Below are positions 1 to 64,000 of a DNA stretch of 64,000 nt, piece after piece. Source of the stretch: Rheinheimera sp. (GTDB taxonomy: Bacteria; Pseudomonadota; Gammaproteobacteria; Enterobacterales; Alteromonadaceae). The notes beneath the pieces were generated by a model. The model saw only the letters and a list, made by a program, of their open reading frames with translations, did not search any database and was not told the DNA's origin. How positions within the stretch are numbered: position 1 is the first letter of the stretch; the number at the start of each line of letters is the position of its first letter. Both the position numbers and the translations under genes were made by a program. The DNA lies in NCBI GenBank assembly GCA_008015325.1, contig SSFI01000056.1, positions 2,802 through 66,801 on the forward strand. Direction: 5' to 3'.

Positions 1-582
1 TAACTCGCTGATTTTATTTGCATCACAGTCAAATAGCGCATGGCCCTGACCGCAGTATAAATAGTTGGTCTCGTTGTGCAGCGGCACATAATCCAGGCCG
101 CGGATCTGATGGCGGCTGACGCCGATGCCGACCAGCGAGCGGCCGTTCGCCACCGAAGTTTCCACTTCACGCGCTTCACAGACATAAATCTCAAACTGCA
201 GATTGCTGCTTTTGGCTTTCAGCCGGGCTATTGCCTGCGATACGCCGCAGCGCGGATCGCTGACGAGGGTATCGATAATGGCGATAGTGACGCGGCCGGA
301 GAGCTGATGTTTGGAGCCGGCGACTGTGCTGGCAAAGGTCTCGCATTGCTGCAGCAGTTCCAGCGACGCCTGATAGGTGATGCGGCCGGCGTCGGTCAGT
401 TCAAAGCCGCTGCGGCCGCGTTTACACAGCTTTAAACCCAGGCGGATCTCCAAATCCGACAAATGCGTGCTGATGGTCGAGCGACCGATATTTAACCGCG
501 ACTCGGCCGCCGATAATCCGCCACATTCGACGATAGTGACAAAAATCCGCAACAAGCGTAAATCGACGTCCTGCACCTGCAT
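1..582 (-). CDS. LysR-family transcriptional regulator (partial, runs off the window start), divergent from hutH
   Basis: Not in ORF track. Manual translation from ATG at 582: MQVQDVDLRLLRIFVTIVECGGLSAAESRLNIGRSTISTHLSDLEIRLGLKLCKRGRSGFELTDAG..., a typical LysR winged-HTH, open to position 1. Confidence 0.9.
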   Translation of the reverse strand, partial: MQVQDVDLRLLRIFVTIVECGGLSAAESRLNIGRSTISTHLSDLEIRLGLKLCKRGRSGFELTDAGRITYQASLELLQQCETFASTVAGSKHQLSGRVTIAIIDTLVSDPRCGVSQAIARLKAKSSNLQFEIYVCEAREVETSVANGRSLVGIGVSRHQIRGLDYVPLHNETNYLYCGQGHALFDCDANKISEL

Positions 583-733
583 CAGTGAGCGGCCTTTTCT
601 GTTGGATGTTAGTTCGATAAAACCGGAATGAGTTACGATTATTATGTATTTATAAAACATCAGGCGCAAGCTAGCATCTGTTCATCCGCAGCCTGACTGG
701 CAGCAGCAGTTGCAGCAATTTATGGAGTTTAAG

Positions 734-2251
734 ATGGCATTTCATTACGGTATCGATCGGCTGGATTTAGACACAGTCAACGGCATCGCCAGCGGCCGCA
801 TCCCGGCACTGTTAAGCGCAGCGGCAGTGGCGAAAATCAACCAAAGCCGTGCCTGCGTCGATGTGATGGCGGCGTCCGACAAAGCCATTTATGGCATTAA
901 CACAGGTTTTGGCCCTTTGTGCGACACACAAATTTCGCCGGCTGAAACTGCCTTGCTGCAGAAAAACCTGCTGATCACCCATGCCGTTGGCGTCGGTGAA
1001 CCTATCGCCAAAGCCATTTCCAAACTGATGCTGATCACTAAAGTGCACGCGCTGAGCCAGGGTTTTTCCGGCGTACGCTTAGCAGTGGTCGAGCGCATGT
1101 TGAAATTTATCGAGCTGGACTTAATCCCGGTGGTGCCGGAGCAAGGTTCAGTTGGTGCATCCGGTGACTTGGCACCGTTGTCGCATTTATTCCTGCCATT
1201 AATCGGCGAAGGCGAATTCTGGGCCAAAGGCGATAGCAAAGACATTATTCCGGCGGCTCAAGCCTTGGCTGAGCATGGTTTAACCCCGCTGGAATTGCAG
1301 GCCAAAGAAGGCTTAGGCCTGATTAACGGCACCCAGTTTATTTTGTCACACGGCATCACGGCTTTGACCAAAATGCAGTATCTGCTGGATTTAGCCGATG
1401 TGGCCGGCGCTATGAGTATCGAAGGCATGCAGGGCAGTGGTTCACCGTTTCGGCCTGAGTTGCATGAAATTCGCCCTTTCCCGGGCAATATCGAAGTCGC
1501 CGCGCGGATGCGCCGCTTATTTCAAGACTCGCAAAATATGGCGTCGCACACCGGCTGTGCCCGCGTGCAAGACCCGTATTCGCTGCGTTGTATTCCGCAG
1601 GTGCACGGCGCTTCGCGTAACGCTTTTAACCACTTAAAACAACTGGTCGAGATTGAGATGAACTCAGTCACCGACAATCCGATTGTCATCAGCAGCGAAG
1701 AAGCATTATCCGGCGGTGGTTTCCACGGTCAGCCGCTGGCGATGGTGCTGGATTACACCTCGATTGCAGCCGCTGAGCTTGGCAATATTTCTGACCGCCG
1801 CTGTTATCTGCTGCTCGAAGGCCTGCACGGTTTACCGCGCCTGCTGACCAAAGCCGGTGGCCTCAACTCTGGGATGATGATCCCGCAATACACGACTGCT
1901 GCGCTGGTCACTGAAAACAAATCTCTGTGTTTCCCGCCGTCTGCTGACAGCGTGCCAACCTCGATGGGCCAGGAAGATCACGTGTCGATGGGCAGTATCT
2001 CTGGCCGTAAACTGAATCAAATCCTCGGTAACTTAGAGAAGATTCTCGCCATTGAACTGATGTATGCCGCGCAGGCGATTGAATTCCGCCGGCCGAACCG
2101 TTGTTCAGATTTAATCGAAGAAAATCATGCGATTATCCGCGCTAAAGTCGCCAAGCTGGAAGAGGACCGCCTGCTGAAGCCGGATATCGACGCGATGATT
2201 AAGCTGGTCCGTAGCCAGGCCTTCCACGTTAACTTTGCGCTGAACTCATAA
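734..2251 (+). CDS. hutH: Histidine ammonia-lyase
   Basis: MIO-forming GASGDLAPL motif, YGINTGFG, QDPYSLRCIPQVHGA, QEDHVSMG. Start moved from TTG 710 to ATG 734 (GGAG at 724-727). Confidence 0.96.
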   Translation: MAFHYGIDRLDLDTVNGIASGRIPALLSAAAVAKINQSRACVDVMAASDKAIYGINTGFGPLCDTQISPAETALLQKNLLITHAVGVGEPIAKAISKLMLITKVHALSQGFSGVRLAVVERMLKFIELDLIPVVPEQGSVGASGDLAPLSHLFLPLIGEGEFWAKGDSKDIIPAAQALAEHGLTPLELQAKEGLGLINGTQFILSHGITALTKMQYLLDLADVAGAMSIEGMQGSGSPFRPELHEIRPFPGNIEVAARMRRLFQDSQNMASHTGCARVQDPYSLRCIPQVHGASRNAFNHLKQLVEIEMNSVTDNPIVISSEEALSGGGFHGQPLAMVLDYTSIAAAELGNISDRRCYLLLEGLHGLPRLLTKAGGLNSGMMIPQYTTAALVTENKSLCFPPSADSVPTSMGQEDHVSMGSISGRKLNQILGNLEKILAIELMYAAQAIEFRRPNRCSDLIEENHAIIRAKVAKLEEDRLLKPDIDAMIKLVRSQAFHVNFALNS

Positions 2252-2259
2252 AGGAAATC

Positions 2260-4263
2260 GTGATGAATTTTCAGGACCAGATTAAACAAGGTATTCCGGC
2301 CACGCTGCCTGCGGCCAAGCCTTATCCGGCGGATGCCAACCGCGCGCCAAAGCGCAAAGACATTTTAACCAAAGCGGAAAAGCAGCTGGCGGTACGTAAT
2401 GCGCTGCGTTATTTCCCAGCCGAATGGCATGGTGAATTAGCCGTTGAATTTGCCAAAGAGCTGAACGATTTCGGCCGCATTTATATGTACCGCTTTAAGC
2501 CGGATTACGCCATCAAAGCGCGGCCGATCAGCGACTATCCGGCGAAGTGCCAGCAAGCCGCTGCCATTATGCTGATGATCGACAACAACTTAGACCCAGC
2601 GGTGGCGCAGCATCCGGAAGAGCTGATTACTTACGGTGGCAATGGCGCTGTGTTCCAGAACTGGGCGCAATATCGCTTAACGATGAAATACCTGAGCGAG
2701 ATGGCGGAAGATCAGACGCTGCACATGTATTCCGGCCACCCGATGGGTTTGTTCCCATCATCCGTCGAAGCGCCGCGTGTGGTGGTCACTAACGGCATGA
2801 TGATCCCGAATTACTCCAAATCGGATGACTGGGAGCGGTTTAATGCTTTAGGCGTCACCCAATACGGCCAGATGACGGCCGGCTCTTTTATGTACATCGG
2901 CCCGCAGGGCATAGTGCATGGTACCACCATCACAGTGATGAATGCGTTTCGTAAAGTGCTGGCAAAGGGCGACAGCCCGAAAGGCAAAATCTTTTTAACT
3001 GCAGGTTTAGGTGGCATGAGCGGCGCGCAGCCCAAAGCCGGTAATATCGCCAATTGCATCACGGTCTGCGCCGAAGTGAACCCAAAAGCCGCAACCAAAC
3101 GCCATCAGCAGGGCTGGGTGGATGAGTTGATTGACAACATGCCGGCGCTGCTCACCCGTGTCAAACAAGCCCAGACGCAGCAGGAAGTGGTGTCGATTGC
3201 TTATATCGGTAATGTGGTCGATGTGTGGGAAGCCTTTGCTGAACATGGTGTTTTTGTACACTTAGGCTCAGATCAGACGTCCTTGCATAACCCATGGTCG
3301 GGCGGTTATTACCCGGTGGGTGTTAGCTACGATGAAGCTAACCGTCTTATTCGCGAAGAACCAGAGCTGTTCAAAGCCAAGGTACAAGAGACGCTGAAGC
3401 GCCACGCCGCTATCGTTAACAAACACACCGCCAAAGGTACTTATTTCTTTGACTACGGCAATGCGTTTTTATTAGAAGCCTCACGCGCCGGTGGCGACGT
3501 GATGGCGCAAAATGGCATCGACTTTAAATATCCGTCTTATGTGCAGGATATTTTAGGCCCGATGTGTTTTGACTACGGCTTTGGTCCGTTCCGCTGGGTT
3601 TGTACTTCGGGTAAACCGGAAGATCTGGATAAAACCGACGCTATTGCGGCTGAAGTGTTAAAACGAATCATGCAAGAATCACCGGAAGAAATTCAGCAGC
3701 AGATGCAGGACAACATCAGCTGGATTTTAGATGCCAAGCAAAACAAGCTGGTGGTCGGTTCACAAGCCCGCATTTTGTACGCTGATGCGCAAGGCCGCGC
3801 TGAAATCGCTCAGGCCTTTAATGAAGCCATCGCCCGCGGCGACATTGGCCCTGTGGTGTTAGGCCGTGATCATCACGACGTCAGCGGTACTGATTCGCCA
3901 TTCCGCGAAACCTCCAACATTTATGACGGCAGCCGTTTTACCGCCGACATGGCTATTCACAACGTCATCGGCGACAGCTTCCGCGGCGCGACCTGGGTGT
4001 CTATCCATAATGGCGGCGGTGTCGGTTGGGGCGAGGTGATGAATGGCGGTTTTGGCATGTTGCTGGATGGCTCAGTCGAGGCGTCAAAACGGTTAAAATC
4101 CATGTTGTTCTTTGATGTCAACAACGGTATCGCCCGGCGCAGCTGGGCGCGTAACAATGAGGCGGATTTTGCTATCCGCCGTGAAATGGCGCGTACACCG
4201 AAGTTACAAGTGACGCTGGCCAACCGGGTAGATGACGAGCTGCTGAATCAGCTGCCGTTTTAA
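2260..4263 (+). CDS. hutU: Urocanate hydratase, long (~667 aa) form
   Basis: Motifs YGQMTAGSFMYIGPQGIVHGT, GLGGMSGAQP, DQTSLHNP, GRDHHDVSG, HNGGGVGWG; directly after hutH. Start may be ATG 2263. Confidence 0.96.
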   Translation: MMNFQDQIKQGIPATLPAAKPYPADANRAPKRKDILTKAEKQLAVRNALRYFPAEWHGELAVEFAKELNDFGRIYMYRFKPDYAIKARPISDYPAKCQQAAAIMLMIDNNLDPAVAQHPEELITYGGNGAVFQNWAQYRLTMKYLSEMAEDQTLHMYSGHPMGLFPSSVEAPRVVVTNGMMIPNYSKSDDWERFNALGVTQYGQMTAGSFMYIGPQGIVHGTTITVMNAFRKVLAKGDSPKGKIFLTAGLGGMSGAQPKAGNIANCITVCAEVNPKAATKRHQQGWVDELIDNMPALLTRVKQAQTQQEVVSIAYIGNVVDVWEAFAEHGVFVHLGSDQTSLHNPWSGGYYPVGVSYDEANRLIREEPELFKAKVQETLKRHAAIVNKHTAKGTYFFDYGNAFLLEASRAGGDVMAQNGIDFKYPSYVQDILGPMCFDYGFGPFRWVCTSGKPEDLDKTDAIAAEVLKRIMQESPEEIQQQMQDNISWILDAKQNKLVVGSQARILYADAQGRAEIAQAFNEAIARGDIGPVVLGRDHHDVSGTDSPFRETSNIYDGSRFTADMAIHNVIGDSFRGATWVSIHNGGGVGWGEVMNGGFGMLLDGSVEASKRLKSMLFFDVNNGIARRSWARNNEADFAIRREMARTPKLQVTLANRVDDELLNQLPF

Positions 4264-4441
4264 CCCCCCCTGGCTTGACGAACACCGGTTGATTTGTAAG
4301 AGCTGCGCGGCAATAAAAGCGTTATTGCCGCTTGCAGTGCTGCCGGGCATCTTTTACTCTGCCTTCAGGCCCTGCGTTGCAGGGGCTGGGTTGTTCCGGC
4401 TCAGCACCTTGTTCAGTGCAATTCTCTGCAAAAGGATAAAG

Positions 4442-4819
4442 ATGATGAATAAATTATTAAAAATCAGTCTGTTGTGTCCGATTTTTCTGCTTGGCATGCA
4501 GCAGGCGTCGGCCGCAGCCTTTAGTTCAGATCAGGTGATGGCTGAGCAGCAATATCAGTTCAATAAACAGCAGGTGCTGGCTTTTGTTGACCATGCCGAA
4601 GTGCAGCAAAAGTTGGTAGAGCTTGGTGTGAGTCCTGCAGATGCCAAAATGCGCATCGCCAGCATGACAGCCGAAGAGTTGAATGCGCTGAATACTCAAA
4701 TGAACGAGATGCCGGCCGGTGGTATTGTCGGTGCTGTGGTGACCGTATTGGCGGTGGTGGCGATTCTTGACCTGCTGGGTGTGACCGACGTTTATCCCTT
4801 TATCCGCCCGATCCGTTAG
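4442..4819 (+). CDS. PA2779-family exported small protein
   Basis: Signal peptide (MNKLLKISLLCPIFLLGMQQASA), LVELGVSPADAKMRIASMTAEEL, PAGG, hydrophobic tail ending TDVYPF. Start moved to ATG 4442/4445; adjacent to PA2778-type peptidase. Confidence 0.75.
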   Translation: MMNKLLKISLLCPIFLLGMQQASAAAFSSDQVMAEQQYQFNKQQVLAFVDHAEVQQKLVELGVSPADAKMRIASMTAEELNALNTQMNEMPAGGIVGAVVTVLAVVAILDLLGVTDVYPFIRPIR

Positions 4820-4824
4820 CAGCC

Positions 4825-5880
4825 TTGCCGCTGTTGAATGGGCGCCTGTCGACGGCGCTGTGCCTGCTTGTGGTGCTGTTACTGGCAGGCTGTCAGACGC
4901 CGCCACAAACCCGGCAGCTGTTGGATAAGCCGCCAGCTGTGCCACGCCAGCATCTGATTGCTGGCGTGCCGTTTTATCCGCAGCAGGACTATTTCTGTGG
5001 ACCGACGACATTGGCAGAAGTCGCCGGTTTCTATGGCAAGGTCCAAGCCCCCGCAGCGATAGCACCCCAAACTTTTATCCCCGGGCGGCAGGGCAGCCTG
5101 CAAATTGAAATGGCCGCAGCTACCCGGCAACTCGGTCTGCTTGCTTATACCGAACGTGGCAGCATGCAGCAGTTGCTTAGTCTGGTTGCTGACAACATGC
5201 CAGTGATAGTGCTGCAGAATAATTCCATCAGCTGGTGGCCGCAGTGGCATTATGCCGTGGTGATTGGCTATGACCTCGATGATGAGACGCTGACACTGCA
5301 CACTGGTGTGACGCCAAACTATCAGCTGGATTTCGCCACTTTTGAACGCACCTGGCAGCGCGGCGGCCATTGGTTGCTGCTGATGTTACCGCCAGATAAA
5401 ACCAGCCCGCAGCTGGACCCGTTTTTGTATACCAAAGCGGCGCAGGATTTACTCCGCACGCAGCGGGATAGTGCGGCTGCCGGAGCCAGTGCAGGAAATA
5501 GCGCCGGAGTGAGTGCCTTGCGAAGTGCCACGGCGCAATGGCCGGAGTATTGGCTGTCGTATTTTTTGCTCGGCAATCATTATGCAGCGCCAGAGGGCAA
5601 TAGTGAGCCGGCTTTGGCACTGCAGTGGTTTGCCAAAGGCCTGCCCGTCGCCCGCCAGCAAATTGCTTATCTGAACAATTATGCCTTGTTGCTGAGTCAT
5701 TATGGCTGTCCGGATGCGGCGGTATCTTTATTGGACGAAGCACTGCGCCTCGCCCCGGACAATGCCAATCTGCTGGATTCTCAGCGACAAATCCGCCGGC
5801 AACAGGCAGAAGCCCCGCAGACTGGCCGAAGTTCTGCCTTGCAGTGCGCCCAGTTTTCACCAGTCAGCAGTATCCGCTGA
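4825..5880 (+). CDS. PA2778-family C39-like cysteine peptidase lipoprotein with TPR-like C-terminus
   Basis: Lipobox LLAGC; QQDYFCGP (catalytic Cys); WHYAVVIGYD (His/Asp); helical TPR-like tail. Confidence 0.8.
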   Translation: MPLLNGRLSTALCLLVVLLLAGCQTPPQTRQLLDKPPAVPRQHLIAGVPFYPQQDYFCGPTTLAEVAGFYGKVQAPAAIAPQTFIPGRQGSLQIEMAAATRQLGLLAYTERGSMQQLLSLVADNMPVIVLQNNSISWWPQWHYAVVIGYDLDDETLTLHTGVTPNYQLDFATFERTWQRGGHWLLLMLPPDKTSPQLDPFLYTKAAQDLLRTQRDSAAAGASAGNSAGVSALRSATAQWPEYWLSYFLLGNHYAAPEGNSEPALALQWFAKGLPVARQQIAYLNNYALLLSHYGCPDAAVSLLDEALRLAPDNANLLDSQRQIRRQQAEAPQTGRSSALQCAQFSPVSSIR

Positions 5881-5992
5881 GACTGCTGCCCTCGTTATCC
5901 ACGCCGAAAAATATCGGCCCGGACTATCATCGCGATTCCGTCGTCGACACTTTGCCGTTAAGCTGAGGTTTTTGTCAGTTAAAAGGCGTGTC

Positions 5993-7435
5993 ATGCTGCA
6001 ATTTCAACAATGCCGGTTTTTATTGGGCCTGAGCCATCAGGTGCTGGTCTCACAGTTACAGCTTTCTGCCGGCCAGCATTGTGCCATTTTGGGCGCTAAT
6101 GGCAGTGGTAAATCGGCGTTGGCTGCGGTGTTGGCAGGGCAGGCGCATTTGCTTGCCGGGCATTGCACTCTGCCGGAGCGCGTCAGCTGGGTCAGCAGCG
6201 CGCAACAACAGGCGCTGATTGAAGCCGAGCGGCGCAAAGGCGACGCCGATATTCTCGATGTGGAAGTGGACCCGAGCAGCGCCCGTGACATTATCTGCCG
6301 CGACCATGCCTCTTGGTCGGACGCGCAAGAACAGCAGTTACAGCAGCTCGCCGGGGCCCTGCGTTTGCAGGAGCGGCTTGATACGGCGTTTCTGGCGCTG
6401 TCGACCGGAGAAACCCGCAAGTTATTATTAATCAAAGCGATTTTACAACAACCTGAATTATTGGTGCTGGACGAGCCTTTTAATGGCCTGGATGTGGATG
6501 CTTGTGCCGCACTGCAACTGCTGCTGGCGGAATTGCAGCAGCGCATGACTTTAGTGTTGGTATTGAACCGGCTCAGTGAACTGCCGGCGTTTTGCCAAAA
6601 AATCCTCTATCTGGCGCATGGTGAGATCGAATGGCAATCCGCCGACAGTGGCATCAGCACCTTGGAGCTTACGGAGCTGGCGCAGCTGAATCAACTGCAA
6701 CAAGCACCCGGGCCTTTGCCCGCTAAAGACAGAGACCGCTTTACGCCGGAGCTGGCCGAAAAAATCTTAGTCCGTTTGCGTCAGGGCAAAGTGCAGTATG
6801 GCGACAGAGTGATTTTTCAGGGCCTCGACTGGCACATTCAGCGCGGCGATCACTGGCAGATCACTGGGCCAAACGGCTCGGGTAAAACCTGTTTGCTGCA
6901 GATGATAAGCGGTGACAATTCACACTGTTACACCAATGACTTACAGGTGTTTGGTTATCAGCGCGGCAACGGCGAAAGTATCTGGGATATCAAACAGCAT
7001 CTGGGGTTGGTGTCAAACAGTCTGCAGCTGCAATACCGCGTCGGTTGCCCGGTATTGCATGTGGTGCTCTCCGGTTTTTACGACAGCATTGGCCTGTACG
7101 ACCAGCCGTCGGCACTGCAAATCAAACTGGCGCTTGAGTGGCTGGCGCTCATTGGCCTTGAAGCCAAAGCGAAAGACTCTTTCCAGTCGTTATCTTTTGG
7201 CGACCAGCGGCTGGTGCTGATAGTCCGGGCTATGGTGAAACATCCGACGCTGCTGATTTTAGATGAGCCTTGTAATGGTCTGGACGAGCTGAACCGGCTT
7301 AAAGTGCTGGCACTGTTGAGTGTATTGGCGCAAAGCGGTGAATCGACGCTGCTGTACGTGAATCATCACGCCGAAGACAAAATCGCCGGTATTCACCGGG
7401 TGCTGCGGATGACGGATTATCAGCCGATCTGTTAA
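5993..7435 (+). CDS. modF: Dual-domain ABC ATPase, ModF-like
   Basis: Two Walker A motifs (GANGSGKS, GPNGSGKT), LSTGETRK and LSFGDQRL signatures, LLILDEP. Start moved from 5702 to ATG 5993, giving 480 aa. Confidence 0.8.
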   Translation: MLQFQQCRFLLGLSHQVLVSQLQLSAGQHCAILGANGSGKSALAAVLAGQAHLLAGHCTLPERVSWVSSAQQQALIEAERRKGDADILDVEVDPSSARDIICRDHASWSDAQEQQLQQLAGALRLQERLDTAFLALSTGETRKLLLIKAILQQPELLVLDEPFNGLDVDACAALQLLLAELQQRMTLVLVLNRLSELPAFCQKILYLAHGEIEWQSADSGISTLELTELAQLNQLQQAPGPLPAKDRDRFTPELAEKILVRLRQGKVQYGDRVIFQGLDWHIQRGDHWQITGPNGSGKTCLLQMISGDNSHCYTNDLQVFGYQRGNGESIWDIKQHLGLVSNSLQLQYRVGCPVLHVVLSGFYDSIGLYDQPSALQIKLALEWLALIGLEAKAKDSFQSLSFGDQRLVLIVRAMVKHPTLLILDEPCNGLDELNRLKVLALLSVLAQSGESTLLYVNHHAEDKIAGIHRVLRMTDYQPIC

Positions 7436-7459
7436 AGCTGTCTGGCGGGACCTGCCGGC

Positions 7460-8653
7460 TCAATGGGCCGGCGCTGTGCTTTCTGAGCGCAATGGTTGCG
7501 CGGCGGTATCACCGCAGGCCACGCGGTTACGGCCTTGCGCTTTTGCCTGATACAGTGCCTGATCTGCCATTTCATACAATTGATTCCAATGCTGTAATGG
7601 TGCGACATCCGAGCTGGCATAACCGATACTGACGGTGACTTGCTGAGGCCCGGCAAATACTGCCGAGGCGATGGCTGAGCGGATTCGTTCACTGATGCAT
7701 TGCAGCTGTTGCCGGCTTACTTGTGGCAGGCAGACTAAAAACTCCTCCCCACCGATGCGAAACTGCAAGTCATAACCACGCAGTTCTGCCGCAGCGAGCT
7801 GACTCACTTGTTTGAGAACCTGATCACCACATTGATGGCCGAAGCGGTCATTGATTTGCTTGAAATGATCGATATCGAAGATGATCAGGCTGAGTGGTTG
7901 TTGTAAACGCACACTGCGATGCCATTCCGCCTGCAATCTGGCTTGTAATGACTGACGGTTCAGCCAGCCGGTCAGTGGATCGGTTTCCACTTGTTGCTGC
8001 AGCTGCAACGTTTTTTGCCGCACCAGCAGTAACATGCAGCTGGTCATGGCACACAGCATAAATAACAACACGGCCAGCGAACCGAAACTGTGTAATTCCT
8101 GATAATGCCCGGATTGGATAACTCCAACGTACTGTAGCAAGAAGACCACAAAGCGCAGACTCAGCTGCAACATGTTGGCGGCCATCACGACAAAAAATAA
8201 TATTACGGCACCACGCATTTGGGTCAGCCGTGCTTGCAACACACTGCGCAGCGTCAGTAAATTAAAGGCAATCAACAGCGGGAAGTTCAGTAATACCCTC
8301 ACTTCAATCCCTTCGCGGGCAAACGCCGTCATATTCAGAGAGTAGACTACCAGCAGTATGCCAAGCAGCTGGCTCAGCCGGACCGGTAGTTTCAGGTAAT
8401 GCCGAATACCACTGAAAAAGAACAGATAGGCGCTTACCAGCAAGAGGTTGCCGAGCGGCGGGCCCAACCAATAGGGCAGCGGCGTCAGTGTGTGGACAAG
8501 GCTCAATAACGAATTGGCAAAAAAGCTGGTACCCGCCAGAGCCCAGTGTGCGAGACACAGCTCATGGCGGTTGCTCAGATAAAGCCCAATCATCGCCAAC
8601 GCCATGATTGCTGCGACAGACAGATTGACAGTCAGTAGGGTCAGCACATCCAT
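7460..8653 (-). CDS. Membrane-anchored diguanylate cyclase (GGDEF)
   Basis: About 7 N-terminal hydrophobic helices; DPLTGWLNR, DIDHFKQIND, I-site RGYD, GGEEF. Start ATG 8653 preferred over 8680. Confidence 0.9.
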   Translation of the reverse strand: MDVLTLLTVNLSVAAIMALAMIGLYLSNRHELCLAHWALAGTSFFANSLLSLVHTLTPLPYWLGPPLGNLLLVSAYLFFFSGIRHYLKLPVRLSQLLGILLVVYSLNMTAFAREGIEVRVLLNFPLLIAFNLLTLRSVLQARLTQMRGAVILFFVVMAANMLQLSLRFVVFLLQYVGVIQSGHYQELHSFGSLAVLLFMLCAMTSCMLLLVRQKTLQLQQQVETDPLTGWLNRQSLQARLQAEWHRSVRLQQPLSLIIFDIDHFKQINDRFGHQCGDQVLKQVSQLAAAELRGYDLQFRIGGEEFLVCLPQVSRQQLQCISERIRSAIASAVFAGPQQVTVSIGYASSDVAPLQHWNQLYEMADQALYQAKAQGRNRVACGDTAAQPLRSESTAPAH

Positions 8654-8734
8654 TGCTATTATTTCCTGATTAAGGTCCAATCTACCCTAACATAAGGCGT
8701 CATTGGCATGCAATGACAGCACAGTCAAAAGCGT

Positions 8735-9718
8735 TTACTCAGCCCAGCGCGCCCGGATCTGCAGTATTTTTGGTAATTCCTGTTCGAGTAAATCCACCAG
8801 TCGCGGGTCAAAATGCCGGCCTTTTTGTGCTTGCAGATGGGCCATGGTGTCTTCAATACTCCAGGCGCTTTTGTAAGGCCGGGTGCTGGTCAGTGCGTCG
8901 AACACATCGCAAAGCGCCACGATGCGCGCTTCCAGCGGAATGGCTTCACCTTTGAGGCCATGCGGATAGCCTGTGCCGTCCCATTTTTCGTGATGATACA
9001 GCGCGACTTGCTGGGCAAGTACTAACAGATGCGAGTCGGCGTCGCCTAAAATCTCCGCGCCAATCAGCGGATGGCGCTGCATTTCGCGGAATTCCTCTTC
9101 AGTCAGTTTGCCCGGTTTTAGTAAAATGTCGTCGCGGATGCCGATCTTGCCAATGTCATGCATCGGCGCGGCATGTAATAAATCTTCGGCCCGTTTCGGA
9201 CTTAAACCATAAGCCAGCGCAATGACCTGCGAAAAATGACTCATGCGCAAAATATGCAGACCGGTTTCGTTGTCGCGATACTCGGCCGCGCGACCAAGCC
9301 TTTGAATAATCTGCAGCCGGGTCTTTTTCAGCTCGTCTGCCTGCACCAGTGACAAATGAGTTTTGACGCGGGCACGCACCACCGCCGGCGTAATCGGCTT
9401 GGTAATATAATCGACGGCGCCTACTTCAAAACCCTGAGTTTCATCGATTTCATCGCGCAGCGCTGTGACAAAAATCACCGGAATGTGTTGGGTCTGGCTA
9501 TCGGCTTTGAGCTTGGTACAGACTTCAAAACCGGTCATGCCCGGCATCATCACATCGAGCAACACCAGATCGGGCTGATGTTCGGTGGCCAGTTGCAGTG
9601 CTTCCTGGCCATTTTTGGCAAACAACAGGCGGTACAAGTCATTCAGCACAGTGCGCAACACCCGCAGGTTGGTCGGTTCATCGTCGACCAGTAAAATGAC
9701 TGGTAAATCCTCGGTCAT
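8735..9718 (-). CDS. Response regulator with HD-GYP phosphodiesterase domain (RpfG-like)
   Basis: REC (LLVDD, LLDVMMP) plus MHDIGKIG and HHEKWDGTGYP; ATGA overlap with the upstream kinase. Confidence 0.93.
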   Translation of the reverse strand: MTEDLPVILLVDDEPTNLRVLRTVLNDLYRLLFAKNGQEALQLATEHQPDLVLLDVMMPGMTGFEVCTKLKADSQTQHIPVIFVTALRDEIDETQGFEVGAVDYITKPITPAVVRARVKTHLSLVQADELKKTRLQIIQRLGRAAEYRDNETGLHILRMSHFSQVIALAYGLSPKRAEDLLHAAPMHDIGKIGIRDDILLKPGKLTEEEFREMQRHPLIGAEILGDADSHLLVLAQQVALYHHEKWDGTGYPHGLKGEAIPLEARIVALCDVFDALTSTRPYKSAWSIEDTMAHLQAQKGRHFDPRLVDLLEQELPKILQIRARWAE

Positions 9719-12700
9719 AGGTGTTCTCCGCCAGCCAGTTGCGGCAATAGCTGCTGCAGTTGTTGCTGGGCCTTGCTGAAATCAAAATCGTTAATGAGAC
9801 TGCAGATTTGTTCCACTTCTTGCTGGTACGGCCCGTGATAGGCCTCCAGTTCAGTCAGTCGCAGCTCATCCAGTTCATGGCGTACCAGCGCGCTTTGCAG
9901 CGCCGTTAAAATCTCTGCTAATGCCGCGGCGCTGGCCGGCGCTGTGGCGACAGCCTGATCGGCCGACTGCTGTTGCAGCAACTGCTGATACTCAGCATCA
10001 AAGCGTGGCCAGCAGTGCAGAATTTTATGCAGCAAATCAGCGCTGCGCTGCTGTTGTTGTTGCCGGGCGGCCTGTTCCAGTTCGGCACAGACTTTGGCTA
10101 AAGGTTCCAGTGCCAGGTTGCCGGCGACACCTTTAACGGCATGCGTCACCTGCTGAATGGCGGCAAAATCACTGTGTTCCAGCGCTTGTTGCAGTTGCTG
10201 TAACGCCTGGCCTTGTTTGTCGAGGAACTGGCGCAGCGAGGGCAGATAACGGCCAAAACTGCCCCACAGCTGCAGTGCTTTGCCAGTATTGATTAGCTGC
10301 TCAGTGCCGGCTGCCGCATTGCTGAGATCGGCCAGCGGCGCTTGTACTTCAAGCTGCAGCACCCGTGCCATTTCATAACAAAGCACAGGGAAATCAATAG
10401 GTTTACTGGCAAAACCCTGCATGCCGGCTTGTTGCGCGGCCGCTTTGTCTTCATCCAGCACACTGGCGGTCAGTGCGATGATCGGAATGGCGCTGCGGCC
10501 TGTGTCCTGCTCCCACTGGCGCAGCTGACGACAAGCCCCAAGGCCGTCCAGCACTGGCATCTGGATATCCATCAAGATCAGGTCCGGCTGGTGTTGTTTG
10601 GCGAGTACAACTGCTTCTGCCCCGTCGACCGCGCTATACACCTGATGGCCGGCTCGGGCCAACAACAGGCTCAGCAGTTCGAGGTTTTGTGGAATATCAT
10701 CGGCGATTAATACCCGCAGCGGCGGCAGGGCAGGTGCTTGCGAGCCATAGCTGCTTTGCGCCGGCGCCTGGCCTGCAGCAAGCGGAATGACAAAACTGAA
10801 AGTGCTGCCAACACCAGGCTGGCTTTGCACCCAAATACGCCCGCCCATCAGTTCGACCAGCTGTTTACTGATGGTCGTGCCAAGACCTGTACCGCCAAAG
10901 CGCCGACTCATCGAGGAATCGGCCTGGGTAAAGGCTTCAAAAATCTGCTCCAGCCGTTGTGGTTCAATACCGATGCCGCTGTCGCGGATATCAAATTGCA
11001 CCATGTTGCCGGACATCGGCCGCACGGTCACAGTGACGCCGCCAAGCTCAGTGAATTTAATTGCATTGCCAATCAGGTTGGTCAGAATTTGCCGCAAGCG
11101 GTCGGCAGCACCGTGGTAAAACTCACCCAAATCTGCGGCCAGATCCAGCTGCAGCGTCAGCTGTTTTTTCCGCGCCTGGATCCACAGAGTTGATACCACA
11201 TTGTCCAGCACTGCCGGCAGCGAGAAATCCTGCAGGTCCAGTTCCAGTTTGCCTTTTTCCAGTTTGGCGCTGTCGAGAATGTCGTTGAGCAAATGCAGCA
11301 ACGAATGGGCAGAACTGTGAATGGTCGACAGATGTTTTTTCTGCTCCGGTGTTAATTGCGAGCTGAGCAGCAGGTCGCTGAAGCCGATGATGGCGTTCAT
11401 CGGTGTGCGGATCTCATGGCTCATATTGGCCAAAAAGCTGGCGCGGGCTTCAGCGGCCAGTTCGGCTTTATCGCGGGCGTCGCGCAGTTCAGTTTCCATC
11501 TGTTTGCGCGCCGTGATGTCCATGATAAAACCATCCAGCCACTGGATATTGCCTTGGTCGTCAAACACCGGTTCACCTTGTTCTAAGGCCCAGTGCACAG
11601 TGCCGTCGCGGTGCACAATGCGGTATTCGACATGAAAGCCCTGGCGGAACAGCGCCGGGTCCTGCAGTTGCTGCGCATCGTCCGGATGGATGACTTCGAC
11701 CCAGCTACGTTTGCGCTCCGGCAGCATAAAATCGCTGGCTGGATAACCGGAAATACCTTCGATGGCGTCGCTTAAAAACAACATGTCCCAGCTGTCGTTA
11801 AACAGACAACGATACGCTGCGCCGGGGATATTACTAATCAGCGAACGGTACTTGGCTTCATTGTCTTTCAGCGCCTGCTCCATCTGCTGGCGGACGCGCA
11901 GGTCGGTGATAAAGGCGACAAACAAATCTTCACCAGGCAGCCGGACATGACCGATTGCCAGCCGCACCGGCACGGGATGACCGTTTTTGTGTACTGCGTT
12001 GACGTCGCGGCCAACACCGATAATTTTCGCATCGCCGGTCTGGAGGTAGCGCGCGAGGTAAGAATCATGTTCAGCGCGGATTGTACCCGGCGTCAGGATA
12101 TTCACGTTTTGCCCGAGCAATTCCTGTTGCTGCCAGCCGAGGATTTGCTCCGCAGCTTTATTCATACTGAGGATTAAACCTTGCGCGTTGATAGTCACAA
12201 TGCCGTCAACGGCGGTATCCATCATCGCCATCAGCCGGCGTTCGTTCGTCATGGCCCGTTCACTGGCGTCGCGGAATTTCAGCAGCAGATTGACCGCTAC
12301 CACCAGCGCACAAATCATCAGCGTGGTGAAGGTTATGGCCATCGCGAGCTCAAGCGGGGCTTCGCCGGCTTGTTGCAGTGGGATAAAACCGGACGGCGGC
12401 ACAAAACGCGCAGCGGCCATGCCGGTGTAATGCATCCCGGTAATAGCGCCGCCCATCACCAGGCTGGCGAGAATCGTCAGCAAGAACGGCGGAATGCGCA
12501 GGCGTTTTAAGCCAAAACGCACCCACAGCGCCAGCACGGCCAGCACCACAGCAACCAGAATAGATAATAAAAACATCGGCAGGTCGTAGCGCAGCGCGAC
12601 GGCCATGTCCATCGCGGCCATCCCGGCATAATGCATAGTGCCGATGCCGGCACCGACTAAGACACCACCCAATAACAATTGCGGCAGACTCAGGCGTTTT

Positions 12701-13053
12701 TTACTGATCAGGTCCAATGCCACCCAGGACGCGGCGATGCTGGGTAACATCGATAAAAAGGTGAGGCCGGGCTGATAACTGACTTCAGTACAAAGCGCAA
12801 ACGCCAGCATGCCGATAAAATGCATCGACCACACACCGCCGCCGAGCGCAATACTGCCACTGGCCAACATCAGCATCCGGTAACTGTGGCGTTGCATTTT
12901 TACTGCCTGCGCCGTGACATGCATCGCTATCGCCGAGGCCAGCACGGCAATCGCAAAAGACAACAACACCAAACCCGGCGTATAGCTGCCATTTAGCAGC
13001 AGCGGATCTGCCGGATATTCAAACCACTGTAAAAGCCATTGCAACAACAGCAC
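9715..13053 (-). CDS. Hybrid histidine kinase MHYT-PAS-PAS-HisKA-HATPase-REC-HPt
   Basis: MHFIGM/MHYAGM/MHYTGM repeats, two PAS domains, [10 protein letters not shown]-box, GGTGLG G-box, LMDIQMP REC, HAVKG HPt. Exact start uncertain. Confidence 0.92.
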
Positions 13054-13121
13054 CTCCGCCTGAATTGAGTTGTGGTCAGCGCCACGGCCTGATTATGTCA
13101 CAGCGGCTGTGCATCCACGGA

Positions 13122-15992
13122 TTAATTACCGGCCTGCACGACCTGGTCGCGGCCCTGAGCTTTGCCCTGATACAGTGCTAAATCGGCCGCTTTCACCGCC
13201 TGTTCCAGTGCGTCTGATTGCAAGGCCACGGCGCTGATGCCAAAAGTGGCGCTGAGCGGCGCCGGCAAGCCCCGCAGTTGCAATTGCCGGATGCCAAGCC
13301 GCAGTTCCTCCACCAGGCTGCTTGCTTGTTGCACATCGGTTTGTGGCATTAACAACAAAAATTCTTCGCCACCCCAACGCGCAATTAAGTCCTGGCCACG
13401 CAGTCGTTGTTTCAGATAAACCGCCACCGCTTTGAGCACGGCATCGCCGGTGTCATGACCGTGTTCATCGTTGATTTTTTTGAAATGATCGATATCCATC
13501 AGCACCAGAGTCAGGGCTGCCGGTGAGCGGCTGCGTTGCGCCTGTAATAAGACTGCGGCCGAATACAAAGCGCGCCGGTTTAACAAACCGGTCAGACTGT
13601 CGGTGTTGGATAATAATTGCAGTTGCTGATTGGCCAGTTCCAGTTCGGCGGTGCGCTGCGCGACCAGCAGATCCAGCGTGGCGGCGCGTTGTTGTAAGCG
13701 CCGGGTGCGTAAATGATACAACAGCCCCAGTACCAGCACCGTGCCGATGCAAAGGAGGGCGATACCAAGCGGGCGCTGCCAGAACGGCACCGGCACCTGT
13801 AGTAGCAAAGGCCGGGTCTGGACAAACTGGCCGCCGGCCTGCGCCATCACTTCCAGCCGGTGCTGGCCCGGACTGAGCTGACTTAAGGTCAACACTGCGT
13901 GCTCGCCGAGCGCAGTCCAGCTTTGCTCCGCATGCCAGCGGAAAAAATATTGCACGCGCAAATGGGGCTGAAAGGCCAGCAACTTAAACTGCAGCTGCAG
14001 CTCTTCAACTTTTTCCGGTAACAGAATGCTGCCTTTGCTTTCTGCCACATGAAATAACTGCCGGTTCAACCGCATACTGGTCAGGTGTAACTGCATTGAG
14101 GACGGCACCGCCGTCATATCCACCGGACTGAGCTGCCACAAGCCACTGCTGGTCGCGAGCTGCACCAAATCGCCATCAAGTGGGCTGATCCCCCGCAGCT
14201 GCGCACTGCTGAGATCAAGCCCTGGCCTTGCCGCAAGCAGATGTAAATTGCTGCCATCCGGGCTGAAACTCAGCACACCATTGCGGGTCAGTACCCAGAC
14301 AATATCCCCGCTGCGGGTCATGCCAATCACTCGCGGGTCCGGCAAGCCTTCCGCCTGACCGAGCAGTGAAAAGGTCTGCCGGTCTGGCTGCAGGCGAATA
14401 AGGCCTCGATCGGTACAGAGCCATAACAAGTCTTCGACCGGCAACATACATTGGAAATAGCCGGTGGCGAGTTTGTTGTCAGGTTGCCAGCGTAAGCTGA
14501 TTTTGTCGGCCTCGCCCTGATACAATTTGCCCTGCCGGCTTAATAACCACAGCCGTTGCTGCGCATCGGTCTGAATATCGACAATGCCTTCCTGCGCCTG
14601 CACGTCGGTTTGCAGTTGCACAGGCTGCCAGTCGGCGACCGGCAGCCTCGCTGCTTCAGCACCAATCCGGTACACGCCTTGTTCCCACAAGCCTAACCAT
14701 AAAGCGCCGTCTGCGGCGATAGCCATCCGTTCGATATTAAAACGCTTGGTGTTGAGCTCAAGTGGCAGCGGCACAAACTGATTGTCGCTGCTGAGCTGAA
14801 ACAAGCCCTGATCGGTGGCGGCCAGCGTGTAGGCGCCGAACTGCACCACATCGCGCACATAAGCCACCGGGCTCGCGGCGTCAAAACTCAGTTCACGCCA
14901 TTGGCCCTGCTGCAGCTGCAACAAGGATTTTTCCAGGGCCTGCCAGCGCGTATTGGTGATGGAAGGCGGACCTAGCCGGTGCTGTTGTTTTGGATTCAAA
15001 TAAGTGCTGATGGCAGGTTCAATCGGCCGGATCGCCGGGGCTGGCAGCATTTGCAGGCCGTTATTGCGGCTGGTCAGCCAGATTTGGCCGCGCCGGTCCC
15101 GAAAGATTTTGCGGATATCAACGGCGCTTTGCAGCAGTTCGGTGTGCAGTTTGCCAGCGATGAGGCTTAACCGGAACAGGCCATCGATGGAGCCAATTAA
15201 CCAGCTGCTGGCGGATTCAGCCAGGATCGCGTTGGGATTACCGACCCCGACCTGTTGGAGCTGATTGGGCTGTGCTAAATCCAGCAGATATAAGTGAGAG
15301 CGCAGGCCGACGAATAAATGCTGGTCCTGCGCGGCGACAGTGCGGATCTCCTGGTCACGAAATTCAGCCTGTTGCAGCCATTCGCCTTGCGCTGTTGGCG
15401 TTGGCGGCAAGCGATACAGGCCTTTGGAAGTAGCAACCCACAAGGTGCCGTCGTCCTGTTCGGTCAGTTGCCAGATGCGCTGGCCGGCGAGCGGCTGCCA
15501 CAGTTCGGCCTGCAGATTGTCCGGGTTTAACTTAAACAGCCCTTCGGTGGTGCCAATCCATAACACCTGTTGGCGGCTTAAATATAAGGTCTGGACCCGG
15601 GCATTATCTGGCAGCGGTGTACTGACCTGCTGCCAGTGCTGGCGCTGACTGTCGAGCCGCCACAGGCCATTGCCCCAGGTGCCGACCCACAGCTGATTGC
15701 GTTGGTCGCTGACGACCTGACTATAACTGACGGCGCGGCGCGGGCCCGGTGGCAGAAAACGCAGATATTCCTGGCCGTCATAGCGCAACAGACCTTCAAA
15801 CTCCGCGGCCAGCCAAAGAAAATCTTGCTGGTCCTGCGTCACGCCGTACACCACGCCCGGTACGTTTTGTGGCAGTTCCACTGTGGTTGCCGGCGGCGTC
15901 ATGGCTGCAGCATTTCCGCAGTGCATCCAGCCACCACACAACAAGGTGAGCAGGAGCATCAAACAAGTCAGGCGCTGGCAGCAATGCAACAA
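13122..15992 (-). CDS. Ligand-binding beta-propeller sensor (Y_Y_Y-type) diguanylate cyclase
   Basis: Signal-like N-terminus, repeated LW(V/I)GT blades, one TM helix, DSLTGLLNR, RGQD I-site, GGEEF. Start may be ATG 15959. Confidence 0.88.
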   Translation of the reverse strand: MLHCCQRLTCLMLLLTLLCGGWMHCGNAAAMTPPATTVELPQNVPGVVYGVTQDQQDFLWLAAEFEGLLRYDGQEYLRFLPPGPRRAVSYSQVVSDQRNQLWVGTWGNGLWRLDSQRQHWQQVSTPLPDNARVQTLYLSRQQVLWIGTTEGLFKLNPDNLQAELWQPLAGQRIWQLTEQDDGTLWVATSKGLYRLPPTPTAQGEWLQQAEFRDQEIRTVAAQDQHLFVGLRSHLYLLDLAQPNQLQQVGVGNPNAILAESASSWLIGSIDGLFRLSLIAGKLHTELLQSAVDIRKIFRDRRGQIWLTSRNNGLQMLPAPAIRPIEPAISTYLNPKQQHRLGPPSITNTRWQALEKSLLQLQQGQWRELSFDAASPVAYVRDVVQFGAYTLAATDQGLFQLSSDNQFVPLPLELNTKRFNIERMAIAADGALWLGLWEQGVYRIGAEAARLPVADWQPVQLQTDVQAQEGIVDIQTDAQQRLWLLSRQGKLYQGEADKISLRWQPDNKLATGYFQCMLPVEDLLWLCTDRGLIRLQPDRQTFSLLGQAEGLPDPRVIGMTRSGDIVWVLTRNGVLSFSPDGSNLHLLAARPGLDLSSAQLRGISPLDGDLVQLATSSGLWQLSPVDMTAVPSSMQLHLTSMRLNRQLFHVAESKGSILLPEKVEELQLQFKLLAFQPHLRVQYFFRWHAEQSWTALGEHAVLTLSQLSPGQHRLEVMAQAGGQFVQTRPLLLQVPVPFWQRPLGIALLCIGTVLVLGLLYHLRTRRLQQRAATLDLLVAQRTAELELANQQLQLLSNTDSLTGLLNRRALYSAAVLLQAQRSRSPAALTLVLMDIDHFKKINDEHGHDTGDAVLKAVAVYLKQRLRGQDLIARWGGEEFLLLMPQTDVQQASSLVEELRLGIRQLQLRGLPAPLSATFGISAVALQSDALEQAVKAADLALYQGKAQGRDQVVQAGN

Positions 15993-16130
15993 AATTCACC
16001 ATGATGAGGACAAAAACCTAATGTATCTGAAGCAGAATAGTTTTTCCACCCGGCCGACACTTGCAGTGTGGCGCAGTGGCCATGACAATAGCGGCTATCA
16101 GAGTGCACAAAGCCCAACGGGAGCAATAAC

Positions 16131-16583
16131 ATGGTATGGGACGACAGCGCCGATTTTGTCTGGTGTGAACAACAATTCGCCGCGATCGAAGCTTATGTAC
16201 AGGCACAGCAAATCCCGCATGGCCTGATCTGCGACTGGCCGGAATGGTATACCGCACCGTATGTCGGATTGTGGGTGGTGGAAGATCCGGCCGACCCGGG
16301 ATATGCCGGCCACTGGATTTTAGCCGGCGACAGCACGGGCGCGCAGCCACAGCCGGTGCCTTTTGACCATTTACCGGCAGCTGAGTTACCTGAGCCCCGT
16401 GATGCCATGGCCGCTTTTGCCAAACGCTGGGCCGGCTTGGCCGCAAAGGCGCAAAAAGGTGAAAGCTGGTCCGGCAGCCCAAAGCTTTCCGGTGACTTAG
16501 CGGCACAGGCCAAACAGCTGAGCCGGCAAGCGCAATTACTGAGCCTGTGGGCGCAGGATGATGAGTTGTGGGAAGAGGATTGA
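16131..16583 (+). CDS. Conserved hypothetical protein, DUF4826-like
   Basis: 150 aa; YVGLW...W(I)LAGD...DH...RDAMAAFAKRW pattern resembles DUF4826 (from recall). Confidence 0.55.
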   Translation: MVWDDSADFVWCEQQFAAIEAYVQAQQIPHGLICDWPEWYTAPYVGLWVVEDPADPGYAGHWILAGDSTGAQPQPVPFDHLPAAELPEPRDAMAAFAKRWAGLAAKAQKGESWSGSPKLSGDLAAQAKQLSRQAQLLSLWAQDDELWEED

Positions 16584-16664
16584 TTTTCGCTGCCGTTCGT
16601 TGTTATTTCGCCGCAGCTCAATGAAAAATGGCAGCCGAAGCTGCCATTGTTTTGCGTGGGACGT

Positions 16665-19307
16665 TTAGAACTTCACGGTATAACGCAGCGTCCAGTTGCG
16701 GCCTAACCAGTCGTGGATCGAGCTGGCATAACCGTTGGTTGGAGAGGATGCATAAGGTGGTTCTTTGTCGGTCAGGTTACGTACCGCGAACTGGATATCC
16801 TGTTTGTCGGTGATGTTGTAACCGATACTGGCGTTTAAGGTCAGCCAGGATTTGACGGTTTCATTGTCAAACTTGAAGTCACCATCGCCGAGCGAGCTGA
16901 TGTAGTGCGCGCTGAAGCTGACATTCCAGTCCTGCAGTTCCCAGTCAATCGCCGTGTCGCCGACAAATTCCGGCCGGGCGATTTCGCTGGCGCCACTGAG
17001 TTTACCCAGTAAATCTTCGGCCGGGTCGTCTGCCGTCAGCTGACGCTCGTAGCTCAACGTGCGGGTGCCGGCTAAGGTCAGGTTAAAACGGCCGGCGCTG
17101 CTGTCGAAGCCGTATTTGACTTTGGCGTCGATGCCGTCAGTTTCCTGAGCGCCGACGTTAAAGAAACCGGTGCGCAGGAATACCAAATCACCGCCGCTGT
17201 CTTTGACACAACCAAAAGCGCCGTTCAGGGCGGCTTCGTTAGTCACAGTCGGAGCCGTGCCGGCGAGACAGGCTTTTAACGTAGTGTTGGCGTCCACATC
17301 AACGATATCGGTGTGCTCATAACGCCAGTAATCCACAGTGATGTTGAAGTCGTCGGTCAGGTTCCAGGAGACACCGGCGTTCCAGGCTTCGGAGCTTTCT
17401 GCATCCAGCCCGCGGTTGCCCTGCGTTTCCTGGTCAAATTCCAGTTCTCCGGCCTGAGCACCGAAGCTGCCGCACAGGCCGTTATATGGTTTGCCGTTGC
17501 CACAATCGATATAGTTAGAACCTAATGAAGTACCAGCGCCGAGTTCAGACAAAGACGGCGCGCGGAAACCGGTGCTCCAGCTAGCGCGCAGAATTAAATC
17601 GTCAGTCGCTTTGTAGCGCAGTGACACTTTCGGGTTGGCATCACCACCAAAATCGCTGTAATGGTCATACCGCAGGGCAGTGATCGCATCCAGTTGCTCG
17701 GTCAATGGCAGGTTAAACTCCGCATAACCGGCATATTGCGTGCGGTCGGCGGCTGCATCGCTGGCGCCTAAGGTACTGACCAAACCTTGTTGGGCCACTA
17801 AAGCTGGCCGGTCGAAAATATCTTCGCTGCGCCATTCCCCGCCAAATACCGCGCTGATTGGGCCGGCTGGCAATTCACCGAGCTGACCGCTGAAGTTAAA
17901 GTCCCAGGATTTGACGTCCGATTCACCGACCCGTGGCGCCAGTTCACGCAAGCCGGCCAGCACTTCAGGCTTGGTGTCGCGGCCCCCATTATCACGACCA
18001 AGGTTAAACGGATTAAACTGGCCGCTGGCGGTCGCAGCTGCAACGCGGTCCAGGTTGAAATAACCGCTGGTATGTAACACTTCATTGTCGGATTTGCCGA
18101 TAGTCGCTGCTGTTTCCCAGCGCCAGCTGTCGCTGCTGCCAAACAAAGTGGTTTCACCGCGAAGGCCCGCCAGCAGGCGGTAGCTGTTGCTGTCATATTC
18201 CTGCATCCGCACTTCCGGATAACGGGAGCGGATGCGGATAGTGCCAACAGAGCCGTTTTTGGCGTCAATATCGCGGACCCACTGCGGCACTGAGCTCAGC
18301 GAACCCGGCACGCGCAGGTCAAAAGAGCCGGCCGAATCATAGGAATGGCCACTGTTTTGCTGAACCATAGCTTCAACAAAGAGTTCATTGTCACCACCGA
18401 GGCGATAGATATGGTTCAGCGTGGCGCCGAGGTTTTTACTGTCCGGCTGAATCGCCCGTTCCATCACATAGTCATATTGGCAGCGGGTGCCGCCGTTGCT
18501 GGTTGCGGTGCCACACCAAGGTTCAGCATAGTCTTTGCCGTCAATAGTGACGCGGGTTGACGATTTAAAAGTCACGTTGATCGGGCGATCTGCATTCATT
18601 AGCGCATCGCGGTCGAAGTAATCCAGCACCACAGTAGTGTTGGAGTTTTCCGTGGCAAAACCACCGGTATAGGTGAAGTTTTTGCGGGTGAAATCGCTAT
18701 CGGCACTGTCATCGCCATACATGGCGCTGATTTCCTGACCTTCATAATCTTTTTTCAGGATGAAGTTGATGACACCTGCGATAGCGTCAGAACCATAGAC
18801 TGAAGCGGCGCCGTCGGTCAGCACGTCGATGCGCTCAATTGCCGCCATCGGAATAGCATTGACGTTAACAAAAGAATCAAAGCCGTTGGAGAAAGAGTCA
18901 ACCGCGACGCGACGGCCGTTCACCAGCACCAGTGTGGAGCTCGAGCCCAGACCACGTAAACTGACGCCGGCCGCGCCCGGTGGGGTGCCGTCTGAACCAC
19001 CGACGTTGCCGTTTTCAGTGAAAGTGCCGGCGCTGGCGGCTTGCGGCAGGTCACGCAGGAAGCTGGCGACATTGTCGTAGCCTTTGTTAATCAGCTCTTC
19101 AGCAGTGAAGACCTGCAGTGGATTGGCGCCTTCCATGTCAACGCCTTTGAGGCGTGAACCTGTGACTTCAATTTTTTCGATTTTTTTCTCGGCATCCGCC
19201 TCAGCTGTTGCCGCCGGGGCTTGTTGGGCCTGAGTGCTGAAAGCCAGCAATAAAGCGCTGTACAGGGCTGATTTACGGATCATCGCTGCTGATGTCGTTG
19301 CGTTCAT
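16665..19307 (-). CDS. TonB-dependent outer-membrane receptor
   Basis: Signal peptide, EKIEVTGSR TonB-box region, plug motifs (LRGLG, LVLVNGRR, IERIDVL), C-terminal GRNWTLRYTVKF with terminal Phe; SD AGAGGA. Confidence 0.95.
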   Translation of the reverse strand: MNATTSAAMIRKSALYSALLLAFSTQAQQAPAATAEADAEKKIEKIEVTGSRLKGVDMEGANPLQVFTAEELINKGYDNVASFLRDLPQAASAGTFTENGNVGGSDGTPPGAAGVSLRGLGSSSTLVLVNGRRVAVDSFSNGFDSFVNVNAIPMAAIERIDVLTDGAASVYGSDAIAGVINFILKKDYEGQEISAMYGDDSADSDFTRKNFTYTGGFATENSNTTVVLDYFDRDALMNADRPINVTFKSSTRVTIDGKDYAEPWCGTATSNGGTRCQYDYVMERAIQPDSKNLGATLNHIYRLGGDNELFVEAMVQQNSGHSYDSAGSFDLRVPGSLSSVPQWVRDIDAKNGSVGTIRIRSRYPEVRMQEYDSNSYRLLAGLRGETTLFGSSDSWRWETAATIGKSDNEVLHTSGYFNLDRVAAATASGQFNPFNLGRDNGGRDTKPEVLAGLRELAPRVGESDVKSWDFNFSGQLGELPAGPISAVFGGEWRSEDIFDRPALVAQQGLVSTLGASDAAADRTQYAGYAEFNLPLTEQLDAITALRYDHYSDFGGDANPKVSLRYKATDDLILRASWSTGFRAPSLSELGAGTSLGSNYIDCGNGKPYNGLCGSFGAQAGELEFDQETQGNRGLDAESSEAWNAGVSWNLTDDFNITVDYWRYEHTDIVDVDANTTLKACLAGTAPTVTNEAALNGAFGCVKDSGGDLVFLRTGFFNVGAQETDGIDAKVKYGFDSSAGRFNLTLAGTRTLSYERQLTADDPAEDLLGKLSGASEIARPEFVGDTAIDWELQDWNVSFSAHYISSLGDGDFKFDNETVKSWLTLNASIGYNITDKQDIQFAVRNLTDKEPPYASSPTNGYASSIHDWLGRNWTLRYTVKF

Positions 19308-19502
19308 GGGTATTCCTCTGGATCAAATTGTTGCTTAAAAGCAATCTGCATTGGATTGTTCAGAAAAACGACACAGAGGGGGCCGCACAGGCAGATCCGG
19401 AGTGACACGCTCGGACAGATCATCAATAACCAGGTGCTGCCATTGCAGGGAGTGCGCAACAACAGGCGGATTATTGCCGTAAAGCCGGGATCTGTGGGGC
19501 GA

Positions 19503-19523
19503 CCCTCTGCGTCAGGCAGAGGG
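19503..19523 (-). promoter_or_regulatory. GC-rich hairpin right after leader peptide 1 (pause/attenuator candidate, no U-tract)
   Basis: Minus-strand CCCTCTGC-ctgac-GCAGAGGG, 8-bp stem with 5-nt loop, starting 4 nt after the UAG. Confidence 0.7.
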
Positions 19524-19527
19524 GTGG

Positions 19528-19602
19528 CTAATTATTAAACCACTCGGACAGGTAGTAAGGAGAGTAACGGTAGTTGCTCAGGTTGACTGCGCATTTCAAC
19601 AT
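19528..19602 (-). CDS. 24-aa leader peptide 1, MLKCAVNLSNYRYSPYYLSEWFNN, upstream of the TonB-dependent receptor
   Basis: Manual translation; strong SD (AAGGAGGAGAGTC-ATG); TAG stop; 17/24 identical to the ORF at 21791-21865. Confidence 0.85.
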   Translation of the reverse strand: MLKCAVNLSNYRYSPYYLSEWFNN

Positions 19603-19728
19603 GACTCTCCTCCTTTGGGTTTGGCAGCGGCCCAGTATTGGCATCGCGCTGCTTTGGGGTTATTCGGGGCTATTCAGCATTTGGGCCAGCCCAACCGGAC
19701 CAGCACAGCCTGAAAATCGGCTTGCTTT

Positions 19729-19759
19729 TCAAACTGTCTGATCCGGCAAAAACTGTCAA
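19729..19759 (-). promoter_or_regulatory. Putative sigma70 promoter/operator for leader 1 and the receptor
   Basis: Perfect TTGACA (19759-19754), 17-nt spacer, weak -10 CAGTTT inside the imperfect palindrome TCAG-acagt-TTGA. Confidence 0.45.
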
Positions 19760-19792
19760 GCGGTTTTTTTTCACCTCATGCACATCGAATGC

Positions 19793-21625
19793 TTAGCGAT
19801 TGATTTGCAGATAAAAATTCTGATAAGAACAATAATCTGTCACCGGATCCACTTGCGAATAAGTACCAAGGGCGGCCCGGCTGTCGGGCTGTTGCTGCAG
19901 TACCAGCTGTGCCTGCGCTGCCAGGCCTTCGGCCCGGGCTTGCCTGCTGCGGCACAGTTGCAGCGCCAGCTGCCGGTAATTGTCACCTGTCAGGATGTCG
20001 TTGTTTTTCAGTACGCTGGCGGAAGTATCCGGCACTTTCACTGGCTTTTTCCAGGGGGCAAACTGCAGGGTCAGCTCGCCGTTATGCAGCAATGCCTGGT
20101 CATCCCGGCTCAGGTAGTGGGTGCGCACACCGCTGATGGTCCAGGCCGCGCCGCTGTCTTTGGCCTTAGCGCCGGCGAGATCGGCGATATAAACACCTGA
20201 TGCACCAAGCACAGCAAAGCGGGCGTTGTTTGGGGCTGTCGGATTGAAGCCAACCAGCAGGGCAGTGGCTTCGTCAACGCCAAAACCGTAGCGGGTTTGG
20301 GTATCGCTTAATAGCCTTACCAGCCTTGCTTCGCGGCCACGTTCGGAAAAATGCGTGTCGGTGACACCAAAGGGGAATAAACCCAGGCCACCCTGGGCCC
20401 GGTAAGTCAGCTGGTCTTCGGCCAGTTCAGCAGGGCAGCTGTGATTTTTTTCACAACCAGCCAGTGGCGCCTCTGCCGGCACAGCGCCGCTTTGCAGTGC
20501 CTGAGCGCTGCTGCCATTGCTGATCATCGGCACTGTTTTTTCGGTAAAGCGGCCGCCGGCTTGCACCGCAGTACCCGCGCTGGTGCCGGCGACAATCAGC
20601 TTGCCTGCCTGCAGCCGGGCAGTGATGGCCTTCAGTTCCGGGCTGGCGCTGCCGTCTGGCAGGCGCAGCGCTTGCAACGTCAGGCTTTGGTCGCCGCCGT
20701 TAAAAAAGATCGCATCGGCTTGTTCAATTTGCGCGACTGCAGCGGCCGGGCCTTGCTGGCAAAAAGCCTGCAGATCGGCGAATAAATCCGGATAGACCGC
20801 AGCGCGGTTGTAGCTGCCGTGGATGTCAGCGAGGTACTGCGGTAATTGCTCACAACTGGCTTTGCCGGCGGTTTTTTGCTGTTGTGCGGCCTGATACGCG
20901 GCGTTCAGCGGTAACCAGCGCGCCTCGGCACCAGTCTCGGCAAAAGCGCTTTGATAAAAATCTACCGCGGCCAGCGGGTCACGGCTGGATGCTGTGACCA
21001 CCAAAACTACAGGCTTCCCCGGTTTTTGCCGCACTTTGCCCGCCAGTTCAGTGATTTTCTCGTAGATTTCGACACTGAACTTGTCTTTAGTCTGCGCCAG
21101 ACTGGCCTGTTCACGCTGGCGTTGTTGTTGCGATAGCTGCGGCTGCTGCAGCAGGTCAAACATCAGGTTCAGCTCCAGTTCGGACAGCTGCTGATACAGC
21201 GTTTCGCCTCTGATGGTCTGACCGGCCAGTTCAACTTTGGCCAGCCGTAAGCGTTGGCGCAGTTCCTCTTCAGTCATGGCCTTGGTGCCAAAATCCAGTA
21301 TCAGCTGACTGAGGATGGCTTGTGTTTGCTGGCGCTGTTCAGCCCGGCTTTCTGGCCACACTGCGGATTGGCTGATGTCACGGATGCGGGGCAGGCTCAG
21401 CGCGTACAGTTCGGTGCTTTTGGTATTGGCGGCAAACTGCGGATTGTCGCTGCAGGAAGATCGGCTTTGCGAGCTGCAGGTATGCAGGCCACCACCGACT
21501 AACACCATTGAATATTCAGGAAATTTCGTAGAAGCAGTTGCAGCAGACGCGGCGCTGCAAAGCGCAAGCGCCGGCAGCAATTTCGGCAACACTGGGCTGA
21601 AAGATCGTTTCATTTTAAGGTCCAT
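19793..21625 (-). CDS. Secreted cyanophycinase (peptidase S51 family)
   Basis: Signal peptide; LVGGG, IFFNGGDQ, GTSAG (catalytic Ser), DTHFSERGREARL (His), GVDEAT (Glu). Start 21625 or 21613. Confidence 0.87.
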   Translation of the reverse strand: MDLKMKRSFSPVLPKLLPALALCSAASAATASTKFPEYSMVLVGGGLHTCSSQSRSSCSDNPQFAANTKSTELYALSLPRIRDISQSAVWPESRAEQRQQTQAILSQLILDFGTKAMTEEELRQRLRLAKVELAGQTIRGETLYQQLSELELNLMFDLLQQPQLSQQQRQREQASLAQTKDKFSVEIYEKITELAGKVRQKPGKPVVLVVTASSRDPLAAVDFYQSAFAETGAEARWLPLNAAYQAAQQQKTAGKASCEQLPQYLADIHGSYNRAAVYPDLFADLQAFCQQGPAAAVAQIEQADAIFFNGGDQSLTLQALRLPDGSASPELKAITARLQAGKLIVAGTSAGTAVQAGGRFTEKTVPMISNGSSAQALQSGAVPAEAPLAGCEKNHSCPAELAEDQLTYRAQGGLGLFPFGVTDTHFSERGREARLVRLLSDTQTRYGFGVDEATALLVGFNPTAPNNARFAVLGASGVYIADLAGAKAKDSGAAWTISGVRTHYLSRDDQALLHNGELTLQFAPWKKPVKVPDTSASVLKNNDILTGDNYRQLALQLCRSRQARAEGLAAQAQLVLQQQPDSRAALGTYSQVDPVTDYCSYQNFYLQINR

Positions 21626-21696
21626 TAATGAGGGCTTTATTTACTAATACGCCGGGCGCTGCGTTAAAATCCAGCAGTTTTTTTGGCCAGTGCGGC

Positions 21697-21728
21697 TTGA
21701 CTTCCGCCGGCTAAATCAGTATTTCTGA
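21697..21728 (+). promoter_or_regulatory. Putative sigma70 promoter/operator for leader 2 and yfcC-iadA
   Basis: TTGACT (21697-21702), 17 nt, TATTTC, overlapped by the palindrome TCAG-tattt-CTGA (21716-21728); same layout as 19729-19759. Confidence 0.45.
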
Positions 21729-21790
21729 AAAAGACAGCGGGCTTTGCGGCCTTGCTGACGCCCATTTTCCCCAGTTTTTTTGGTAGCGAT

Positions 21791-21865
21791 ATGCTGAAAA
21801 ATGCCTTTGCTTTAAGCTCATATCACTACTCGTCCTACTACCTGTCGGAGTGGTTTAACGAGTAG
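21791..21865 (+). CDS. 24-aa leader peptide 2, MLKNAFALSSYHYSSYYLSEWFNE, upstream of yfcC-iadA
   Basis: Manual translation from ATG 21791 to TAG 21865; same length as leader 1 with invariant YYLSEWFN. SD is weak (GGTAG). Confidence 0.82.
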   Translation: MLKNAFALSSYHYSSYYLSEWFNE

Positions 21866-21869
21866 ATCT

Positions 21870-21894
21870 CAGCCAGACATCCGCTGTCTGGCTG
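21870..21894 (+). promoter_or_regulatory. Hairpin right after leader peptide 2 (pause/attenuator candidate, no U-tract)
   Basis: CAGCCAGACA-tccgc-TGTCTGGCTG, perfect 10-bp stem with 5-nt loop, starting 4 nt after the UAG. Confidence 0.7.
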
Positions 21895-22017
21895 GCGTCT
21901 GTTACGCCACCTCCAATGATCACACAATGCGATTGTTTATTGCGTCAATGCACGCTGTGCTGGTCTGAATCCTTGTTGATCTGGCTTTGGTGCCAGTCGT
22001 AATCCACAGGTTAAATT

Positions 22018-23553
22018 ATGTCTGTTACCCCGAAATCGCCGCAGTCCGGCCCGGCGTCAGCCACCCCGACGCCAGGCGTGGCCACATCAGCGACGTCCAT
22101 GCCCGATGCCATGGTGATCCTGTTTTTTATCATGGTGCTGGCGGCTATCGCTTCGCACCTGATCCCGGCAGGTTCCTTTCAACTGCTGGAACCGGCGCCG
22201 GTGGCCGAAGGTGCCGCCAAAGTCACTGGTAAACTCGACCCGAATAGTTTTCGCTTTGCCGAAAACAGCGCAGGCGGCGTACCGCTGTTTGCTGAAGGCG
22301 GCGGTATCGGGTTTTTTAATTATGCCTTTGAGGGCCTGGTGTCGGGCAATAAGTGGGGCTCGGCGATTGGCGTGGTGATGTTTATCCTGCTGACCGGGGG
22401 TGCTTTTGGCATCCTGATGAAAACCGGCGCAATTCACAACGGGATTCTGGCACTGATCCGGCGCACACAGAATCTGCAGATTTTATTTATCCCAATATTA
22501 TTTCTACTGTTTTCGCTCGGTGGTGCTGTGTTTGGTATGGGCGAAGAGGCAATTGCTTTTTGCATCATTCTGCTGCCACTGATGCTGGCGCTGGGCTATG
22601 ACGCGATCACCACGGTGTTGGTGACTTATGTCGCAACTCAAATCGGTTTTGCAACGTCCTGGATGAACCCGTTTAACATTGCCATCGCGCAGGGTATTGC
22701 CGAGATCCCGTTGTTTTCCGGCCAGGAATTGCGCATGGTGATGTGGGCGGTGTTTACGCTGTTTGGTTTGATTTTCACGATGCGCTACGCCGCCAAAATC
22801 AAAGCCAATCCGACATTGTCCCTCAGTTATCAGTCAGATCTGCGCCAGCGCAGTCAGCACAGTGCACAGGTGATCAGTCAGTATCAGCTGCTTGATTCAG
22901 TGATCCTGCTGGTGTTTTTTGCCGGTCTTGGCTGGATCATCTGGGGCGTGACCAGTCGCGAATATTACATTCCGGAAATTGCCAGCCAGTTTTTCACTAT
23001 TGGTATCGTGATTGGTGCCATCGCAGTGATTGGCCGGCGCCTGAAGGTGAACGATGTTGCCGATGGTTTTAAACAAGGTGCAGCAGAATTGCTGCCGGCG
23101 GCGATGATTGTCGGTATGGCCAAAGGCATGTTGTTGCTGCTTGGTGGCGGTGACCCGCAAACGCCGTCGGTACTCAATACCTTATTGTATTACTCGGCGC
23201 AATCGCTGCAGGATTTGCCGGCCTATTTATCTGCCTGGCTGATGTTGGTGGTGCAGTCGGTGATTAACTTTTTTGTTTCATCCGGCTCTGGCCAGGCCGC
23301 ATTGACCATGCCGCTGATTGCACCTTTGTCGGATTTGATTGGCCTGTCGCGCCAGACCGCCGTATTGGCTTTTCAACTCGGCGATGGCCTGACCAACTGT
23401 ATTATCCCAACTTCTGCTGCGTTGATTGGTTGCCTTGGTGCCGTGCGGCTGGATTGGACTGTCTGGCTACGTTTTGTCTGGCGCCTGCAGCTCTATCTGT
23501 TTGGTTTAGCCAGTGCTTTTATGCTGCTCGCCGTCGCCATTCAATATCAGTAA
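22018..23553 (+). CDS. yfcC: YfcC-family inner-membrane transporter (putative basic amino acid/dipeptide antiporter)
   Basis: Multi-TM protein with IPAGSF, GMGEEAIAF, SWMNPF, SGSGQAALTMP, FQLGDGLTN motifs typical of YfcC/DcuC-like carriers. Confidence 0.85.
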   Translation: MSVTPKSPQSGPASATPTPGVATSATSMPDAMVILFFIMVLAAIASHLIPAGSFQLLEPAPVAEGAAKVTGKLDPNSFRFAENSAGGVPLFAEGGGIGFFNYAFEGLVSGNKWGSAIGVVMFILLTGGAFGILMKTGAIHNGILALIRRTQNLQILFIPILFLLFSLGGAVFGMGEEAIAFCIILLPLMLALGYDAITTVLVTYVATQIGFATSWMNPFNIAIAQGIAEIPLFSGQELRMVMWAVFTLFGLIFTMRYAAKIKANPTLSLSYQSDLRQRSQHSAQVISQYQLLDSVILLVFFAGLGWIIWGVTSREYYIPEIASQFFTIGIVIGAIAVIGRRLKVNDVADGFKQGAAELLPAAMIVGMAKGMLLLLGGGDPQTPSVLNTLLYYSAQSLQDLPAYLSAWLMLVVQSVINFFVSSGSGQAALTMPLIAPLSDLIGLSRQTAVLAFQLGDGLTNCIIPTSAALIGCLGAVRLDWTVWLRFVWRLQLYLFGLASAFMLLAVAIQYQ

Positions 23554-23565
23554 AAGGAATTCTTT

Positions 23566-24747
23566 GTGAACCCGATGCTTCTGTTAAAAAATGCTGAACT
23601 GATGGCGCCACAACCGCTGGGCCGGCAGGACGTGCTGGTGGCAGGCAACCGGATTGTCGCCATAGGCCACGATTTTAATTTGTCCGGCAGCAATGTTCCG
23701 GTCACTGTGCTGGACTGCACTGACTATTACCTGACCCCCGGTTTTGTTGATTCACTGGTACATTTTATCGGTGGTGGCGGTGAAGGTGGTTTTGCCACCC
23801 GCACGCCGGAGATGCAGTTAACTGATGCCACGCTTGCTGGTGTAACCACCGCCATCGGTGTGTTAGGCACTGATGCCACCACCCGCACTTTAACCAACTT
23901 GCTGGCCAAGGCCCATGCGCTGGAGGCTGAGGGCATCAGCACTTATTGCCACACCGGCTCTTATGAAATCCCTTGCCGGACGCTGACGGGGAGCATCACC
24001 GACGATTTGATTCTGATCGATAAGTTTATCGGTGTCGGCGAAATCGCCATCAGCGATCATCGTTCGTCGCAGCCCACCACCGACGAAATTCGCAAAGTCG
24101 CGGCTGCAGCGCGGGTCGGTGGCATGTTAGCCGGCAAAAGTGGTGTGGTCAGCGTGCATGTCGGCGCCGGCGAACGCATGCTGCAGCCGCTGTATCAGGC
24201 TGTCAGTGGCACTGAGCTGAAACTGAAACAGTTCTATCCGACCCATATGAACCGCAACCGGCGCATCTTTGAGGCCGGCATTGAATTTGCCAAAAAAGGT
24301 GGCGTGATTGATTTCACGACCAGCACCACGGCTTATGATTTGCAGCACGGCGAAGTCGCAGCCGCAGCGGCACTGGCAGAAGCGTTGTATCTCGGTATAA
24401 CGCCACTGCAACTGACATTAAGTTCGGACGGTAATGCCAGTTTGCCGATTTTTAACGAGGAAGGCGAATTACAGGGTTTGCAGGTCGGGCAGGTGCGTAG
24501 TCTGTTTGATAGTATGCGTGAGGCAGTGCAGCGGCACCATGTACCGCTGGCCGCTGCGCTTACCGCAGTGACTGCCGCCCCGGCCGCAGTGCTGGGTTTG
24601 TCGCAAAAGGGCCGTGTAGCGGTTGGCCTGGATGCAGACTTGCTGTTACTGCGCCGGGACGATTTACAGCTGGATTCAGTCGTTGCCAAAGGCCGGTTAC
24701 TGGTGCAGGGCGGGCAGGCACTGGTCAAAGGCACTTTTGAACGTTGA
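23566..24747 (+). CDS. iadA: Beta-aspartyl peptidase (isoaspartyl dipeptidase)
   Basis: GGGGEGGFATRTPE, GTDATTR, GEIAISDHRSS, PTHMNRN, SSDGNASLP; GTG start with AAGGA, 12 nt after yfcC. Confidence 0.93.
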   Translation: MNPMLLLKNAELMAPQPLGRQDVLVAGNRIVAIGHDFNLSGSNVPVTVLDCTDYYLTPGFVDSLVHFIGGGGEGGFATRTPEMQLTDATLAGVTTAIGVLGTDATTRTLTNLLAKAHALEAEGISTYCHTGSYEIPCRTLTGSITDDLILIDKFIGVGEIAISDHRSSQPTTDEIRKVAAAARVGGMLAGKSGVVSVHVGAGERMLQPLYQAVSGTELKLKQFYPTHMNRNRRIFEAGIEFAKKGGVIDFTTSTTAYDLQHGEVAAAAALAEALYLGITPLQLTLSSDGNASLPIFNEEGELQGLQVGQVRSLFDSMREAVQRHHVPLAAALTAVTAAPAAVLGLSQKGRVAVGLDADLLLLRRDDLQLDSVVAKGRLLVQGGQALVKGTFER

Positions 24748-24778
24748 ATCTCAGCATTTCACATAATGGCTTGTCCAG

Positions 24779-24802
24779 AGCAGCCGGCACAGGCCGGCTG
24801 CT
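24779..24802 (+). terminator. Hairpin after iadA (possible terminator)
   Basis: AGCAGCCGGC-acag-GCCGGCTGCT; poor U-tract. Confidence 0.45.
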
Positions 24803-24869
24803 TGCACAAAACCGCATCAGTCTTTACTCTGCTGTCACCCTGTGAAAAGCAGACAACTGCCTAAAGCTG

Positions 24870-25529
24870 ATGCCGATGCAATATATCTGTATAGCCGATG
24901 ATCACCCGCTGTATCGTGATGCGCTCAAAGACGTGCTGCATCAGCATTTCACTGCGCTGAGCGTGCTGGAAGCCGGCTCGCTGGCGCAAGTGCTGGAACT
25001 CGCTGCAGCTTATCCGGCGCTGGAATTTATTCTGCTCGATTTAAATATGCCGGGAATGGCCGGATTAAATGGCTTAGTGCAGCTGCGTCAGCTGTTTCCG
25101 CAGGTAGCAGTCGCGATGTTGTCGGCCGAGGATGACAAACAAACGGTGTTGCAGGCGATGGCGTTTGGTGCGGCCGGTTTTATTTCCAAAGCCGCTGGCC
25201 GGCAGCAATTGGTCAGTGCGCTGAAGCAATTGCTCAATGGCGACATTTATCTGCCGGCGGATACCTTTCGGCAAAGTGCCATCACCAGCAGTGACACCAT
25301 AGTACACAAAGCCGAACAGGCGTTATTACGCAGCCTGACTAAAAAACAAATCAAAGTGTTACAGCGCATGGTCAGCGGCGAGTCGAACAAACAAATTGCC
25401 GACGCGCTCTGTATCGCTGAAACCACAGTCAAAGCCCATGTTTCTGCCGTGCTGGCTAAACTCGGCGTGTCAAGCCGGGTGCAGGCTATTTTGCTGGCAA
25501 GAGATCTCGATTTCAGTTTGTATCTTTAA
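24870..25529 (+). CDS. NarL/LuxR-family response regulator, ErbR(AgmR)-like
   Basis: IADDHPL, LLDLNMPG, GESNKQIA...IAETTVKAHVSA...RVQAIL; closely resembles Pseudomonas ErbR (from recall). Confidence 0.88.
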   Translation: MPMQYICIADDHPLYRDALKDVLHQHFTALSVLEAGSLAQVLELAAAYPALEFILLDLNMPGMAGLNGLVQLRQLFPQVAVAMLSAEDDKQTVLQAMAFGAAGFISKAAGRQQLVSALKQLLNGDIYLPADTFRQSAITSSDTIVHKAEQALLRSLTKKQIKVLQRMVSGESNKQIADALCIAETTVKAHVSAVLAKLGVSSRVQAILLARDLDFSLYL

Positions 25530-25535
25530 CCCGTC

Positions 25536-27350
25536 TCAAACACCCAACAATAAATGGCGCAGCATACTTTTCAGCTGCAGCGGCCGCACCGGTTTATATA
25601 GCAGCTGATAACCCTGTTGTTTCAGAGCAATAGCGAGCTGCTGCTGGCTGTTGGCAGTGATGATCAATACCGGCACATCGGCAAATCCGGTCTGACTTCT
25701 TAATTGTTGCACCACAGCGGTGCCAAGCAGACCATCTGCCAGCTGGTAATCAACAATCAGCAAATCAGGTTTTTCTTTGGCGTTAAAAGCGCCGGCGTCG
25801 GCACCGCTTTGCACCTGATAACCCCAGCTGGTTAATAACGTATTCATCGCCTGACAAATAGTCGCGTCATTATCGATGACCCAAATGCTGGCGTTTGCTT
25901 TATCCATCACCGGCAGTATCAGCTGTGGCGGTTCAGACGCTGGCTCAGCGATGGGCAACTTCAGAGCAAACACAGAACCGCGGTTCAGTTCCGACTGCAC
26001 CCGCAGCGGATGCGCTAACAAGTGGCATAATCGTTCGACAATAGCGAGGCCAAGGCCCAGGCCGGCTTCAGTGGCGCGGCTTTGCGGCAGACGCTGAAAC
26101 TCCTGAAAAATCAGCTCAAGATGTTCATCAGCGATGCCGACGCCGCTGTCGAGCACCTGAATTTCCACCTTGTCGCCGCGTCGCCGGCAGCCCAGTAACA
26201 CTGCGCCGCCGGGTGGCGTGTAGCGCAGCGCATTGGTCAGCAGATTGCGTAAAATCCGTGTCAGCCAGCTTGGGTCTGTTTGTACTGTGAATTGGCTGGC
26301 GACAAAACGAAAACGCAGACCTTTGCTGGCCGCGAGAGCTGCAAACTCACTGGCCAGCGCCGCTAACAAAGGCCCAAGCGCCACGTTACTGCAGTCCGGT
26401 TGCAGCTGACCGGCGTCTAGTTTGGATAAATCCACCAGGGTGCGCAGTAAATCACCAACATCGTCCAGCGCCCGACCGGCCGACAGCGCCAGCTGTTGCT
26501 GGTTGTGGCCGAGCGGCTGTTCCAATAAAGCGCCATTAAACAGCCGGGCGGCGTTCAGCGGCTGTAACACATCGTGGCTGACTGCAGCCAGTAACTGACT
26601 TTTTGACTGATTGGCCTGTTCGGCCGCTGTGGTGGCGGCGCGCAATTGCTGGTTCAGCGCCGTCAGCGCGCTAGTGCGTTCAGCCACACGTTGTTCCAGA
26701 TGTAAATTAGCCTGACGTAAGGCTTCTGAAGTGCGTTTACGCTCAGTGATGTCGCGGTTTAATACAAAAAAACCGCTGATTTGTTGTTGCTCGTCGCGAT
26801 GCGGCACATAGGTTTTCAGCAAATGCCGCCACTCACCGTCGGCATTTTGCTCGTCAATTTCAAACACGACTTGCTCGCCGCTTAATACCTGCAACACATA
26901 AGGCGCCAGTCTGGCGGCGCCTTCCGGGCCATGCGCAGCATCCAAAGTCTGATTTAATAAACTGCCGGCCGGGACGCCATAAAAGTCGTCGTAACCGCGG
27001 TTGGTAAACAGATAAATGCCGGCTGCCGAGAGATAGGCAATCATCGCCGGCACATGGTCGGTGATAGTGCGGATCCAGCGCTCGCTTTGCGCCAGCGTTT
27101 CTGAATAACGCACCGAGCGGCGCAGCTCGTCATAAGCGCGCGACAGCTCAGCGGTGCGTTCCCGCACTTGTTCGGCCAGCACCGCAGCATGTTGAAACGC
27201 GGCATAAGGCCCGGTGTGCACGGCGTTTTGGCCGGCCTCGACCCGTTCAATCAACGCCTGATTGATTTTGCGCAGCTTTTGGTTTTCCGCTTGCAGTGCC
27301 AACAGCTGTTGCTCAAGATCGGCTTTTTGCGTTGTGGTTGTTTCAGTCAT
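25536..27350 (-). CDS. PAS hybrid sensor kinase, NahK/ErcS-like
   Basis: Coiled coil LRKINQALIERVE...YAAFQH, PAS, SHDVLQPLNA H-box, GLGLGL, C-terminal REC; 8-nt overlap with the FIST gene. Confidence 0.87.
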   Translation of the reverse strand: MTETTTTQKADLEQQLLALQAENQKLRKINQALIERVEAGQNAVHTGPYAAFQHAAVLAEQVRERTAELSRAYDELRRSVRYSETLAQSERWIRTITDHVPAMIAYLSAAGIYLFTNRGYDDFYGVPAGSLLNQTLDAAHGPEGAARLAPYVLQVLSGEQVVFEIDEQNADGEWRHLLKTYVPHRDEQQQISGFFVLNRDITERKRTSEALRQANLHLEQRVAERTSALTALNQQLRAATTAAEQANQSKSQLLAAVSHDVLQPLNAARLFNGALLEQPLGHNQQQLALSAGRALDDVGDLLRTLVDLSKLDAGQLQPDCSNVALGPLLAALASEFAALAASKGLRFRFVASQFTVQTDPSWLTRILRNLLTNALRYTPPGGAVLLGCRRRGDKVEIQVLDSGVGIADEHLELIFQEFQRLPQSRATEAGLGLGLAIVERLCHLLAHPLRVQSELNRGSVFALKLPIAEPASEPPQLILPVMDKANASIWVIDNDATICQAMNTLLTSWGYQVQSGADAGAFNAKEKPDLLIVDYQLADGLLGTAVVQQLRSQTGFADVPVLIITANSQQQLAIALKQQGYQLLYKPVRPLQLKSMLRHLLLGV

Positions 27351-28506
27351 GCAGCTGGTCTGCAGGCTTGGCGATCACCACGCCGGTGAAGGTTTGATTC
27401 AGATGCACACCCTGAAAATGCTCGCCATAAGTGTTGAAACCAAACACACGATGGGCACGAAAAAATTCTGACGCCTGTGGCAAACTCCGACGCTCGGCGC
27501 TTTCCAGCCGGCGCAGTACACAGTCGCAGCCGATAGTGATCAGCGGCTCGCCGATGCGCTGTTCGATCTCAGCAAAGCGTTGTTGTAAATCCGGCAAAAT
27601 CGGTTGTGGCTGCATCGTCGTCAGCACAGCACCAAGCCCGACCGCGCAATAAAAGGTCAGGCTACCGTCCGGATTGACGCGCTGAATAGACCGCACGTAA
27701 TAATCTTTGCCGATTTTCACCGCCAGCGGATGCATGGCAAAAACGGTGGCATTGAGTTCAGTCACGGTACAACCTATGGCCGCCGCGTAGGCGACGGCGG
27801 CAGGTTCTGCGTTCAGTTCCTGCACGGTGCGCATGTCTGTTGTCGCTGCTGTGACCACCAGTTTGTGGGTCAGCGCGCTGACATGGTGGGTGCTGAACAC
27901 TTCAAAGGGCAGCGTGGTGTGCAGCATAATGACCGCCGCTGCGCCCTGATAAAACCGGCCATTGGCGAAAATATGGGTGGCGCTGAGCAGGTTGTCATCG
28001 CCGGCCGAACCGCCAAAATGAGCGATATTGCCCAGTGCTGTTTCGAGTGCCAGCAGCACCATTTCTTCCTGCGCGGATAAACCATCGAGCAGCGTCAGCA
28101 CAAAAGGTCGGGCTTCTTGTGGATCCTGTAGTGTATGTTGCAGCCTATGTTGCAATAGGGCATCAACCAACTGCTGTGCTTTGAATAAATCAAAAGCCGC
28201 CAAATCTTCGATACAGGCCAGCGCTACTTGAAAGTGGCTGGCGCTGAAACCCAAAGCACAAATAGTGCCCTGGTCGTAGCCGCGTGGTGTGATTTCACCG
28301 GCTGTGGTGCAGCCGGCGAGCGGCATGTCGGCAAAATGGCCGGCAAAGGCTTGTTCCAGCGCAGACCGGTCATATTCGGCAGAGCAAAAAAACAACACAA
28401 AACCGGGTTTGGCAGGTAACAGCTGGGCAGCAAGTTCAGCCACCGCCTGATTGGCATCGGGCGCGGCAGACATAGCGGCAACAATAGGGTCGGAACAGGC
28501 AGACAT
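27343..28506 (-). CDS. nosP: FIST-domain sensor protein, NosP-like
   Basis: LAGCTTAGEI, FGGSAGDD, YYVRSIQ, IGCDCVLRRLE, GFNTYGE, HLNQTFTG. Start moved to ATG 28506 (387 aa). Confidence 0.8.
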   Translation of the reverse strand: MSACSDPIVAAMSAAPDANQAVAELAAQLLPAKPGFVLFFCSAEYDRSALEQAFAGHFADMPLAGCTTAGEITPRGYDQGTICALGFSASHFQVALACIEDLAAFDLFKAQQLVDALLQHRLQHTLQDPQEARPFVLTLLDGLSAQEEMVLLALETALGNIAHFGGSAGDDNLLSATHIFANGRFYQGAAAVIMLHTTLPFEVFSTHHVSALTHKLVVTAATTDMRTVQELNAEPAAVAYAAAIGCTVTELNATVFAMHPLAVKIGKDYYVRSIQRVNPDGSLTFYCAVGLGAVLTTMQPQPILPDLQQRFAEIEQRIGEPLITIGCDCVLRRLESAERRSLPQASEFFRAHRVFGFNTYGEHFQGVHLNQTFTGVVIAKPADQLHD

Positions 28507-28627
28507 AATTTCGCCTAAAGCTGGCCTGGACGGCAGGCATGTACCGGATTGTAGGGCGAATTTCTTGCCACAGGCAAGCCGGACCACAGTCCGGCGCCGT
28601 GACAGCAGGCTGGTGCCAAAAACGGAC

Positions 28628-30151
28628 TTAGAAAAAGCCCAGTGGGTTGACGTCATAACTAATCAGCAGGTTTTTGGTTTGCTGATAGTGATTGAGCATC
28701 ATTTTGTGCGTTTCGCGGCCGACGCCGGATTTTTTGTAACCGCCAAAAGCTGCATGTGCCGGATAGTGGTGATAACAGTTAGTCCAGACGCGGCCAGCTT
28801 CAATTCCACGACCCATGCGGTAAGCGCGGTTCATGTCACGGGTCCAGACGCCGGCGCCTAAGCCAAATTCAGAGTCATTGGCGATGGCGAGCGCTTCCGC
28901 TTCAGTTTTAAAAGTGGTCACGGCAACCACAGGGCCAAAGATCTCTTCCTGGAACACGCGCATTTTGTTGTGGCCTTTGAGCAGGGTCGGCTGCACATAA
29001 AATCCACCGTTGAGGCCATCGCCCAGCGCTTCTTTATCGCCGCCAATCAGCACCTGCGCGCCTTCTTCGCGGCCAATGGTCAGATAACTCATGATTTTAT
29101 CAAATTGCTGCGCCGACGCCTGGGCGCCAACCATCACTTCGGTATCGAGCGGATTCCCGCGTTTGATGGCTTTGGTGCGCTCAATCACTTTGGCGATAAA
29201 GGCATCATAAATACTGTCTTCGACCAGCAAGCGGGACGGGCAGGTACAGACTTCGCCCTGGTTAAAAAACGCCAGCACCACGCCTTCAATACATTTGCTT
29301 AAGTAACTGTCTTCAAAATTCATCACATCAGCAAAAAAGATATTCGGTGATTTGCCGCCCAGTTCAACTGTCGAAGGGATGATATTTTCGGCGGCACATT
29401 TAAGGATATGTGAACCTGTTGGCGTCGAGCCGGTAAAGGCAATTTTGGCAATGCGCTTGCTGGTGGCCAGTGCTTCACCGGCTTCGCGGCCATAACCATT
29501 GACGACGTTCAGTACCCCGGCTGGAAGTAAATCTTCAATAATTTCAATGAATTTTAAGATAGACCACGGCGTTTGTTCGGCCGGTTTTAATACCACGCAG
29601 TTGCCTGCAGCGAGTGCCGGTGCCAGTTTCCAGGCGGCCATCAGTAAAGGGAAATTCCACGGAATGATCTGACCGACGACGCCGAGCGGTTCATGTAAAT
29701 GATAAGCCACAGTGTGCTGGTCAATTTCACCGATACTGCCTTCCTGCGCGCGGATAGCGCCGGCAAAATAACGGAAATGGTCGACGGCGAGCGGCACATC
29801 AGCGTTTAAAGTTTCGCGTACGGCTTTACCATTGTCCCAGGTCTCCGCAACGGCGATTTGTTCCAGATGTTGTTCCAGCCGGTCGGCGATTTTCAGTAAT
29901 AAATTCGAACGGAAAGTGACTGAAGTGGCGCCCCAGCTGGCTTTGGCGGCGTGGGCGGCATCCAGCGCCAGCTCGATATCTTCGGCCGTAGAGCGTGGGA
30001 TTTGGCAAAACGGCAGGCCGGTGACTGGTGAAATATTATCAAAATACTGGCCTTTCACCGGCGCCAGCCATTTGCCACCAATGAAATTACCATATTGTGC
30101 TTTGACGGTTACAAGGGCGCCGTCTTGCCCTGGATTTGCATAAATCATCAT
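28628..30151 (-). CDS. NAD-dependent aldehyde dehydrogenase (ExaC/AldB type)
   Basis: [38 protein letters not shown]-terminal YDVNPLGFF. Confidence 0.93.
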
Positions 30152-30445
30152 CTACCCCGTGGATTTGTGGTTATGGTCAGAAGGTGCATGTCATCTGCCT
30201 TGTCACCATCGATGTTATGCCTGCGGTGCGCCCCCGGATATTCGCCGGACGGACAGAAAAACCAGTACTAAAGTCGTAATTTTGCCAGCGGGTGCCAATA
30301 TCGCGCTGTGGCAAGGCCGAGTGCCGGCCTGTGCGCTTGCAATCAGGGGTGATTCCTCTACAGTGGTTTGATGGACCCATTTAGTTGTTTGGATAAGTCA
30401 GCTGCTGCGACTGGTGCACAATTCTTCCCGCCCTCACGAGTTTTT

Positions 30446-31771
30446 ATGTTTGGAAACAAAGCGTTAAAGATTGAAAATCAACAATTACGCGAACGGCTGA
30501 ATATGTTCTTACAGGTGCGGGACAGCCTGAATCAGAAAATGATGTATCTGTTGCTTGATGCCCGTGGCCACGTTGAAAAAGCCAATGACATTTTTCTCAG
30601 TGAGATGCAATCCGATGCGACTTTTATCACAGGGAAATTACTGACAGATCTGGTGCCTGCGCATTTACGCTAGACTGCACATTTCCAAAAATTACAGACA
30701 GCGCTGGCCCAGGGGCAGGTTTATGTCGGTGTCTGGCAGGTCGAAGACCGGCAGAAAAATCAGTACTGGTTCAGAGCGGGTTTGTGTCCGGTGCGCAACA
30801 GTAACGGCCAGCTGGACCATTTTGAACTCTATGCCAGCAACCTGACCCGTACTATTGATACTTCGCAGCAACATGATGCACTGATCCGCGCCATGCAACG
30901 CTCGATGGCGGTGATTGAATTTGATATGCAAGGTCATGTGTTGCACGCCAACGAGTTGTTTCTGCGTGGCATGGGTTATCAGCTGTCAGATATTCAGGGC
31001 AAACATCACCGGTTGTTTTGCCCGCCGGAAATCAATAACAGCCCGTAATATCAGCAGTTCTGGCAACAACTGCAGCAAGGCAAGTTTGTCGCAGCGCGCT
31101 TTCGCCGTATTGACCGCCGTGGTAACGACGTCTGGCTGGAAGCTTCTTATAACCCCATTCAGAACGCCGCTGGCCAGTATGTCAAAGTAGTGAAATTTGC
31201 CACTGTGATCACCGAACAAATCCGCCAGGAGCAGGAAGTGGCGGCGGCCGCGGCTGTGGCCTATGACACCTCCAGCCTGACTGACCAAAGCTCCCGTCAG
31301 GGTATGCAGGTAATGCACGATACCGCTGCAGTGATGCAGGCGCTGGAAACGCAGATGGCGGCCGCCGTGGGCAATATCAACGATTTAGCGCGTCAGTCGC
31401 AGCTGATTAACAGCATTATTCAGAGCATCAGCAGTATTGCCGACCAGACTAATTTGCTGGCGTTAAATGCAGCCATTGAAGCGGCGCGGGCCGGTGACCA
31501 GGGCCGTGGTTTTGCCGTGGTCGCTGATGAAGTGCGGCAGCTGGCATCCCGCACCAGTGCCGCGACCGCGGAGATCACTGAAGTGGTCAACCGCAATCAG
31601 CAGTTGTCGCAAAGTGCAGTGTCTATTATCGAAGGCAGTCAGCAACAAGCGCTGCAGGTGAATCAGCTGGTGGGGCAAGCGCGCGACGTGATTAACGACA
31701 TCCAGTCGGCGGCACAAAAAGTGGTCGACGCCGTGTCGCAGTTTGCCAACCGGATCCATACCAAAAATTAA
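30446..31771 (+). pseudogene. Cytoplasmic PAS-PAS methyl-accepting chemotaxis protein (BdlA/Aer-like) with two in-frame nonsense codons
   Basis: ORFs 30368-30673, 30782-31048 and 31190-31771 share one frame; reading through TAG 30671-73 and TAA 31046-48 gives a continuous 441-codon product with [24 protein letters not shown] and [17 protein letters not shown]...[12 protein letters not shown]. Confidence 0.88.
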
Positions 31772-31831
31772 TTTGGTAACGCCGGCCACAGCATGAACTG
31801 TTGTAGCCGGCTTATCGTGATGCCTGTCCGA

Positions 31832-34240
31832 TTAAATCGGCGCGCCCGGTGGCAGTTGTTTAGGCACAAACAGCGGTTGCCAGCTGCCATGCTGCAGATA
31901 GTGCTGCCACTGGCTGGCGAGCAATAACGCAGTGCCGTCGTCGCGTTTTTGCAGTTGTTTGCCAAGGCCGGTCAGCTGTGCCAGCAAGGTCGCCCGGGCT
32001 TCCGGCGCCAGCTCTGCACTGTTCAAGCTTTGCATCAGCTGATAAAACACCACATGACTGACACGCTGGCGAATGAGGCCGGCGGCGTCGTCACTGCTGT
32101 CGGCCAACAGCGTGCGTTCAATCACAGTGCCAAGCAACGTATCGAGTTGCAGCTGGCCGCTTAAGCGGTTCAGCCGCTGCGGATGCAACAGCAGGCTCAG
32201 CGTATGATTGGCCGAAGCTTCGGCTGCAGACAGCGGGTCAAAGGCCAGGCCATTACGGCCCTGAAAACTTTCGCGGCCATCGGCGTCGCCATAGGCTTTA
32301 GGCGGAATGAGTGCCAGCAGTTCTTTGGGCAGGGCCAGAAATTCTGGTGTTAAGGTTGACAACAAGGCGTTTACTGCCGCCTGTTGTTGTTTGGCATCGA
32401 CCCACTGAAAACCTTTCGGTTGGTCGTAATCGCCTTTTAATTCATATTCATAATGCGCGCCGCCAATCAGTTTACTGACTGCTTCGACCTGATAACGATG
32501 CAGCGCATAAATCGGCACTAAAGCTTCATGCAGCGCCGACAAAGGCCGGTTGCTGGCGATGTTATCAAGGCCAAATTGCTTCAGGGCTGCCGCCCGTACC
32601 TGACTCAGCCGCGTCAGTTCTGCCACCGGATCAGCGCCGCTGTCCCATAAATGGCCGATAGCGCTGACGCCGCCTTCCGGCCGTGCGTCCTCATCAGCCA
32701 TATATTGCAAACCCTGTTGTCTGGCTTGCTGCACCAAGGCTGCCCGTGCGCTGTCGTTGTGGTCGCCATAGCCATAAGCGATGGCATACAAATCCCATTC
32801 ACCGAGGCCTTCGCGATAGGCCTGGTCCAGCGCCAGTTTGCCGTTGCGCAGGTCGACCTGCGGATGCGGATAATCCATCACGGTCGCGCGGCCATTGGCG
32901 CTGCCGGCAAAGTTATGGATAAGCCCCAGAGTGTGGCCCACTTCGTGCGCCGCCAGCTGACGAATACGCGCCAGCGCCATAGTTTTGGCCGCTTCGGTGC
33001 TGCCGTTTGGCTGATAAGGTGCGGTGAGGCCCGTTGCAATGAGGAAATCCTGCCGGACTCTGAGCGAGCCTAAAGTGACATGGCCTTTGATAATTTCACC
33101 AGTGCGTGGGTCCGTCACGCCATAACCATAAGACCAGCCGCGCGTCGCCCGGTGCACCCACTGGATCACGTTGTAGCGCACATCCATCGGGTCAGCATCT
33201 GCGGGTAAGTCCTTGACCTGAAATGCATCTTTATAACCAAGTTTCTGATAAGCCTGGTCCCACCAACCGGCGCCCTGTTTCAGTGCAGTGCGCACTGGCT
33301 CCGGCACGCCGGGGTCAAGGTAATAGACAATAGGCTCAACCGCTTCGCTGACGGAGGCGGTTGGGTCTTTTTTCTGTAAGCGGTGGCGCGGCAATAATCG
33401 CTGCACTATCGGTTGGTCAAAGGCGGTGGCGTAGTCCATATATTCGACTTTCCAGTAGCCGGAATAAGGATGAAAGGCGCGCGGTTGATAACCCGCTTCC
33501 GGCAGCGCCACCAGCGAGTGGTGCAGATGCACAGTAATAGCCTCAGGCGCCGGCGTGACCTGTTTGACAAATTCACCGGCTTTACTGCCGCTGTAAGTCA
33601 CCATGGCTTCCAGTTCGGTATTGCGCGGGAAGGCTTTACTGCGTTTTAAATAAACACCGCTGCGGCCGGCATCCGGGCTGTAATTACCTTGTTGCTGCGC
33701 TTCCAGTTTGGCGCTGATTTGATGCATATCGCTTTGCAAAAAGGCGGTGTAATCGACCAACAGTTTGCCGCCATCGCTGGCCACTACCGGCAACCCGGCC
33801 AGCACTGAGCTGGCAAAAGCTTCATCGATACTCTGACGTTCGGCCGGATTATTGGAGTTGGCGCGGTAATAGGTGTTGAGCTGCTTCAGCATCACCTTAT
33901 TGCCATATTGCTCAAACTGCACCAGCCGGGTGTCACCGAGCTGACCGCGGTCCAGACCAATATCATTAGAGCCCACACCACGCGGCAACGAACTTTGGAA
34001 AATAAATGGCTGCGCTAATTTGTCGACCTGCAGATAGATTTTGTCGGTTTTGGCATCGTAGTAAAAATCAAAATAACCGCTTTGATGCTGCATGCCTTTG
34101 GTAAAGGCAGCAATCGCCGAATTTTTGCTGGCGGTTTGTGTCTGTACTGCAGGCTGGCTGACTGCGGTATTAGCCAGCGTCACCACTGGGCAGAGGGCGG
34201 GCAGCAGCCACAGCAAATGGGGAAGTTTCAACGGCTTCAT
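31832..34240 (-). CDS. Secreted zinc-dependent metalloprotease (DUF5117/DUF4953, EcxA-like)
   Basis: Signal peptide MKPLKLPHLLWLLPAL; zincin motif HEVGHTLGLIH and Met-turn VMDY. Start moved to ATG 34240. Confidence 0.85.
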   Translation of the reverse strand: MKPLKLPHLLWLLPALCPVVTLANTAVSQPAVQTQTASKNSAIAAFTKGMQHQSGYFDFYYDAKTDKIYLQVDKLAQPFIFQSSLPRGVGSNDIGLDRGQLGDTRLVQFEQYGNKVMLKQLNTYYRANSNNPAERQSIDEAFASSVLAGLPVVASDGGKLLVDYTAFLQSDMHQISAKLEAQQQGNYSPDAGRSGVYLKRSKAFPRNTELEAMVTYSGSKAGEFVKQVTPAPEAITVHLHHSLVALPEAGYQPRAFHPYSGYWKVEYMDYATAFDQPIVQRLLPRHRLQKKDPTASVSEAVEPIVYYLDPGVPEPVRTALKQGAGWWDQAYQKLGYKDAFQVKDLPADADPMDVRYNVIQWVHRATRGWSYGYGVTDPRTGEIIKGHVTLGSLRVRQDFLIATGLTAPYQPNGSTEAAKTMALARIRQLAAHEVGHTLGLIHNFAGSANGRATVMDYPHPQVDLRNGKLALDQAYREGLGEWDLYAIAYGYGDHNDSARAALVQQARQQGLQYMADEDARPEGGVSAIGHLWDSGADPVAELTRLSQVRAAALKQFGLDNIASNRPLSALHEALVPIYALHRYQVEAVSKLIGGAHYEYELKGDYDQPKGFQWVDAKQQQAAVNALLSTLTPEFLALPKELLALIPPKAYGDADGRESFQGRNGLAFDPLSAAEASANHTLSLLLHPQRLNRLSGQLQLDTLLGTVIERTLLADSSDDAAGLIRQRVSHVVFYQLMQSLNSAELAPEARATLLAQLTGLGKQLQKRDDGTALLLASQWQHYLQHGSWQPLFVPKQLPPGAPI

Positions 34241-34423
34241 CGGGCATCCTTGTAGTATTAGGGCAAAGCAGCGCGGGATAATACGGCGCATAGGATTGCA
34301 GTTAACATACAAGCGCAGTTGCAGAAAAAACAACCGCTAAATGAAAGGCTTCGGTGAATGGGGGTTGAGTAGCGGCAGGTGGGGGAGGCAGGCCCCGAAG
34401 ACGGGGCCGTCATTGGTATTGCA

Positions 34424-34900
34424 TTATCCACCCGATAACCGCGACGGGCCCTCCGCGTCATACCAGGCACCGTATTTATCGCCGAGCCACAAATGCAGGC
34501 GAAACGAATAAGCATTCGACAGCATTAACAGCCCACCGACTAATGCCGGTTCACTCCAGATGCCGAGTAAACAAAACATAAAACCAAAGCCGTGCGAGAT
34601 AAATTCAACCCGGCAGGCTGCGCTGCGGCTCGGTCTGAAGCTGAAAAAATTCAGCACAAACAGCCATTTCAGGCCGGTCGGTAATTGCTGCCAATGGCTG
34701 GATTTTTTATCCATATCAAAGTGCTCCTGAGTTAAGGTCGTGACATCAACTTCCAGCACTGCCGCCAGGCATTTGAGCGTCTCGGTACTCGGCTTATGGC
34801 CACTTTCAATCCGCTGGATAGTCCGGACATTGAGCCCGGACATCTGCGCCAATTGTTCTTGCGACAACAAACGGCTTAAACGCAATTGCTTCAAAATCAT
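34424..34900 (-). CDS. XRE-family HTH regulator with C-terminal membrane segments
   Basis: LSQEQLAQMSGLNVRTIQRIESG HTH followed by hydrophobic segments; start ATG 34900. Confidence 0.8.
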   Translation of the reverse strand: MILKQLRLSRLLSQEQLAQMSGLNVRTIQRIESGHKPSTETLKCLAAVLEVDVTTLTQEHFDMDKKSSHWQQLPTGLKWLFVLNFFSFRPSRSAACRVEFISHGFGFMFCLLGIWSEPALVGGLLMLSNAYSFRLHLWLGDKYGAWYDAEGPSRLSGG

Positions 34901-34946
34901 GGCATCACCTTTCAGACAGTGCAGCTGCACCTTAGCGTTTTAGCAT

Positions 34947-35017
34947 ACCTGACGGTGACAACGCGTACCCGCTATTTACCTGACATCTGCCGGACTATGA
35001 CCCGACAGTTACCCGAC
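34947..35017. repeat. Phased heptamer direct repeats (ACCYGAC-N4) upstream of the XRE gene
   Basis: ACCCGCT 34967, ACCTGAC 34978, GCCGGAC 34989, ACCCGAC 35000, ACCCGAC 35011 (11-bp period), plus ACCTGAC at 34947. Confidence 0.6.
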
Positions 35018-35264
35018 AAAGGCTGTGGAGCAGGCTGTTATGAATAAATCGACAATCGGCACGACATGATAAGTCCGTTGATCGCGGCAAAGCCAACACC
35101 GCCACCACTGCGTTCGCCCGTTCGCGCCTCCCGCGCTCACTCTTGATCGCTCACTCCGCGGCTGCCGATGATGGCTTTGTTGCAGTTTGAGGTATAGATG
35201 CAGCGTGAGTTTTACATTAGTGTGTATGCAGACTGGTAAATGGATTGGCAGGAAAAGGCAAAAA

Positions 35265-35747
35265 ATGATGCACCGTTATTTTGTAGTGTTAAGCCTCGCA
35301 TTTTTTGTGTCAGATGTGTATGCACACAAAGACCGAGAGGTTGTTATCACAGAAGGAGGAAAGCTTATCGGTTTACCCGAACAATACCTGCCTGCCCATT
35401 TTATGATTGATTCAAAGCAACTGCAGATTGGCAGGAATTCATTAGTTTTTCCGGAGTGCGTTTCTAAGTATTTTCTACATGATAGAGATCTCAATATCAC
35501 ATTGGGAAGCTCTTGGTATCACAAACAGAAAAATCCACCGCCATATATTTACTTCGATCTCAAGCCCAAAACTCAGGACTTTAGTATTCGATTGAATTTT
35601 GCATTAGATACTTTAGATCTTTTAAGTTTGGACGTTCAGTTTTACGGTACGAATGGTTCAGTTTACAGAGATGGTCTAGCGATTTATGAGAAGTGCAGAA
35701 TCAATGTTAGAAACGCCGTCAAACCATCAAAAACAGTTTCTAAATAA
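35265..35747 (+). CDS. Hypothetical exported protein, AT-rich
   Basis: 160-aa ORF with signal peptide (MMHRYFVVLSLAFFVSDVYA); visibly more AT-rich than its neighbours. Confidence 0.65.
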   Translation: MMHRYFVVLSLAFFVSDVYAHKDREVVITEGGKLIGLPEQYLPAHFMIDSKQLQIGRNSLVFPECVSKYFLHDRDLNITLGSSWYHKQKNPPPYIYFDLKPKTQDFSIRLNFALDTLDLLSLDVQFYGTNGSVYRDGLAIYEKCRINVRNAVKPSKTVSK

Positions 35748-35870
35748 GATATTCAGCAGTGTATTTAAGTCGATGGAAGCCCACTACTCTTTTGTTCGAG
35801 CTGCAAAAGTCGCTTTTTAATCTGTTAAAAGCAGAAACAACTAAAAACACCAAACACCCGTTGGAGCGAG

Positions 35871-36060
35871 CCGCTGAAAAATGTTGATTTGAGGTTTTAA
35901 GAAAACGAGTGTTTGAGTGCGGCGACGCTAGCGCCGCGCGAGTTGCGTTTTCGCCTCAAATCGGCATTTTTCAGCGGGCTTTCGAGCGTAACCGGGTGCG
36001 CCTTTTCTTTAGGTTCCTTTCTTTTGGCAAGACAAAAGAAAGGAACTCACCGACAGGTGA
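35871..36060. repeat. Highly structured palindromic intergenic element (MITE/REP-like)
   Basis: 24-bp stem 35871-35894/35954-35977, inner stems, 14-bp perfect hairpin 36013-36046, 5-bp hairpin 36047-36060. Confidence 0.6.
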
Positions 36061-36148
36061 AATCTTTGCTAAGCGGTCTCGCCGCAGAGGGAAAAAAGGT
36101 AATTCAGAAGATAACAGCTTCTAAGCCGGTGGCCTGAACTGTAAGCAC

Positions 36149-36322
36149 TCAGCCGGAGCCACCAGGCAACTGCAACAACGCAAACTCCTGCCACTCAGGG
36201 CTATCTTCGCCGGCATTCAGTTCGCCGTGGAAATAATCCGGCTGCAGTAACAGGTCATCGTGTTGATGCTCTGGTTGAGATTCGAAAGCGAACGGGGAGG
36301 TGACTTGGTCTGGCTGTGGCAT
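36149..36322 (-). CDS. Small acidic hypothetical protein (57 aa)
   Basis: MPQPDQVTSPFAFESQPEHQHDDLLLQPDYFHGELNAGEDSPEWQEFALLQLPGGSG*; GGAG about 7 nt upstream; below the ORF-track cutoff. Confidence 0.5.
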   Translation of the reverse strand: MPQPDQVTSPFAFESQPEHQHDDLLLQPDYFHGELNAGEDSPEWQEFALLQLPGGSG

Positions 36323-36390
36323 CACAAAATCTCCGATGAATATGCAAAAGGGCTTATTAAGCTATAGCGGATTTTGCTGGCGGCGCAGAG

Positions 36391-36416
36391 AAAAAAAACG
36401 CCGGCATGGCCGGCGT
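36391..36416 (-). terminator. Rho-independent terminator of frmA-fghA
   Basis: ACGCCGG-ccatg-CCGGCGT followed by a T-run on the minus strand. Confidence 0.7.
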
Positions 36417-36495
36417 GGGGAAATGCTGGCGACCTGGTTTGTAAAGTTGATTGCAGGGCAGGCGACCAGCGAGGCTTAACAGGTGCTACAGCCGC

Positions 36496-37332
36496 TTATT
36501 CAAACAAATAACGCGCATGAAAACGCAAATGTTCTTCGATAAAGCTGCTGATGAAATAATACGAATGGTCGTAACCGGGCTGAAAACGGATATCCACTTT
36601 GGCACCACTGCTGGCGGCAGCTTCAATCAAGGCCTCAGTACGTAGCTGCGCCGGATAAAACTGGTCCTTGTCGCCTTGATCCACCAACATTGGCGGCACC
36701 ATAGTCGATTTAGCTAACAAAGCGCTGGCGTCGTACTCCAGCCAGTCCTGCACATTGTCTCCAAGATAAGCGCTGAAAGCTTTGCGGCCCCATTCACATT
36801 GGCTTGGCTGGCAAATCGGAGAAAAGGCGGAGACTGAGCGATAGGCCGCCGGCTGGCGCAGCGCCAACACTAAAGCGCCGTGGCCGCCCATCGAATGTCC
36901 GCTGATGGACTTCACCTGAGTCAACGGCAGAGCCACCGGCAGAATCGCCGGCAATTCGCTGCTGATGTAATCGTACATCCGGTAGTGCGCGCTCCAGGGG
37001 GCTCTAGTGGCGTTGACATAAAAACCGGCCCCCTGACCCAAATCATAAGCCGGGTCATTGGCGACCAGTTCACCACGCGGGCTGGTGTCCGGAATGATCA
37101 GTGCAATGCCAAGCTCGGCGGCAACGCGCTGCGCACCGGCTTTGACCGAAAAGTTTTCGTCGGTGCAGGTGAGGCCGGATAGCCAATACAGCGCCGGCAC
37201 TTTTTGGCTTTCAGCCTGCGGCGGCAAATACACCGAAAACTGCATTTTACAGCTCAGTGTATTGGCGAAGTGTTCAAACTTCAGCTGGCGGCCGCCAAAC
37301 AGACGGGATTCTGCCAGTTGGGTCAGTGACAT
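36496..37332 (-). CDS. fghA: S-formylglutathione hydrolase
   Basis: WLSGLTC, PDTSPRG, YDLGQGAGFY, GHSMGGHGA, YDHSYYF. Confidence 0.95.
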   Translation of the reverse strand: MSLTQLAESRLFGGRQLKFEHFANTLSCKMQFSVYLPPQAESQKVPALYWLSGLTCTDENFSVKAGAQRVAAELGIALIIPDTSPRGELVANDPAYDLGQGAGFYVNATRAPWSAHYRMYDYISSELPAILPVALPLTQVKSISGHSMGGHGALVLALRQPAAYRSVSAFSPICQPSQCEWGRKAFSAYLGDNVQDWLEYDASALLAKSTMVPPMLVDQGDKDQFYPAQLRTEALIEAAASSGAKVDIRFQPGYDHSYYFISSFIEEHLRFHARYLFE

Positions 37333-37393
37333 ACTTTAATCCTTGTCAAACCCCCGGCACCTGGCTGTTGGAACATGGTGCCGGGTCAAAAAA

Positions 37394-38515
<1,122 letters not shown>

Positions 38516-38657
38516 TTAATTCCTATGAGCTGTGGTGGCAGCACAAGCAAAGCACAGCCTGACTGCTATCACCACTGGCAGAGACAACAAGATGTCTCAT
38601 TGTAATTTTTTCTTAATCGAAGATAATCAGGTAAAAATGAAAATGAGTTTTGCATAA

Positions 38658-39527
38658 ATGAAAGAATGGCAAGGTGTGTCTGAATTTGTCGCGGTGGCGG
38701 AACTCGGCAGTTTTTCTGCCGCCGCACGCCAGCTTGGCATGTCGGTGGCGCAGGTCAGCCGCAATGTACGTGAACTGGAACAACGGCTGCAGGTGCTGTT
38801 GCTGGCGCGTACCACGCGCCAGGTACATTTGACCGAGCCGGGCACTTTGTACCTGCAGCAATGTCGGCCTTTGTTACATGGCCTGGCGCAGGCCAATCAG
38901 CAGTTGCTGGATTTACAGGGCCAGCCGTCTGGCCTGATTAAACTGACCGCGCCGGTGTTTTATGGTGAAACGGTGATTGCGCCATTGCTGCATGATTTTT
39001 TGCAAAAATACCCACGCTTGCAGCTGGAGCTGGATTTAACCAATGCCCAACTGGATTTAGTTAAAGGCGGTTTTGACTGCGCCATCCGGCTCGGCCAGCT
39101 CAGTGATTCAACTTTGCAGGCGCGCAAACTCGGCAGCCGCCGCGCTTTTCTGGCGGCCAGCCCGGCGTATCTGGCCGAACAAGGCATCCCGGCGCAGCTC
39201 AGTGATTTATCCAACCATCGCTGTTTAGTCGGTTCAGTCGAATACTGGCGTTTTGAACAACAAGGGCAAAAACTACAGATTCGGCCGACACCTTATATCA
39301 AGTGCAACAGCGGTGTGGCACTGACGGATGCGGCATTAAAAGGCCTGGGTATTACGCAACTACCGGATTATTACCTGGTCACGCATCTGCAGCAGGGCAC
39401 GCTTGTGGAGTTGTTACCAGAGCTGCAACCGAAAGACGACGGCATCTGGGCTTTGTATCCGCTCAATCAGCATTTGCCACAAAAAGTCCGGCTGTTGCTG
39501 GATTATTTGCAGCAGCAACTGGTTTGA
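38658..39527 (+). CDS. LysR-family regulator divergent from frmA
   Basis: FVAVAELGSFSAAARQLG HTH; DmlR/CrgA-like effector domain. Confidence 0.92.
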   Translation: MKEWQGVSEFVAVAELGSFSAAARQLGMSVAQVSRNVRELEQRLQVLLLARTTRQVHLTEPGTLYLQQCRPLLHGLAQANQQLLDLQGQPSGLIKLTAPVFYGETVIAPLLHDFLQKYPRLQLELDLTNAQLDLVKGGFDCAIRLGQLSDSTLQARKLGSRRAFLAASPAYLAEQGIPAQLSDLSNHRCLVGSVEYWRFEQQGQKLQIRPTPYIKCNSGVALTDAALKGLGITQLPDYYLVTHLQQGTLVELLPELQPKDDGIWALYPLNQHLPQKVRLLLDYLQQQLV

Positions 39528-39736
39528 GAGATTAATTACTTTTAATTGTAAATTTAGGTTTTATTTTGCATTTTTAATTCCTTATTTGAAATTTAGCCAT
39601 TAATTGTCTCGTATAAGGTAATTTGTTATCTTAAATTTTACGTTTTATCTGTATATGGTATTTTTCTGTTTTTAATGCTTAAATACGAGCATTCTATAGG
39701 CAAAATCGAGTTTTAATTTCTTATACGGGAACTATT

Positions 39737-40063
39737 ATGACTCAATTGTCACAGTTATTGGCGCAACAACAACAGCTCAGCGCACAGTTAGCCGCTTTGA
39801 ACCAACAAATCGCCCATGCGGCGGTGTCAGTGAATATGACGTCTGTGCAACCCCTGGATCAGGATAGTTTGAACCGACTGCTCGACCAGCAGGTACAGCA
39901 GATGCCAGTCAGTGAACTGTGGTTATTAGCCGGGATAGCGCCCAGTACTTATTACCGGCTGAGAAACGAGCTGCACAGCAGCCGGCTGGGTACTGTGCAA
40001 GCGGTGTTGGATACATTGGGGTATCAGCTTTATGTCGGAGCCAAAGGCCTGGTGGCAAAATGA
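39737..40063 (+). CDS. HipB-like HTH antitoxin
   Basis: ELWLLAGIAPSTYYRL...RLGTVQAVLDTLG XRE-like HTH; ATGA overlap with the HipA-like gene. Confidence 0.7.
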   Translation: MTQLSQLLAQQQQLSAQLAALNQQIAHAAVSVNMTSVQPLDQDSLNRLLDQQVQQMPVSELWLLAGIAPSTYYRLRNELHSSRLGTVQAVLDTLGYQLYVGAKGLVAK

Positions 40064-41388
40064 AGTTGAACCGGACTGGATATGTCTATGTTAATCAACG
40101 TCTTGCGGGTCTGCTGCAGGAATGGCAAGCCAATTCCCGGCAATCATATGTATTCAGTTATCATCAGGACTATCTGGATTTCAACGGTCCGCCTATCGGG
40201 GTCAATTTCCCGCTGACGCCGGTGCCATACAACTTTGACGTGTTTCCGCCCTTTTTTGCCAATCTGGTCAGTGAAGGCTGGGTTCGGCGCTATCAGGCGC
40301 AAAAAGCCGGCTTGGACCGGGACGATGCATTTGGTCTGTTGCTGGCTAATGGCGCGGAGCTGATCGGTGCTGTCAGTGTGCTAAATGATGAGTTAGTGGA
40401 GCAACTGCCGCCGGGCGGCCGGCCGTTTTTGCCCGCGAGCCTTTCTGGTGTCGGGTTGCCAGCCGATTTAAGTCGTTTTCGTATCGCTTTTCGCCGCGAC
40501 GAATTTAATGACGTGGCACTGGCTTCATTTGGCCGGGCCTCTATTTCCGGTGTCCAGCCGAAAATGTTCTTAACACCAGATCTGCAGCAACCTTTTACCC
40601 TGCAAAGTTGTAGCGGGGCCGGTCCTTATATTGTGAAACCCTCACCACGGGATCTGCCGGAGCTGGCTGAAAACGAATATATGATGATGCAGCTGTGCAA
40701 AGCCGCTGGCTTTAGCGTGGCAGAGCATTATCTGCTGCCGTTTGCCTGTGGTGAGTTGGCCTATGTGACACGGCGCTTTGATTTGCCAGATGTGCCGGGG
40801 GGGCAGCTGCCGCTGGTTGAGGATTTGGCATCTTGTCTGAATGTGGCGCCAGGGCGCAAAGATGACGAGCGCTTAAGTTATGCCTTGGCACTGCGACAGG
40901 CGTATCAGCTCTGTGGGCAAAAGGCCACCATCTTGCTGCAGGGCTTTCGTCAGGTGTTGATGGCTTATCTGATCGGCAATAACGATTTACACCTGAAAAA
41001 CTTCGCTTTGCAACGTGATGCTGTGGGCACCGGCGTTGTTATGCAGGGGTTTAGCAAAATCTACGATATGGTGTCGGTGGCACCTTACCGTGCTTATGAC
41101 GGCTTTGCGCTGAGTCTGTGGCTGACTGATTTGGAGCACCAGGATGTGTTCTCCAGTAGTTACCGGCAATACGGTTATTACACCCAACATGATTTTCTGT
41201 TATTCGGCGAAGCATTGGGACTGAATGCAAAAGCAGTACAGGTGACTATCGATAAGTTATTGGTTGCAGTGGAAAAACACTATCAGTCCGTGATTGGCCG
41301 CTGTACTGGATCTGCTTATTTAAAACAAGCACTGACTGACAGGATAGGGGAACGGCTGGCAGCTGTGCGCCGGCCGATCCTTTCCTGA
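40060..41388 (+). CDS. hipA: HipA-family Ser/Thr kinase toxin (N-terminal coupling domain plus kinase)
   Basis: FPPFFANL, SISGVQPK, ENEY, RRFD, EDLA, IGNNDLHLKNF, YDMV. Start moved to ATG 40060. Confidence 0.88.
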   Translation: MKLNRTGYVYVNQRLAGLLQEWQANSRQSYVFSYHQDYLDFNGPPIGVNFPLTPVPYNFDVFPPFFANLVSEGWVRRYQAQKAGLDRDDAFGLLLANGAELIGAVSVLNDELVEQLPPGGRPFLPASLSGVGLPADLSRFRIAFRRDEFNDVALASFGRASISGVQPKMFLTPDLQQPFTLQSCSGAGPYIVKPSPRDLPELAENEYMMMQLCKAAGFSVAEHYLLPFACGELAYVTRRFDLPDVPGGQLPLVEDLASCLNVAPGRKDDERLSYALALRQAYQLCGQKATILLQGFRQVLMAYLIGNNDLHLKNFALQRDAVGTGVVMQGFSKIYDMVSVAPYRAYDGFALSLWLTDLEHQDVFSSSYRQYGYYTQHDFLLFGEALGLNAKAVQVTIDKLLVAVEKHYQSVIGRCTGSAYLKQALTDRIGERLAAVRRPILS

Positions 41389-41440
41389 GGAGGAGTTTGG
41401 CGCTGCGGTTTTGCCATCACAGCGCCTGTGTCGAAGACCT

Positions 41441-42658
41441 TTAAGCCCGGCCGCGGGTTGCGGTGGCGGGGGAAATGCGGGCTGCTATCAAAGCCGGGTA
41501 ACTGACGGCGAGCTGGCCAACCAATAACAGCGCGGCGCAGCCGACGAGCAGCAAGCCGGGCGTCAGCGGTGTCATGGCAAAAGTGCTGACCAGCCAGATA
41601 TTGAGGCCAATAGCGCCCCCGATCCCCAGCACCACACCAAGGCTGCTGATCAACAGGTTCTCCAGCATAAAAAACCGCATGATTTGCCATTGACTGGCAC
41701 CGAGCGCCCGGCGCGTGCCGATTTGCCGGGTGCGGCGGTTGATGCTGAACATAGCAAGGCCAACGATGCCAAAACCGGTAATGAGCGTCAGCACGATAAT
41801 CACCGTCAACAGGATATTGTTGGTGGCCTGATGTTCGCGGTAACTTTCAGCGCGGGTTTCCGTCATGGTTTTGACATTACGGATAATGCGCTGTTTATCG
41901 CTGTCGGCCAGCATTTTTTCAATCTGTGGCATCAGTGCATCGCGCCGGCCTGGCTCCGTGCGGATAAATAGCCGTGAACCTTTGTTTTCCAGCTGACTGG
42001 GTACCAGTGAGGCGTGTTCAGTGTTGTCCCAGCCATTCCACGGCGATTGCAGGCTTTTAACGATACCGGTTACCTGCATCGGGTCATGGTTATTGATGTA
42101 CACCGTTTGGCCCAAAGCTTTTTTCCAGTCGCCGTCAAACAGCTTTTCTGCCAGTTTTTGCGTGATGATGATTTTTGGCGGCCATTTATTACTGGTGCGT
42201 TCGCGCCAGCTGATGTCGCTTTCGCTGAAGTTTTCGCCGGCCAGCAGTTCAACGCCCAGCGCCGTAATACCTTGGGTATCGACAAAATAAACCGCGGTGC
42301 CGGTGCCGTCGACATCATCGCCCGGTTTGGTTTGTAAGCCCATCGACCAGCCGCCGCCACTTAAGGGAATGGCATTGATTTGCGTCGCCGCCACCACGCC
42401 CGGCGTTTTGCGAATTTGGTCTAAATCGCGCGCCAGATTGCTTTGCAGCGGGTAGTTTTCGCCAAACACAGTGTTGCTCAGGTAAAAAGTGTTTTGTTCA
42501 TCGACGCCGCTGGCTCTGGCCATCTGGCGGTTACGCTCCTGCATCATAAAGATGGCGTTAACCATAATGGTTAAGGTCAGGGCGATTTGCAGCGCAATCA
42601 ATAGAGCGCCGATTTTGTTGCGCATCAGGGCGCGCAGCATAGGTCCGAGTTCTAACAT
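41441..42658 (-). CDS. ABC transporter permease (MacB/FtsX family)
   Basis: RRTRQIGTRRALGAS motif and MacB topology. Start moved to ATG 42658. Confidence 0.88.
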   Translation of the reverse strand: MLELGPMLRALMRNKIGALLIALQIALTLTIMVNAIFMMQERNRQMARASGVDEQNTFYLSNTVFGENYPLQSNLARDLDQIRKTPGVVAATQINAIPLSGGGWSMGLQTKPGDDVDGTGTAVYFVDTQGITALGVELLAGENFSESDISWRERTSNKWPPKIIITQKLAEKLFDGDWKKALGQTVYINNHDPMQVTGIVKSLQSPWNGWDNTEHASLVPSQLENKGSRLFIRTEPGRRDALMPQIEKMLADSDKQRIIRNVKTMTETRAESYREHQATNNILLTVIIVLTLITGFGIVGLAMFSINRRTRQIGTRRALGASQWQIMRFFMLENLLISSLGVVLGIGGAIGLNIWLVSTFAMTPLTPGLLLVGCAALLLVGQLAVSYPALIAARISPATATRGRA

Positions 42659-42668
42659 GATAGGCTCC

Positions 42669-43979
42669 TTATTGCGCTTTGAGTTGTTGCGACGGCTGCA
42701 CCTGGCAGGCGCGCCAGGTCGGATACAGACCGGCCAGAATGCTGGAACCGATCGCCAGTAAAATTGCCAGCAGCACCATGTTGAAATCCAGCACCGCGAG
42801 TTCCGCCATCCAGTCGCCATACATCGATTTGACGGCTTCTAAGCCCAGCCAGGCCAACACTAAGCCCAATAAACCACCGGCCAGGCCAATACAGCCGGAT
42901 TCCACCAGATGCTGCAGGAATAAATCGCGCCGGCTGGCACCTAAAGCCTGCCGCACGCCGATTTCACTGGCTTTGCCAAGGAATTTGGCCAGCAGCAGCC
43001 CGACGGTATTGAGCAGACACACGGTTAGAAACATCAGCGCCATCGCCATCATCATGCTGGCATCTTCCGACACGACTTCGCGCTGCTCCAGCCAGGTCAT
43101 CACATCGCTTAACTTGTTGTTGCGGGTACGGGCGAAGCGGCCGAATTTGTGTTGTTCGTCGGCATAGGCGTCGATGTAACTCTGGTACTGCTCCACCTCA
43201 GCTTTAGTCGGCAGTTCCACCCACAGCTGGGTCCAGATACATTCCGAATCGAGGTAGGCCTTAAAGCCGGATTCGGTTGGTTTCCAGCAATTGTTATTGC
43301 CGGACTGGCCGAGGATTTGTTCGCTCATCAGGCTAAAGGGCACAAAAAACTCTTCGCTGTCCTGAAAAGCGCCGGTGGAAATGTCATAAAAGCGTGGCTG
43401 TGGCTGCCAGCGTTTAATCACGCCTGTGATGCGGAAATCTTTGCCAGCCAGACGTAACGTTTGCCCGGTGGAATCTTTGCCACCAAATAAGCGGTCATTG
43501 ATTTCCGAGGTGATCACGACGACAAATTCTTTATTTAAATCAGCCTGTTCATCCCAGCCGCTGCCGTATAAAAACGGCACGTCGAACATCGGGAAAAAGT
43601 CGGCACTGTTGGCGCGGCCTTGCGCCATAAACGGCAGCGCTTCTTTGTCGGCTGGTTCAATCACGCCGGCGGCGCCGGTAGCGATGCTCTGGCGCGGCGC
43701 TTTTTTCGCTTGCCACAGCGTTGTGGCATCACGGTAAGTCAGCTGGTCCGGTGGGTCGCCGTTGTCAAAATAAGGATTATTCGGGTCCCAGGCATCCAGC
43801 TGGACATAAAACAGCTGATCGCTTTTTTGCGGAATCGGGTTGGCCGACATCAGGTAATTCACCGTGATGGTGGTCATCGCGGCGCCGATGCCAAGCGCAA
43901 TCGCCAGCACCATCAGCAGGCTCATGCCCCAGGTGCGCTTTGAGCTGAGCCAGGCTAGCTTCAGATAATAACTGAACAT
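42669..43979 (-). CDS. ABC transporter permease (MacB/FtsX family)
   Basis: EIGVRQALGAS motif, large periplasmic domain. Confidence 0.88.
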   Translation of the reverse strand: MFSYYLKLAWLSSKRTWGMSLLMVLAIALGIGAAMTTITVNYLMSANPIPQKSDQLFYVQLDAWDPNNPYFDNGDPPDQLTYRDATTLWQAKKAPRQSIATGAAGVIEPADKEALPFMAQGRANSADFFPMFDVPFLYGSGWDEQADLNKEFVVVITSEINDRLFGGKDSTGQTLRLAGKDFRITGVIKRWQPQPRFYDISTGAFQDSEEFFVPFSLMSEQILGQSGNNNCWKPTESGFKAYLDSECIWTQLWVELPTKAEVEQYQSYIDAYADEQHKFGRFARTRNNKLSDVMTWLEQREVVSEDASMMMAMALMFLTVCLLNTVGLLLAKFLGKASEIGVRQALGASRRDLFLQHLVESGCIGLAGGLLGLVLAWLGLEAVKSMYGDWMAELAVLDFNMVLLAILLAIGSSILAGLYPTWRACQVQPSQQLKAQ

Positions 43980-43988
43980 ATTGCCTCC

Positions 43989-44696
43989 TCAGACTGCGGC
44001 CAGATTGTGAATATTGTGGTGATGGCCTTGCATCAGTTCCTGCGCCTGACCGTCTTTGATAAAAATCTGCCGCTTCGCGCGCGCCGCCAGGCCGTTGTCG
44101 TGCGTGACCATCAAAATGGTGGTGCCGTTGGCGTTGATGTCTTCCAGCAAGCTCATTACCGACTGCGCCATGCTGGAATCGAGGTTACCGGTCGGTTCGT
44201 CGGCCAGTAAAAACCGTGGTGAAGTGGCCAAAGCCCGGGCAATCGCCACCCGTTGCTGCTGACCACCGGATAACTGCGAAGGCAGATGTTTCATCCGGGA
44301 GGCGAGGCCAACCTGATCCAGATGATATTCAATACGTTTTTTCCGCTCCGCAGCATTAAAACCACGATAGCGCAGCGGCACGTCGACATTGTCGAACAGA
44401 TTCAAATCCGGAATTAAGTTAAAGCTTTGAAAGATAAACCCAATCTTCTGGTTGCGCATCCGCGAGCGGCCTTTGTCGTCCAGTTTGCTGATGTCTTCCC
44501 CGTCCAGCCAGTATTCGCCGGACGTGGAGCTTTCCAGCAAACCGGCGATGTTTAAAAAGGTGGTTTTGCCTGAGCCGGACGGGCCTATCACGCTGACAAA
44601 ATCGCCCTCTGATAAATCTAGCTTGATGTCGCGCAGCGCGTGGGTCACGACGTTATCGGTGGCAAATGATTTACTGATATTTTTCATACTAAGCAT
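43989..44696 (-). CDS. ABC transporter ATP-binding protein (LolD/MacB type)
   Basis: GPSGSGKT, LSGGQQQRVAIARA, LADEPTGNLD. Confidence 0.95.
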   Translation of the reverse strand: MLSMKNISKSFATDNVVTHALRDIKLDLSEGDFVSVIGPSGSGKTTFLNIAGLLESSTSGEYWLDGEDISKLDDKGRSRMRNQKIGFIFQSFNLIPDLNLFDNVDVPLRYRGFNAAERKKRIEYHLDQVGLASRMKHLPSQLSGGQQQRVAIARALATSPRFLLADEPTGNLDSSMAQSVMSLLEDINANGTTILMVTHDNGLAARAKRQIFIKDGQAQELMQGHHHNIHNLAAV

Positions 44697-44754
44697 AAAT
44701 TCTCCTGTGGGCGCGGCCCGGCTGCAGTGTTCGTTGTGGTTTAGTTCAGTTGCA

Positions 44755-46026
44755 TTAATTCAACTGAACTGTGCTGGCGCCCTGAAAAATGTCAGTGCCA
44801 GAGGTAATGATTTGGTCGCCGGTTTTCAGGCCGGACAGAATTTCCACGGCGTTAATGCTGCGGGCGCCGGTTTCAATCGGCGTTTTGACTGCGAGGCCGT
44901 CGCGCACCAGATAAGCAAAACGGCCATTGCTGCTATCCAAAAACTGGCCACGTGCCACCTGCAACACATCAGGGCGCTGTTCCAGTAAAATCCGGCTGGC
45001 GAGGCGTTGGTTCTGGCGTAACGAGGTCGGCGCATCTTTGGTGAAACGCACCCGGCCTTTCACCTGGTTTTCAAATACTTCCGGCGAAATGGTGACGAGC
45101 TTGCCGGCGTAAACCTGGCTTTCGACTGTGACTTCTACCGGCAGGCCGATGCTTAAGTCATTGGCGTAACTTTCCGGTACGGCGATTTCCACTTCGAACT
45201 GGCTTAAATCCACCACCGATAAAATCAGCTGGTTTTTGATGATGTAGGTTTTGTTTTCCACCGCGAGATTACCGAGCAGACCATCGACCGGTGAGCGCAC
45301 GTTCAGGCTGTCGACCTGGCGCTGATAATCGGCCACCAGCAGTTGTTGGCGCTGCAGCGCCTGCGCCAGGCTTTGCAGTTCAAATTCGAGGTTTTCTTTG
45401 TTTAATGTGGCGTCTTCCACCGCGTGGCGATTCTGCACTTTGGCGGTTTCCAGGTCGTCCTGCGCTTTTTCAAAATCAATCTGGCTGATGGCTTTAAGCG
45501 CATAACCCTGCTCGGCGCGACGTTTTTCCCGGTCTGCAGTAGTCAGCGTGACCTGGGCGATATCGACGGCTTTCTGGTCGGTCAGTTGCTGTTTTTTCGC
45601 CAGAATTTTCTGCCGGTCATAGCTAGTCTGCAGGCTGAACAGCGTGGCTTGTTCCTGCTGCAGCCGGCTTGTCAGCTCGGGGCTGTCGAGTGTCGCCAGG
45701 ATTTGGCCTTTTTTCACTTCAGTGCCGGCATCGAGCAGCAGCGTCACAGTGCCTTCGGCTGGCGCATACAGTTTCGGGCTGACTGCTGCCACCACCTGAC
45801 CCTGAGCTGAAATATCGCGGATGAAATCTGCGGTTTTGACGGTGTCGACCCGCACGCGCGACAGCGGCACTGAGATATCGGATTGTGACCAACTTTGTAC
45901 GGCTGGCAGCACCAGCCAAATTAGCAGCGCTGCGCCGCAAAGTGCTGCCACCGGCCACAGCCAGCGGGGGTTGGATCGGGGATGTTGCAGAACTTCATCC
46001 TGCGCACTGGTGTCGGCTATTTTCAT
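44755..46026 (-). CDS. Periplasmic adaptor (membrane fusion) subunit of efflux system
   Basis: Single N-terminal TM helix, barrel-sandwich hybrid, coiled coil, VRSPVDG. Start moved to ATG 46026. Confidence 0.9.
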   Translation of the reverse strand: MKIADTSAQDEVLQHPRSNPRWLWPVAALCGAALLIWLVLPAVQSWSQSDISVPLSRVRVDTVKTADFIRDISAQGQVVAAVSPKLYAPAEGTVTLLLDAGTEVKKGQILATLDSPELTSRLQQEQATLFSLQTSYDRQKILAKKQQLTDQKAVDIAQVTLTTADREKRRAEQGYALKAISQIDFEKAQDDLETAKVQNRHAVEDATLNKENLEFELQSLAQALQRQQLLVADYQRQVDSLNVRSPVDGLLGNLAVENKTYIIKNQLILSVVDLSQFEVEIAVPESYANDLSIGLPVEVTVESQVYAGKLVTISPEVFENQVKGRVRFTKDAPTSLRQNQRLASRILLEQRPDVLQVARGQFLDSSNGRFAYLVRDGLAVKTPIETGARSINAVEILSGLKTGDQIITSGTDIFQGASTVQLN

Positions 46027-46230
46027 CAGCAATTCCTCATATGATTGCCAATGAGTCAGAGCCGGGCGGAAAATGGTTGGAACGCGCCGCACTAAAACAT
46101 GTAACGGAATGTGTCGTTGCCAGTTTTGCTGTCGGCAGGCGCAGTGGGGCTGTGCGCCGGATGAAAACTTGCGGTAGAATCCGCCGCCTTCAGCTCAGGC
46201 TGCCACATGAAATGCAGAGGTGATCCGCGC

Positions 46231-46818
46231 ATGCTGCTGTTGATCGACAACTACGATTCTTTTACCTGGAACCTGGTGCAGTATTTTGCTGAGCTGGGCC
46301 AGCAGGTCGTGGTAAGACGACATGATGAGATACACCTCGCCGGTATCGCGGCGCTGAAGCCTGACCACTTAGTGATTTCGCCCGGCCCCTGCAGCCCGAA
46401 TGAAGCCGGCATTTCGCTGGCGGCTATCCGCGAGTTTGCCGGCAAGCTGCCGATTTTGGGCGTGTGTCTTGGCCATCAGGCGCTGGCACAGGCTTTTGGT
46501 GGCAACATCATCCGCGCGCGCCAGGTGGTGCACGGCAAAAACTCGTTGATCCGCCACGACAACAGTTCGGTGTTTGCTGGCCTGAACAATCCGCTCAGTG
46601 TGACCCGTTATCATTCATTAGTGGTGGAAAAACACAGCTTGCCGGCAGCGTTTCGACTGACTGCCTGGACTGAGACTGCTGATGGCGCAGTGGATGAAAT
46701 TATGGGGATTGCGCATCGCAGTTTACCGCTACATGGCGTGCAATTTCATCCGGAAGCAATTTTATCGGAACAGGGGCACCAGCTACTCGCTAATTTTTTA
46801 AGCGGACACTGCAGCTAA
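46231..46818 (+). CDS. pabA: Aminodeoxychorismate/anthranilate synthase component II (glutamine amidotransferase)
   Basis: [35 protein letters not shown]; position near argD/astC favours pabA over trpG. Confidence 0.85.
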
Positions 46819-46894
46819 TCCCGCGCCAGCATTGACAGTGCAGGCCTTCGCATCGCACACTGCGGCCATTCGCAGCTAAAATCACAGCGGTTCC

Positions 46895-48046
46895 ATGTCG
46901 TCTATTGCCCAGGTGCAACAACAACGTTTTTTTGATTGCATCCTTGAAATTAAGCCTGATCAAAAACGCTATGGCTTTAAGCGCCAGCCCCAAAAAAATA
47001 ACAGCCCACTCAGCGCGCCTGCGGCAGCCAGCGGCAATACCGGCCGCACTTTGCTGGACATCGAGCAACAGGCTGCTTTTAACCGCCAGGCTGGGGTCAT
47101 CGCCAAACAACAATTTGTCGAATTTACCCAAGCGCATTTACACGACCAGGTTGCCGAAGAGCTGTTTCTGAAACTGGGCAAGTTTGACACTATTGCCAGC
47201 ACAGTCTTTAACCTGGCCGAGGGTTTTCCGGCGGTGTTGGATGTGCTCAGTGCCCGAGCTTTGACGCTCAGTCAGCTGGAAAATCTGATTACGCCGGTGG
47301 AATGGCTGAAAGAAGATTTACTGAAGCTGGTGAATCAGCCGCAATATCGCAACAAAACGCCGTCCGGCAATTTTATTAAAGAATTAAAACCAGCACTGGG
47401 TTTGTTAGGGCTGGAAACGATGAAGCAGATCCTGCCGGTATTTGCCCTGAAGCGCTCGTTACCGCATGCCACAGACCCGTTCACCGGCTTTAAAGGCCAA
47501 ATCTGGCAATACAGTATTGCGGTGGCATTGGCGGCACAGCGGCTGGCGGAAGAAACCGGCGAAAACGCTTTTGTGGCTTATTGTGCCGGCCTGTTCCATT
47601 CGCTGGGTTATCTGGTGGTCACCCGCACTTACCTGCGCACTTACCAGCAAGTGAAACAGGCTGCGATGCTCAAAGCCCGCGATGCGCGTGATACTGAACT
47701 GACGGATGCACTGGATAGCCTGGATGCCGATGCCAGCTTCCTGAATTCCTGCTTCCAGGAATTCGCCGCCATTATCAGTGCTGATTTAGTCTCGAAGTGG
47801 GGTCTGAAGCGGCTGCCGCTCAGCCAGGTGTTAGATCAATTTGCTGAAGGGGTGGGTTATAGCGGTGCCAGCCGCCTCACTCAAATCGTGCATCAGGCCG
47901 TGTGTTTTGTGCAGGCGCAGACGCTGCGTAAATACAAGCTGCTGGATGACGCCGAAGAATTAGCCTGGATGCAGGCGGTGCAACTGCGGCCAGAACACCG
48001 CCAGTTATTGCAACAAACCCGGTTAGATCGGCTGGAAATTGATTAA
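46895..48046 (+). CDS. HDOD domain-containing protein
   Basis: LLKLVN...Y...ALGLLG...IWQYSIAVALAA...AYCAGLFHSLG pattern. Confidence 0.75.
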   Translation: MSSIAQVQQQRFFDCILEIKPDQKRYGFKRQPQKNNSPLSAPAAASGNTGRTLLDIEQQAAFNRQAGVIAKQQFVEFTQAHLHDQVAEELFLKLGKFDTIASTVFNLAEGFPAVLDVLSARALTLSQLENLITPVEWLKEDLLKLVNQPQYRNKTPSGNFIKELKPALGLLGLETMKQILPVFALKRSLPHATDPFTGFKGQIWQYSIAVALAAQRLAEETGENAFVAYCAGLFHSLGYLVVTRTYLRTYQQVKQAAMLKARDARDTELTDALDSLDADASFLNSCFQEFAAIISADLVSKWGLKRLPLSQVLDQFAEGVGYSGASRLTQIVHQAVCFVQAQTLRKYKLLDDAEELAWMQAVQLRPEHRQLLQQTRLDRLEID

Positions 48047-48058
48047 GCACCGCCGAAT

Positions 48059-48127
48059 AATCTGGTAAGACCAGATTTTTTTCACCATATTCATGCAACA
48101 GCCGGCCCGTCCGGCTGTTGTTGTTTT
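48059..48127 (+). terminator. Tandem terminator-like hairpins after the HDOD gene
   Basis: AATCTGGT-aag-ACCAGATT plus T-run (48059-48082); CAACAGCCGG-cccgt-CCGGCTGTTG plus TTGTTTT (48096-48127). Confidence 0.6.
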
Positions 48128-48287
48128 ATGCGTCCGGCGCCGTCAGTCAGCGGCTGCATAAGGAAACAATCAGTTGCTTAGTTATTCATCCGAACTGCAA
48201 ATCTATCTGCGGGCCTTTATTTTCGCGCTTTGCAGCGTTTTTTAACCCGAGACTTCTGCGTTTTTTTCTGTAATACTCGACCAGAAT

Positions 48288-48326
48288 TCTGAATAAAAAT
48301 CTGCCGGAATTTTGCATAATTGCATA
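48288..48326. promoter_or_regulatory. Possible ArgR (ARG-box-like) site upstream of astC
   Basis: TCTGAATAAAAAT... and TTTGCATAATTGCA, partial matches to TGMATwwwwATKCA. Confidence 0.3.
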
Positions 48327-48327
48327 A

Positions 48328-49581
<1,254 letters not shown>

Positions 49582-49694
49582 GCGCCTGTTTTGATCGAAG
49601 CGGCGACCGGCCTGGTCGCCGCAGCTGTAAACCACTGCGGGGCTATGAACTACTGCGATGCTGTCCCCGCACCGCAACTCCGAGGAAGCGACCC

Positions 49695-50711
49695 ATGATG
49701 GTGATCCGTCCAATCCGCGCCGCAGATTTCCCGGTGCTTTATGAAATGGCGGTTGAATCCGGCCACGGTTTTACTTCGTTACCGGTCAACGACGAACTGC
49801 TGCAACGCAAAATTAACCGCTCTGAGCAGAGCTTTCGCAAAGCGGTACAGAAGCCGGTCGATGAGGGCTATCTGTTTGTGCTGGAAGACACTGTCAGCGG
49901 CGAGATTTGCGGCACCAGTGCCATCGAAGCCGCGGTCGGGCTGGACGATGCCTTTTATAACTATCATCTGGGTAAGGTTGTCCATACGTCGCGGGCGTTA
50001 GGCGTTTACAAGACCGTCGATATTCTGACGCTCTGTAACGACTACACCGGCGCCACTGAACTGTGCACTTTGTTTCTGCGCGAGCACCGCCGCGAAAAAA
50101 ACAACGGCAAGATGTTGTCGCGGTTCCGCTTTTTGTTTATGGCGGAATTTCGTGAGCGCTTTTCTGACCGCATCATCGCCGAAATGCGCGGTGTGTCGGA
50201 CGAAAACGGCAATTCGCCATTCTGGGAATGGCTGCAGGAACACTTCTTTTCGGTCGATTTCCCGACCGCCGATTATCTGACCGGCATCGGCCAGAAAGTC
50301 TTTATCGCCGAATTAATGCCGAAGTACCCGATTTACGTCAGCCTCCTCAGCAAAGAAGCGCAGGCGGTGATCGGCAAAGTGCATGAAAAAACCCGCCCGG
50401 CGCTGCAGTTGCTGCAGTCGGAAGGTTTTTCCACTACAGGTTATGTCGACATTTTTGACGCCGGTCCGACCGTGGAAGCCAAGCTTGAACATATCCGCAC
50501 CGCACGCAACAGTCGCCGGTTGCAAGTGCGTATCGCACCGGTCAGCGGCGGTCAGCCTTATCTGGTCTGCAATACCGGCTGCGAGAATTTCCGCGCCAGC
50601 TGGACCCATCTGCATCTGGCAGAAACCGCCACTGAGGTCAATCTGCCGGCCGAGTTTGCCGAAGCGCTGCAAGTCAGTGACGGCGACTGGGTGCGGTTAG
50701 CCCGTTTATAA
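49695..50711 (+). CDS. astA: Arginine N-succinyltransferase
   Basis: GFTSLP, LCNDYTG, ELCTLFL, AEMRGVSDE, YVDIFDAGPT. Confidence 0.95.
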   Translation: MMVIRPIRAADFPVLYEMAVESGHGFTSLPVNDELLQRKINRSEQSFRKAVQKPVDEGYLFVLEDTVSGEICGTSAIEAAVGLDDAFYNYHLGKVVHTSRALGVYKTVDILTLCNDYTGATELCTLFLREHRREKNNGKMLSRFRFLFMAEFRERFSDRIIAEMRGVSDENGNSPFWEWLQEHFFSVDFPTADYLTGIGQKVFIAELMPKYPIYVSLLSKEAQAVIGKVHEKTRPALQLLQSEGFSTTGYVDIFDAGPTVEAKLEHIRTARNSRRLQVRIAPVSGGQPYLVCNTGCENFRASWTHLHLAETATEVNLPAEFAEALQVSDGDWVRLARL

Positions 50712-50717
50712 ATTTGA

Positions 50718-52199
<1,482 letters not shown>

Positions 52200-52224
52200 G
52201 TTTGACCGACAACATGACCTGGTA

Positions 52225-52251
52225 AGAACCCGCCTCCTGCGGGTTCTGGTT
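52225..52251 (+). terminator. Hairpin after astD
   Basis: AGAACCCGC-ctcct-GCGGGTTCT followed by GGTT. Confidence 0.5.
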
Positions 52252-52395
52252 TGACGCTGCGCAAACTTTGTCCACAGAACACGCAGCCTGACTTGCCGTT
52301 CTGCCAGCACAGATATATTTTTAAGCTCAGCGCTTTACGCTGAAATGCAATCTGTGGCAGATTGAAAACCTTCATCCATCCCGGTACGCAAAGCT

Positions 52396-52746
52396 ATGGT
52401 CACGGACAAACCCGGTTATGAACATCTGATTCAGTTTTTAACCGAACATTTAGCGTTATTCGAGCAACAAGGCACGCCGACGTCGCATCGCAAAACGCTG
52501 GGTGTGATCATTGAAGAGCAGATCGCTGAGCAAATTATCCAGCTCTGTCTGCAGCATACCGAGCTCGAAACCATCCACCGCAGCCAAATCATCCGCGAAG
52601 TCGATGGCATCATGTACGACTTCCAGGAAGTGCTGGCGTCTGTCATCGAAAAACCGGCGACCGAAGAGCAAATCGAACTGATTAACGAAGTGTCGTTGCT
52701 GATTAAAAACCTGTTTGATACCGCCATCGCCCATCTGATGGATTAA
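52396..52746 (+). CDS. Conserved hypothetical protein, DUF3802-like
   Basis: MVTDKPGYEHLIQFLTEHLALFE..., acidic and helical, 116 aa; family assignment from recall. Confidence 0.55.
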   Translation: MVTDKPGYEHLIQFLTEHLALFEQQGTPTSHRKTLGVIIEEQIAEQIIQLCLQHTELETIHRSQIIREVDGIMYDFQEVLASVIEKPATEEQIELINEVSLLIKNLFDTAIAHLMD

Positions 52747-52834
52747 CACCGCGCAGGTCCGACATAACTGCTGGCAGGAGAAGCCTGTTTTTCGTTAGAA
52801 TAGCTGTTTCCCCCTCAGACAGCAGGAGCCTTAT

Positions 52835-53278
52835 ATGGCTGATAATAACCAACTTCATGCCACCGTCAGCTGGGCAGGCGACAGTAACTTTATCGGTCGT
52901 TCCGGTTCAGGCCATGCCGTGGTGTTTGATTCCAACAAAGATAACGGCGTCGCGCCGACACCGATGGAAATGCTGCTGATGTCCGCCGGTGCCTGTTCAT
53001 CGGTCGACGTGGTCAGCATCCTGCAAAAAGCCAAACAACAAGTGACTAGCTGTCGCGTCGTATTAAGCGGTGAGCGCGTGGATTCTATTCCGCGGGTATT
53101 TGACAAAATTCACCTGCATTTTGAAGTCACCGGTTTTAACGTCAGCGAAAAACACGTGGAACGCGCCGTGAATCTGTCTGCAGAAAAATACTGCTCAGTG
53201 TCCATCATGCTGCAAAAAGCCATGACAGTGACGCATTCATTTGCCGTGATCCAAAGCGAGCTGCAGCCAGAAGGCTGA
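52835..53278 (+). CDS. yhfA: OsmC-family protein YhfA
   Basis: PMEMLLM.AGACS, AVNLSAEKYCSVS. Confidence 0.85.
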   Translation: MADNNQLHATVSWAGDSNFIGRSGSGHAVVFDSNKDNGVAPTPMEMLLMSAGACSSVDVVSILQKAKQQVTSCRVVLSGERVDSIPRVFDKIHLHFEVTGFNVSEKHVERAVNLSAEKYCSVSIMLQKAMTVTHSFAVIQSELQPEG

Positions 53279-53312
53279 GCCCTGAAGTTGTATAACCTAT
53301 ACTGAGGACTCT

Positions 53313-54128
53313 GTGCTCAGTGGAGAGAACAAGACCGTGGTCAAACCTTTTGAAAAATTGAAGCTGCATGGCTTTAACAATTTAACCAAAAGCCTGAGTT
53401 TCAGTATCTACGACATCTGCTACGCGCAGACCGAGCAGCACCGGCAGGAATATATTTCCTACATTGACGAGCAATACAATGCTGACCGCCTGACCGACAT
53501 TCTGTCGGAAGTGGTGCATATCATCGGTGCCAATATCCTCAATATCGCCCGGCAGGATTACGATCCGCAGGGCGCCAGCGTGACGATACTGGTTTGCGAA
53601 GAGCCAATCGAAGATAAAGCTGCAGGCCCCACACCAGATGCCATTGTGGCGCATCTGGATAAAAGCCATATCTGCGTGCACACCTATCCTGAACACCATC
53701 CGCATGACGGCATCTGTACTTTCCGTGCCGATATTGAAGTGTCAACCTGTGGCGTGATTTCACCGCTCAAAGCACTGAATTTCTTAATTCACAGCTTTGA
53801 GTCGGATATTGTCACTATTGATTATCGGGTACGGGGTTTTACCCGCGATGTCAGCGGTGTGAAGCACTACATTGACCACCCGATCCACTCGATCCAGAAC
53901 TTTATGGATGATGCCACCAAAAATGCCTTCCAGATGGTCGACGTCAATGTGTATCAGGAAAACCTGTTCCATACCAAGATGATGCTGAAAGACTTTGCGC
54001 TGGATAACTACATCTTTGGTGCTGGCGTGGATTCTGTCAGTGCGGAAGAACAACGTGCCATCGCGAAAAAAGTAAAACGCGAAATGCGCGAAATTTTCTA
54101 TGGTCGTAATCTGCCGGATTTGGCCTGA
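53313..54128 (+). CDS. speD: S-adenosylmethionine decarboxylase proenzyme
   Basis: [15 protein letters not shown]; pyruvoyl site [14 protein letters not shown]. Confidence 0.95.
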
Positions 54129-54136
54129 AAATCAAG

Positions 54137-54163
54137 GCCTTGCCGGCTAAGGGCAAGGCTTTT
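54137..54163. terminator. Terminator between convergent speD and prk
   Basis: GCCTTGCC-ggctaag-GGCAAGGC-TTTT. Confidence 0.65.
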
Positions 54164-54180
54164 ATCTCCCTGCGCGCAGT

Positions 54181-55074
54181 TTATTCAATCCAGCTGACCT
54201 GACCCCGTGCCTGCCGGCGTTTGAGCATCAGCTCTTCAATTAATGGCGTTAAAATCAGCTCCATCGCGAGGCCCATCTTGCCGCCCGGCACCACCAGCGT
54301 ATTGACCCGTGACATAAAAGAACCTTGCAACATTTGCAGGTAGTAGGGGAAATCAACGTGTTTGATGCCGCGAAAGCGGATCACGACAAAACTTTCATCC
54401 AGCGACGGAATATCCTTGGCGCTGAACGGGTTCGAAGTATCCACCGTCGGCACACGCTGAAAGTTAATATGGGTGCGGGAAAACTGTGGCGTGATGTGGT
54501 TGATGTAGTCGTCCATGCTGCGCACGATGCTCGCCATCACGGCTTCACGCGAATGGCCGCGCTCGCTGGTGTCGCGCATGATTTTCTGGATCCATTCCAG
54601 GTTGATAATAGGCACCATGCCAATCAGCAAATCGACATGACGTGCCACGTTATTCTGTTCAGTCACCACACCGCCGTGCAGGCCTTCATAAAACAATAAA
54701 TCAGTATCGGGGCGGATGTCCTGCCAGGGCGTAAAAGTACCGGGCAGCTGATTAAACGGCACCGCTTCGTCAAAGGTGTGCAGATATTTGCGGATTTTGG
54801 TGCTGCCGTGTTCGGCATAACTGGCAAAGCAGTTTTCCAATGCGGCGAAGTCATTGGCTTCAGCGCCGAAATAACTGATATGGCGGCCTTGTTCACGCGC
54901 TTTGCGAACTTCGACATCCATTTCCGGTCTGCTGTAGCGATGGAAACAATCGCCTTCAACAAAAGCCGCATCGATGCCCTGAGTACGGAAGATATGCGAG
55001 AAGGCGTTGGTGGTCGTGGTAGTCCCGGCTCCGGAGGAGCCGGTCACGGCAATAATCGGGTTTTTTTGTGACAT
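54181..55074 (-). CDS. prkB: Phosphoribulokinase-family protein
   Basis: IIAVTGSSGAGT, FYEGLHG, QRVPTVDTSNPF, VVPGGKM. Confidence 0.92.
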   Translation of the reverse strand: MSQKNPIIAVTGSSGAGTTTTTNAFSHIFRTQGIDAAFVEGDCFHRYSRPEMDVEVRKAREQGRHISYFGAEANDFAALENCFASYAEHGSTKIRKYLHTFDEAVPFNQLPGTFTPWQDIRPDTDLLFYEGLHGGVVTEQNNVARHVDLLIGMVPIINLEWIQKIMRDTSERGHSREAVMASIVRSMDDYINHITPQFSRTHINFQRVPTVDTSNPFSAKDIPSLDESFVVIRFRGIKHVDFPYYLQMLQGSFMSRVNTLVVPGGKMGLAMELILTPLIEELMLKRRQARGQVSWIE

Positions 55075-55178
55075 CCGCGCACTCCGTTCTGATTTGCTTT
55101 GGCTTTACCATAAAGGATAAAGTGAAGTCACAGCAAGCGGCAGCGGATGTCGTCTTCTACTTCTAAAGCAGGAATTTC

Positions 55179-56063
55179 ATGAAAGTGTTCAGTTTTGCCG
55201 CGTTGTTTCTGGCTCTGAGTGCCAGTGCGGACCCGCAATATCAAATTCAATACGCCCAGTATCAAAGTGCCGAACATGGCGTTGCCATTCAAAAAGTGCT
55301 CGGCACTATCAAGCAAAAAGGTTATCAGAATCAGCCGGCTTTTAGTCGTGATGGCAGCCGCTTGCTTTGGACAGCGCAAGCCGGTGAAGGCCCGATGGCG
55401 ACCGACATTCACTGGTTGTTGCTGAGTGAGCGCGGCGCTGGCAAAGCGCTGCGCGCCACGCCTTTTGGTGAATTTTCCGCAACACCGCTGCCAGGCTCTG
55501 ACAGCGATTATTCGGTAGTGCGGGTCGAAGCCGACGGCACCCAGCGACTGTGGCAAATCAATAGCCAGACCGAGCAGCTGCTGTTTCCGGAACTCAAAGG
55601 TGTGGGTTATCACGTCTGGGGCTCTGATGAAGATTTATTGCTATTTTTACTCGAAGACAGCACTGGCCCCAATCGCGCAGTCTACAGAACCAAAGACGGT
55701 GAACTGACCACGCTGGCCGGCCATATTGGCCGAGCTTTGTTGTATCAGGCCAGCACTGACCGGTTTTTCTTCACTGCGCCACGGCCGGGCCAGCCAGAAA
55801 ACAGCCCACTGTGGTTATGGCGTTATCAGGCTGGCAGCAAAAAAGCCGAAGCCTTATTACCGATGCCGGCCAATGGTCAGGATTTAGCGGTCACCAGTCA
55901 GGGCACAGTGCTGGTCAGCGCCGGCAAATTTATTTTCCAGCTGGTCGATGACCAATGGTTACCCTGGGCAGATTTATCTAAACAATGTGACGGCAAAGTC
56001 AGCCGTTTTAAATTAAACCCGGTCCAGCCGGTGCTGGCCTTTGTCTGTGAGAAAGAAAGTTAA
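55179..56063 (+). CDS. Exported hypothetical protein, TolB/WD40-like propeller
   Basis: Signal peptide; GYQNQPAFSRDG and VGYHVW blade-like motifs. Confidence 0.6.
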   Translation: MKVFSFAALFLALSASADPQYQIQYAQYQSAEHGVAIQKVLGTIKQKGYQNQPAFSRDGSRLLWTAQAGEGPMATDIHWLLLSERGAGKALRATPFGEFSATPLPGSDSDYSVVRVEADGTQRLWQINSQTEQLLFPELKGVGYHVWGSDEDLLLFLLEDSTGPNRAVYRTKDGELTTLAGHIGRALLYQASTDRFFFTAPRPGQPENSPLWLWRYQAGSKKAEALLPMPANGQDLAVTSQGTVLVSAGKFIFQLVDDQWLPWADLSKQCDGKVSRFKLNPVQPVLAFVCEKES

Positions 56064-56455
56064 TGGCCAGTATTTTATGGGCGTTATTTGCTGTGGCGCT
56101 GCTGCCTTATCTGGCGCGTATTCCGGTAGCGCGGGCGATGAATCAGTTAGGCGGTTATGACAATCACCTGCCGCGGGTCCAACAAGCGCGTTTAGAAGGG
56201 CTGGGCGCCCGCGCCAACGCCGCGCATTACAACAGTTTTGAAGCGCTGCAGCTGTTTTTAGCGGCGGTGCTGGGCTGTGTGGTCAGCGGTAATTACGATG
56301 GCACTATGCAGCTGCTTGCCTGGTTGTATGTCGGCTGTCGGGTGCTGTTTATCTTGTTGTATTTACTCGATTATGCTCTGCTGCGGTCTATCGTCTGGGT
56401 GGCTGGCGTGATCAGTGTGTTCAGCATGTTGGTGCGGGCGGCGCTGAGTGTGTAA
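56063..56455 (+). CDS. MAPEG-family membrane protein
   Basis: YDNHLPR...RANAAHYNSFEA...R; three hydrophobic helices. Confidence 0.85.
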   Translation: MASILWALFAVALLPYLARIPVARAMNQLGGYDNHLPRVQQARLEGLGARANAAHYNSFEALQLFLAAVLGCVVSGNYDGTMQLLAWLYVGCRVLFILLYLLDYALLRSIVWVAGVISVFSMLVRAALSV

Positions 56456-56471
56456 GCCGAATATCGGTTAA

Positions 56472-56499
56472 AACAAAGCCCCGGTGACGGGGCTTTGTT
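56472..56499. terminator. Bidirectional terminator between MAPEG and exeM
   Basis: AACAAAGCCCCG-gtga-CGGGGCTTTGTT, perfect 12-bp stem. Confidence 0.8.
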
Positions 56500-56506
56500 A
56501 TTTAGG

Positions 56507-58282
56507 TCAGAACTTAAAGTCCATATACAGCGGGTCATGGTCAGATGAGCGGTAGGGCGTTGGCGCGTACAACTCTTGTTGCTGCGCTTTAGATTTAAAC
56601 TCGGTGTTGTAATCCAGCACTGCCGGTTCGTCCGCGTTGATACCCCAATGCTGGAACTGCTGCAGTTTGGCTTTCAGCTGCGGGCTGGCCAAAGCGTGGT
56701 CCAGCGTGCCGGAGCGGCCGCGGTAGACAAAAGATGAATGTACCGCATCTTTTGGTGCCAGATGCTGCCAGCCATTTTGTTCCAGATATTGCAGCGGTGC
56801 TTCTTTACGGTAAGCGTTTAAGTCGCCCATCATCAGCACATAGTCGGTGTCGATGCCGGTCGGTTCAGTTTTCAGCCATTCAGTCAGCGCTTTAGCGGCT
56901 GCGACCCGGGTTGGTGTCCAACAGCCCTGGCCGTCGTTCATGTCGGAATCCGGCCCGATTTGTTTCGGGCAACTGCCTTTGGATTTAAAGTGGTTGATGC
57001 TGACGGTCAGTTGCTCTTTTGAATCCAGATGACGGAAGCTTTGCGCCAATGGCGGTCGGCTGCCTTTATCAAACGGCGCTTTGTTGTAAACGGCTGTAGT
57101 CCCAATGGGTTCTACCTGCGCTTTACGGTAAATCATCGCCACCATAATATCGTCTGAGCCGGGTTTCTCTGCCGGCTGCACAAAGGCGTAAACTTCACTG
57201 CCGAGCTGCTGGTTCAGGCCCTGCACTAGGGTTGCTATGGCGCTGTCGCTGCCAAAACCGTTATTTTCTACTTCCAGCAGACCAATCACATCCGCATCCA
57301 TCGCGCTGAGTGCCGACAGCATTTTGGCTTGTTGGCGCTGAAGTTCATTGGCATCGGTGGCGCCACGTTTAGTCGGAAAGCGTTGGCTGTTGCCGGCGCC
57401 GGTGAAAAAGTTCAGCACGTTAAAGCTGGCGATGCGCAGTTCACCGGCTTTTTTCGCTGCCGGTGCGGCCGGTCTTGGGTTGGTCGCGACAAATTCTGGT
57501 TGCTGGCTCACCACCAGCCGGTAACCAGCTTTGGTTTGCAGTAAATAACCCTGCAGTTTATTGACGGTATCACCGACCCGCACTGTATTGCTGGCGGACA
57601 AATTGCCAGTCGGGAAGCGCACCGGCTGCGGGTTTTGTTTCAGGCTGACATCATCGATGGTGATTTCCTGCAGCAACTGCTTTGCCATCAATGCTTTAGA
57701 TGCATCACCTGGTGCTGCAACTTCGGTCGCTACCGGCAGGCGTTCATTGGCAAGCACCAATTCGCCGTAACGCGACAGGCCATAGCTGTCGTTGACGATG
57801 AGCGACTGCGGGAAACTGAGCCACATGCCTTCCAATGCTTCAAAGCTTTGTAACGAGGCAACGGGCAGCGTCACTGCTGTGGCGGCTGGCAGTGGCTGCC
57901 GGGCGCAATATTCGGCCAGAGAAAGATTTGTCAGCGCCGTCATGCCGGCTATTTCGCGCACTGTGCCGGTGAGTTGCAACACATCACCGGGCTGGCGTTG
58001 TTTGGCCTGTTGATTATCGAGGACCAGCATGGCTTCGGCAGTCGCCGGGTCCTGGTCCGCTTCGACACTCCCCAGCAATAACTGCGGGCTTTTACTGTCG
58101 GCATAAAGCACTGTCAGCACCACACCACGCGTAGTCAGTGTTTTACCGGCTTGAGGGCTTTTATCGCCGTTGCCCTGAATGGCATGCACCGGCACAAAAG
58201 GTGCAGTGCATTCGGCGGCCAGTAAAGGGCTGCTGAAGCTGGCGCACAGCAGTGCCAGCGGAGTGAAAGTTAAACGCATCAT
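56507..58282 (-). CDS. ExeM/NucH-family extracellular endonuclease
   Basis: Signal peptide, VHAIQG, LEGM, IASFNVLNFF, MGDLNAY, GTLDHAL, YRSSDHDP. Start moved to ATG 58282. Confidence 0.9.
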   Translation of the reverse strand: MMRLTFTPLALLCASFSSPLLAAECTAPFVPVHAIQGNGDKSPQAGKTLTTRGVVLTVLYADSKSPQLLLGSVEADQDPATAEAMLVLDNQQAKQRQPGDVLQLTGTVREIAGMTALTNLSLAEYCARQPLPAATAVTLPVASLQSFEALEGMWLSFPQSLIVNDSYGLSRYGELVLANERLPVATEVAAPGDASKALMAKQLLQEITIDDVSLKQNPQPVRFPTGNLSASNTVRVGDTVNKLQGYLLQTKAGYRLVVSQQPEFVATNPRPAAPAAKKAGELRIASFNVLNFFTGAGNSQRFPTKRGATDANELQRQQAKMLSALSAMDADVIGLLEVENNGFGSDSAIATLVQGLNQQLGSEVYAFVQPAEKPGSDDIMVAMIYRKAQVEPIGTTAVYNKAPFDKGSRPPLAQSFRHLDSKEQLTVSINHFKSKGSCPKQIGPDSDMNDGQGCWTPTRVAAAKALTEWLKTEPTGIDTDYVLMMGDLNAYRKEAPLQYLEQNGWQHLAPKDAVHSSFVYRGRSGTLDHALASPQLKAKLQQFQHWGINADEPAVLDYNTEFKSKAQQQELYAPTPYRSSDHDPLYMDFKF

Positions 58283-58297
58283 ATGTCCTGCTTTGGC

Positions 58298-58319
58298 AAA
58301 AAAGCCGGCATCAGCCGGC
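58298..58319 (-). terminator. Possible terminator after purD
   Basis: GCCGGC-tgat-GCCGGC followed by a T-run on the minus strand. Confidence 0.5.
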
Positions 58320-58352
58320 AGTTTCATAAGATTAAACGTTCAGTAAACAGTG

Positions 58353-59642
58353 TTACTGCTGTTTTTCCCGCGCAACAGCGCGATAGCCGATATCCCGGCG
58401 GCTAAACACGCCATCCCAGTGGATTTGATCCACCAGCTGATAAGCGGCTTGCTGCGCGGCTGTGACGTTGGCACCTAAAGCTGTGGCACAAAGCACACGG
58501 CCACCGGCGGTCAGCACCTGACCGTCTTTGAGCACTGTGCCGGCGTGGAACACTTTGGCTTCACGGTTGTCATCTGTTGGCAGGCCAGAAATCACATCGC
58601 CTTTACGGTAATCATCCGGGTAGCCACCAGCAGCCAGCACGACACCGACAGCGGCACGGCTGTCAAAGTCAATCTGCATGCTGTCGAGTTTACCGGCACA
58701 GGCGGCTGCACACAGCTCAACTAAGTCAGATTGCAGGCGCAACATGATAGGCTGCGTTTCCGGGTCACCGAAACGGCAGTTAAATTCCAGCACTTTGGCG
58801 GTGCCATCCGGCGCAATCATCAGGCCGGCGTAAAGGAAGCCGGTATAGACCTGGCCTTCTGCAGCCATGCCTTGCACTGTAGGATAAATCACATGTTGCA
58901 TCACCCAGTCGTGTACGGCAGGAGTCACAACCGGAGCCGGCGAATATGCGCCCATACCACCGGTGTTCGGGCCTTTGTCGGCGTCATCACGGGCTTTGTG
59001 GTCCTGTGATGAGGCAAAAGGCAGGGCGTTTTTGCCATCGACCATCACAATAAAAGACGCTTCTTCACCGACCAGAAACTCTTCTACTACCACGCGGCTG
59101 CCGGCGCTGCCAAACTTGTTGCCGGCCAGCATATCTTCAATGGCGGCAAAAGCTTCGGCTTCATTTTGCGCGATGATCACACCTTTACCAGCGGCCAGAC
59201 CGTCGGCTTTAATCACAATCGGTGTGCCCATTTTAACGACAAATGCTTTGGCGGCAGCAATCTCAGTGAAGGTCTGATAAGCCGCCGTCGGGATTTGGTG
59301 ACGGGCGAGAAAGTCCTTGGCGAAAGCTTTTGAGCTTTCCAGTTGCGCTGCGCCTTTGGTCGGGCCAAAGATCTGCAGACCATCTGCGCGGAAGGCGTCA
59401 ACGACACCCCGCGCCAGTGGCGCTTCCGGGCCCACAATGGTCAGCGCAATCTGTTCCGCTTTGGCAAAAGCCAGCAGCGCCGGCACATCGTCCGCCGCAA
59501 TAGCGACATTGGTTAAAGTGCTTTCCAGTGCAGTACCGGCATTGCCCGGCGCCACAAACACCTGGCTGACCTGTGGCGACTGTGCCGCTTTCCAGGCCAG
59601 AGCATGTTCACGGCCGCCGCCGCCAATCACAAGAACTTTCAT
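58353..59642 (-). CDS. purD: Phosphoribosylamine-glycine ligase
   Basis: MKVLVIGGGGREHAL, KADGLAAGKGV, NTGGMGAYSP, EFNCRFGDPE. Confidence 0.97.
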   Translation of the reverse strand: MKVLVIGGGGREHALAWKAAQSPQVSQVFVAPGNAGTALESTLTNVAIAADDVPALLAFAKAEQIALTIVGPEAPLARGVVDAFRADGLQIFGPTKGAAQLESSKAFAKDFLARHQIPTAAYQTFTEIAAAKAFVVKMGTPIVIKADGLAAGKGVIIAQNEAEAFAAIEDMLAGNKFGSAGSRVVVEEFLVGEEASFIVMVDGKNALPFASSQDHKARDDADKGPNTGGMGAYSPAPVVTPAVHDWVMQHVIYPTVQGMAAEGQVYTGFLYAGLMIAPDGTAKVLEFNCRFGDPETQPIMLRLQSDLVELCAAACAGKLDSMQIDFDSRAAVGVVLAAGGYPDDYRKGDVISGLPTDDNREAKVFHAGTVLKDGQVLTAGGRVLCATALGANVTAAQQAAYQLVDQIHWDGVFSRRDIGYRAVAREKQQ

Positions 59643-59654
59643 CGGTTTATCCAC

Positions 59655-60488
59655 TTATTTAGTTGCAGGTTTACGGAATTTGAGGGTCATCCGGTCGCTT
59701 TCACCAATCGCCTGATATTTAGCTTTATCCTGCTCTTTATTGGTGTAAGTCGGTGGTAAGGCCCAGACACTGCCCGGATGATCAGCGGTATCTTTTGGAT
59801 TGGCGTTCACTTCGCTGCTGCCTTCCAGCACAAAACCGGCTTGTTCTGCCAGTTTAATCACCAGACTTTGCGGCATATAACCGGATTTCTGCCAGTCGGT
59901 ATTCAGTTTGCTTTCCGGCAGGCGGTGTTCCACCACGCCAAGCACACCACCTGGTTTTAACGCTGTATGGAAAGATTTAAAGGCGGTCAACAGGCTTTCA
60001 TCGCCTTTGGCCATGTACCAGTTGTGCAGGTTGCGGAAGGTCAGTACCACATCGGCGCTGCCCGCTGGCGCGATTTGTTTGCCACCGGCGGCTGAGAATT
60101 CGGTCACTTCAACTTTGCTGTAAACCGGGTTGGCGGCGAGTTTTGCCAGATAATCGGCACGGCTTTTTTGCGCGTATTCTGACTTGGCATCTTTGGGCTG
60201 ATGCGCAGCGTAGTATTTACCTTGTTGCTGCAGCAGCGGTGCCAGGATTTCAGTGTACCAGCCACCGCCGGGAGAAACTTCAACCACAGTACTTTGCGGT
60301 GTGACACCAAAGAAACTCAGAGTTTCCACCGGATGACGATACTGGTCACGGGCTTTATTGGTCGCGCTGCGTACCGAATGGTCGACCGCAGCCTGAATGG
60401 CAGCAGAATCCACGGTATTGGCAGTGACTGAGAACGAAGAGAGGGCAAACAAACTGGAAATAACCACGAGCGAAGTCAGAGCTTTCAT
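59655..60488 (-). CDS. Exported class I SAM-dependent methyltransferase-like protein
   Basis: Signal peptide; RDQYRHP.ETL.FFG, VVEVSPGGGWYT, LTFRNLHNW, GESDRMTLKF. Confidence 0.8.
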   Translation of the reverse strand: MKALTSLVVISSLFALSSFSVTANTVDSAAIQAAVDHSVRSATNKARDQYRHPVETLSFFGVTPQSTVVEVSPGGGWYTEILAPLLQQQGKYYAAHQPKDAKSEYAQKSRADYLAKLAANPVYSKVEVTEFSAAGGKQIAPAGSADVVLTFRNLHNWYMAKGDESLLTAFKSFHTALKPGGVLGVVEHRLPESKLNTDWQKSGYMPQSLVIKLAEQAGFVLEGSSEVNANPKDTADHPGSVWALPPTYTNKEQDKAKYQAIGESDRMTLKFRKPATK

Positions 60489-60727
60489 GCGATCTATCCT
60501 TGTTTTATGGAATTTGTGGGGGAAAACGGGCGCTATTCTAGCAAAGCCATCAGCGCTTTGCAGTGGCAAATACGTCAGATGCCGCTCGCTGGACTAGTTA
60601 TGTGTTTTTAGATGGCCAGACATCTTTTTTTTCCTGCCCATCGGCGAATTCCTTATGCTAAAATACCGCTCTTTTTTAGAACGCTATGCCTTTTCTAAAG
60701 GCGTGGCAGCAGCCGGACTATTCACCC

Positions 60728-61465
60728 ATGTTTGCACAGATCCGTATCGTCCTGATTGAAACCACCCACAGCGGCAATATTGGCTCTGTGGCGCGGGCGA
60801 TGAAAACGATGGGGCTGTCGCAACTGGTGCTGGTGTCGCCCAAGACTGAAGTGGACGGGCAGGCTTATGCGTTGTCGGCCGGCGCCAGTGATGTACTGGC
60901 CAATGCCCGCACTGTCGGGACGCTTGCTGAAGCTATCGCCGATTGTCCTTTGGTGATTGGCACCAGTCATAAACCAAAAAGCCACGATATTGAAGTACTG
61001 GACCCGCGCCAGTGTGGTTTGAAAGTAGCGGCGGAAGTCGCGCAAGGGCCGGTGGCTATTGTGTTCGGCCGGGAAAGCAACGGCTTGTCTAACGACGAAT
61101 TGCGTCAGTGCAATTTCCATCTGTGTATTCCAACTCACGCCGAATACACCTCGCTGAATCTGGCAATGGCTGTGCAGGTGGTCAGCTATGAAATCCGCAT
61201 GGCGCTGCTGGGCGCGCAAACGCTGCCACCGGCCGATGTGCCGGAAAAGTATCCGACCGCTGAACAGCTGGAAGGGTTTTACCAGCATCTGGAAACCACG
61301 CTCGATCAAACCGGTTTTATTATCCGTCAGCATCCGGGCCATATCATGATCAAATTACGCCGGCTGTTCAGCCGGGCGCGGCCGGACGAGACTGAACTGA
61401 ATATCCTGCGCGGCATTTTAACCTCAGTGCAGCGCTTTGGCCGGCAAGGCCGGCAAGACGATTAA
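60728..61465 (+). CDS. trmJ: tRNA (C32/U32)-2'-O-methyltransferase
   Basis: GNIGSVARAMKTMG, FGRESNGL, SLNLAMAVQ; upstream of cysE-iscR. Confidence 0.92.
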   Translation: MFAQIRIVLIETTHSGNIGSVARAMKTMGLSQLVLVSPKTEVDGQAYALSAGASDVLANARTVGTLAEAIADCPLVIGTSHKPKSHDIEVLDPRQCGLKVAAEVAQGPVAIVFGRESNGLSNDELRQCNFHLCIPTHAEYTSLNLAMAVQVVSYEIRMALLGAQTLPPADVPEKYPTAEQLEGFYQHLETTLDQTGFIIRQHPGHIMIKLRRLFSRARPDETELNILRGILTSVQRFGRQGRQDD

Positions 61466-61480
61466 GACAAGGATCCGCTC

Positions 61481-62290
61481 ATGTTTGCAGGTATCAGAGA
61501 AGACATCAAAAGCGTATTCGAACGCGACCCGGCGGCACGTAACTTTATCGAAGTGCTGACCAATTACCCTGGGTTACACGCCATTTGGTGGCACCGGATA
61601 AATCATCAGTTGTGGCAGGCTAATTTTAAATGGTTAGCGCGCTTTTTGAGTACCATTGCGCGCTGGCTGACCGGTGTTGAAATTCACCCCGGCGCCAAAA
61701 TCGGCCGGCGCTTTTTTATCGACCATGGCATGGGCGTGGTGATTGGTGAAACGGCGGAGATTGGTGATGACGTCACGCTGTATCATGGCGTCACATTGGG
61801 CGGCACCAGCTGGAACCCGGGCAAACGTCACCCGACGCTTGGCAATAATGTGGTCATCGGCGCTGGCGCAAAAATTCTCGGGCCTTTGTATGTCGGCGAA
61901 AATGCCCGCATCGGCTCGAATGCTGTGGTGGTTAAAGATGTACCGCCAGGCGCCACTGTGGTGGGTATTCCGGGGCGGATCGTCGCGAAACAAGGCGCTG
62001 AAGTGACTGCCGAGCGCCAGCAGCTGGCGAAAAAATTTGGCTTTGATGCTTATGCGGTCGCCAGCGACAACCCGGACCCGGTCGCTAATGCGATTGGCCG
62101 GATGCTGGACCATATCCATTGCCTGGACAACAAAGTCGCGGAGCTGTGCCAGAGTGTGAACCAGCTCGGCGGCAACGTCTGCAGTGCAGTGCCGACCATG
62201 GATATTGATGATGAGGCCTTTCGGGAAGCTGAGCGCGTCGCGGCTGAGCAGCGTAAGAAACAACTGGACGAGTTTGACCCGACGATTTAG
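61481..62290 (+). CDS. cysE: Serine O-acetyltransferase
   Basis: [29 protein letters not shown], hexapeptide repeats. Confidence 0.95.
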
Positions 62291-62354
62291 CGGCGAAACC
62301 GGCCGGATTTGTTGCCAGAATTGGTGAGAGGGTGGCGCCGTCATGGTATGGATA

Positions 62355-62404
62355 ATACCTGACTATTTTAGTAGGATTAATACTTGACTAAATCAGTCAG
62401 GAAT
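62355..62404 (+). promoter_or_regulatory. Tandem type-1 IscR binding sites over the iscR promoter
   Basis: ATACCTGACTATTTTAGTAGGATTA (62355-79) and ATACTTGACTAAATCAGTCAGGAAT (62380-404) match ATASYYGACTRwwwYAGTCRRSTAT; TTGACT and TAAAAT (62406-11) promoter elements. Confidence 0.85.
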
Positions 62405-62445
62405 GTAAAATCTGCGCCATTCCTTTACCGGACTCCGGAGTTCAG

Positions 62446-62928
62446 ATGCGACTTACCTCGAAAGGGCGTTATGCCGTCACCGCAATGCTGGATGTGGCGC
62501 TGCACGCAGCCGCAGGGCCGGTGCCCCTGGCTGATATTTCAGTCCGTCAGGAAATTTCATTATCATATCTTGAACAATTATTTGCCCGCCTGCGTAAACA
62601 GGGTCTGGTCAGCAGTGTGCGCGGACCTGGTGGCGGTTATCAGCTGGGCAAACCAGCCGAACAAATCAGCGTGTCGGAAGTGATTAGCGCGGTCGACGAA
62701 TCAGTCGATGCGACACGCTGCCAGGGAAAATCCGACTGTCAGGGCGGCGCCAAGTGTCTGACCCACAGTTTATGGAGCGATTTAAGCCATCGCATCGAGG
62801 ACTTTTTGACCCGGATCACGCTGGGCGAGCTGGTCAGCCAGCACGAAATTCAGAGCGTGGCCAAGCGGCAGGACAGCCGTCAGTTAAAACACCCTATCAG
62901 CGAAATTGAAGTCAATTGCCAGTTGTAG
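62446..62928 (+). CDS. iscR: Fe-S cluster assembly regulator
   Basis: [23 protein letters not shown], three Cys plus His cluster ligands ([17 protein letters not shown]). Confidence 0.97.
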
Positions 62929-62947
62929 ACTTCAGACGGAGCCAAGC

Positions 62948-64000
62948 ATGAAGTTACCGATTTATCTAGATTACGCCGCGACCACACCGGTTGACCCACG
63001 GGTCGCAGAAAAAATGATGCAATACCTGACGATGGACGGTGATTTTGGTAACCCTGCATCGCGCTCACACCGCTTTGGTTGGCAAGCTGAAGAAGCCGTT
63101 GAAGTGGCACGTAGTCAGATTGCAGAACTGGTCAATGCTGACCCACGCGAAATCGTGTTCACTTCCGGCGCAACAGAATCCAACAACCTGGCGATCAAAG
63201 GCGCTGCGCAGTTTTACCATAAAAAAGGTAAACACCTGATCACGTTGCGCACCGAGCACAAAGCCGTGCTGGATACCATGCGGGCTTTAGAGCGCGAAGG
63301 TTTTGAAGTCACCTATCTCGATGTAGAAGCCAACGGCTTGTTAGATCTGGAAAAATTCAAAGCAGCGTTACGCCCGGACACTACAGTGGTCAGCGTGATG
63401 ATGGTCAACAATGAAATCGGTGTTATTCAGGACGTGGCCGCTATCGGCGAGCTGTGTCGTGCCAACGGTACTATTTTCCATGTCGATTCGGCACAGGCCG
63501 CCGGCAAAGTCGACATCGATCTGCAGACGCTGAAAATTGACCTGATGTCGTTCTCAGCGCACAAAATTTACGGTCCCAAAGGCATCGGTGCGCTGTACGT
63601 GCGGCGCAAACCCCGTATTCGTTTAGAAGCGCAGACCCACGGTGGCGGCCATGAACGTGGTATGCGTTCTGGTACTTTACCAACGCACCAAATCGTTGGC
63701 ATGGGCGAAGCCTTCCGCATCGCCAAACTCGAAATGGCTGAAGAAAATCAACGCTTTGCTACGCTGCGTCAGCGTTTGTGGGATGGTATCAAGGACATCG
63801 AACAGGTGTTTTTAAATGGCGATGCCACGCACCGGGTGCCGGGCATTACCAACATCAGCTTTAACTATGTTGAAGGCGAATCGCTGATTATGGCGCTGAA
63901 AGACATCGCGGTGTCTTCAGGTTCGGCTTGTACTTCAGCCAGTCTGGAACCGTCGTATGTACTTCGGGCGCTGGGGTTGTCTGATGAACTGGCCCACAGC
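62948..64000 (+). CDS. iscS: Cysteine desulfurase (partial, runs off the window end)
   Basis: Not in ORF track. [46 protein letters not shown]. Confidence 0.97.

What the first reader, a model, noticed from the sequence alone, without database searches (positions are those of the whole stretch)
16665..24747. PUL-like cyanophycin scavenging locus: TonB receptor, secreted cyanophycinase, YfcC carrier and IadA
Established: cyanophycinase cuts cyanophycin to beta-Asp-Arg dipeptides, and IadA splits these into Asp and Arg. Seen here: an S51 cyanophycinase with a signal peptide, co-oriented with a TonB-dependent receptor, and divergent from yfcC-iadA. No cyanophycin synthetase is present in the window. 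Inference: this is an import-and-degrade pathway for foreign (cyanobacterial) cyanophycin, organised like a polysaccharide utilisation locus. I know of no characterised TonB receptor for cyanophycin or its fragments.
Basis: partly seen in the sequence, partly recalled or inferred. Interest (0 to 1): 0.82.

Follow-up and report, generated by a model that had tools for sequence, protein, structure and literature searches.

The report
Cyanophycin scavenging locus with TonB receptor
This Rheinheimera genome, which cannot make the nitrogen-storage polymer cyanophycin, carries a widely conserved gene set that most likely harvests other microbes' cyanophycin: an exported cyanophycinase-like enzyme, a dedicated outer-membrane TonB receptor, an inner-membrane carrier and a dipeptidase, with receptor and carrier behind the same 24-residue leader peptide.

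Summary

- **The receptor is not a chance neighbour.** It belongs to a two-branched TonB-receptor clade. Six members sampled from 63% down to 34% identity (Shewanella, Ferrimonas, Idiomarina, Silanimonas and two MAGs) all lie in a receptor-YfcC-IadA operon. Five have a divergent long S51 gene; the sixth sits at a contig start.
- **Control.** Two receptors just outside the clade have other neighbours.
- **Shared leader.** A 24-codon leader ORF (...YYLSEWFN-stop) precedes both the receptor and yfcC here. In 84 of 84 resolvable instances elsewhere it precedes a receptor, yfcC or a short secreted S51 gene.
- **The S51 protein.** It folds like cyanophycinase CphB and keeps the catalytic triad, but scores below the curated cut-off.
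- **Second locus.** The genome also has an Oar-like receptor-S51-YfcC-IadA locus.

The idea is not new. Cyanophycin-utilisation loci (2017) and a receptor-cyanophycinase adjacency (2012) are published, and this scan already noted the same cassette and leader on other DNA. No such receptor has been characterised. I class it as a new variant of a known kind.

The parts
16627..16648 (.). Bidirectional terminator-like hairpin just past the receptor stop codon; it ends the receptor transcription unit
   Evidence: 9-bp stem with a T-run on the minus strand
16665..19307 (-). TonB-dependent receptor, type 1 (880 aa): proposed outer-membrane importer of cyanophycin-derived beta-Asp-Arg peptides
   Evidence: Plug plus barrel, signal peptide, C-terminal Phe; orthologues, synteny, clade
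19308..19527 (-). Receptor 5' UTR. Hairpin at 19523-19503, right after the leader stop. In the minimum-energy fold, CCUCUG (within 19522-19517) pairs with the receptor Shine-Dalgarno CAGAGG
   Evidence: z = -2.9; a hairpin 4-8 nt after the stop is seen in most of the 81 sequences, with differing stem sequences
19528..19602 (-). Leader ORF 1, MLKCAVNLSNYRYSPYYLSEWFNN, stop TAG
19793..21625 (-). Long-form S51 peptidase (610 aa), cyanophycinase-like, with a signal peptide; no leader of its own
21791..21865 (+). Leader ORF 2, MLKNAFALSSYHYSSYYLSEWFNE, stop TAG
21871..21893 (+). GC-rich hairpin starting 5 nt after the leader-2 stop
22018..23553 (+). YfcC/DcuC-family inner-membrane carrier: proposed beta-Asp-Arg importer
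   Evidence: NF008611, 700 bits
23566..24747 (+). IadA isoaspartyl (beta-aspartyl) dipeptidase, no signal peptide, cytoplasmic
   Evidence: (TIGR01975, 498 bits)

Best explanation
This is a scavenging module for exogenous cyanophycin, or its beta-Asp-Arg fragments, in a Rheinheimera that cannot make the polymer. Proposed route (inferred, not shown): the exported long S51 enzyme cuts cyanophycin to beta-Asp-Arg units. The TonB-dependent receptor takes these di- or oligopeptides across the outer membrane. YfcC carries beta-Asp-Arg across the inner membrane. Cytoplasmic IadA splits it into Asp and Arg. Receptor and yfcC-iadA are each preceded by a paralogous 24-codon leader ORF (...YYLSEWFN-stop) followed by a hairpin, so they form one regulon. 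The S51 gene has no leader and may act as a basal sentinel enzyme that makes the inducer. Shown here: gene identities, conserved linkage, shared leader, absence of cphA. Inferred: substrate, direction of transport, enzyme location, what the leader senses.
For: Gene identities. S51: best fold match is CphB 7uqw (TM-score normalised to the target 0.77-0.78, against about 0.6 for PepE) on a model with pLDDT 90.7. GTSAG Ser, DTHF His and GVDE Glu align to Ser132, His174 and Glu201 of CphB. GGDQ, D, and R-x-R-x-x-R align to Q101, D172, R178, R180, R183, and these are invariant or nearly so in 30 homologues. Linkage: the same layout occurs in close relatives and is rearranged but kept in other genera. 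Six of six receptor homologues (63-34% identity) lie in a receptor-DcuC-amidohydrolase operon, five with a divergent 560-591 aa S51. Type 1 and type 2 receptors form one clade (85/84 support; each branch 100/99 or better), apart from the genome's other six receptors. Two receptors outside the clade lack the context. Leader: it occurs only twice in the genome, both times here. There are 109 stretches in 185,579 species genomes, where I estimate about 0.07 expected by chance. Of 87 instances read, 65 precede a receptor, 14 yfcC, 5 a short secreted S51 and 3 are at locus edges. The variation pattern fits a translated ORF: entropy 0.57, 0.40 and 1.14 at codon positions 1, 2 and 3; always ATG and always 24 codons. 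Scavenger status: no cphA in the genome, and cphA in 1 of 43 genus genomes. A second, independent locus in the same genome joins another receptor type (Oar-like) to S51-YfcC-IadA and is conserved in five genomes. Literature: scavenging clusters of cyanophycinase, IadA and a transporter without cphA1 are recognised (PMC10206079), and a receptor next to a cyanophycinase was read as a cyanophycin transporter in Citromicrobium (PMC3400609).
Against: No biochemical or genetic data exist for any member. S51 scores 91 bits, below the 126.6 cut-off of TIGR02069, and has large insertions plus an extra C-terminal beta domain. A solved 'pseudo-CphB' (7uqv) carries the same triad and Arg-rich motif, so motifs do not prove cyanophycinase activity. 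One pocket residue differs (Q173 to T). IadA enzymes are promiscuous for beta-Asp dipeptides (PMC10206079). A 289-Da dipeptide could pass porins, so the receptor's true cargo (dipeptide, oligomer or polymer) is open. In Arsukibacterium ikkense the orthologous long S51 (peg.721 = P0073) was not flagged in the exoproteome, whereas a 49-kDa S51 was. It may therefore be periplasmic, cell-bound or simply uninduced.
Confidence: 0.68

Rival explanations
1. The module handles another beta-aspartyl or Asp-containing peptide substrate, not cyanophycin. Examples are isoaspartyl peptides from aged proteins or another poly-amino acid. The long S51 would then be a cyanophycinase-like enzyme of different specificity.
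For: S51 is below the TIGR02069 cut-off. A pseudo-CphB with the same motifs exists in the PDB. Q173 is replaced by T. IadA is a general beta-Asp dipeptidase (PMC10206079). Large uncharacterised insertions are present.
Against: The fold is closer to CphB than to PepE. The Arg cluster that lines the CphB pocket is invariant across homologues. YfcC is named a putative basic amino acid antiporter, which fits an Arg-containing cargo. PGAP names the homologues cyanophycinase.
Confidence: 0.2
2. The TonB-type protein acts in export, releasing the S51 enzyme across the outer membrane, rather than in nutrient import. Oar of Myxococcus was reported to do this for PopC (recalled from my own knowledge, not checked here).
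For: The second locus of this genome has an Oar-like receptor directly upstream of S51b. S51 needs some route out if it acts extracellularly.
Against: The window's receptor is a classical Plug-plus-barrel protein without the Oar N-terminal domain. In most genomes it is co-transcribed with the inner-membrane carrier and the dipeptidase, not with S51. In many Rheinheimera genomes the type 1 receptor stands alone, far from any S51.
Confidence: 0.06
3. The receptor is an unrelated iron or siderophore receptor that merely lies next to the cyanophycin genes.
For: Source databases label homologues 'iron complex outermembrane receptor protein'. The nearest solved structures are CirA and FepA, matching the plug region only.
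Against: Synteny persists across orders down to 34% identity, there is a clade-specific context, and the leader is shared with yfcC. All NCBIfam siderophore models score far below their cut-offs.
Confidence: 0.02
4. The locus turns over the cell's own cyanophycin store.
For: S51 and IadA are the two canonical degradation steps.
Against: There is no cphA in a 99.99%-complete genome, while the same search finds cphA in other genera. S51 carries a signal peptide and 8 conserved Cys.
Confidence: 0.01

Closest known systems
Cyanophycin utilization locus of strain L21-Spi-D4 (Ben Hania et al. 2017, as described in PMC10206079), and the cyanophycinase plus IadA/IaaA scavenging clusters without cphA1 catalogued there
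   Same: Cyanophycinase-like gene, isoaspartyl dipeptidase and a transporter clustered in an organism lacking cphA1; read as scavenging of environmental cyanophycin.
   Different: This is a gammaproteobacterial cassette with a classical (non-SusC, no SusD) TonB receptor clade, a long-form S51 with insertions, and leader-peptide control. I could not read the 2017 paper, so its outer-membrane parts are not compared at first hand.
Receptor next to cyanophycinase in Citromicrobium sp. JLT1363 (Tang et al. 2012, PMC3400609)
   Same: Genome-context prediction that a TonB-dependent transporter takes up cyanophycin or its products.
   Different: That was a single adjacency in an alphaproteobacterium, with no conservation analysis, no YfcC-IadA operon and no leader. 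Homology of the two receptors was not tested.
Extracellular cyanophycinase CphE of Pseudomonas anguilliseptica BI, and intracellular CphB of Synechocystis (PDB 3EN0, 7UQW)
   Same: S51 fold, Ser-His-Glu triad, Arg-rich pocket; a signal peptide, as in CphE.
   Different: 610 aa against about 270 (CphB). It has a roughly 150-residue helical insertion after the first strand, a second insertion, and a C-terminal beta domain. It is below the curated HMM cut-off.
AotJQMP-AotO (CphZ) route for beta-Asp-Arg use in Pseudomonas aeruginosa (PMC9974463)
   Same: Scavenging of cyanophycin dipeptide by a non-producer: an importer plus a cytoplasmic dipeptidase.
   Different: That route uses an ABC importer and an M14 CphZ, against a YfcC carrier and IadA here. 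It has no cyanophycinase and no dedicated outer-membrane receptor.
TonB-dependent uptake of peptides or proteins: RagAB of Porphyromonas gingivalis, FusA/FusC of Pectobacterium (recalled from my own knowledge, not checked here)
   Same: An outer-membrane TonB-type gate paired with a peptidase to feed on peptide material.
   Different: Different receptor subfamilies, and no sequence relationship shown. Their cargo is ribosomal peptides or ferredoxin, not an isopeptide polymer.
Ligand-sensing leader peptides TnaC and SpeFL (recalled from my own knowledge)
   Same: A short, conserved leader ORF (24 codons, as in TnaC) with an invariant C-terminal motif and a regulatory RNA element right after the stop codon.
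   Different: No sequence similarity was established, the ligand is unknown and stalling is not shown. No Rfam family matches the region.

Membership tests
Cyanophycinase (MEROPS S51; NCBIfam TIGR02069) | S51 fold closest to CphB | tested here: met
   Foldseek top hits are 7uqw and 3en0, TM-score (target-normalised) 0.72-0.78, E 1.6e-12; PepE hits are about 0.6. Model pLDDT 90.7.
Cyanophycinase (MEROPS S51; NCBIfam TIGR02069) | Ser-His-Glu catalytic triad (Ser132, His174, Glu201 of CphB) | tested here: met
   GTS349AG, DTH425F and GVDE452 align to the CphB positions. E452 is invariant, and S349 and H425 are at least 90% conserved in 30 homologues.
Cyanophycinase (MEROPS S51; NCBIfam TIGR02069) | Substrate-pocket residues Q101, D172, Q173, R178, R180, R183 (residue list recalled from the CphB structure paper; positions checked on the 7uqw alignment) | tested here: inconclusive
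   Five of six are kept; Q173 is T. The solved 'pseudo-CphB' 7uqv keeps the same motif, so the feature does not discriminate.
Cyanophycinase (MEROPS S51; NCBIfam TIGR02069) | Score at or above the curated equivalog cut-off (126.6 bits) | tested here: not met
   91 bits, matching model positions 75-218 of 250 only. Insertions break the match.
Cyanophycinase (MEROPS S51; NCBIfam TIGR02069) | Hydrolysis of cyanophycin to beta-Asp-Arg | not testable with these tools
   Needs an enzyme assay.
Isoaspartyl dipeptidase IadA (TIGR01975) | Full-length match above the curated cut-off | tested here: met
   498 bits against 331, residues 5-392 on model positions 2-389.
YfcC carrier (NF008611; Pfam DcuC) | Full-length match above the curated cut-off | tested here: met
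   700 bits against 500; DcuC 9e-123.
TonB-dependent receptor | Signal peptide, Plug domain, 22-strand-type barrel domain, C-terminal aromatic residue | tested here: met
   Plug residues 60-179, barrel 359-845. N-terminal signal-like segment, and the sequence ends ...RYTVKF.
Polysaccharide utilisation locus in the strict sense (SusC/SusD pair) | SusC/RagA-subfamily receptor with an adjacent SusD-like lipoprotein | tested here: not met
   The SusC signature TIGR04057 scores 22.7 bits against a cut-off of 46.2. No further ORF lies between 16665 and 24747 other than the two leaders. It is PUL-like by logic only.
Cyanophycin utilisation / scavenging cluster (as defined in PMC10206079) | Cyanophycinase gene clustered with iadA or iaaA, plus a transporter, in a genome without cphA1 | tested here: met
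   The caveat on the S51 cut-off above applies.

The most novel reading that the evidence does not exclude
The two-branched receptor clade could be the first dedicated outer-membrane import system for a non-ribosomal poly-amino acid. The receptor would bring cyanophycin oligomers or chains into the periplasm. There the long-form S51, not seen in a relative's exoproteome, would trim them to beta-Asp-Arg for YfcC and IadA. The whole regulon would be switched on by a new ribosome-arrest leader peptide (...YLSEW[FW]-x-x-stop) that senses beta-Asp-Arg or Arg and frees the receptor's ribosome-binding site.
Probability: 0.25. Interest if true: 0.8.

Novelty: new variant of a known kind. Interest (0 to 1): 0.6.

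Why it matters
Cyanophycin is a major nitrogen store of cyanobacteria, and how heterotrophs around blooms capture it is poorly understood. No outer-membrane transporter for it or its fragments has been characterised. This locus defines a coherent, testable receptor clade tied to cyanophycin-type genes across Rheinheimera, Alishewanella, Arsukibacterium, Alkalimonas, Permianibacter, Shewanella, Ferrimonas, Idiomarina and Silanimonas. It gives YfcC-family carriers a concrete substrate hypothesis. It also links all parts through one leader peptide, so a single reporter or knockout series in a culturable strain could test uptake, enzyme location and regulation together.

Tried and rejected
- **Rfam.** A scan of 16000-25600 at E up to 1 found no known riboswitch or leader family.
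- **Promoter and terminator scan.** It gave nothing above shuffles, apart from the terminator after the receptor.
- **A classical terminator after the leaders.** The conserved hairpins lack T-runs, so simple intrinsic attenuation is not supported.
- **Lipoprotein reading of S51.** The Cys in LALC is not conserved in homologues, so this was rejected.
- **Sequence motifs as proof of cyanophycinase activity.** Weakened by the pseudo-CphB entry 7uqv, which shares them.
- **Nearest solved receptor.** Only plug-level similarity to CirA and FepA, which says nothing about cargo.
- **The LuxR-type regulator, NahK and NosP next to iadA.** They travel with the locus only in the closest relatives, so I do not count them as parts.
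- **Literature.** No paper joins yfcC and cyanophycin. Ben Hania 2017 is not held, and 'pseudo-CphB' was not found in the library.


Full report
**What is in the sequence.** The stated interval holds four genes at exactly the given limits.
- A TonB-dependent receptor lies at 16665-19307 (-). It has Plug and barrel domains, and all curated siderophore, B12 and haem models score far below their cut-offs.
- A 610-aa S51 protein lies at 19793-21625 (-).
- YfcC lies at 22018-23553 (+), scoring 700 bits against a cut-off of 500.
- IadA lies at 23566-24747 (+), scoring 498 bits against a cut-off of 331. It has no signal peptide.

Base composition across the locus matches the rest of the window. Titles of near-identical loci place the genome in Rheinheimera, close to R. 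texasensis.

**The S51 protein.**
- It scores 91 bits on TIGR02069, below the 126.6 cut-off, and matches only the middle of the model.
- Alignment to CphB (7uqw numbering) places GTSAG on Ser132, DTHF on D172/His174, GVDE on Glu201, GGDQ on Q101, and R-x-R-x-x-R on R178/R180/R183. Q173 is replaced by T.
- In 30 homologues of 41-87% identity these residues are invariant or nearly so, and eight cysteines are conserved. That fits an extracytoplasmic protein.
- An AlphaFold model built on that alignment is confident (pLDDT 90.7, pTM 0.89). Only residues 1-31, the presumed signal peptide, are disordered.
- Its best PDB matches are cyanophycinases (TM-score normalised to the target 0.72-0.78), ahead of peptidase E (about 0.6).
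- The protein is more than twice the size of CphB. It has a helical insertion after the first strand, a second insertion, and a C-terminal beta domain.
- A caution: the PDB entry called pseudo-CphB (7uqv) carries the same triad and Arg motif, so these motifs cannot prove activity.
- PGAP names the homologues cyanophycinase.

**No synthetase.** TIGR02068 finds nothing near its cut-off in this 99.99%-complete genome. The same search finds cphA in 13 of 121 genomes of the family and in 1 of 43 genomes of the genus. The negative is therefore meaningful, and carriers of the locus are non-producers.

**Is the receptor part of the system? Close relatives.** The first was synteny. Close relatives share the layout. 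One species has yfcC-iadA-leader-receptor, and other families have receptor-yfcC-iadA with a divergent S51.

**Is the receptor part of the system? The identity ladder.** I walked down the ladder of receptor homologues and read the gene neighbourhood of six.

| Organism | Identity to the window's receptor |
|---|---|
| Shewanella xiamenensis | 63% |
| MAG | 48% |
| MAG | 44% |
| Ferrimonas marina | 36% |
| Silanimonas (Lysobacterales) | 35% |
| Idiomarina | 34% |

All six are followed by a DcuC-family carrier and an amidohydrolase. Five have a divergent 560-591 aa S51-like gene, and the sixth sits at a contig start.

**Is the receptor part of the system? The tree.** A maximum-likelihood tree puts the window's receptor type ('type 1') and a second type ('type 2', about 960-990 aa) in one clade. 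Support is 85/84 for the clade and 100/99 or better for each branch. The clade is separate from the six other TonB receptors of this genome. Two receptors just outside the clade have other neighbours: an M1 peptidase in one case, and efflux and GGDEF genes in the other. The association therefore belongs to the clade, not to TonB receptors in general.

**Shared leader peptide: where it occurs.** Upstream of the receptor and upstream of yfcC lie two paralogous 24-codon ORFs, MLKCAVNLSNYRYSPYYLSEWFNN and MLKNAFALSSYHYSSYYLSEWFNE. The motif occurs nowhere else in the genome. A degenerate DNA pattern for it found 109 stretches in one-genome-per-species GTDB. I estimate about 0.07 expected by chance for uniform bases. 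The hits are in Rheinheimera, Alishewanella, Arsukibacterium, Alkalimonas, Permianibacter and a few MAGs.

**Shared leader peptide: what follows it.** The next gene was read for the 87 instances in the 80 loci returned.

| Next gene downstream | Instances |
|---|---|
| Clade receptor | 65 |
| yfcC | 14 |
| Short secreted S51 (TIGR02069 51.8 and 63.4 bits in the two scanned) | 5 |
| Unreadable, at a locus edge | 3 |

- The usual layout is S51 <> leader-type 2 receptor-yfcC-iadA. A leader-type 1 receptor unit often stands elsewhere in the genome.
- The window's lineage has lost the type 2 receptor. Its best match in this genome is the type 1 receptor, at 39%.
- More distant cassettes carry recognisable variants such as ...WYLSEWWDE and ...FYLSDWWDE.

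**Shared leader peptide: is it translated?** The 73 distinct leader sequences all start with ATG, are all 24 codons long, and vary mainly at third codon positions. Entropy is 0.57, 0.40 and 1.14 at positions 1, 2 and 3. That argues for a translated peptide under selection. A hairpin begins 4-8 nt after the stop in most of the 81 sequences, with different stem sequences. In the window, the minimum-energy fold pairs the sequence right after leader 1 with the receptor's Shine-Dalgarno (z = -2.9). A ribosome held at the leader stop codon would free it. This last step is inference. Separate findings of this scan address the leader itself.

**A second locus.** Contig C119 of the same genome carries, on one strand:
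- a LuxR-type regulator;
- a 1022-aa Oar-like TonB-type protein, with a CarboxypepD_reg domain, a weak plug match and a TonB-receptor C-terminus;
- S51b, 602 aa, with a signal peptide;
- a second YfcC and a second IadA.

The arrangement is conserved in five Rheinheimera genomes. So an unrelated outer-membrane TonB-type gene has also been joined to the same three-gene core.

**How it most likely works.**
- Shown: gene identities, linkage, a common leader and non-producer status.
- Inferred: the exported S51 releases beta-Asp-Arg units from foreign cyanophycin. The receptor imports these, or short oligomers, at low concentration. YfcC, named a putative basic amino acid antiporter, takes the dipeptide into the cytoplasm, and IadA splits it.
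- S51 has no leader, so it may be made at a basal level and generate the inducing signal.
- Open: whether S51 acts outside the cell or in the periplasm. In Arsukibacterium ikkense the orthologous long S51 (peg.721, identical in its N-terminus to P0073) was not marked as found in the exoproteome, while a 49-kDa S51 was. The cultures were not cyanophycin-induced.

**Comparison with what is known.**
- Scavenging clusters of cyanophycinase, isoaspartyl dipeptidase and a transporter in cphA1-less genomes are published, under the name 'cyanophycin utilization locus' (PMC10206079, citing Ben Hania 2017).
- A receptor next to a cyanophycinase was read as a cyanophycin transporter in 2012 (PMC3400609).
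- P. aeruginosa uses AotJQMP and CphZ for beta-Asp-Arg (PMC9974463).
- I found no paper that characterises a TonB receptor for cyanophycin, links YfcC to it, or describes the leader.
- Earlier notes of this scan record the same cassette with a ...YLSEWFDE leader in another genome, and SusC/SusD-type versions in Bacteroidota. My results were obtained independently of those notes and agree with them.

**Verdict.** It is a new variant of a known kind of system: a gammaproteobacterial, leader-controlled cyanophycin-scavenging cassette that depends on a classical TonB receptor.

Noticed in passing
window 19528-19602 (-) and 21791-21865 (+): Two paralogous 24-codon leader ORFs ending in YYLSEWFN[NE]-TAG. 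The family is found in 109 stretches of GTDB species genomes, always next to cyanophycin-cassette genes. The variation pattern fits a translated peptide. The stop is TAG in all 87 instances read, and TAA also occurs in the distant variants of Shewanella and Ferrimonas.
   Followed up: partly
G000 contig C119 = L031:4471-13076 (-): Second cyanophycin-type locus in the same genome: LuxR-type regulator, Oar-like TonB-type protein (1022 aa), S51b (602 aa, secreted), YfcC-b and IadA-b. It has no leader motif and is conserved in five Rheinheimera genomes.
   Followed up: partly
L034:10386-13265 and L035; window 21866-22017: Sister genomes (R. texasensis and a Salar de Ascotan MAG) carry a type 2 receptor (959 aa) between leader 2 and yfcC. 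The window has only about 150 nt there, so its lineage has lost this gene cleanly.
   Followed up: partly
L061, L073, L095, L109, L114 (Permianibacter and related MAGs): Here the same leader precedes short (about 350 aa) secreted S51 cyanophycinase-like genes, so the leader regulon includes the enzyme itself in some lineages.
   Followed up: partly
window 19315-19527 (-): In the minimum-energy fold, CCUCUG just after the leader-1 stop pairs with the receptor's Shine-Dalgarno CAGAGG about 200 nt downstream (z = -2.9). This may be ribosome-binding-site masking that is relieved by a ribosome paused on the leader stop.
   Followed up: partly
window 24870-28656: An ErdR/NarL-like response regulator (24870-25529, +) lies next to a NahK-type hybrid kinase (25536-27350, -) and NosP (27343-28656, -): a nitric-oxide sensing module. 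It travels with the locus only in the closest relatives.
   Followed up: no
window 9715-15992 (-): An MHYT-PAS hybrid histidine kinase with an Hpt domain (1112 aa) and a Reg_prop-GGDEF diguanylate cyclase (956 aa) lie beside the locus. A conserved 162-aa ORF without any family match sits at 16018-16506.
   Followed up: no
L038-L043, L053, L067 and others: In many Rheinheimera and Arsukibacterium genomes a gene of about 510 aa, distantly similar to NahK (24-27% identity), follows the long S51 gene. It could be a locus-specific sensor kinase and is absent from the window.
   Followed up: no
L169:6001-10706 (Algiphilus sp.): The nearest receptor outside the cyanophycin clade is followed by an M1 aminopeptidase, which hints that the wider receptor group deals with peptides.
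   Followed up: no
G001:C20:26175-28760: One type 1 receptor orthologue in the genus has an internal TAA stop, so it may be a pseudogene.
   Followed up: no

Follow-up and report, generated by a model that had tools for sequence, protein, structure and literature searches.

A candidate double-lock translational attenuator between a conserved leader peptide and a TonB-dependent receptor gene in Rheinheimera

Can a ribosome at the stop codon of a short leader control access to the ribosome-binding site of a receptor gene downstream? This question is raised by a locus in the window, the whole 64-kb stretch of Rheinheimera DNA analyzed here. The leader (leader-1; MLKCAVNLSNYRYSPYYLSEWFNN; 24 codons plus a TAG stop at 19530-19528, whole ORF 19528..19602, minus strand) is preceded by the Shine-Dalgarno (SD) sequence AGGAGG (19614-19609, minus strand) and followed, after an untranslated spacer of 220 nt, by the gene for an 880-residue TonB-dependent receptor (16665..19307, minus strand, start codon ATG at 19307-19305). 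This receptor, the putative regulated gene, contains the Pfam domains Plug (E = 8e-19) and TonB_dep_Rec_b-barrel (E = 2e-43). A cyanophycinase-like S51 protein of 610 residues is encoded on the same strand (21625-19793; 91 bits against TIGR02069, under the cut-off of 126.6), and a 24-codon paralogue of the leader, leader-2, lies divergently on the plus strand (21791-21865), 5' of yfcC (NCBIfam equivalog, 700 bits) and a beta-aspartyl peptidase gene (NCBIfam equivalog iadA, 498 bits). We regard this as a putative cyanophycin-scavenging locus. Rfam gave zero matches at the gathering score across the whole window, and a scan of 19200-19900 showed no promoters or terminators; the leader-receptor region folds more stably than its shuffles (z = -3.8 for 331 nt, z = -5.3 for 503 nt).

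The leader peptide is widespread. Similarity and pattern searches found it in 32 of the 36 genomes sampled from the genus, in 42 of 401 genomes of the family (0 matches for a reversed control pattern), and in at least 119 public-genome stretches from Rheinheimera, Alishewanella, Alkalimonas, Arsukibacterium, Permianibacter and others, so that it is known from at least five genera. Its length is 24 residues in most loci, and its C-terminus, YYLSEWFN[N/E], is invariant, with synonymous codon variation. Of 61 loci gathered without any constraint on the stop codon, 60 end in TAG. Amino-acid conservation reaches the stop and the stop codon itself is conserved, the pattern that marks stop-codon arrest peptides. 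Leaders of the NN type, leader-1 among them, lie 5' of TonB-dependent receptors; those of the NE type, including leader-2, lie 5' of yfcC or of other TonB-dependent receptors. The peptide matched no described arrest peptide or other family at E values up to 1 in NCBIfam and up to 10 in Pfam, and our literature searches found no paper describing a leader upstream of TonB-dependent receptors or cyanophycinase loci. Judged by sequence, neither the peptide nor the RNA element appears to fit any described family.

By analogy, the invariant peptide of fixed length and its UAG stop suggest that termination is arrested as it is by SpeFL. TnaC of E. coli has 24 residues and contains WFN. SpeFL, the ornithine sensor of speF, arrests at UAG by blocking RF1, with a hairpin at the 3' end of the leader ORF (10.1101/604074), and TnaC, the tryptophan sensor of tnaA, arrests at UGA through RF2 inhibition (PMC8450073). 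The present leader resembles both in being short with a conserved C-terminal part, and its stop is UAG as in SpeFL; both known systems control catabolic or metabolic operons. However, their known output is the masking of a Rho loading site, whereas here we propose an SD switch and infer both arrest and ligand, and we claim no family membership for a peptide that lacks a Pfam or NCBIfam match. Hairpin-stimulated readthrough or recoding of the stop was rejected because the frame past the TAG is unconserved and is broken by indels between lineages.

Five nucleotides past the stop lies a hairpin, P1 (19503..19523, minus strand), composed of segment 1 (CCCTCTGC, 19523-19516), the loop CTGAC (19515-19511) and segment 2 (GCAGAGGG, 19510-19503), with a dG of -15.1 kcal/mol. 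P1 starts 0-5 nt 3' of the stop in nearly all distinct loci, with few exceptions, and its stability across them is about -9 to -20 kcal/mol. RNAalifold retains P1, with compensatory changes in 5 of 7 pairs; the post-leader hairpin that an earlier note on this DNA had proposed is therefore real and covaries. Toeprinting shows that, when UAG is in the A site, the ribosome protects about 10 nt past the stop. With P1 only 0-5 nt away, a ribosome at the UAG must thus melt P1 and hold its 5' arm. The same note had placed CCCTCTG at 19523-19517 and again at 19380-19374, CAGAGGG at 19509-19503 and CAGAGG at 19320-19315, all of which we confirm. When 19308-19502 was shuffled 20000 times with dinucleotide counts preserved, 3.0% of the shuffles had a further copy of the 7-mer, 0.085% had CAGAGG within the final 20 nt, and 0.005% (5e-5) had both.

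Segment 2 also takes part in a long-range helix, P2. Its 5' strand (19492..19513, minus strand) consists of GAC from the P1 loop plus segment 2 (19513-19503), extended by GCC (19500-19498) and CACAG (19496-19492). Its 3' strand is segment 3 (19370..19390, minus strand; CTGTG-C-GGC-C-CCCTCTGTGTC), which holds the second CCCTCTG and is also the anti-SD core. The core of P2 is an 11-bp duplex of GACGCAGAGGG (19513-19503) with CCCTCTGTGTC (19380-19370), and pairing of GCC with GGC (19384-19382) and of CACAG with CTGTG (19390-19386) extends it to about 19 bp. P2 is in the minimum-free-energy (MFE) structure of the window RNA, with an ensemble probability of 0.98. The pairings had been described as short (6-8 bp), which understated the one between the 3' arm and the second copy. 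Because segment 2 is common to P1 and P2, the two helices are mutually exclusive.

Alignment-based folding was of limited reach for this helix: RNAalifold recovered neither P2 nor the pairing of segments 3 and 4 (3:4), and kept only P1, a hairpin P4 and a small helix inside the ORF across the two alignments used, A1 (30 regions, global MAFFT) and A2 (41 sequences of the 3' module). Since the variable middle region is misaligned, we adopted alignment-free tests, namely sliding-window complementarity and a comparison of cognate with permuted lineages. NN-type loci of several genera, more than 60 distinct ones in all, were scanned spacer by spacer for the best complement to the P1 of the same locus. 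The best 14-nt window sits 55-67 nt 5' of the receptor start in most of these loci, pairing with the P1 loop plus 3' arm at a dG of -15 to -25 kcal/mol, compared with a median of -6 to -9 kcal/mol elsewhere; in the window, segment 3 is the top P1 complement of the whole intergenic region. The segment-3 sequences vary by lineage (CCCCUCUGYGUC, CUUCUUGCUCUGGC, CUCUGACUAGUGGC, UUUGACGCA, UUGGCACAGC), yet each matches its own P1, and the P2 extension covaries by eye (CACAG:CUGUG becomes GACAG:CUGUC in L010 and CAAA:UUUG in L011).

In the permutation test, the zone was set by position alone (start-90 to start-46) and the lineages were permuted, which avoids circularity. Cognate P1:zone pairs gave -24.0 kcal/mol, compared with -17.6 +/- 0.9 kcal/mol for permuted pairs (p<5e-5 for 18 lineage representatives, whose mutual relatedness means that the permutation p-values overstate independence), and two control windows showed no cognate effect. 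The fixed-column pair count for 2:3 was modest (71% paired; 6 of 500 shuffles). The proposal that the 3' arm can capture the second CCCTCTG thus stands, in that the loop plus 3' arm has a co-evolving partner there.

We then consider what covers the receptor ribosome-binding site. This site, segment 4 (19305..19320, minus strand), comprises CAGAGG (19320-19315, core GAGG 19318-19315), a 7-nt spacer and the start codon, and CCAGAGGAA is kept there in most lineages. Directly 3' of segment 3 lies a T-run zone (GTTTTTCTG, 19361..19369, minus strand), a candidate extension of the anti-SD, in which UUUUUCUG can pair with CAGAGGAA with the help of G-U pairs; a T-run occupies this place in Rheinheimera and Alishewanella lineages. 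Cognate pairing of the position-defined zone with the SD window was again stronger than permuted pairing in the 18 representatives (-14.1 compared with -11.7 +/- 0.5 kcal/mol, p<5e-5), and control windows tested against the SD had mostly no effect, ctrlB:SD being marginal (p = 0.047). The zone pairs with the SD core plus lineage-specific flanks. The duplexes between zone and binding site are CUUAUUCG:CGAAUAAG plus CCUC:GAGG in L012, CGUUUUU:AAAAAUG in L014, CGUUCUCUG:CAGAGGAACG in L019, GCUUC..CUCUGG:CCAGAGGAAGC in L027, ACGCAUUUUUaCUG:CAGAGGAAUGUGU in the Alishewanella type and CGCAUUUCCU:AAGGAGUGCG in the Permianibacter type. These lineage-specific duplexes suggest that the T-run, which lies 3' of segment 3 in most lineages, is part of the anti-SD.

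Fixed-column analysis gave a different result for the SD contacts. Covariation of the 6-bp 3:4 helix (CCUCUG:CAGAGG) was not significant (205 of 500 shuffles), and that of 1:4, the 5' arm with the SD, was absent (500 of 500 shuffles), though the pair is pairable in 89% of cells. The SD variants CUGAGG and CCGAGG are uncompensated at the core, and the 3:4 duplex was mostly not significant against single-sequence shuffles, with weak z-scores. A previous cross-group look at 3:4, in which windows were picked by their complementarity to P1, looked negative by eye and was replaced by the position-defined test. The suggestion that the second CCTCTG pairs with the SD is supported by the lineage matching of zone and SD, but not by fixed-column covariation of the 6 bp. 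On the folding model, the data support an anti-SD that is wider than CCTCTG and takes in the T-run, its partner zone being matched lineage by lineage to the binding site. By coordinate comparison by eye, P2 and the anti-SD pairing use overlapping zone nucleotides, at least 4 nt in 18 of 18 representatives. Two other candidates were rejected. The GGATC element at 19400-19396 is the best duplex partner of the SD in a few close relatives, is lost in L008 and L011-16, and has no ensemble pairing mass; and no ANGGA core of a CsrA-type site is seen on inspection in the binding site or the loop.

The window's own RNA shows how these contacts might be combined. At equilibrium it is predicted to form P2 (0.98) with the 5' arm pairing the SD (0.75), which differs from the default of hairpin plus masked SD that the earlier note had assumed. 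The P2 state has an energy of -76.1 kcal/mol and the P1-enforced optimum, in which P1 coexists with pairing of segment 3 to the binding site, -74.3 kcal/mol, a gap of 1.8 kcal/mol; the barrier between the P1 and P2 states is about 12 kcal/mol, a findpath estimate and hence an upper bound. P1 dominates co-transcriptionally until the 3' end of the transcript reaches about 19371, and P2 is strongly favored once segment 3 has been made. The SD is paired in both folds, with a predicted unpaired probability of about 0-0.08 in every ribosome-free state. The note had suggested keeping 19527-19515 unpaired as a check on its model. Under this constraint the SD was not freed but moved to the T-run GUUUUUCUG at 19369-19361 (0.81), and with segment 1 masked, whether by this constraint or by the full footprint, P2 stays and the SD pairs with GUUUUUCUG at 0.67-0.81. 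This shift of the SD to the T-run on masking of the 5' arm implies that the anti-SD is wider than CCTCTG and that the 5' arm is a second lock. The predicted gain in SD opening in the window is small (1.2-1.4 kcal/mol), and one further computation on the window RNA predicted a change in opening in the opposite direction. As modeled, the window RNA reads as a double lock, in which two interchangeable CCUCUG copies guard the SD.

In erm and cat systems, a short leader ORF is followed by segments that pair either as 1:2 plus 3:4 or as 2:3; the SD lies in segment 4, and a ribosome on segment 1 frees it. The corresponding features found here are a short same-strand leader ORF 5' of the gene (24 codons, AGGAGG SD, conserved peptide) and mutually exclusive helices 1:2 and 2:3 (P1 covaries; P2 is position-conserved and cognate-specific). 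What the computations show is that both P1 and P2 can form, that the anti-SD zone is matched to the binding site, and that the anti-SD pairing and P2 exclude each other. Modeled on these, the spacer would be a four-segment, ermC-like translational attenuator with a double lock and with the ribosome acting at the stop codon, a reading to which we give about an even chance; on the same model, a ribosome held at the leader UAG would probably expose the receptor binding site. In this scheme segment 1 is the 5' arm past the UAG, segment 2 the loop plus 3' arm, segment 3 the second CCCTCTG plus the T-run, and segment 4 the receptor SD region. Since segment 1 resembles segment 3 and segment 2 resembles segment 4, the pairings 1:2, 2:3, 3:4 and 1:4 are all possible.

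With no ribosome at the stop, the RNA would take one of two near-isoenergetic folds: fold A, with P1 (1:2) and 3:4, would be the co-transcriptional product, and fold B, with P2 (2:3) and 1:4, the equilibrium product. In both folds the SD would be hidden by a G+C-rich CCUCUG:CAGAGG helix. A ribosome at the UAG would cover segment 1 and so remove the first lock directly; segment 2 would then be free to capture segment 3 in P2, removing the second. The SD would be left with only a weak, G-U-rich contact to the U-run, allowing 30S initiation on the receptor mRNA. We infer that YYLSEWFNN together with the UAG, which is decoded by RF1, would arrest termination, that this arrest may be modulated by a metabolite of the cyanophycin/beta-Asp-Arg pathway, and that the output of stalling would be ON.

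Predictions across lineages bear on this scheme. When P1 was enforced, the segment-3/T-run zone was the dominant partner of the SD in 13 of 17 representatives. When P2 was enforced and segment 1 (the first 10 nt past the stop) was masked, the zone:SD pairing was gone and the binding site became cheaper to open in 16 of 17, the average drop being about 3.6 kcal/mol (a hand average of the per-representative values). With a ribosome footprint masked at the stop, the cost also fell for 28 of 30 NN-type RNAs (mean -2.5), compared with -0.4 for a mid-leader mask and +0.4 for a segment-2 mask. For NE-type leaders, including leader-2 of the window, no consistent effect was predicted (mean +0.2).

The leader and hairpin could also serve Rho-dependent attenuation of the TnaC/SpeFL type. 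P1 would then be a polymerase pause hairpin that synchronizes transcription with leader translation; once the ribosome leaves the UAG, Rho would load on the spacer, and a stalled ribosome or an induced structure would block it, possibly in combination with a translational switch. SpeFL offers a precedent that combines arrest at UAG, a 3'-terminal hairpin in the leader and termination by Rho a short way downstream, and in the window the tract past P1 (19502-19440) is C-rich and G-poor, in a spacer that is 220 nt long and untranslated. However, reading of the sequences shows that the C-rich tract is unconserved in other lineages (the spacer is U-rich in L014-17, for example), tight folding is predicted over most of the spacer, which is unfavorable to Rho loading, and the co-evolving contacts of P2 and the anti-SD would be left unexplained. 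We consider this reading unlikely.

We likewise doubt that the ribosome acts by passive coupling, in which ordinary passage without arrest melts P1, P2 forms briefly, receptor translation tracks leader translation and the peptide is conserved for some other reason. The RNA logic requires a ribosome at the stop but no long arrest, and a further place to set leader translation would be available: in the fold of the window RNA, the leader-1 SD can pair with leader codons 12-15 (60% paired in the fixed-column count, one slid control being higher). Against this, the last nine residues are invariant although their codons vary freely, the leader has 24 codons in most loci and 60 of 61 end in UAG, which together are the signature of a nascent peptide acting at termination, and the estimated barrier of about 12 kcal/mol suggests that P1 usually re-forms from its adjacent arms after a brief passage.

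The position of P2 next to the U-run raises the alternative of an intrinsic terminator, with the long-range P2 as its stem and P1 as anti-terminator. A ribosome at the UAG would then release segment 2, P2 would form as the polymerase arrives at the U-run, and transcription would end short of the receptor gene, so that stalling would turn the receptor OFF. For Rheinheimera and Alishewanella, most lineages have the T-run 0-6 nt from the 3' strand of P2, despite differing P2 sequences (CCCCUCUGYGUC-U5, UGACGCA-U5), and P2 is strongly favored as soon as segment 3 is transcribed. Yet the stem would enclose about 130-190 nt, which is atypical, the scan of 19200-19900 was negative, and no compact G+C-rich hairpin abuts the U-run, the sole abutting helix being the long-range P2. 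Moreover, no U-run follows P2 in L012/13/174 (UUAUUCG), L019/20, L146/158 or Permianibacter, and in one Rheinheimera lineage the run is 5-6 nt past the helix. The T-run zone is also complementary to the binding-site flanks lineage by lineage, which is not needed in a U-tract. Taken as a whole, a terminator seems quite improbable. That there is no switch at all, the hairpin being an mRNA-stabilizing or processing element and the motifs chance pyrimidine and purine tracts, is highly improbable: the SD pairings are short (6 bp), any CCUC-rich tract pairs with an SD and the single-sequence shuffle z-scores for 3:4 are weak, but the joint shuffle probability is 5e-5, the position of the P1 partner is kept in most of more than 60 loci, and both contacts are cognate-specific where most control windows are not.

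The proposed double-lock attenuator can be compared with known leader-peptide switches. With ermC and its leader ErmCL, as with the cat and cmlA leaders, it shares a leader ORF, four segments with alternative pairings and a downstream SD in segment 4. Unlike in ermC, the ribosome here would be positioned on the stop codon instead of on a sense codon within the ORF, an antibiotic is an unlikely trigger, and a structured domain lies between segments 2 and 3, which are about 120-190 nt apart. Segment 1 here would also pair with the SD, giving the double lock; the target is a TonB-dependent receptor in a nutrient-uptake locus, and the peptide has no sequence relation to ErmCL. In SecM-secA, MifM-yidC2 and VemP-secDF2, a stalled ribosome melts an mRNA helix that hides a downstream SD, and the equilibrium pairing of segment 1 with the SD in the window has the same two-strand design. 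Those peptides, however, are long and are released by the pulling force of the secretion machinery, whereas the 24-residue leader probably stays within the exit tunnel, so that force-driven release is unlikely. Attenuators of the trp type also have a leader ORF, mutually exclusive hairpins and a U-run past one alternative helix; in contrast to them, the present leader does not combine a stretch of a single regulatory amino acid with a compact terminator after it, the helix that precedes the U-run is a long-range one, and the U-run zone is matched to the ribosome-binding site.

Leader-peptide switches that expose an SD are best known from antibiotic-resistance genes and secretion monitors, and to our knowledge metabolite-sensing stop-codon arrest peptides are very few: TnaC, SpeFL and, as the inverse case, PepNL. 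A broader proposal, which we put forward only tentatively as a possibility, is that leaders ending in YYLSEWFN[N/E]-UAG form a previously undescribed family of peptides that arrest at the stop codon, sense a small molecule, plausibly arginine, aspartate or the beta-Asp-Arg released from cyanophycin, and turn on TonB-dependent receptors, or elsewhere transporters, by a double-lock switch in Rheinheimera, Alishewanella, Alkalimonas, Arsukibacterium and Permianibacter. If true, this would be a new sensor family, a ribosome-based metabolite sensor for outer-membrane nutrient uptake, and would show how two interchangeable anti-SD copies can guard one SD. It would offer a direct path to the inducers of poorly understood receptors and of the YfcC carrier, and the more than 60 natural variants, with differing segments in the same geometry, would be a ready set of compensatory mutants.

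The spacer contains further conserved elements. Inside the domain enclosed by P2 is an inner hairpin, TCCGAG-CGTGTCA-CTCCGGA (19396..19415, minus strand; A1 columns ~277-295), whose loop CGUGUCA is conserved and whose stem is compensated by eye (CCUGAG/CUCAGG, CCUGAG/CUUAGG, UCGAG/CUCGG). Between the anti-SD and the SD lies P4, AGA-TTGCT-TTTA-AGCAA-C (19330..19347, minus strand), with a conserved AGA as its 5' flank. P4 is the sole helix that RNAalifold keeps in the 3'-module alignment of 41 sequences, and it has the strongest covariation of the region, 4 of its 5 pairs being compensated (UUGCC:GGCAA, UCGCC:GGCGG, CUGCC:GGCAG, CCGCC:GGCGG). P4 would lie enclosed by the anti-SD:SD helix.

The clearest covariation of the whole spacer between leader-1 and the TonB-dependent receptor gene lies in P4, a hairpin on the minus strand (19330-19347, AGA-TTGCT-TTTA-AGCAA-C) that is flanked by the T-run on one side and by the receptor Shine-Dalgarno sequence (SD) on the other. 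Its stem pairs as UUGCC:GGCAA, UCGCC:GGCGG, CUGCC:GGCAG or CCGCC:GGCGG, and the AGA on its 5' flank is kept in most of the 41 aligned sequences. P4 could be bound by a protein or an sRNA. A further hairpin (19396-19415, minus strand) is located within the domain enclosed by P2, the long-range helix that is the alternative to the post-leader hairpin P1. Its loop, CGUGUCA(A), is conserved in many Rheinheimera lineages, and its stem, compared by eye, shows compensatory changes (UCCGAG/CUCCGGA, CCUGAG/CUCAGG, CCUGAG/CUUAGG); outside this hairpin, the enclosed domain is highly variable.

At the 3' end of the spacer, many orthologues (L005-L017, L038, L040 and others) carry, immediately 3' of the SD, a second in-frame ATG that precedes the receptor start by 6 nt (GGAATGnnnATG). 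The corresponding site in the window (19313-19305, GGAATACCCATG) lacks this second ATG. In the species that have it, the true receptor start may be two codons off.

Upstream of leader-1, the minus strand contains the hexamer TTGACA (19759-19754). It also carries a long inverted repeat with core arms at 19705-19716 and 19726-19737, which RNAfold extends to about 22 bp. The stretch that holds both (19693-19776) is conserved beyond this genome, with 76–83% identity in several further species of the genus (query positions 25-92). It may function as a promoter/operator or fold as a 5' RNA structure. Within leader-1 itself, codons 12-15 (ACTCTCC) are complementary to the leader's own SD/start region (GGAGAGT), giving a possible pairing of 19559-19565 with 19604-19610 on the minus strand; a fixed-column count gave 60% paired, with one slid control scoring higher. 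An analogous but different pairing, AGAGCAAT with ATTGCTCT, can be seen in the L019 lineage.

The paralogous leader-2 (MLKNAFALSSYHYSSYYLSEWFNE, stop TAG) and its own hairpin lie within 21791-21900 on the plus strand. The TAG is followed after 5 nt by this hairpin (arms CAGCCAGACA and TGTCTGGCTG, loop tccgc), with a ΔG of about −20 to −22 kcal/mol, and downstream of it a second hairpin, CTGGC/GCCAG, adjoins the yfcC SD. Across leaders of the NE type, to which leader-2 belongs, the predicted SD unmasking showed no consistent effect (mean +0.2 kcal/mol), and at several NE-type loci P1 has its best partner just 12–45 nt upstream of the start. NE-type leaders may follow a different switch logic from NN-type ones. 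At four loci in other genera and species (L034, L037, L050 and L056), the proteins 3' of NE-type leaders contain a TonB-dependent receptor Plug domain, which ties the leader family to receptors generally and not to yfcC alone.

Downstream of the receptor gene in the window, the minus strand carries a cluster of signalling genes (7460-15992), encoding a GGDEF protein with Reg_prop repeats, an MHYT-PAS hybrid histidine kinase, a response regulator with an HD-GYP-like HD_5 domain, and another GGDEF protein.

Follow-up and report, generated by a model that had tools for sequence, protein, structure and literature searches.

The carrier YfcC, encoded directly ahead of the isoaspartyl dipeptidase gene iadA in Rheinheimera sp., is proposed here to import beta-aspartyl dipeptides for IadA, chiefly beta-Asp-Arg at the locus described. 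The proposal, whose probability we put at roughly two in three, comes from the analysis of a 64,000-nucleotide stretch of contig SSFI01000056.1 (hereafter the window), and it starts from gene identities, an operon structure and a conserved linkage that are directly observed. An earlier note on the same DNA had suggested beta-Asp-Arg or isoaspartyl dipeptides as the substrate of YfcC. As a hypothesis drawn from sequence comparison, this suggestion has gained support from the duplication of the pairing within the genome, its recurrence in several phyla and gene orders, the replacement of IadA by the enzyme IaaA at some loci and the absence of YfcC from cyanophycin producers.

The background to the proposal lies in the use of cyanophycin, a nitrogen polymer, by bacteria that scavenge it. 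IadA enzymes hydrolyse beta-Asp-Arg, and scavengers must import this dipeptide (PMC10206079, PMC9974463). A transporter forms part of the 'cyanophycin utilization locus' described by Ben Hania et al. in 2017 (cited in PMC10206079), and in 2012 a TonB receptor was observed to adjoin a cyanophycinase gene (PMC3400609). The NCBIfam label of the YfcC family, NF008611, reads 'putative basic amino acid antiporter', and YfcC has been assigned to the ArcD family (PMC11720521). The earlier note called YfcC-family carriers poorly characterised; a 2024 review agrees, stating that the function 'remains to be characterized' (PMC11477304).

Organisation of the yfcC-iadA locus

The features of the locus are collected in Table 1. 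The product of yfcC is a full-length member of its family: it scores 700.1 bits against the equivalog model NF008611 (cut-off 500), covering positions 1-492 of 492, and 410.6 bits against the Pfam family PF03606 (DcuC; gathering score 23.1), covering positions 1-460 of 461, which places it among the DcuC/ArcD-type carriers. Its match to the AbgT family (PF03806, ABG_transport) is partial and, at 26.3 bits, falls below the cut-off of 27, outside that family. The source organism is close to R. texasensis, whose YfcC is 96% identical, and E. coli YfcC shows 51% identity over the full length. Residues 1-27 of the annotated protein are of low complexity, are modelled with low pLDDT and lie beyond the family-model match, so that translation may start at Met28 (22099) instead of at 22018.

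Table 1. Features of the cyanophycin-related region of the window and of the downstream arginine catabolic genes
Feature	Position	Strand	Description
TonB-dependent outer-membrane receptor	16665..19307	-	880 aa; Plug and TonB_dep_Rec_b-barrel domains
YYLSEWFN motif, paralogous leader ORF	19534..19557	-	in the interval separating the S51 and TonB receptor genes
S51 peptidase, cyanophycinase-like	19793..21625	-	610 aa; Sec-type N-terminal signal sequence; PF03575
24-codon leader ORF	21791..21865	+	ends YYLSEWFNE-TAG; upstream of yfcC; inverted repeat at 21870-21894 after it
yfcC	22018..23553	+	511 aa; NF008611 700 bits, PF03606 410 bits; proposed beta-aspartyl dipeptide importer
iadA	23566..24747	+	393 aa; TIGR01975 498 bits; PDB relatives isoaspartyl dipeptidases only, including 8dqn and 1onw
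astC-astA-astD	48364..52199	+	TIGR03246, TIGR03244 and TIGR03240 above cut-offs; about 25 kb downstream, outside the operon

The second gene of the operon encodes the dipeptidase expected of a scavenging locus, with 498 bits against the beta-aspartyl-peptidase model TIGR01975, whose cut-off is 331. The 12-nt spacing between yfcC and iadA claimed in the earlier note is exact: the TAA stop codon occupies 23551-23553, the GTG start codon of iadA is at 23566, and AAGGAA stands ahead of it. A scan for promoters and terminators between 21.5 and 25 kb gave nothing bearing on the operon above the shuffled expectation. The placement of IadA in the cytoplasm also held, as the alignment of the protein to the model begins at its fifth residue (model position 2) and leaves no signal peptide. 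Because IadA works in the cytoplasm, its substrate must be imported, and among the genes located between 13 and 30 kb of the window YfcC is, as had been proposed, the only inner-membrane transporter. Just past iadA, the region 24870-30151 carries genes for an ErdR-like response regulator and a NahK-like hybrid kinase, together with those for the NO sensor NosP and the acetaldehyde dehydrogenase ExaC; since only the closest relatives share this arrangement, it is probably unrelated to the cyanophycin genes.

On the other side of yfcC, the gene arrangement extends the operon into a probable scavenging locus. The description of yfcC as divergent from a secreted cyanophycinase stands with one refinement: there is a divergent S51 gene whose product bears a signal sequence, but its score of 91 bits against the cyanophycinase model TIGR02069 is below the cut-off of 126.6, so the name cyanophycinase-like is used. 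The only PDB matches of the protein are nevertheless cyanophycinases (3EN0, 7UQV and 7UQW), and the alignment to them retains GGDQ, GTSAG, DTHF..R.R..R and GVDE. We take these motifs to correspond to Gln101, the Ser132-His174-Glu201 triad and the three pocket arginines of CphB. The leader peptide behind which yfcC had been placed is a real reading frame of 24 codons and a TAG stop. Its YYLSEWFN motif has two matches in the window, at 19534-19557 (-) and 21836-21859 (+), against none in 100 shuffles, and precedes both the receptor gene and the yfcC-iadA operon. This common leader-peptide motif would reflect a shared regulation of the two, and is counted in favour of the proposal. The motif was also found upstream of the operon in 59 of the fetched loci. 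In Rheinheimera, Alishewanella, Arsukibacterium and Alkalimonas it consistently stands ahead of the operon's first gene, whether the operon is receptor-yfcC-iadA or yfcC-iadA; it was not found in the loci from Shewanella, Colwellia and Thalassotalea.

A second module and the arginine genes of the genome

The pairing of yfcC with iadA occurs twice in the genome. On contig C119 (locus L096), positions 7470-15044 of the minus strand hold genes for an Oar-like receptor (1022 aa), an S51 peptidase (602 aa), a YfcC (484 aa) and an IadA (391 aa), all on one strand and with gaps of 4 nt and 12 nt. The two YfcC proteins are 48% identical, and the YYLSEWFN leader motif was not found in the C119 locus. 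A LuxR-type regulator is encoded upstream of this module, and beside it, at 3-6120 of L096, are genes for an RHS-repeat protein (more than 1252 aa, running off the contig end) and an FG-GAP/InlB B-repeat protein.

The genome has no cyanophycin synthetase (cphA1, TIGR02068), the best match reaching 87.6 bits against a cut-off of 850, and in this respect it is that of a scavenger. A match to arginine deiminase (arcA, TIGR01078) is likewise missing from the genome, which is 99.99% complete; the role of an Arg/Orn antiporter (ArcD) named for the family therefore does not fit, and the association with arcABC that would go with it is not seen. The likely route for released arginine is given by astC-astA-astD, and a second astA is present on contig C38.

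Conservation of the yfcC-iadA linkage

The linkage between the two genes was surveyed in 161 loci, consisting of 80 loci from a scan that used one genome per species, 80 loci from metagenome contigs scanned with a 40-sequence alignment, and the stretch of contig C119. Over these loci and the window itself, 164 YfcC copies with 44-96% identity were tabulated by tblastn; the counts apply to this range of identity, which lies above that of the more distant family members such as the arc-linked ArcD types. An iadA gene lies within 300 nt of the YfcC copy in 120 of the 164 cases, with a median gap of 28 nt, and within 3 kb in two. The remaining copies have an IaaA-type peptidase nearby (4), an S51 gene only (7), AST genes (2) or no such neighbour (15), or are located on contigs too short to judge (14). 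When the copies were grouped at 80% identity, 35 of the 51 informative clusters were linked to IadA, and seven, including the enteric clade with the order ackA-pta-yfcC, were without a link to any such enzyme.

The position of iadA relative to yfcC is downstream in 111 cases, upstream in 8 and divergent in 3. In named genomes the pairing was found in 10 genera of Pseudomonadota and in Anaerovorax (Bacillota), and a FastTree phylogeny showed the IadA-linked state scattered across the whole YfcC subfamily instead of confined to one clade. Of the 66 IadA-linked genome loci whose flanks reach 6 kb or more, 57 had a TonB receptor at most 4 kb from yfcC, and an S51 gene was nearby in only 6 of the 17 long-flanked metagenome loci that carry yfcC-iadA. 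The latter figure means that a specificity for beta-Asp-Arg, as opposed to beta-Asp-X generally, is not established. The conserved core is YfcC together with the isoaspartyl dipeptidase, to which Gram-negative scavengers have added the S51 peptidase and the TonB receptor. In three Alishewanella loci a second, distant YfcC/DcuC paralogue (30% identity) is encoded a few kb past the S51 gene (L027 14910-16271, L030 15076-16389 and L031 14407-15768).

Other partners take the place of IadA in part of the subfamily. A Verrucomicrobiota locus has genes for an S51 peptidase, AstB and an Asparaginase_2 protein (IaaA-type isoaspartyl aminopeptidase) directly ahead of yfcC, and three metagenome loci have the order receptor-yfcC-S51-IaaA. 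IaaA is not homologous to IadA, and its occurrence with yfcC, like that of the other partners, points to the same chemistry. A Marinimicrobia locus shows M20-S51-yfcC with overlapping genes, and in Pelagicoccus (L076) the order is M20-AstA-AstD-yfcC, with no dipeptidase. The most complete locus among those surveyed (L112 6845-21436) consists of receptor-yfcC-iadA-S51, again with overlapping genes, flanked by M20-astA-astD-astB on the opposite strand. On one metagenome contig (L119 8009-11493), yfcC is followed directly by a gene for full-length CphA2, matching PDB 8FXH with an E value of 7e-138. This structure is that of hexameric cyanophycin synthetase 2, an enzyme polymerising beta-Asp-Arg, and the arrangement suggests that dipeptide could be taken up there for re-polymerisation. 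A CphZ partner was considered for locus L110, where an AstE/AspA-family gene comes after yfcC; the gene has no PDB relative labelled CphZ and was not counted as a dipeptide hydrolase.

Cyanophycin producers and E. coli as comparison

An even sample of 300 Gammaproteobacteria was searched for YfcC (above cut-off) and IadA. YfcC was found in 3 and IadA in 5 of the 300 genomes, and the two co-occurred only in the Rheinheimera source genome. In all four other genomes with IadA, iadA adjoins cphA, which identifies them as cyanophycin producers, and in two of these four a 275-aa S51 gene of the intracellular type adjoins as well. YfcC above the family cut-off is absent from all four producers; one of them (G238) has a DcuC-family match below threshold on another contig. 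Conversely, a CphA-like gene was present in only 1 of the 161 YfcC loci, namely the CphA2 of L119. The absence of YfcC from producers and its presence with IadA in a scavenger indicate that the carrier accompanies IadA where the substrate is external.

In E. coli the two genes are separate. All 5,426 complete E. coli genomes that were searched carry YfcC, and the order ackA-pta-yfcC was confirmed in an annotated record. In NZ_CP028192.1 (L178 2490-4816) iadA instead comes last in yjiH-yjiG-iadA, behind the genes for two uncharacterised membrane proteins of the 'nucleoside recognition domain' type, YjiH and YjiG. As a membrane pair encoded ahead of iadA, they fit the slot of an importer upstream of the dipeptidase gene, and could be the analogous importer in E. 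coli.

Predicted fold and conserved residues

The AlphaFold2 model of YfcC (pLDDT 88.9, pTM 0.85) gave as its top Foldseek matches the AbgT-family structures of MtrF and YdaH (4r1i and 4r0c; TM 0.60-0.63), followed by TRAP SiaQM and VcINDY. By this model YfcC is predicted to be an elevator-type secondary carrier of the IT superfamily; the fold carries no direct information on the substrate. A PDB search returned no solved structure related to YfcC by sequence. Residues shared by 90% or more of the YfcC proteins linked to IadA or IaaA mostly persist in the small unlinked set, which includes the enteric clade. The unlinked clades are the enteric ackA-pta-yfcC group, Paraferrimonas and a few small clades, and no residue consistently separated linked from unlinked YfcC in a comparison of weak power, the unlinked set having only nine sequences. 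With no position splitting the two sets, E. coli YfcC may share the substrate class of its linked relatives. Some homologues (P0007, of 948 aa, P0006 and P0011) have C-terminal extensions of 150-450 residues without a Pfam match. They were considered as Rosetta-stone fusions of YfcC with IadA, an idea that was ruled out as they show no Pfam domain besides DcuC.

Proposed role of YfcC and alternative explanations

The arrangement of the locus allows a pathway to be outlined. Cyanophycin fragments would be taken through the outer membrane by the TonB-dependent receptor, and the secreted S51 cyanophycinase-like peptidase would yield from them beta-Asp-Arg, together with beta-Asp-Lys. YfcC would then carry the beta-aspartyl dipeptides into the cytoplasm, where IadA, presumably translationally coupled to the carrier, would cleave them to Asp and Arg, the latter being broken down by the AST pathway. 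The substrate of YfcC, the direction in which it is moved and the ion coupled to its transport are what we infer from gene content and order. In lineages that have the yfcC-iadA pair alone, YfcC probably imports beta-aspartyl dipeptides in general.

A different role is implied by the family name and by the placement of YfcC in the ArcD family, both of which would make it a carrier of free basic amino acids, acting as an Arg/Orn or Arg/Lys exchanger or as an Arg importer, with the dipeptide entering through another permease. The only characterised relatives do point to free arginine and ornithine, and some homologues occupy AST arginine-catabolic operons devoid of a dipeptidase, as in the Pelagicoccus locus. 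We regard this as quite unlikely, because the arginine deiminase pathway is missing from the genome and the tight and widespread coupling is with isoaspartyl dipeptidases (IadA/IaaA), not with arginine enzymes. Moreover, producers also release Arg intracellularly and do so without YfcC, and the Arg made by IadA inside the cell would render an Arg importer in the same operon redundant. Import of the dipeptide could also be tied to export of a product, with beta-Asp-Arg exchanged for Asp, Arg, Orn or a C4-dicarboxylate in an ArcD- or DcuC-like manner, which is a mechanistic variant of dipeptide import by YfcC. Such precursor/product exchange is in line with the characterised members of the wider family, which are exchangers or C4-dicarboxylate carriers (Pfam DcuC, ArcD family), and with the fact that the product aspartate is itself a C4-dicarboxylic amino acid. 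Sequence features do not tell coupling modes apart, however, and net uptake is the more natural expectation for a scavenging locus that has a TonB receptor and, nearby, full AST catabolism; we consider the exchanger unlikely.

The linkage itself might be a case of historical hitch-hiking, in which YfcC has an unrelated role such as the one it may have beside ackA-pta in enterics. The E. coli type of YfcC, unlinked to iadA in spite of 51% identity and the same conserved residues, would agree with this, as would the position of E. coli iadA after yjiH-yjiG. Coincidental retention has, however, very little chance of accounting for a linkage that recurs in different phyla, gene orders and paralogues, and with partner enzymes that are not homologous, between two genes that are both rare (1-2% of the sampled Gammaproteobacteria). 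The opposite extension, that the whole YfcC subfamily of at least 44% identity, including E. coli YfcC, is a dedicated beta-aspartyl (isoaspartyl) dipeptide permease, is put forward tentatively and with the odds leaning against it. If true, it would provide the first dipeptide substrate of DcuC/ArcD-type carriers and the missing uptake step both in cyanophycin scavenging and, beside cphA2, in the reuse of beta-Asp-Arg. The more restricted proposal of dipeptide import for IadA would make an orphan carrier family, present in all E. coli genomes searched, directly testable. If correct, it would fill the uptake step in the environmental turnover of cyanophycin and would correct, for IadA-linked members, the database name 'basic amino acid antiporter', which is probably misleading there.

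Comparison with known systems

The Rheinheimera locus resembles the published cyanophycin scavenging loci, as far as these are represented in the citing literature, in combining a cyanophycinase (in Rheinheimera a cyanophycinase-like protein), an isoaspartyl dipeptidase and a transporter with the lack of cphA1. It differs from them in that the transporter is given in those accounts as 'a transporter' or 'amino acid transporters', with no mention of YfcC or a DcuC-type carrier in the descriptions consulted. A literature search found nothing that connects cyanophycin or isoaspartyl dipeptidase to YfcC or to the names 'basic amino acid antiporter' and 'C4-dicarboxylate anaerobic carrier', although Ben Hania 2017 may name the family. 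Scavenging loci with a transporter have thus already been published, and the functional assignment suggested here for YfcC from its gene context appears to be unpublished. In C. difficile, yfcC forms an operon with a gene for an M20D amidohydrolase under a lysine riboswitch (PMC11477304), another pairing of carrier and amidohydrolase that would deliver a basic amino acid.

E. coli YfcC belongs to the same NCBIfam equivalog as the Rheinheimera protein and keeps most conserved residues, but is encoded after ackA-pta, apart from iadA. The ArcD proteins of Halobacterium and streptococci are arginine/ornithine antiporters (TC 2.A.118). They are related to YfcC within the wider family (PMC11720521) and have a substrate with an arginine side chain; however, they serve the arginine deiminase pathway, whereas the partner of Rheinheimera YfcC is a dipeptidase, which implies a dipeptide, in a genome without arcA. 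The AbgT family (MtrF, YdaH) provides the nearest solved fold, yet it has only about 15% identity to YfcC and is a different family. E. coli AbgT works with the AbgAB amidohydrolase. The likeness to the role proposed for YfcC is that an amino-acid conjugate is imported and then split by a cytoplasmic amidohydrolase. A further parallel in gene arrangement is AotJQMP of P. aeruginosa, the one transporter that genetic evidence connects with beta-Asp-Arg import, which, like YfcC, is encoded beside a dipeptide hydrolase, the CphZ enzyme AotO (PMC9974463). AotJQMP, an ABC system, is driven by ATP, has a binding protein and is paired with a non-homologous hydrolase, CphZ, whereas YfcC is a predicted secondary carrier paired with IadA.
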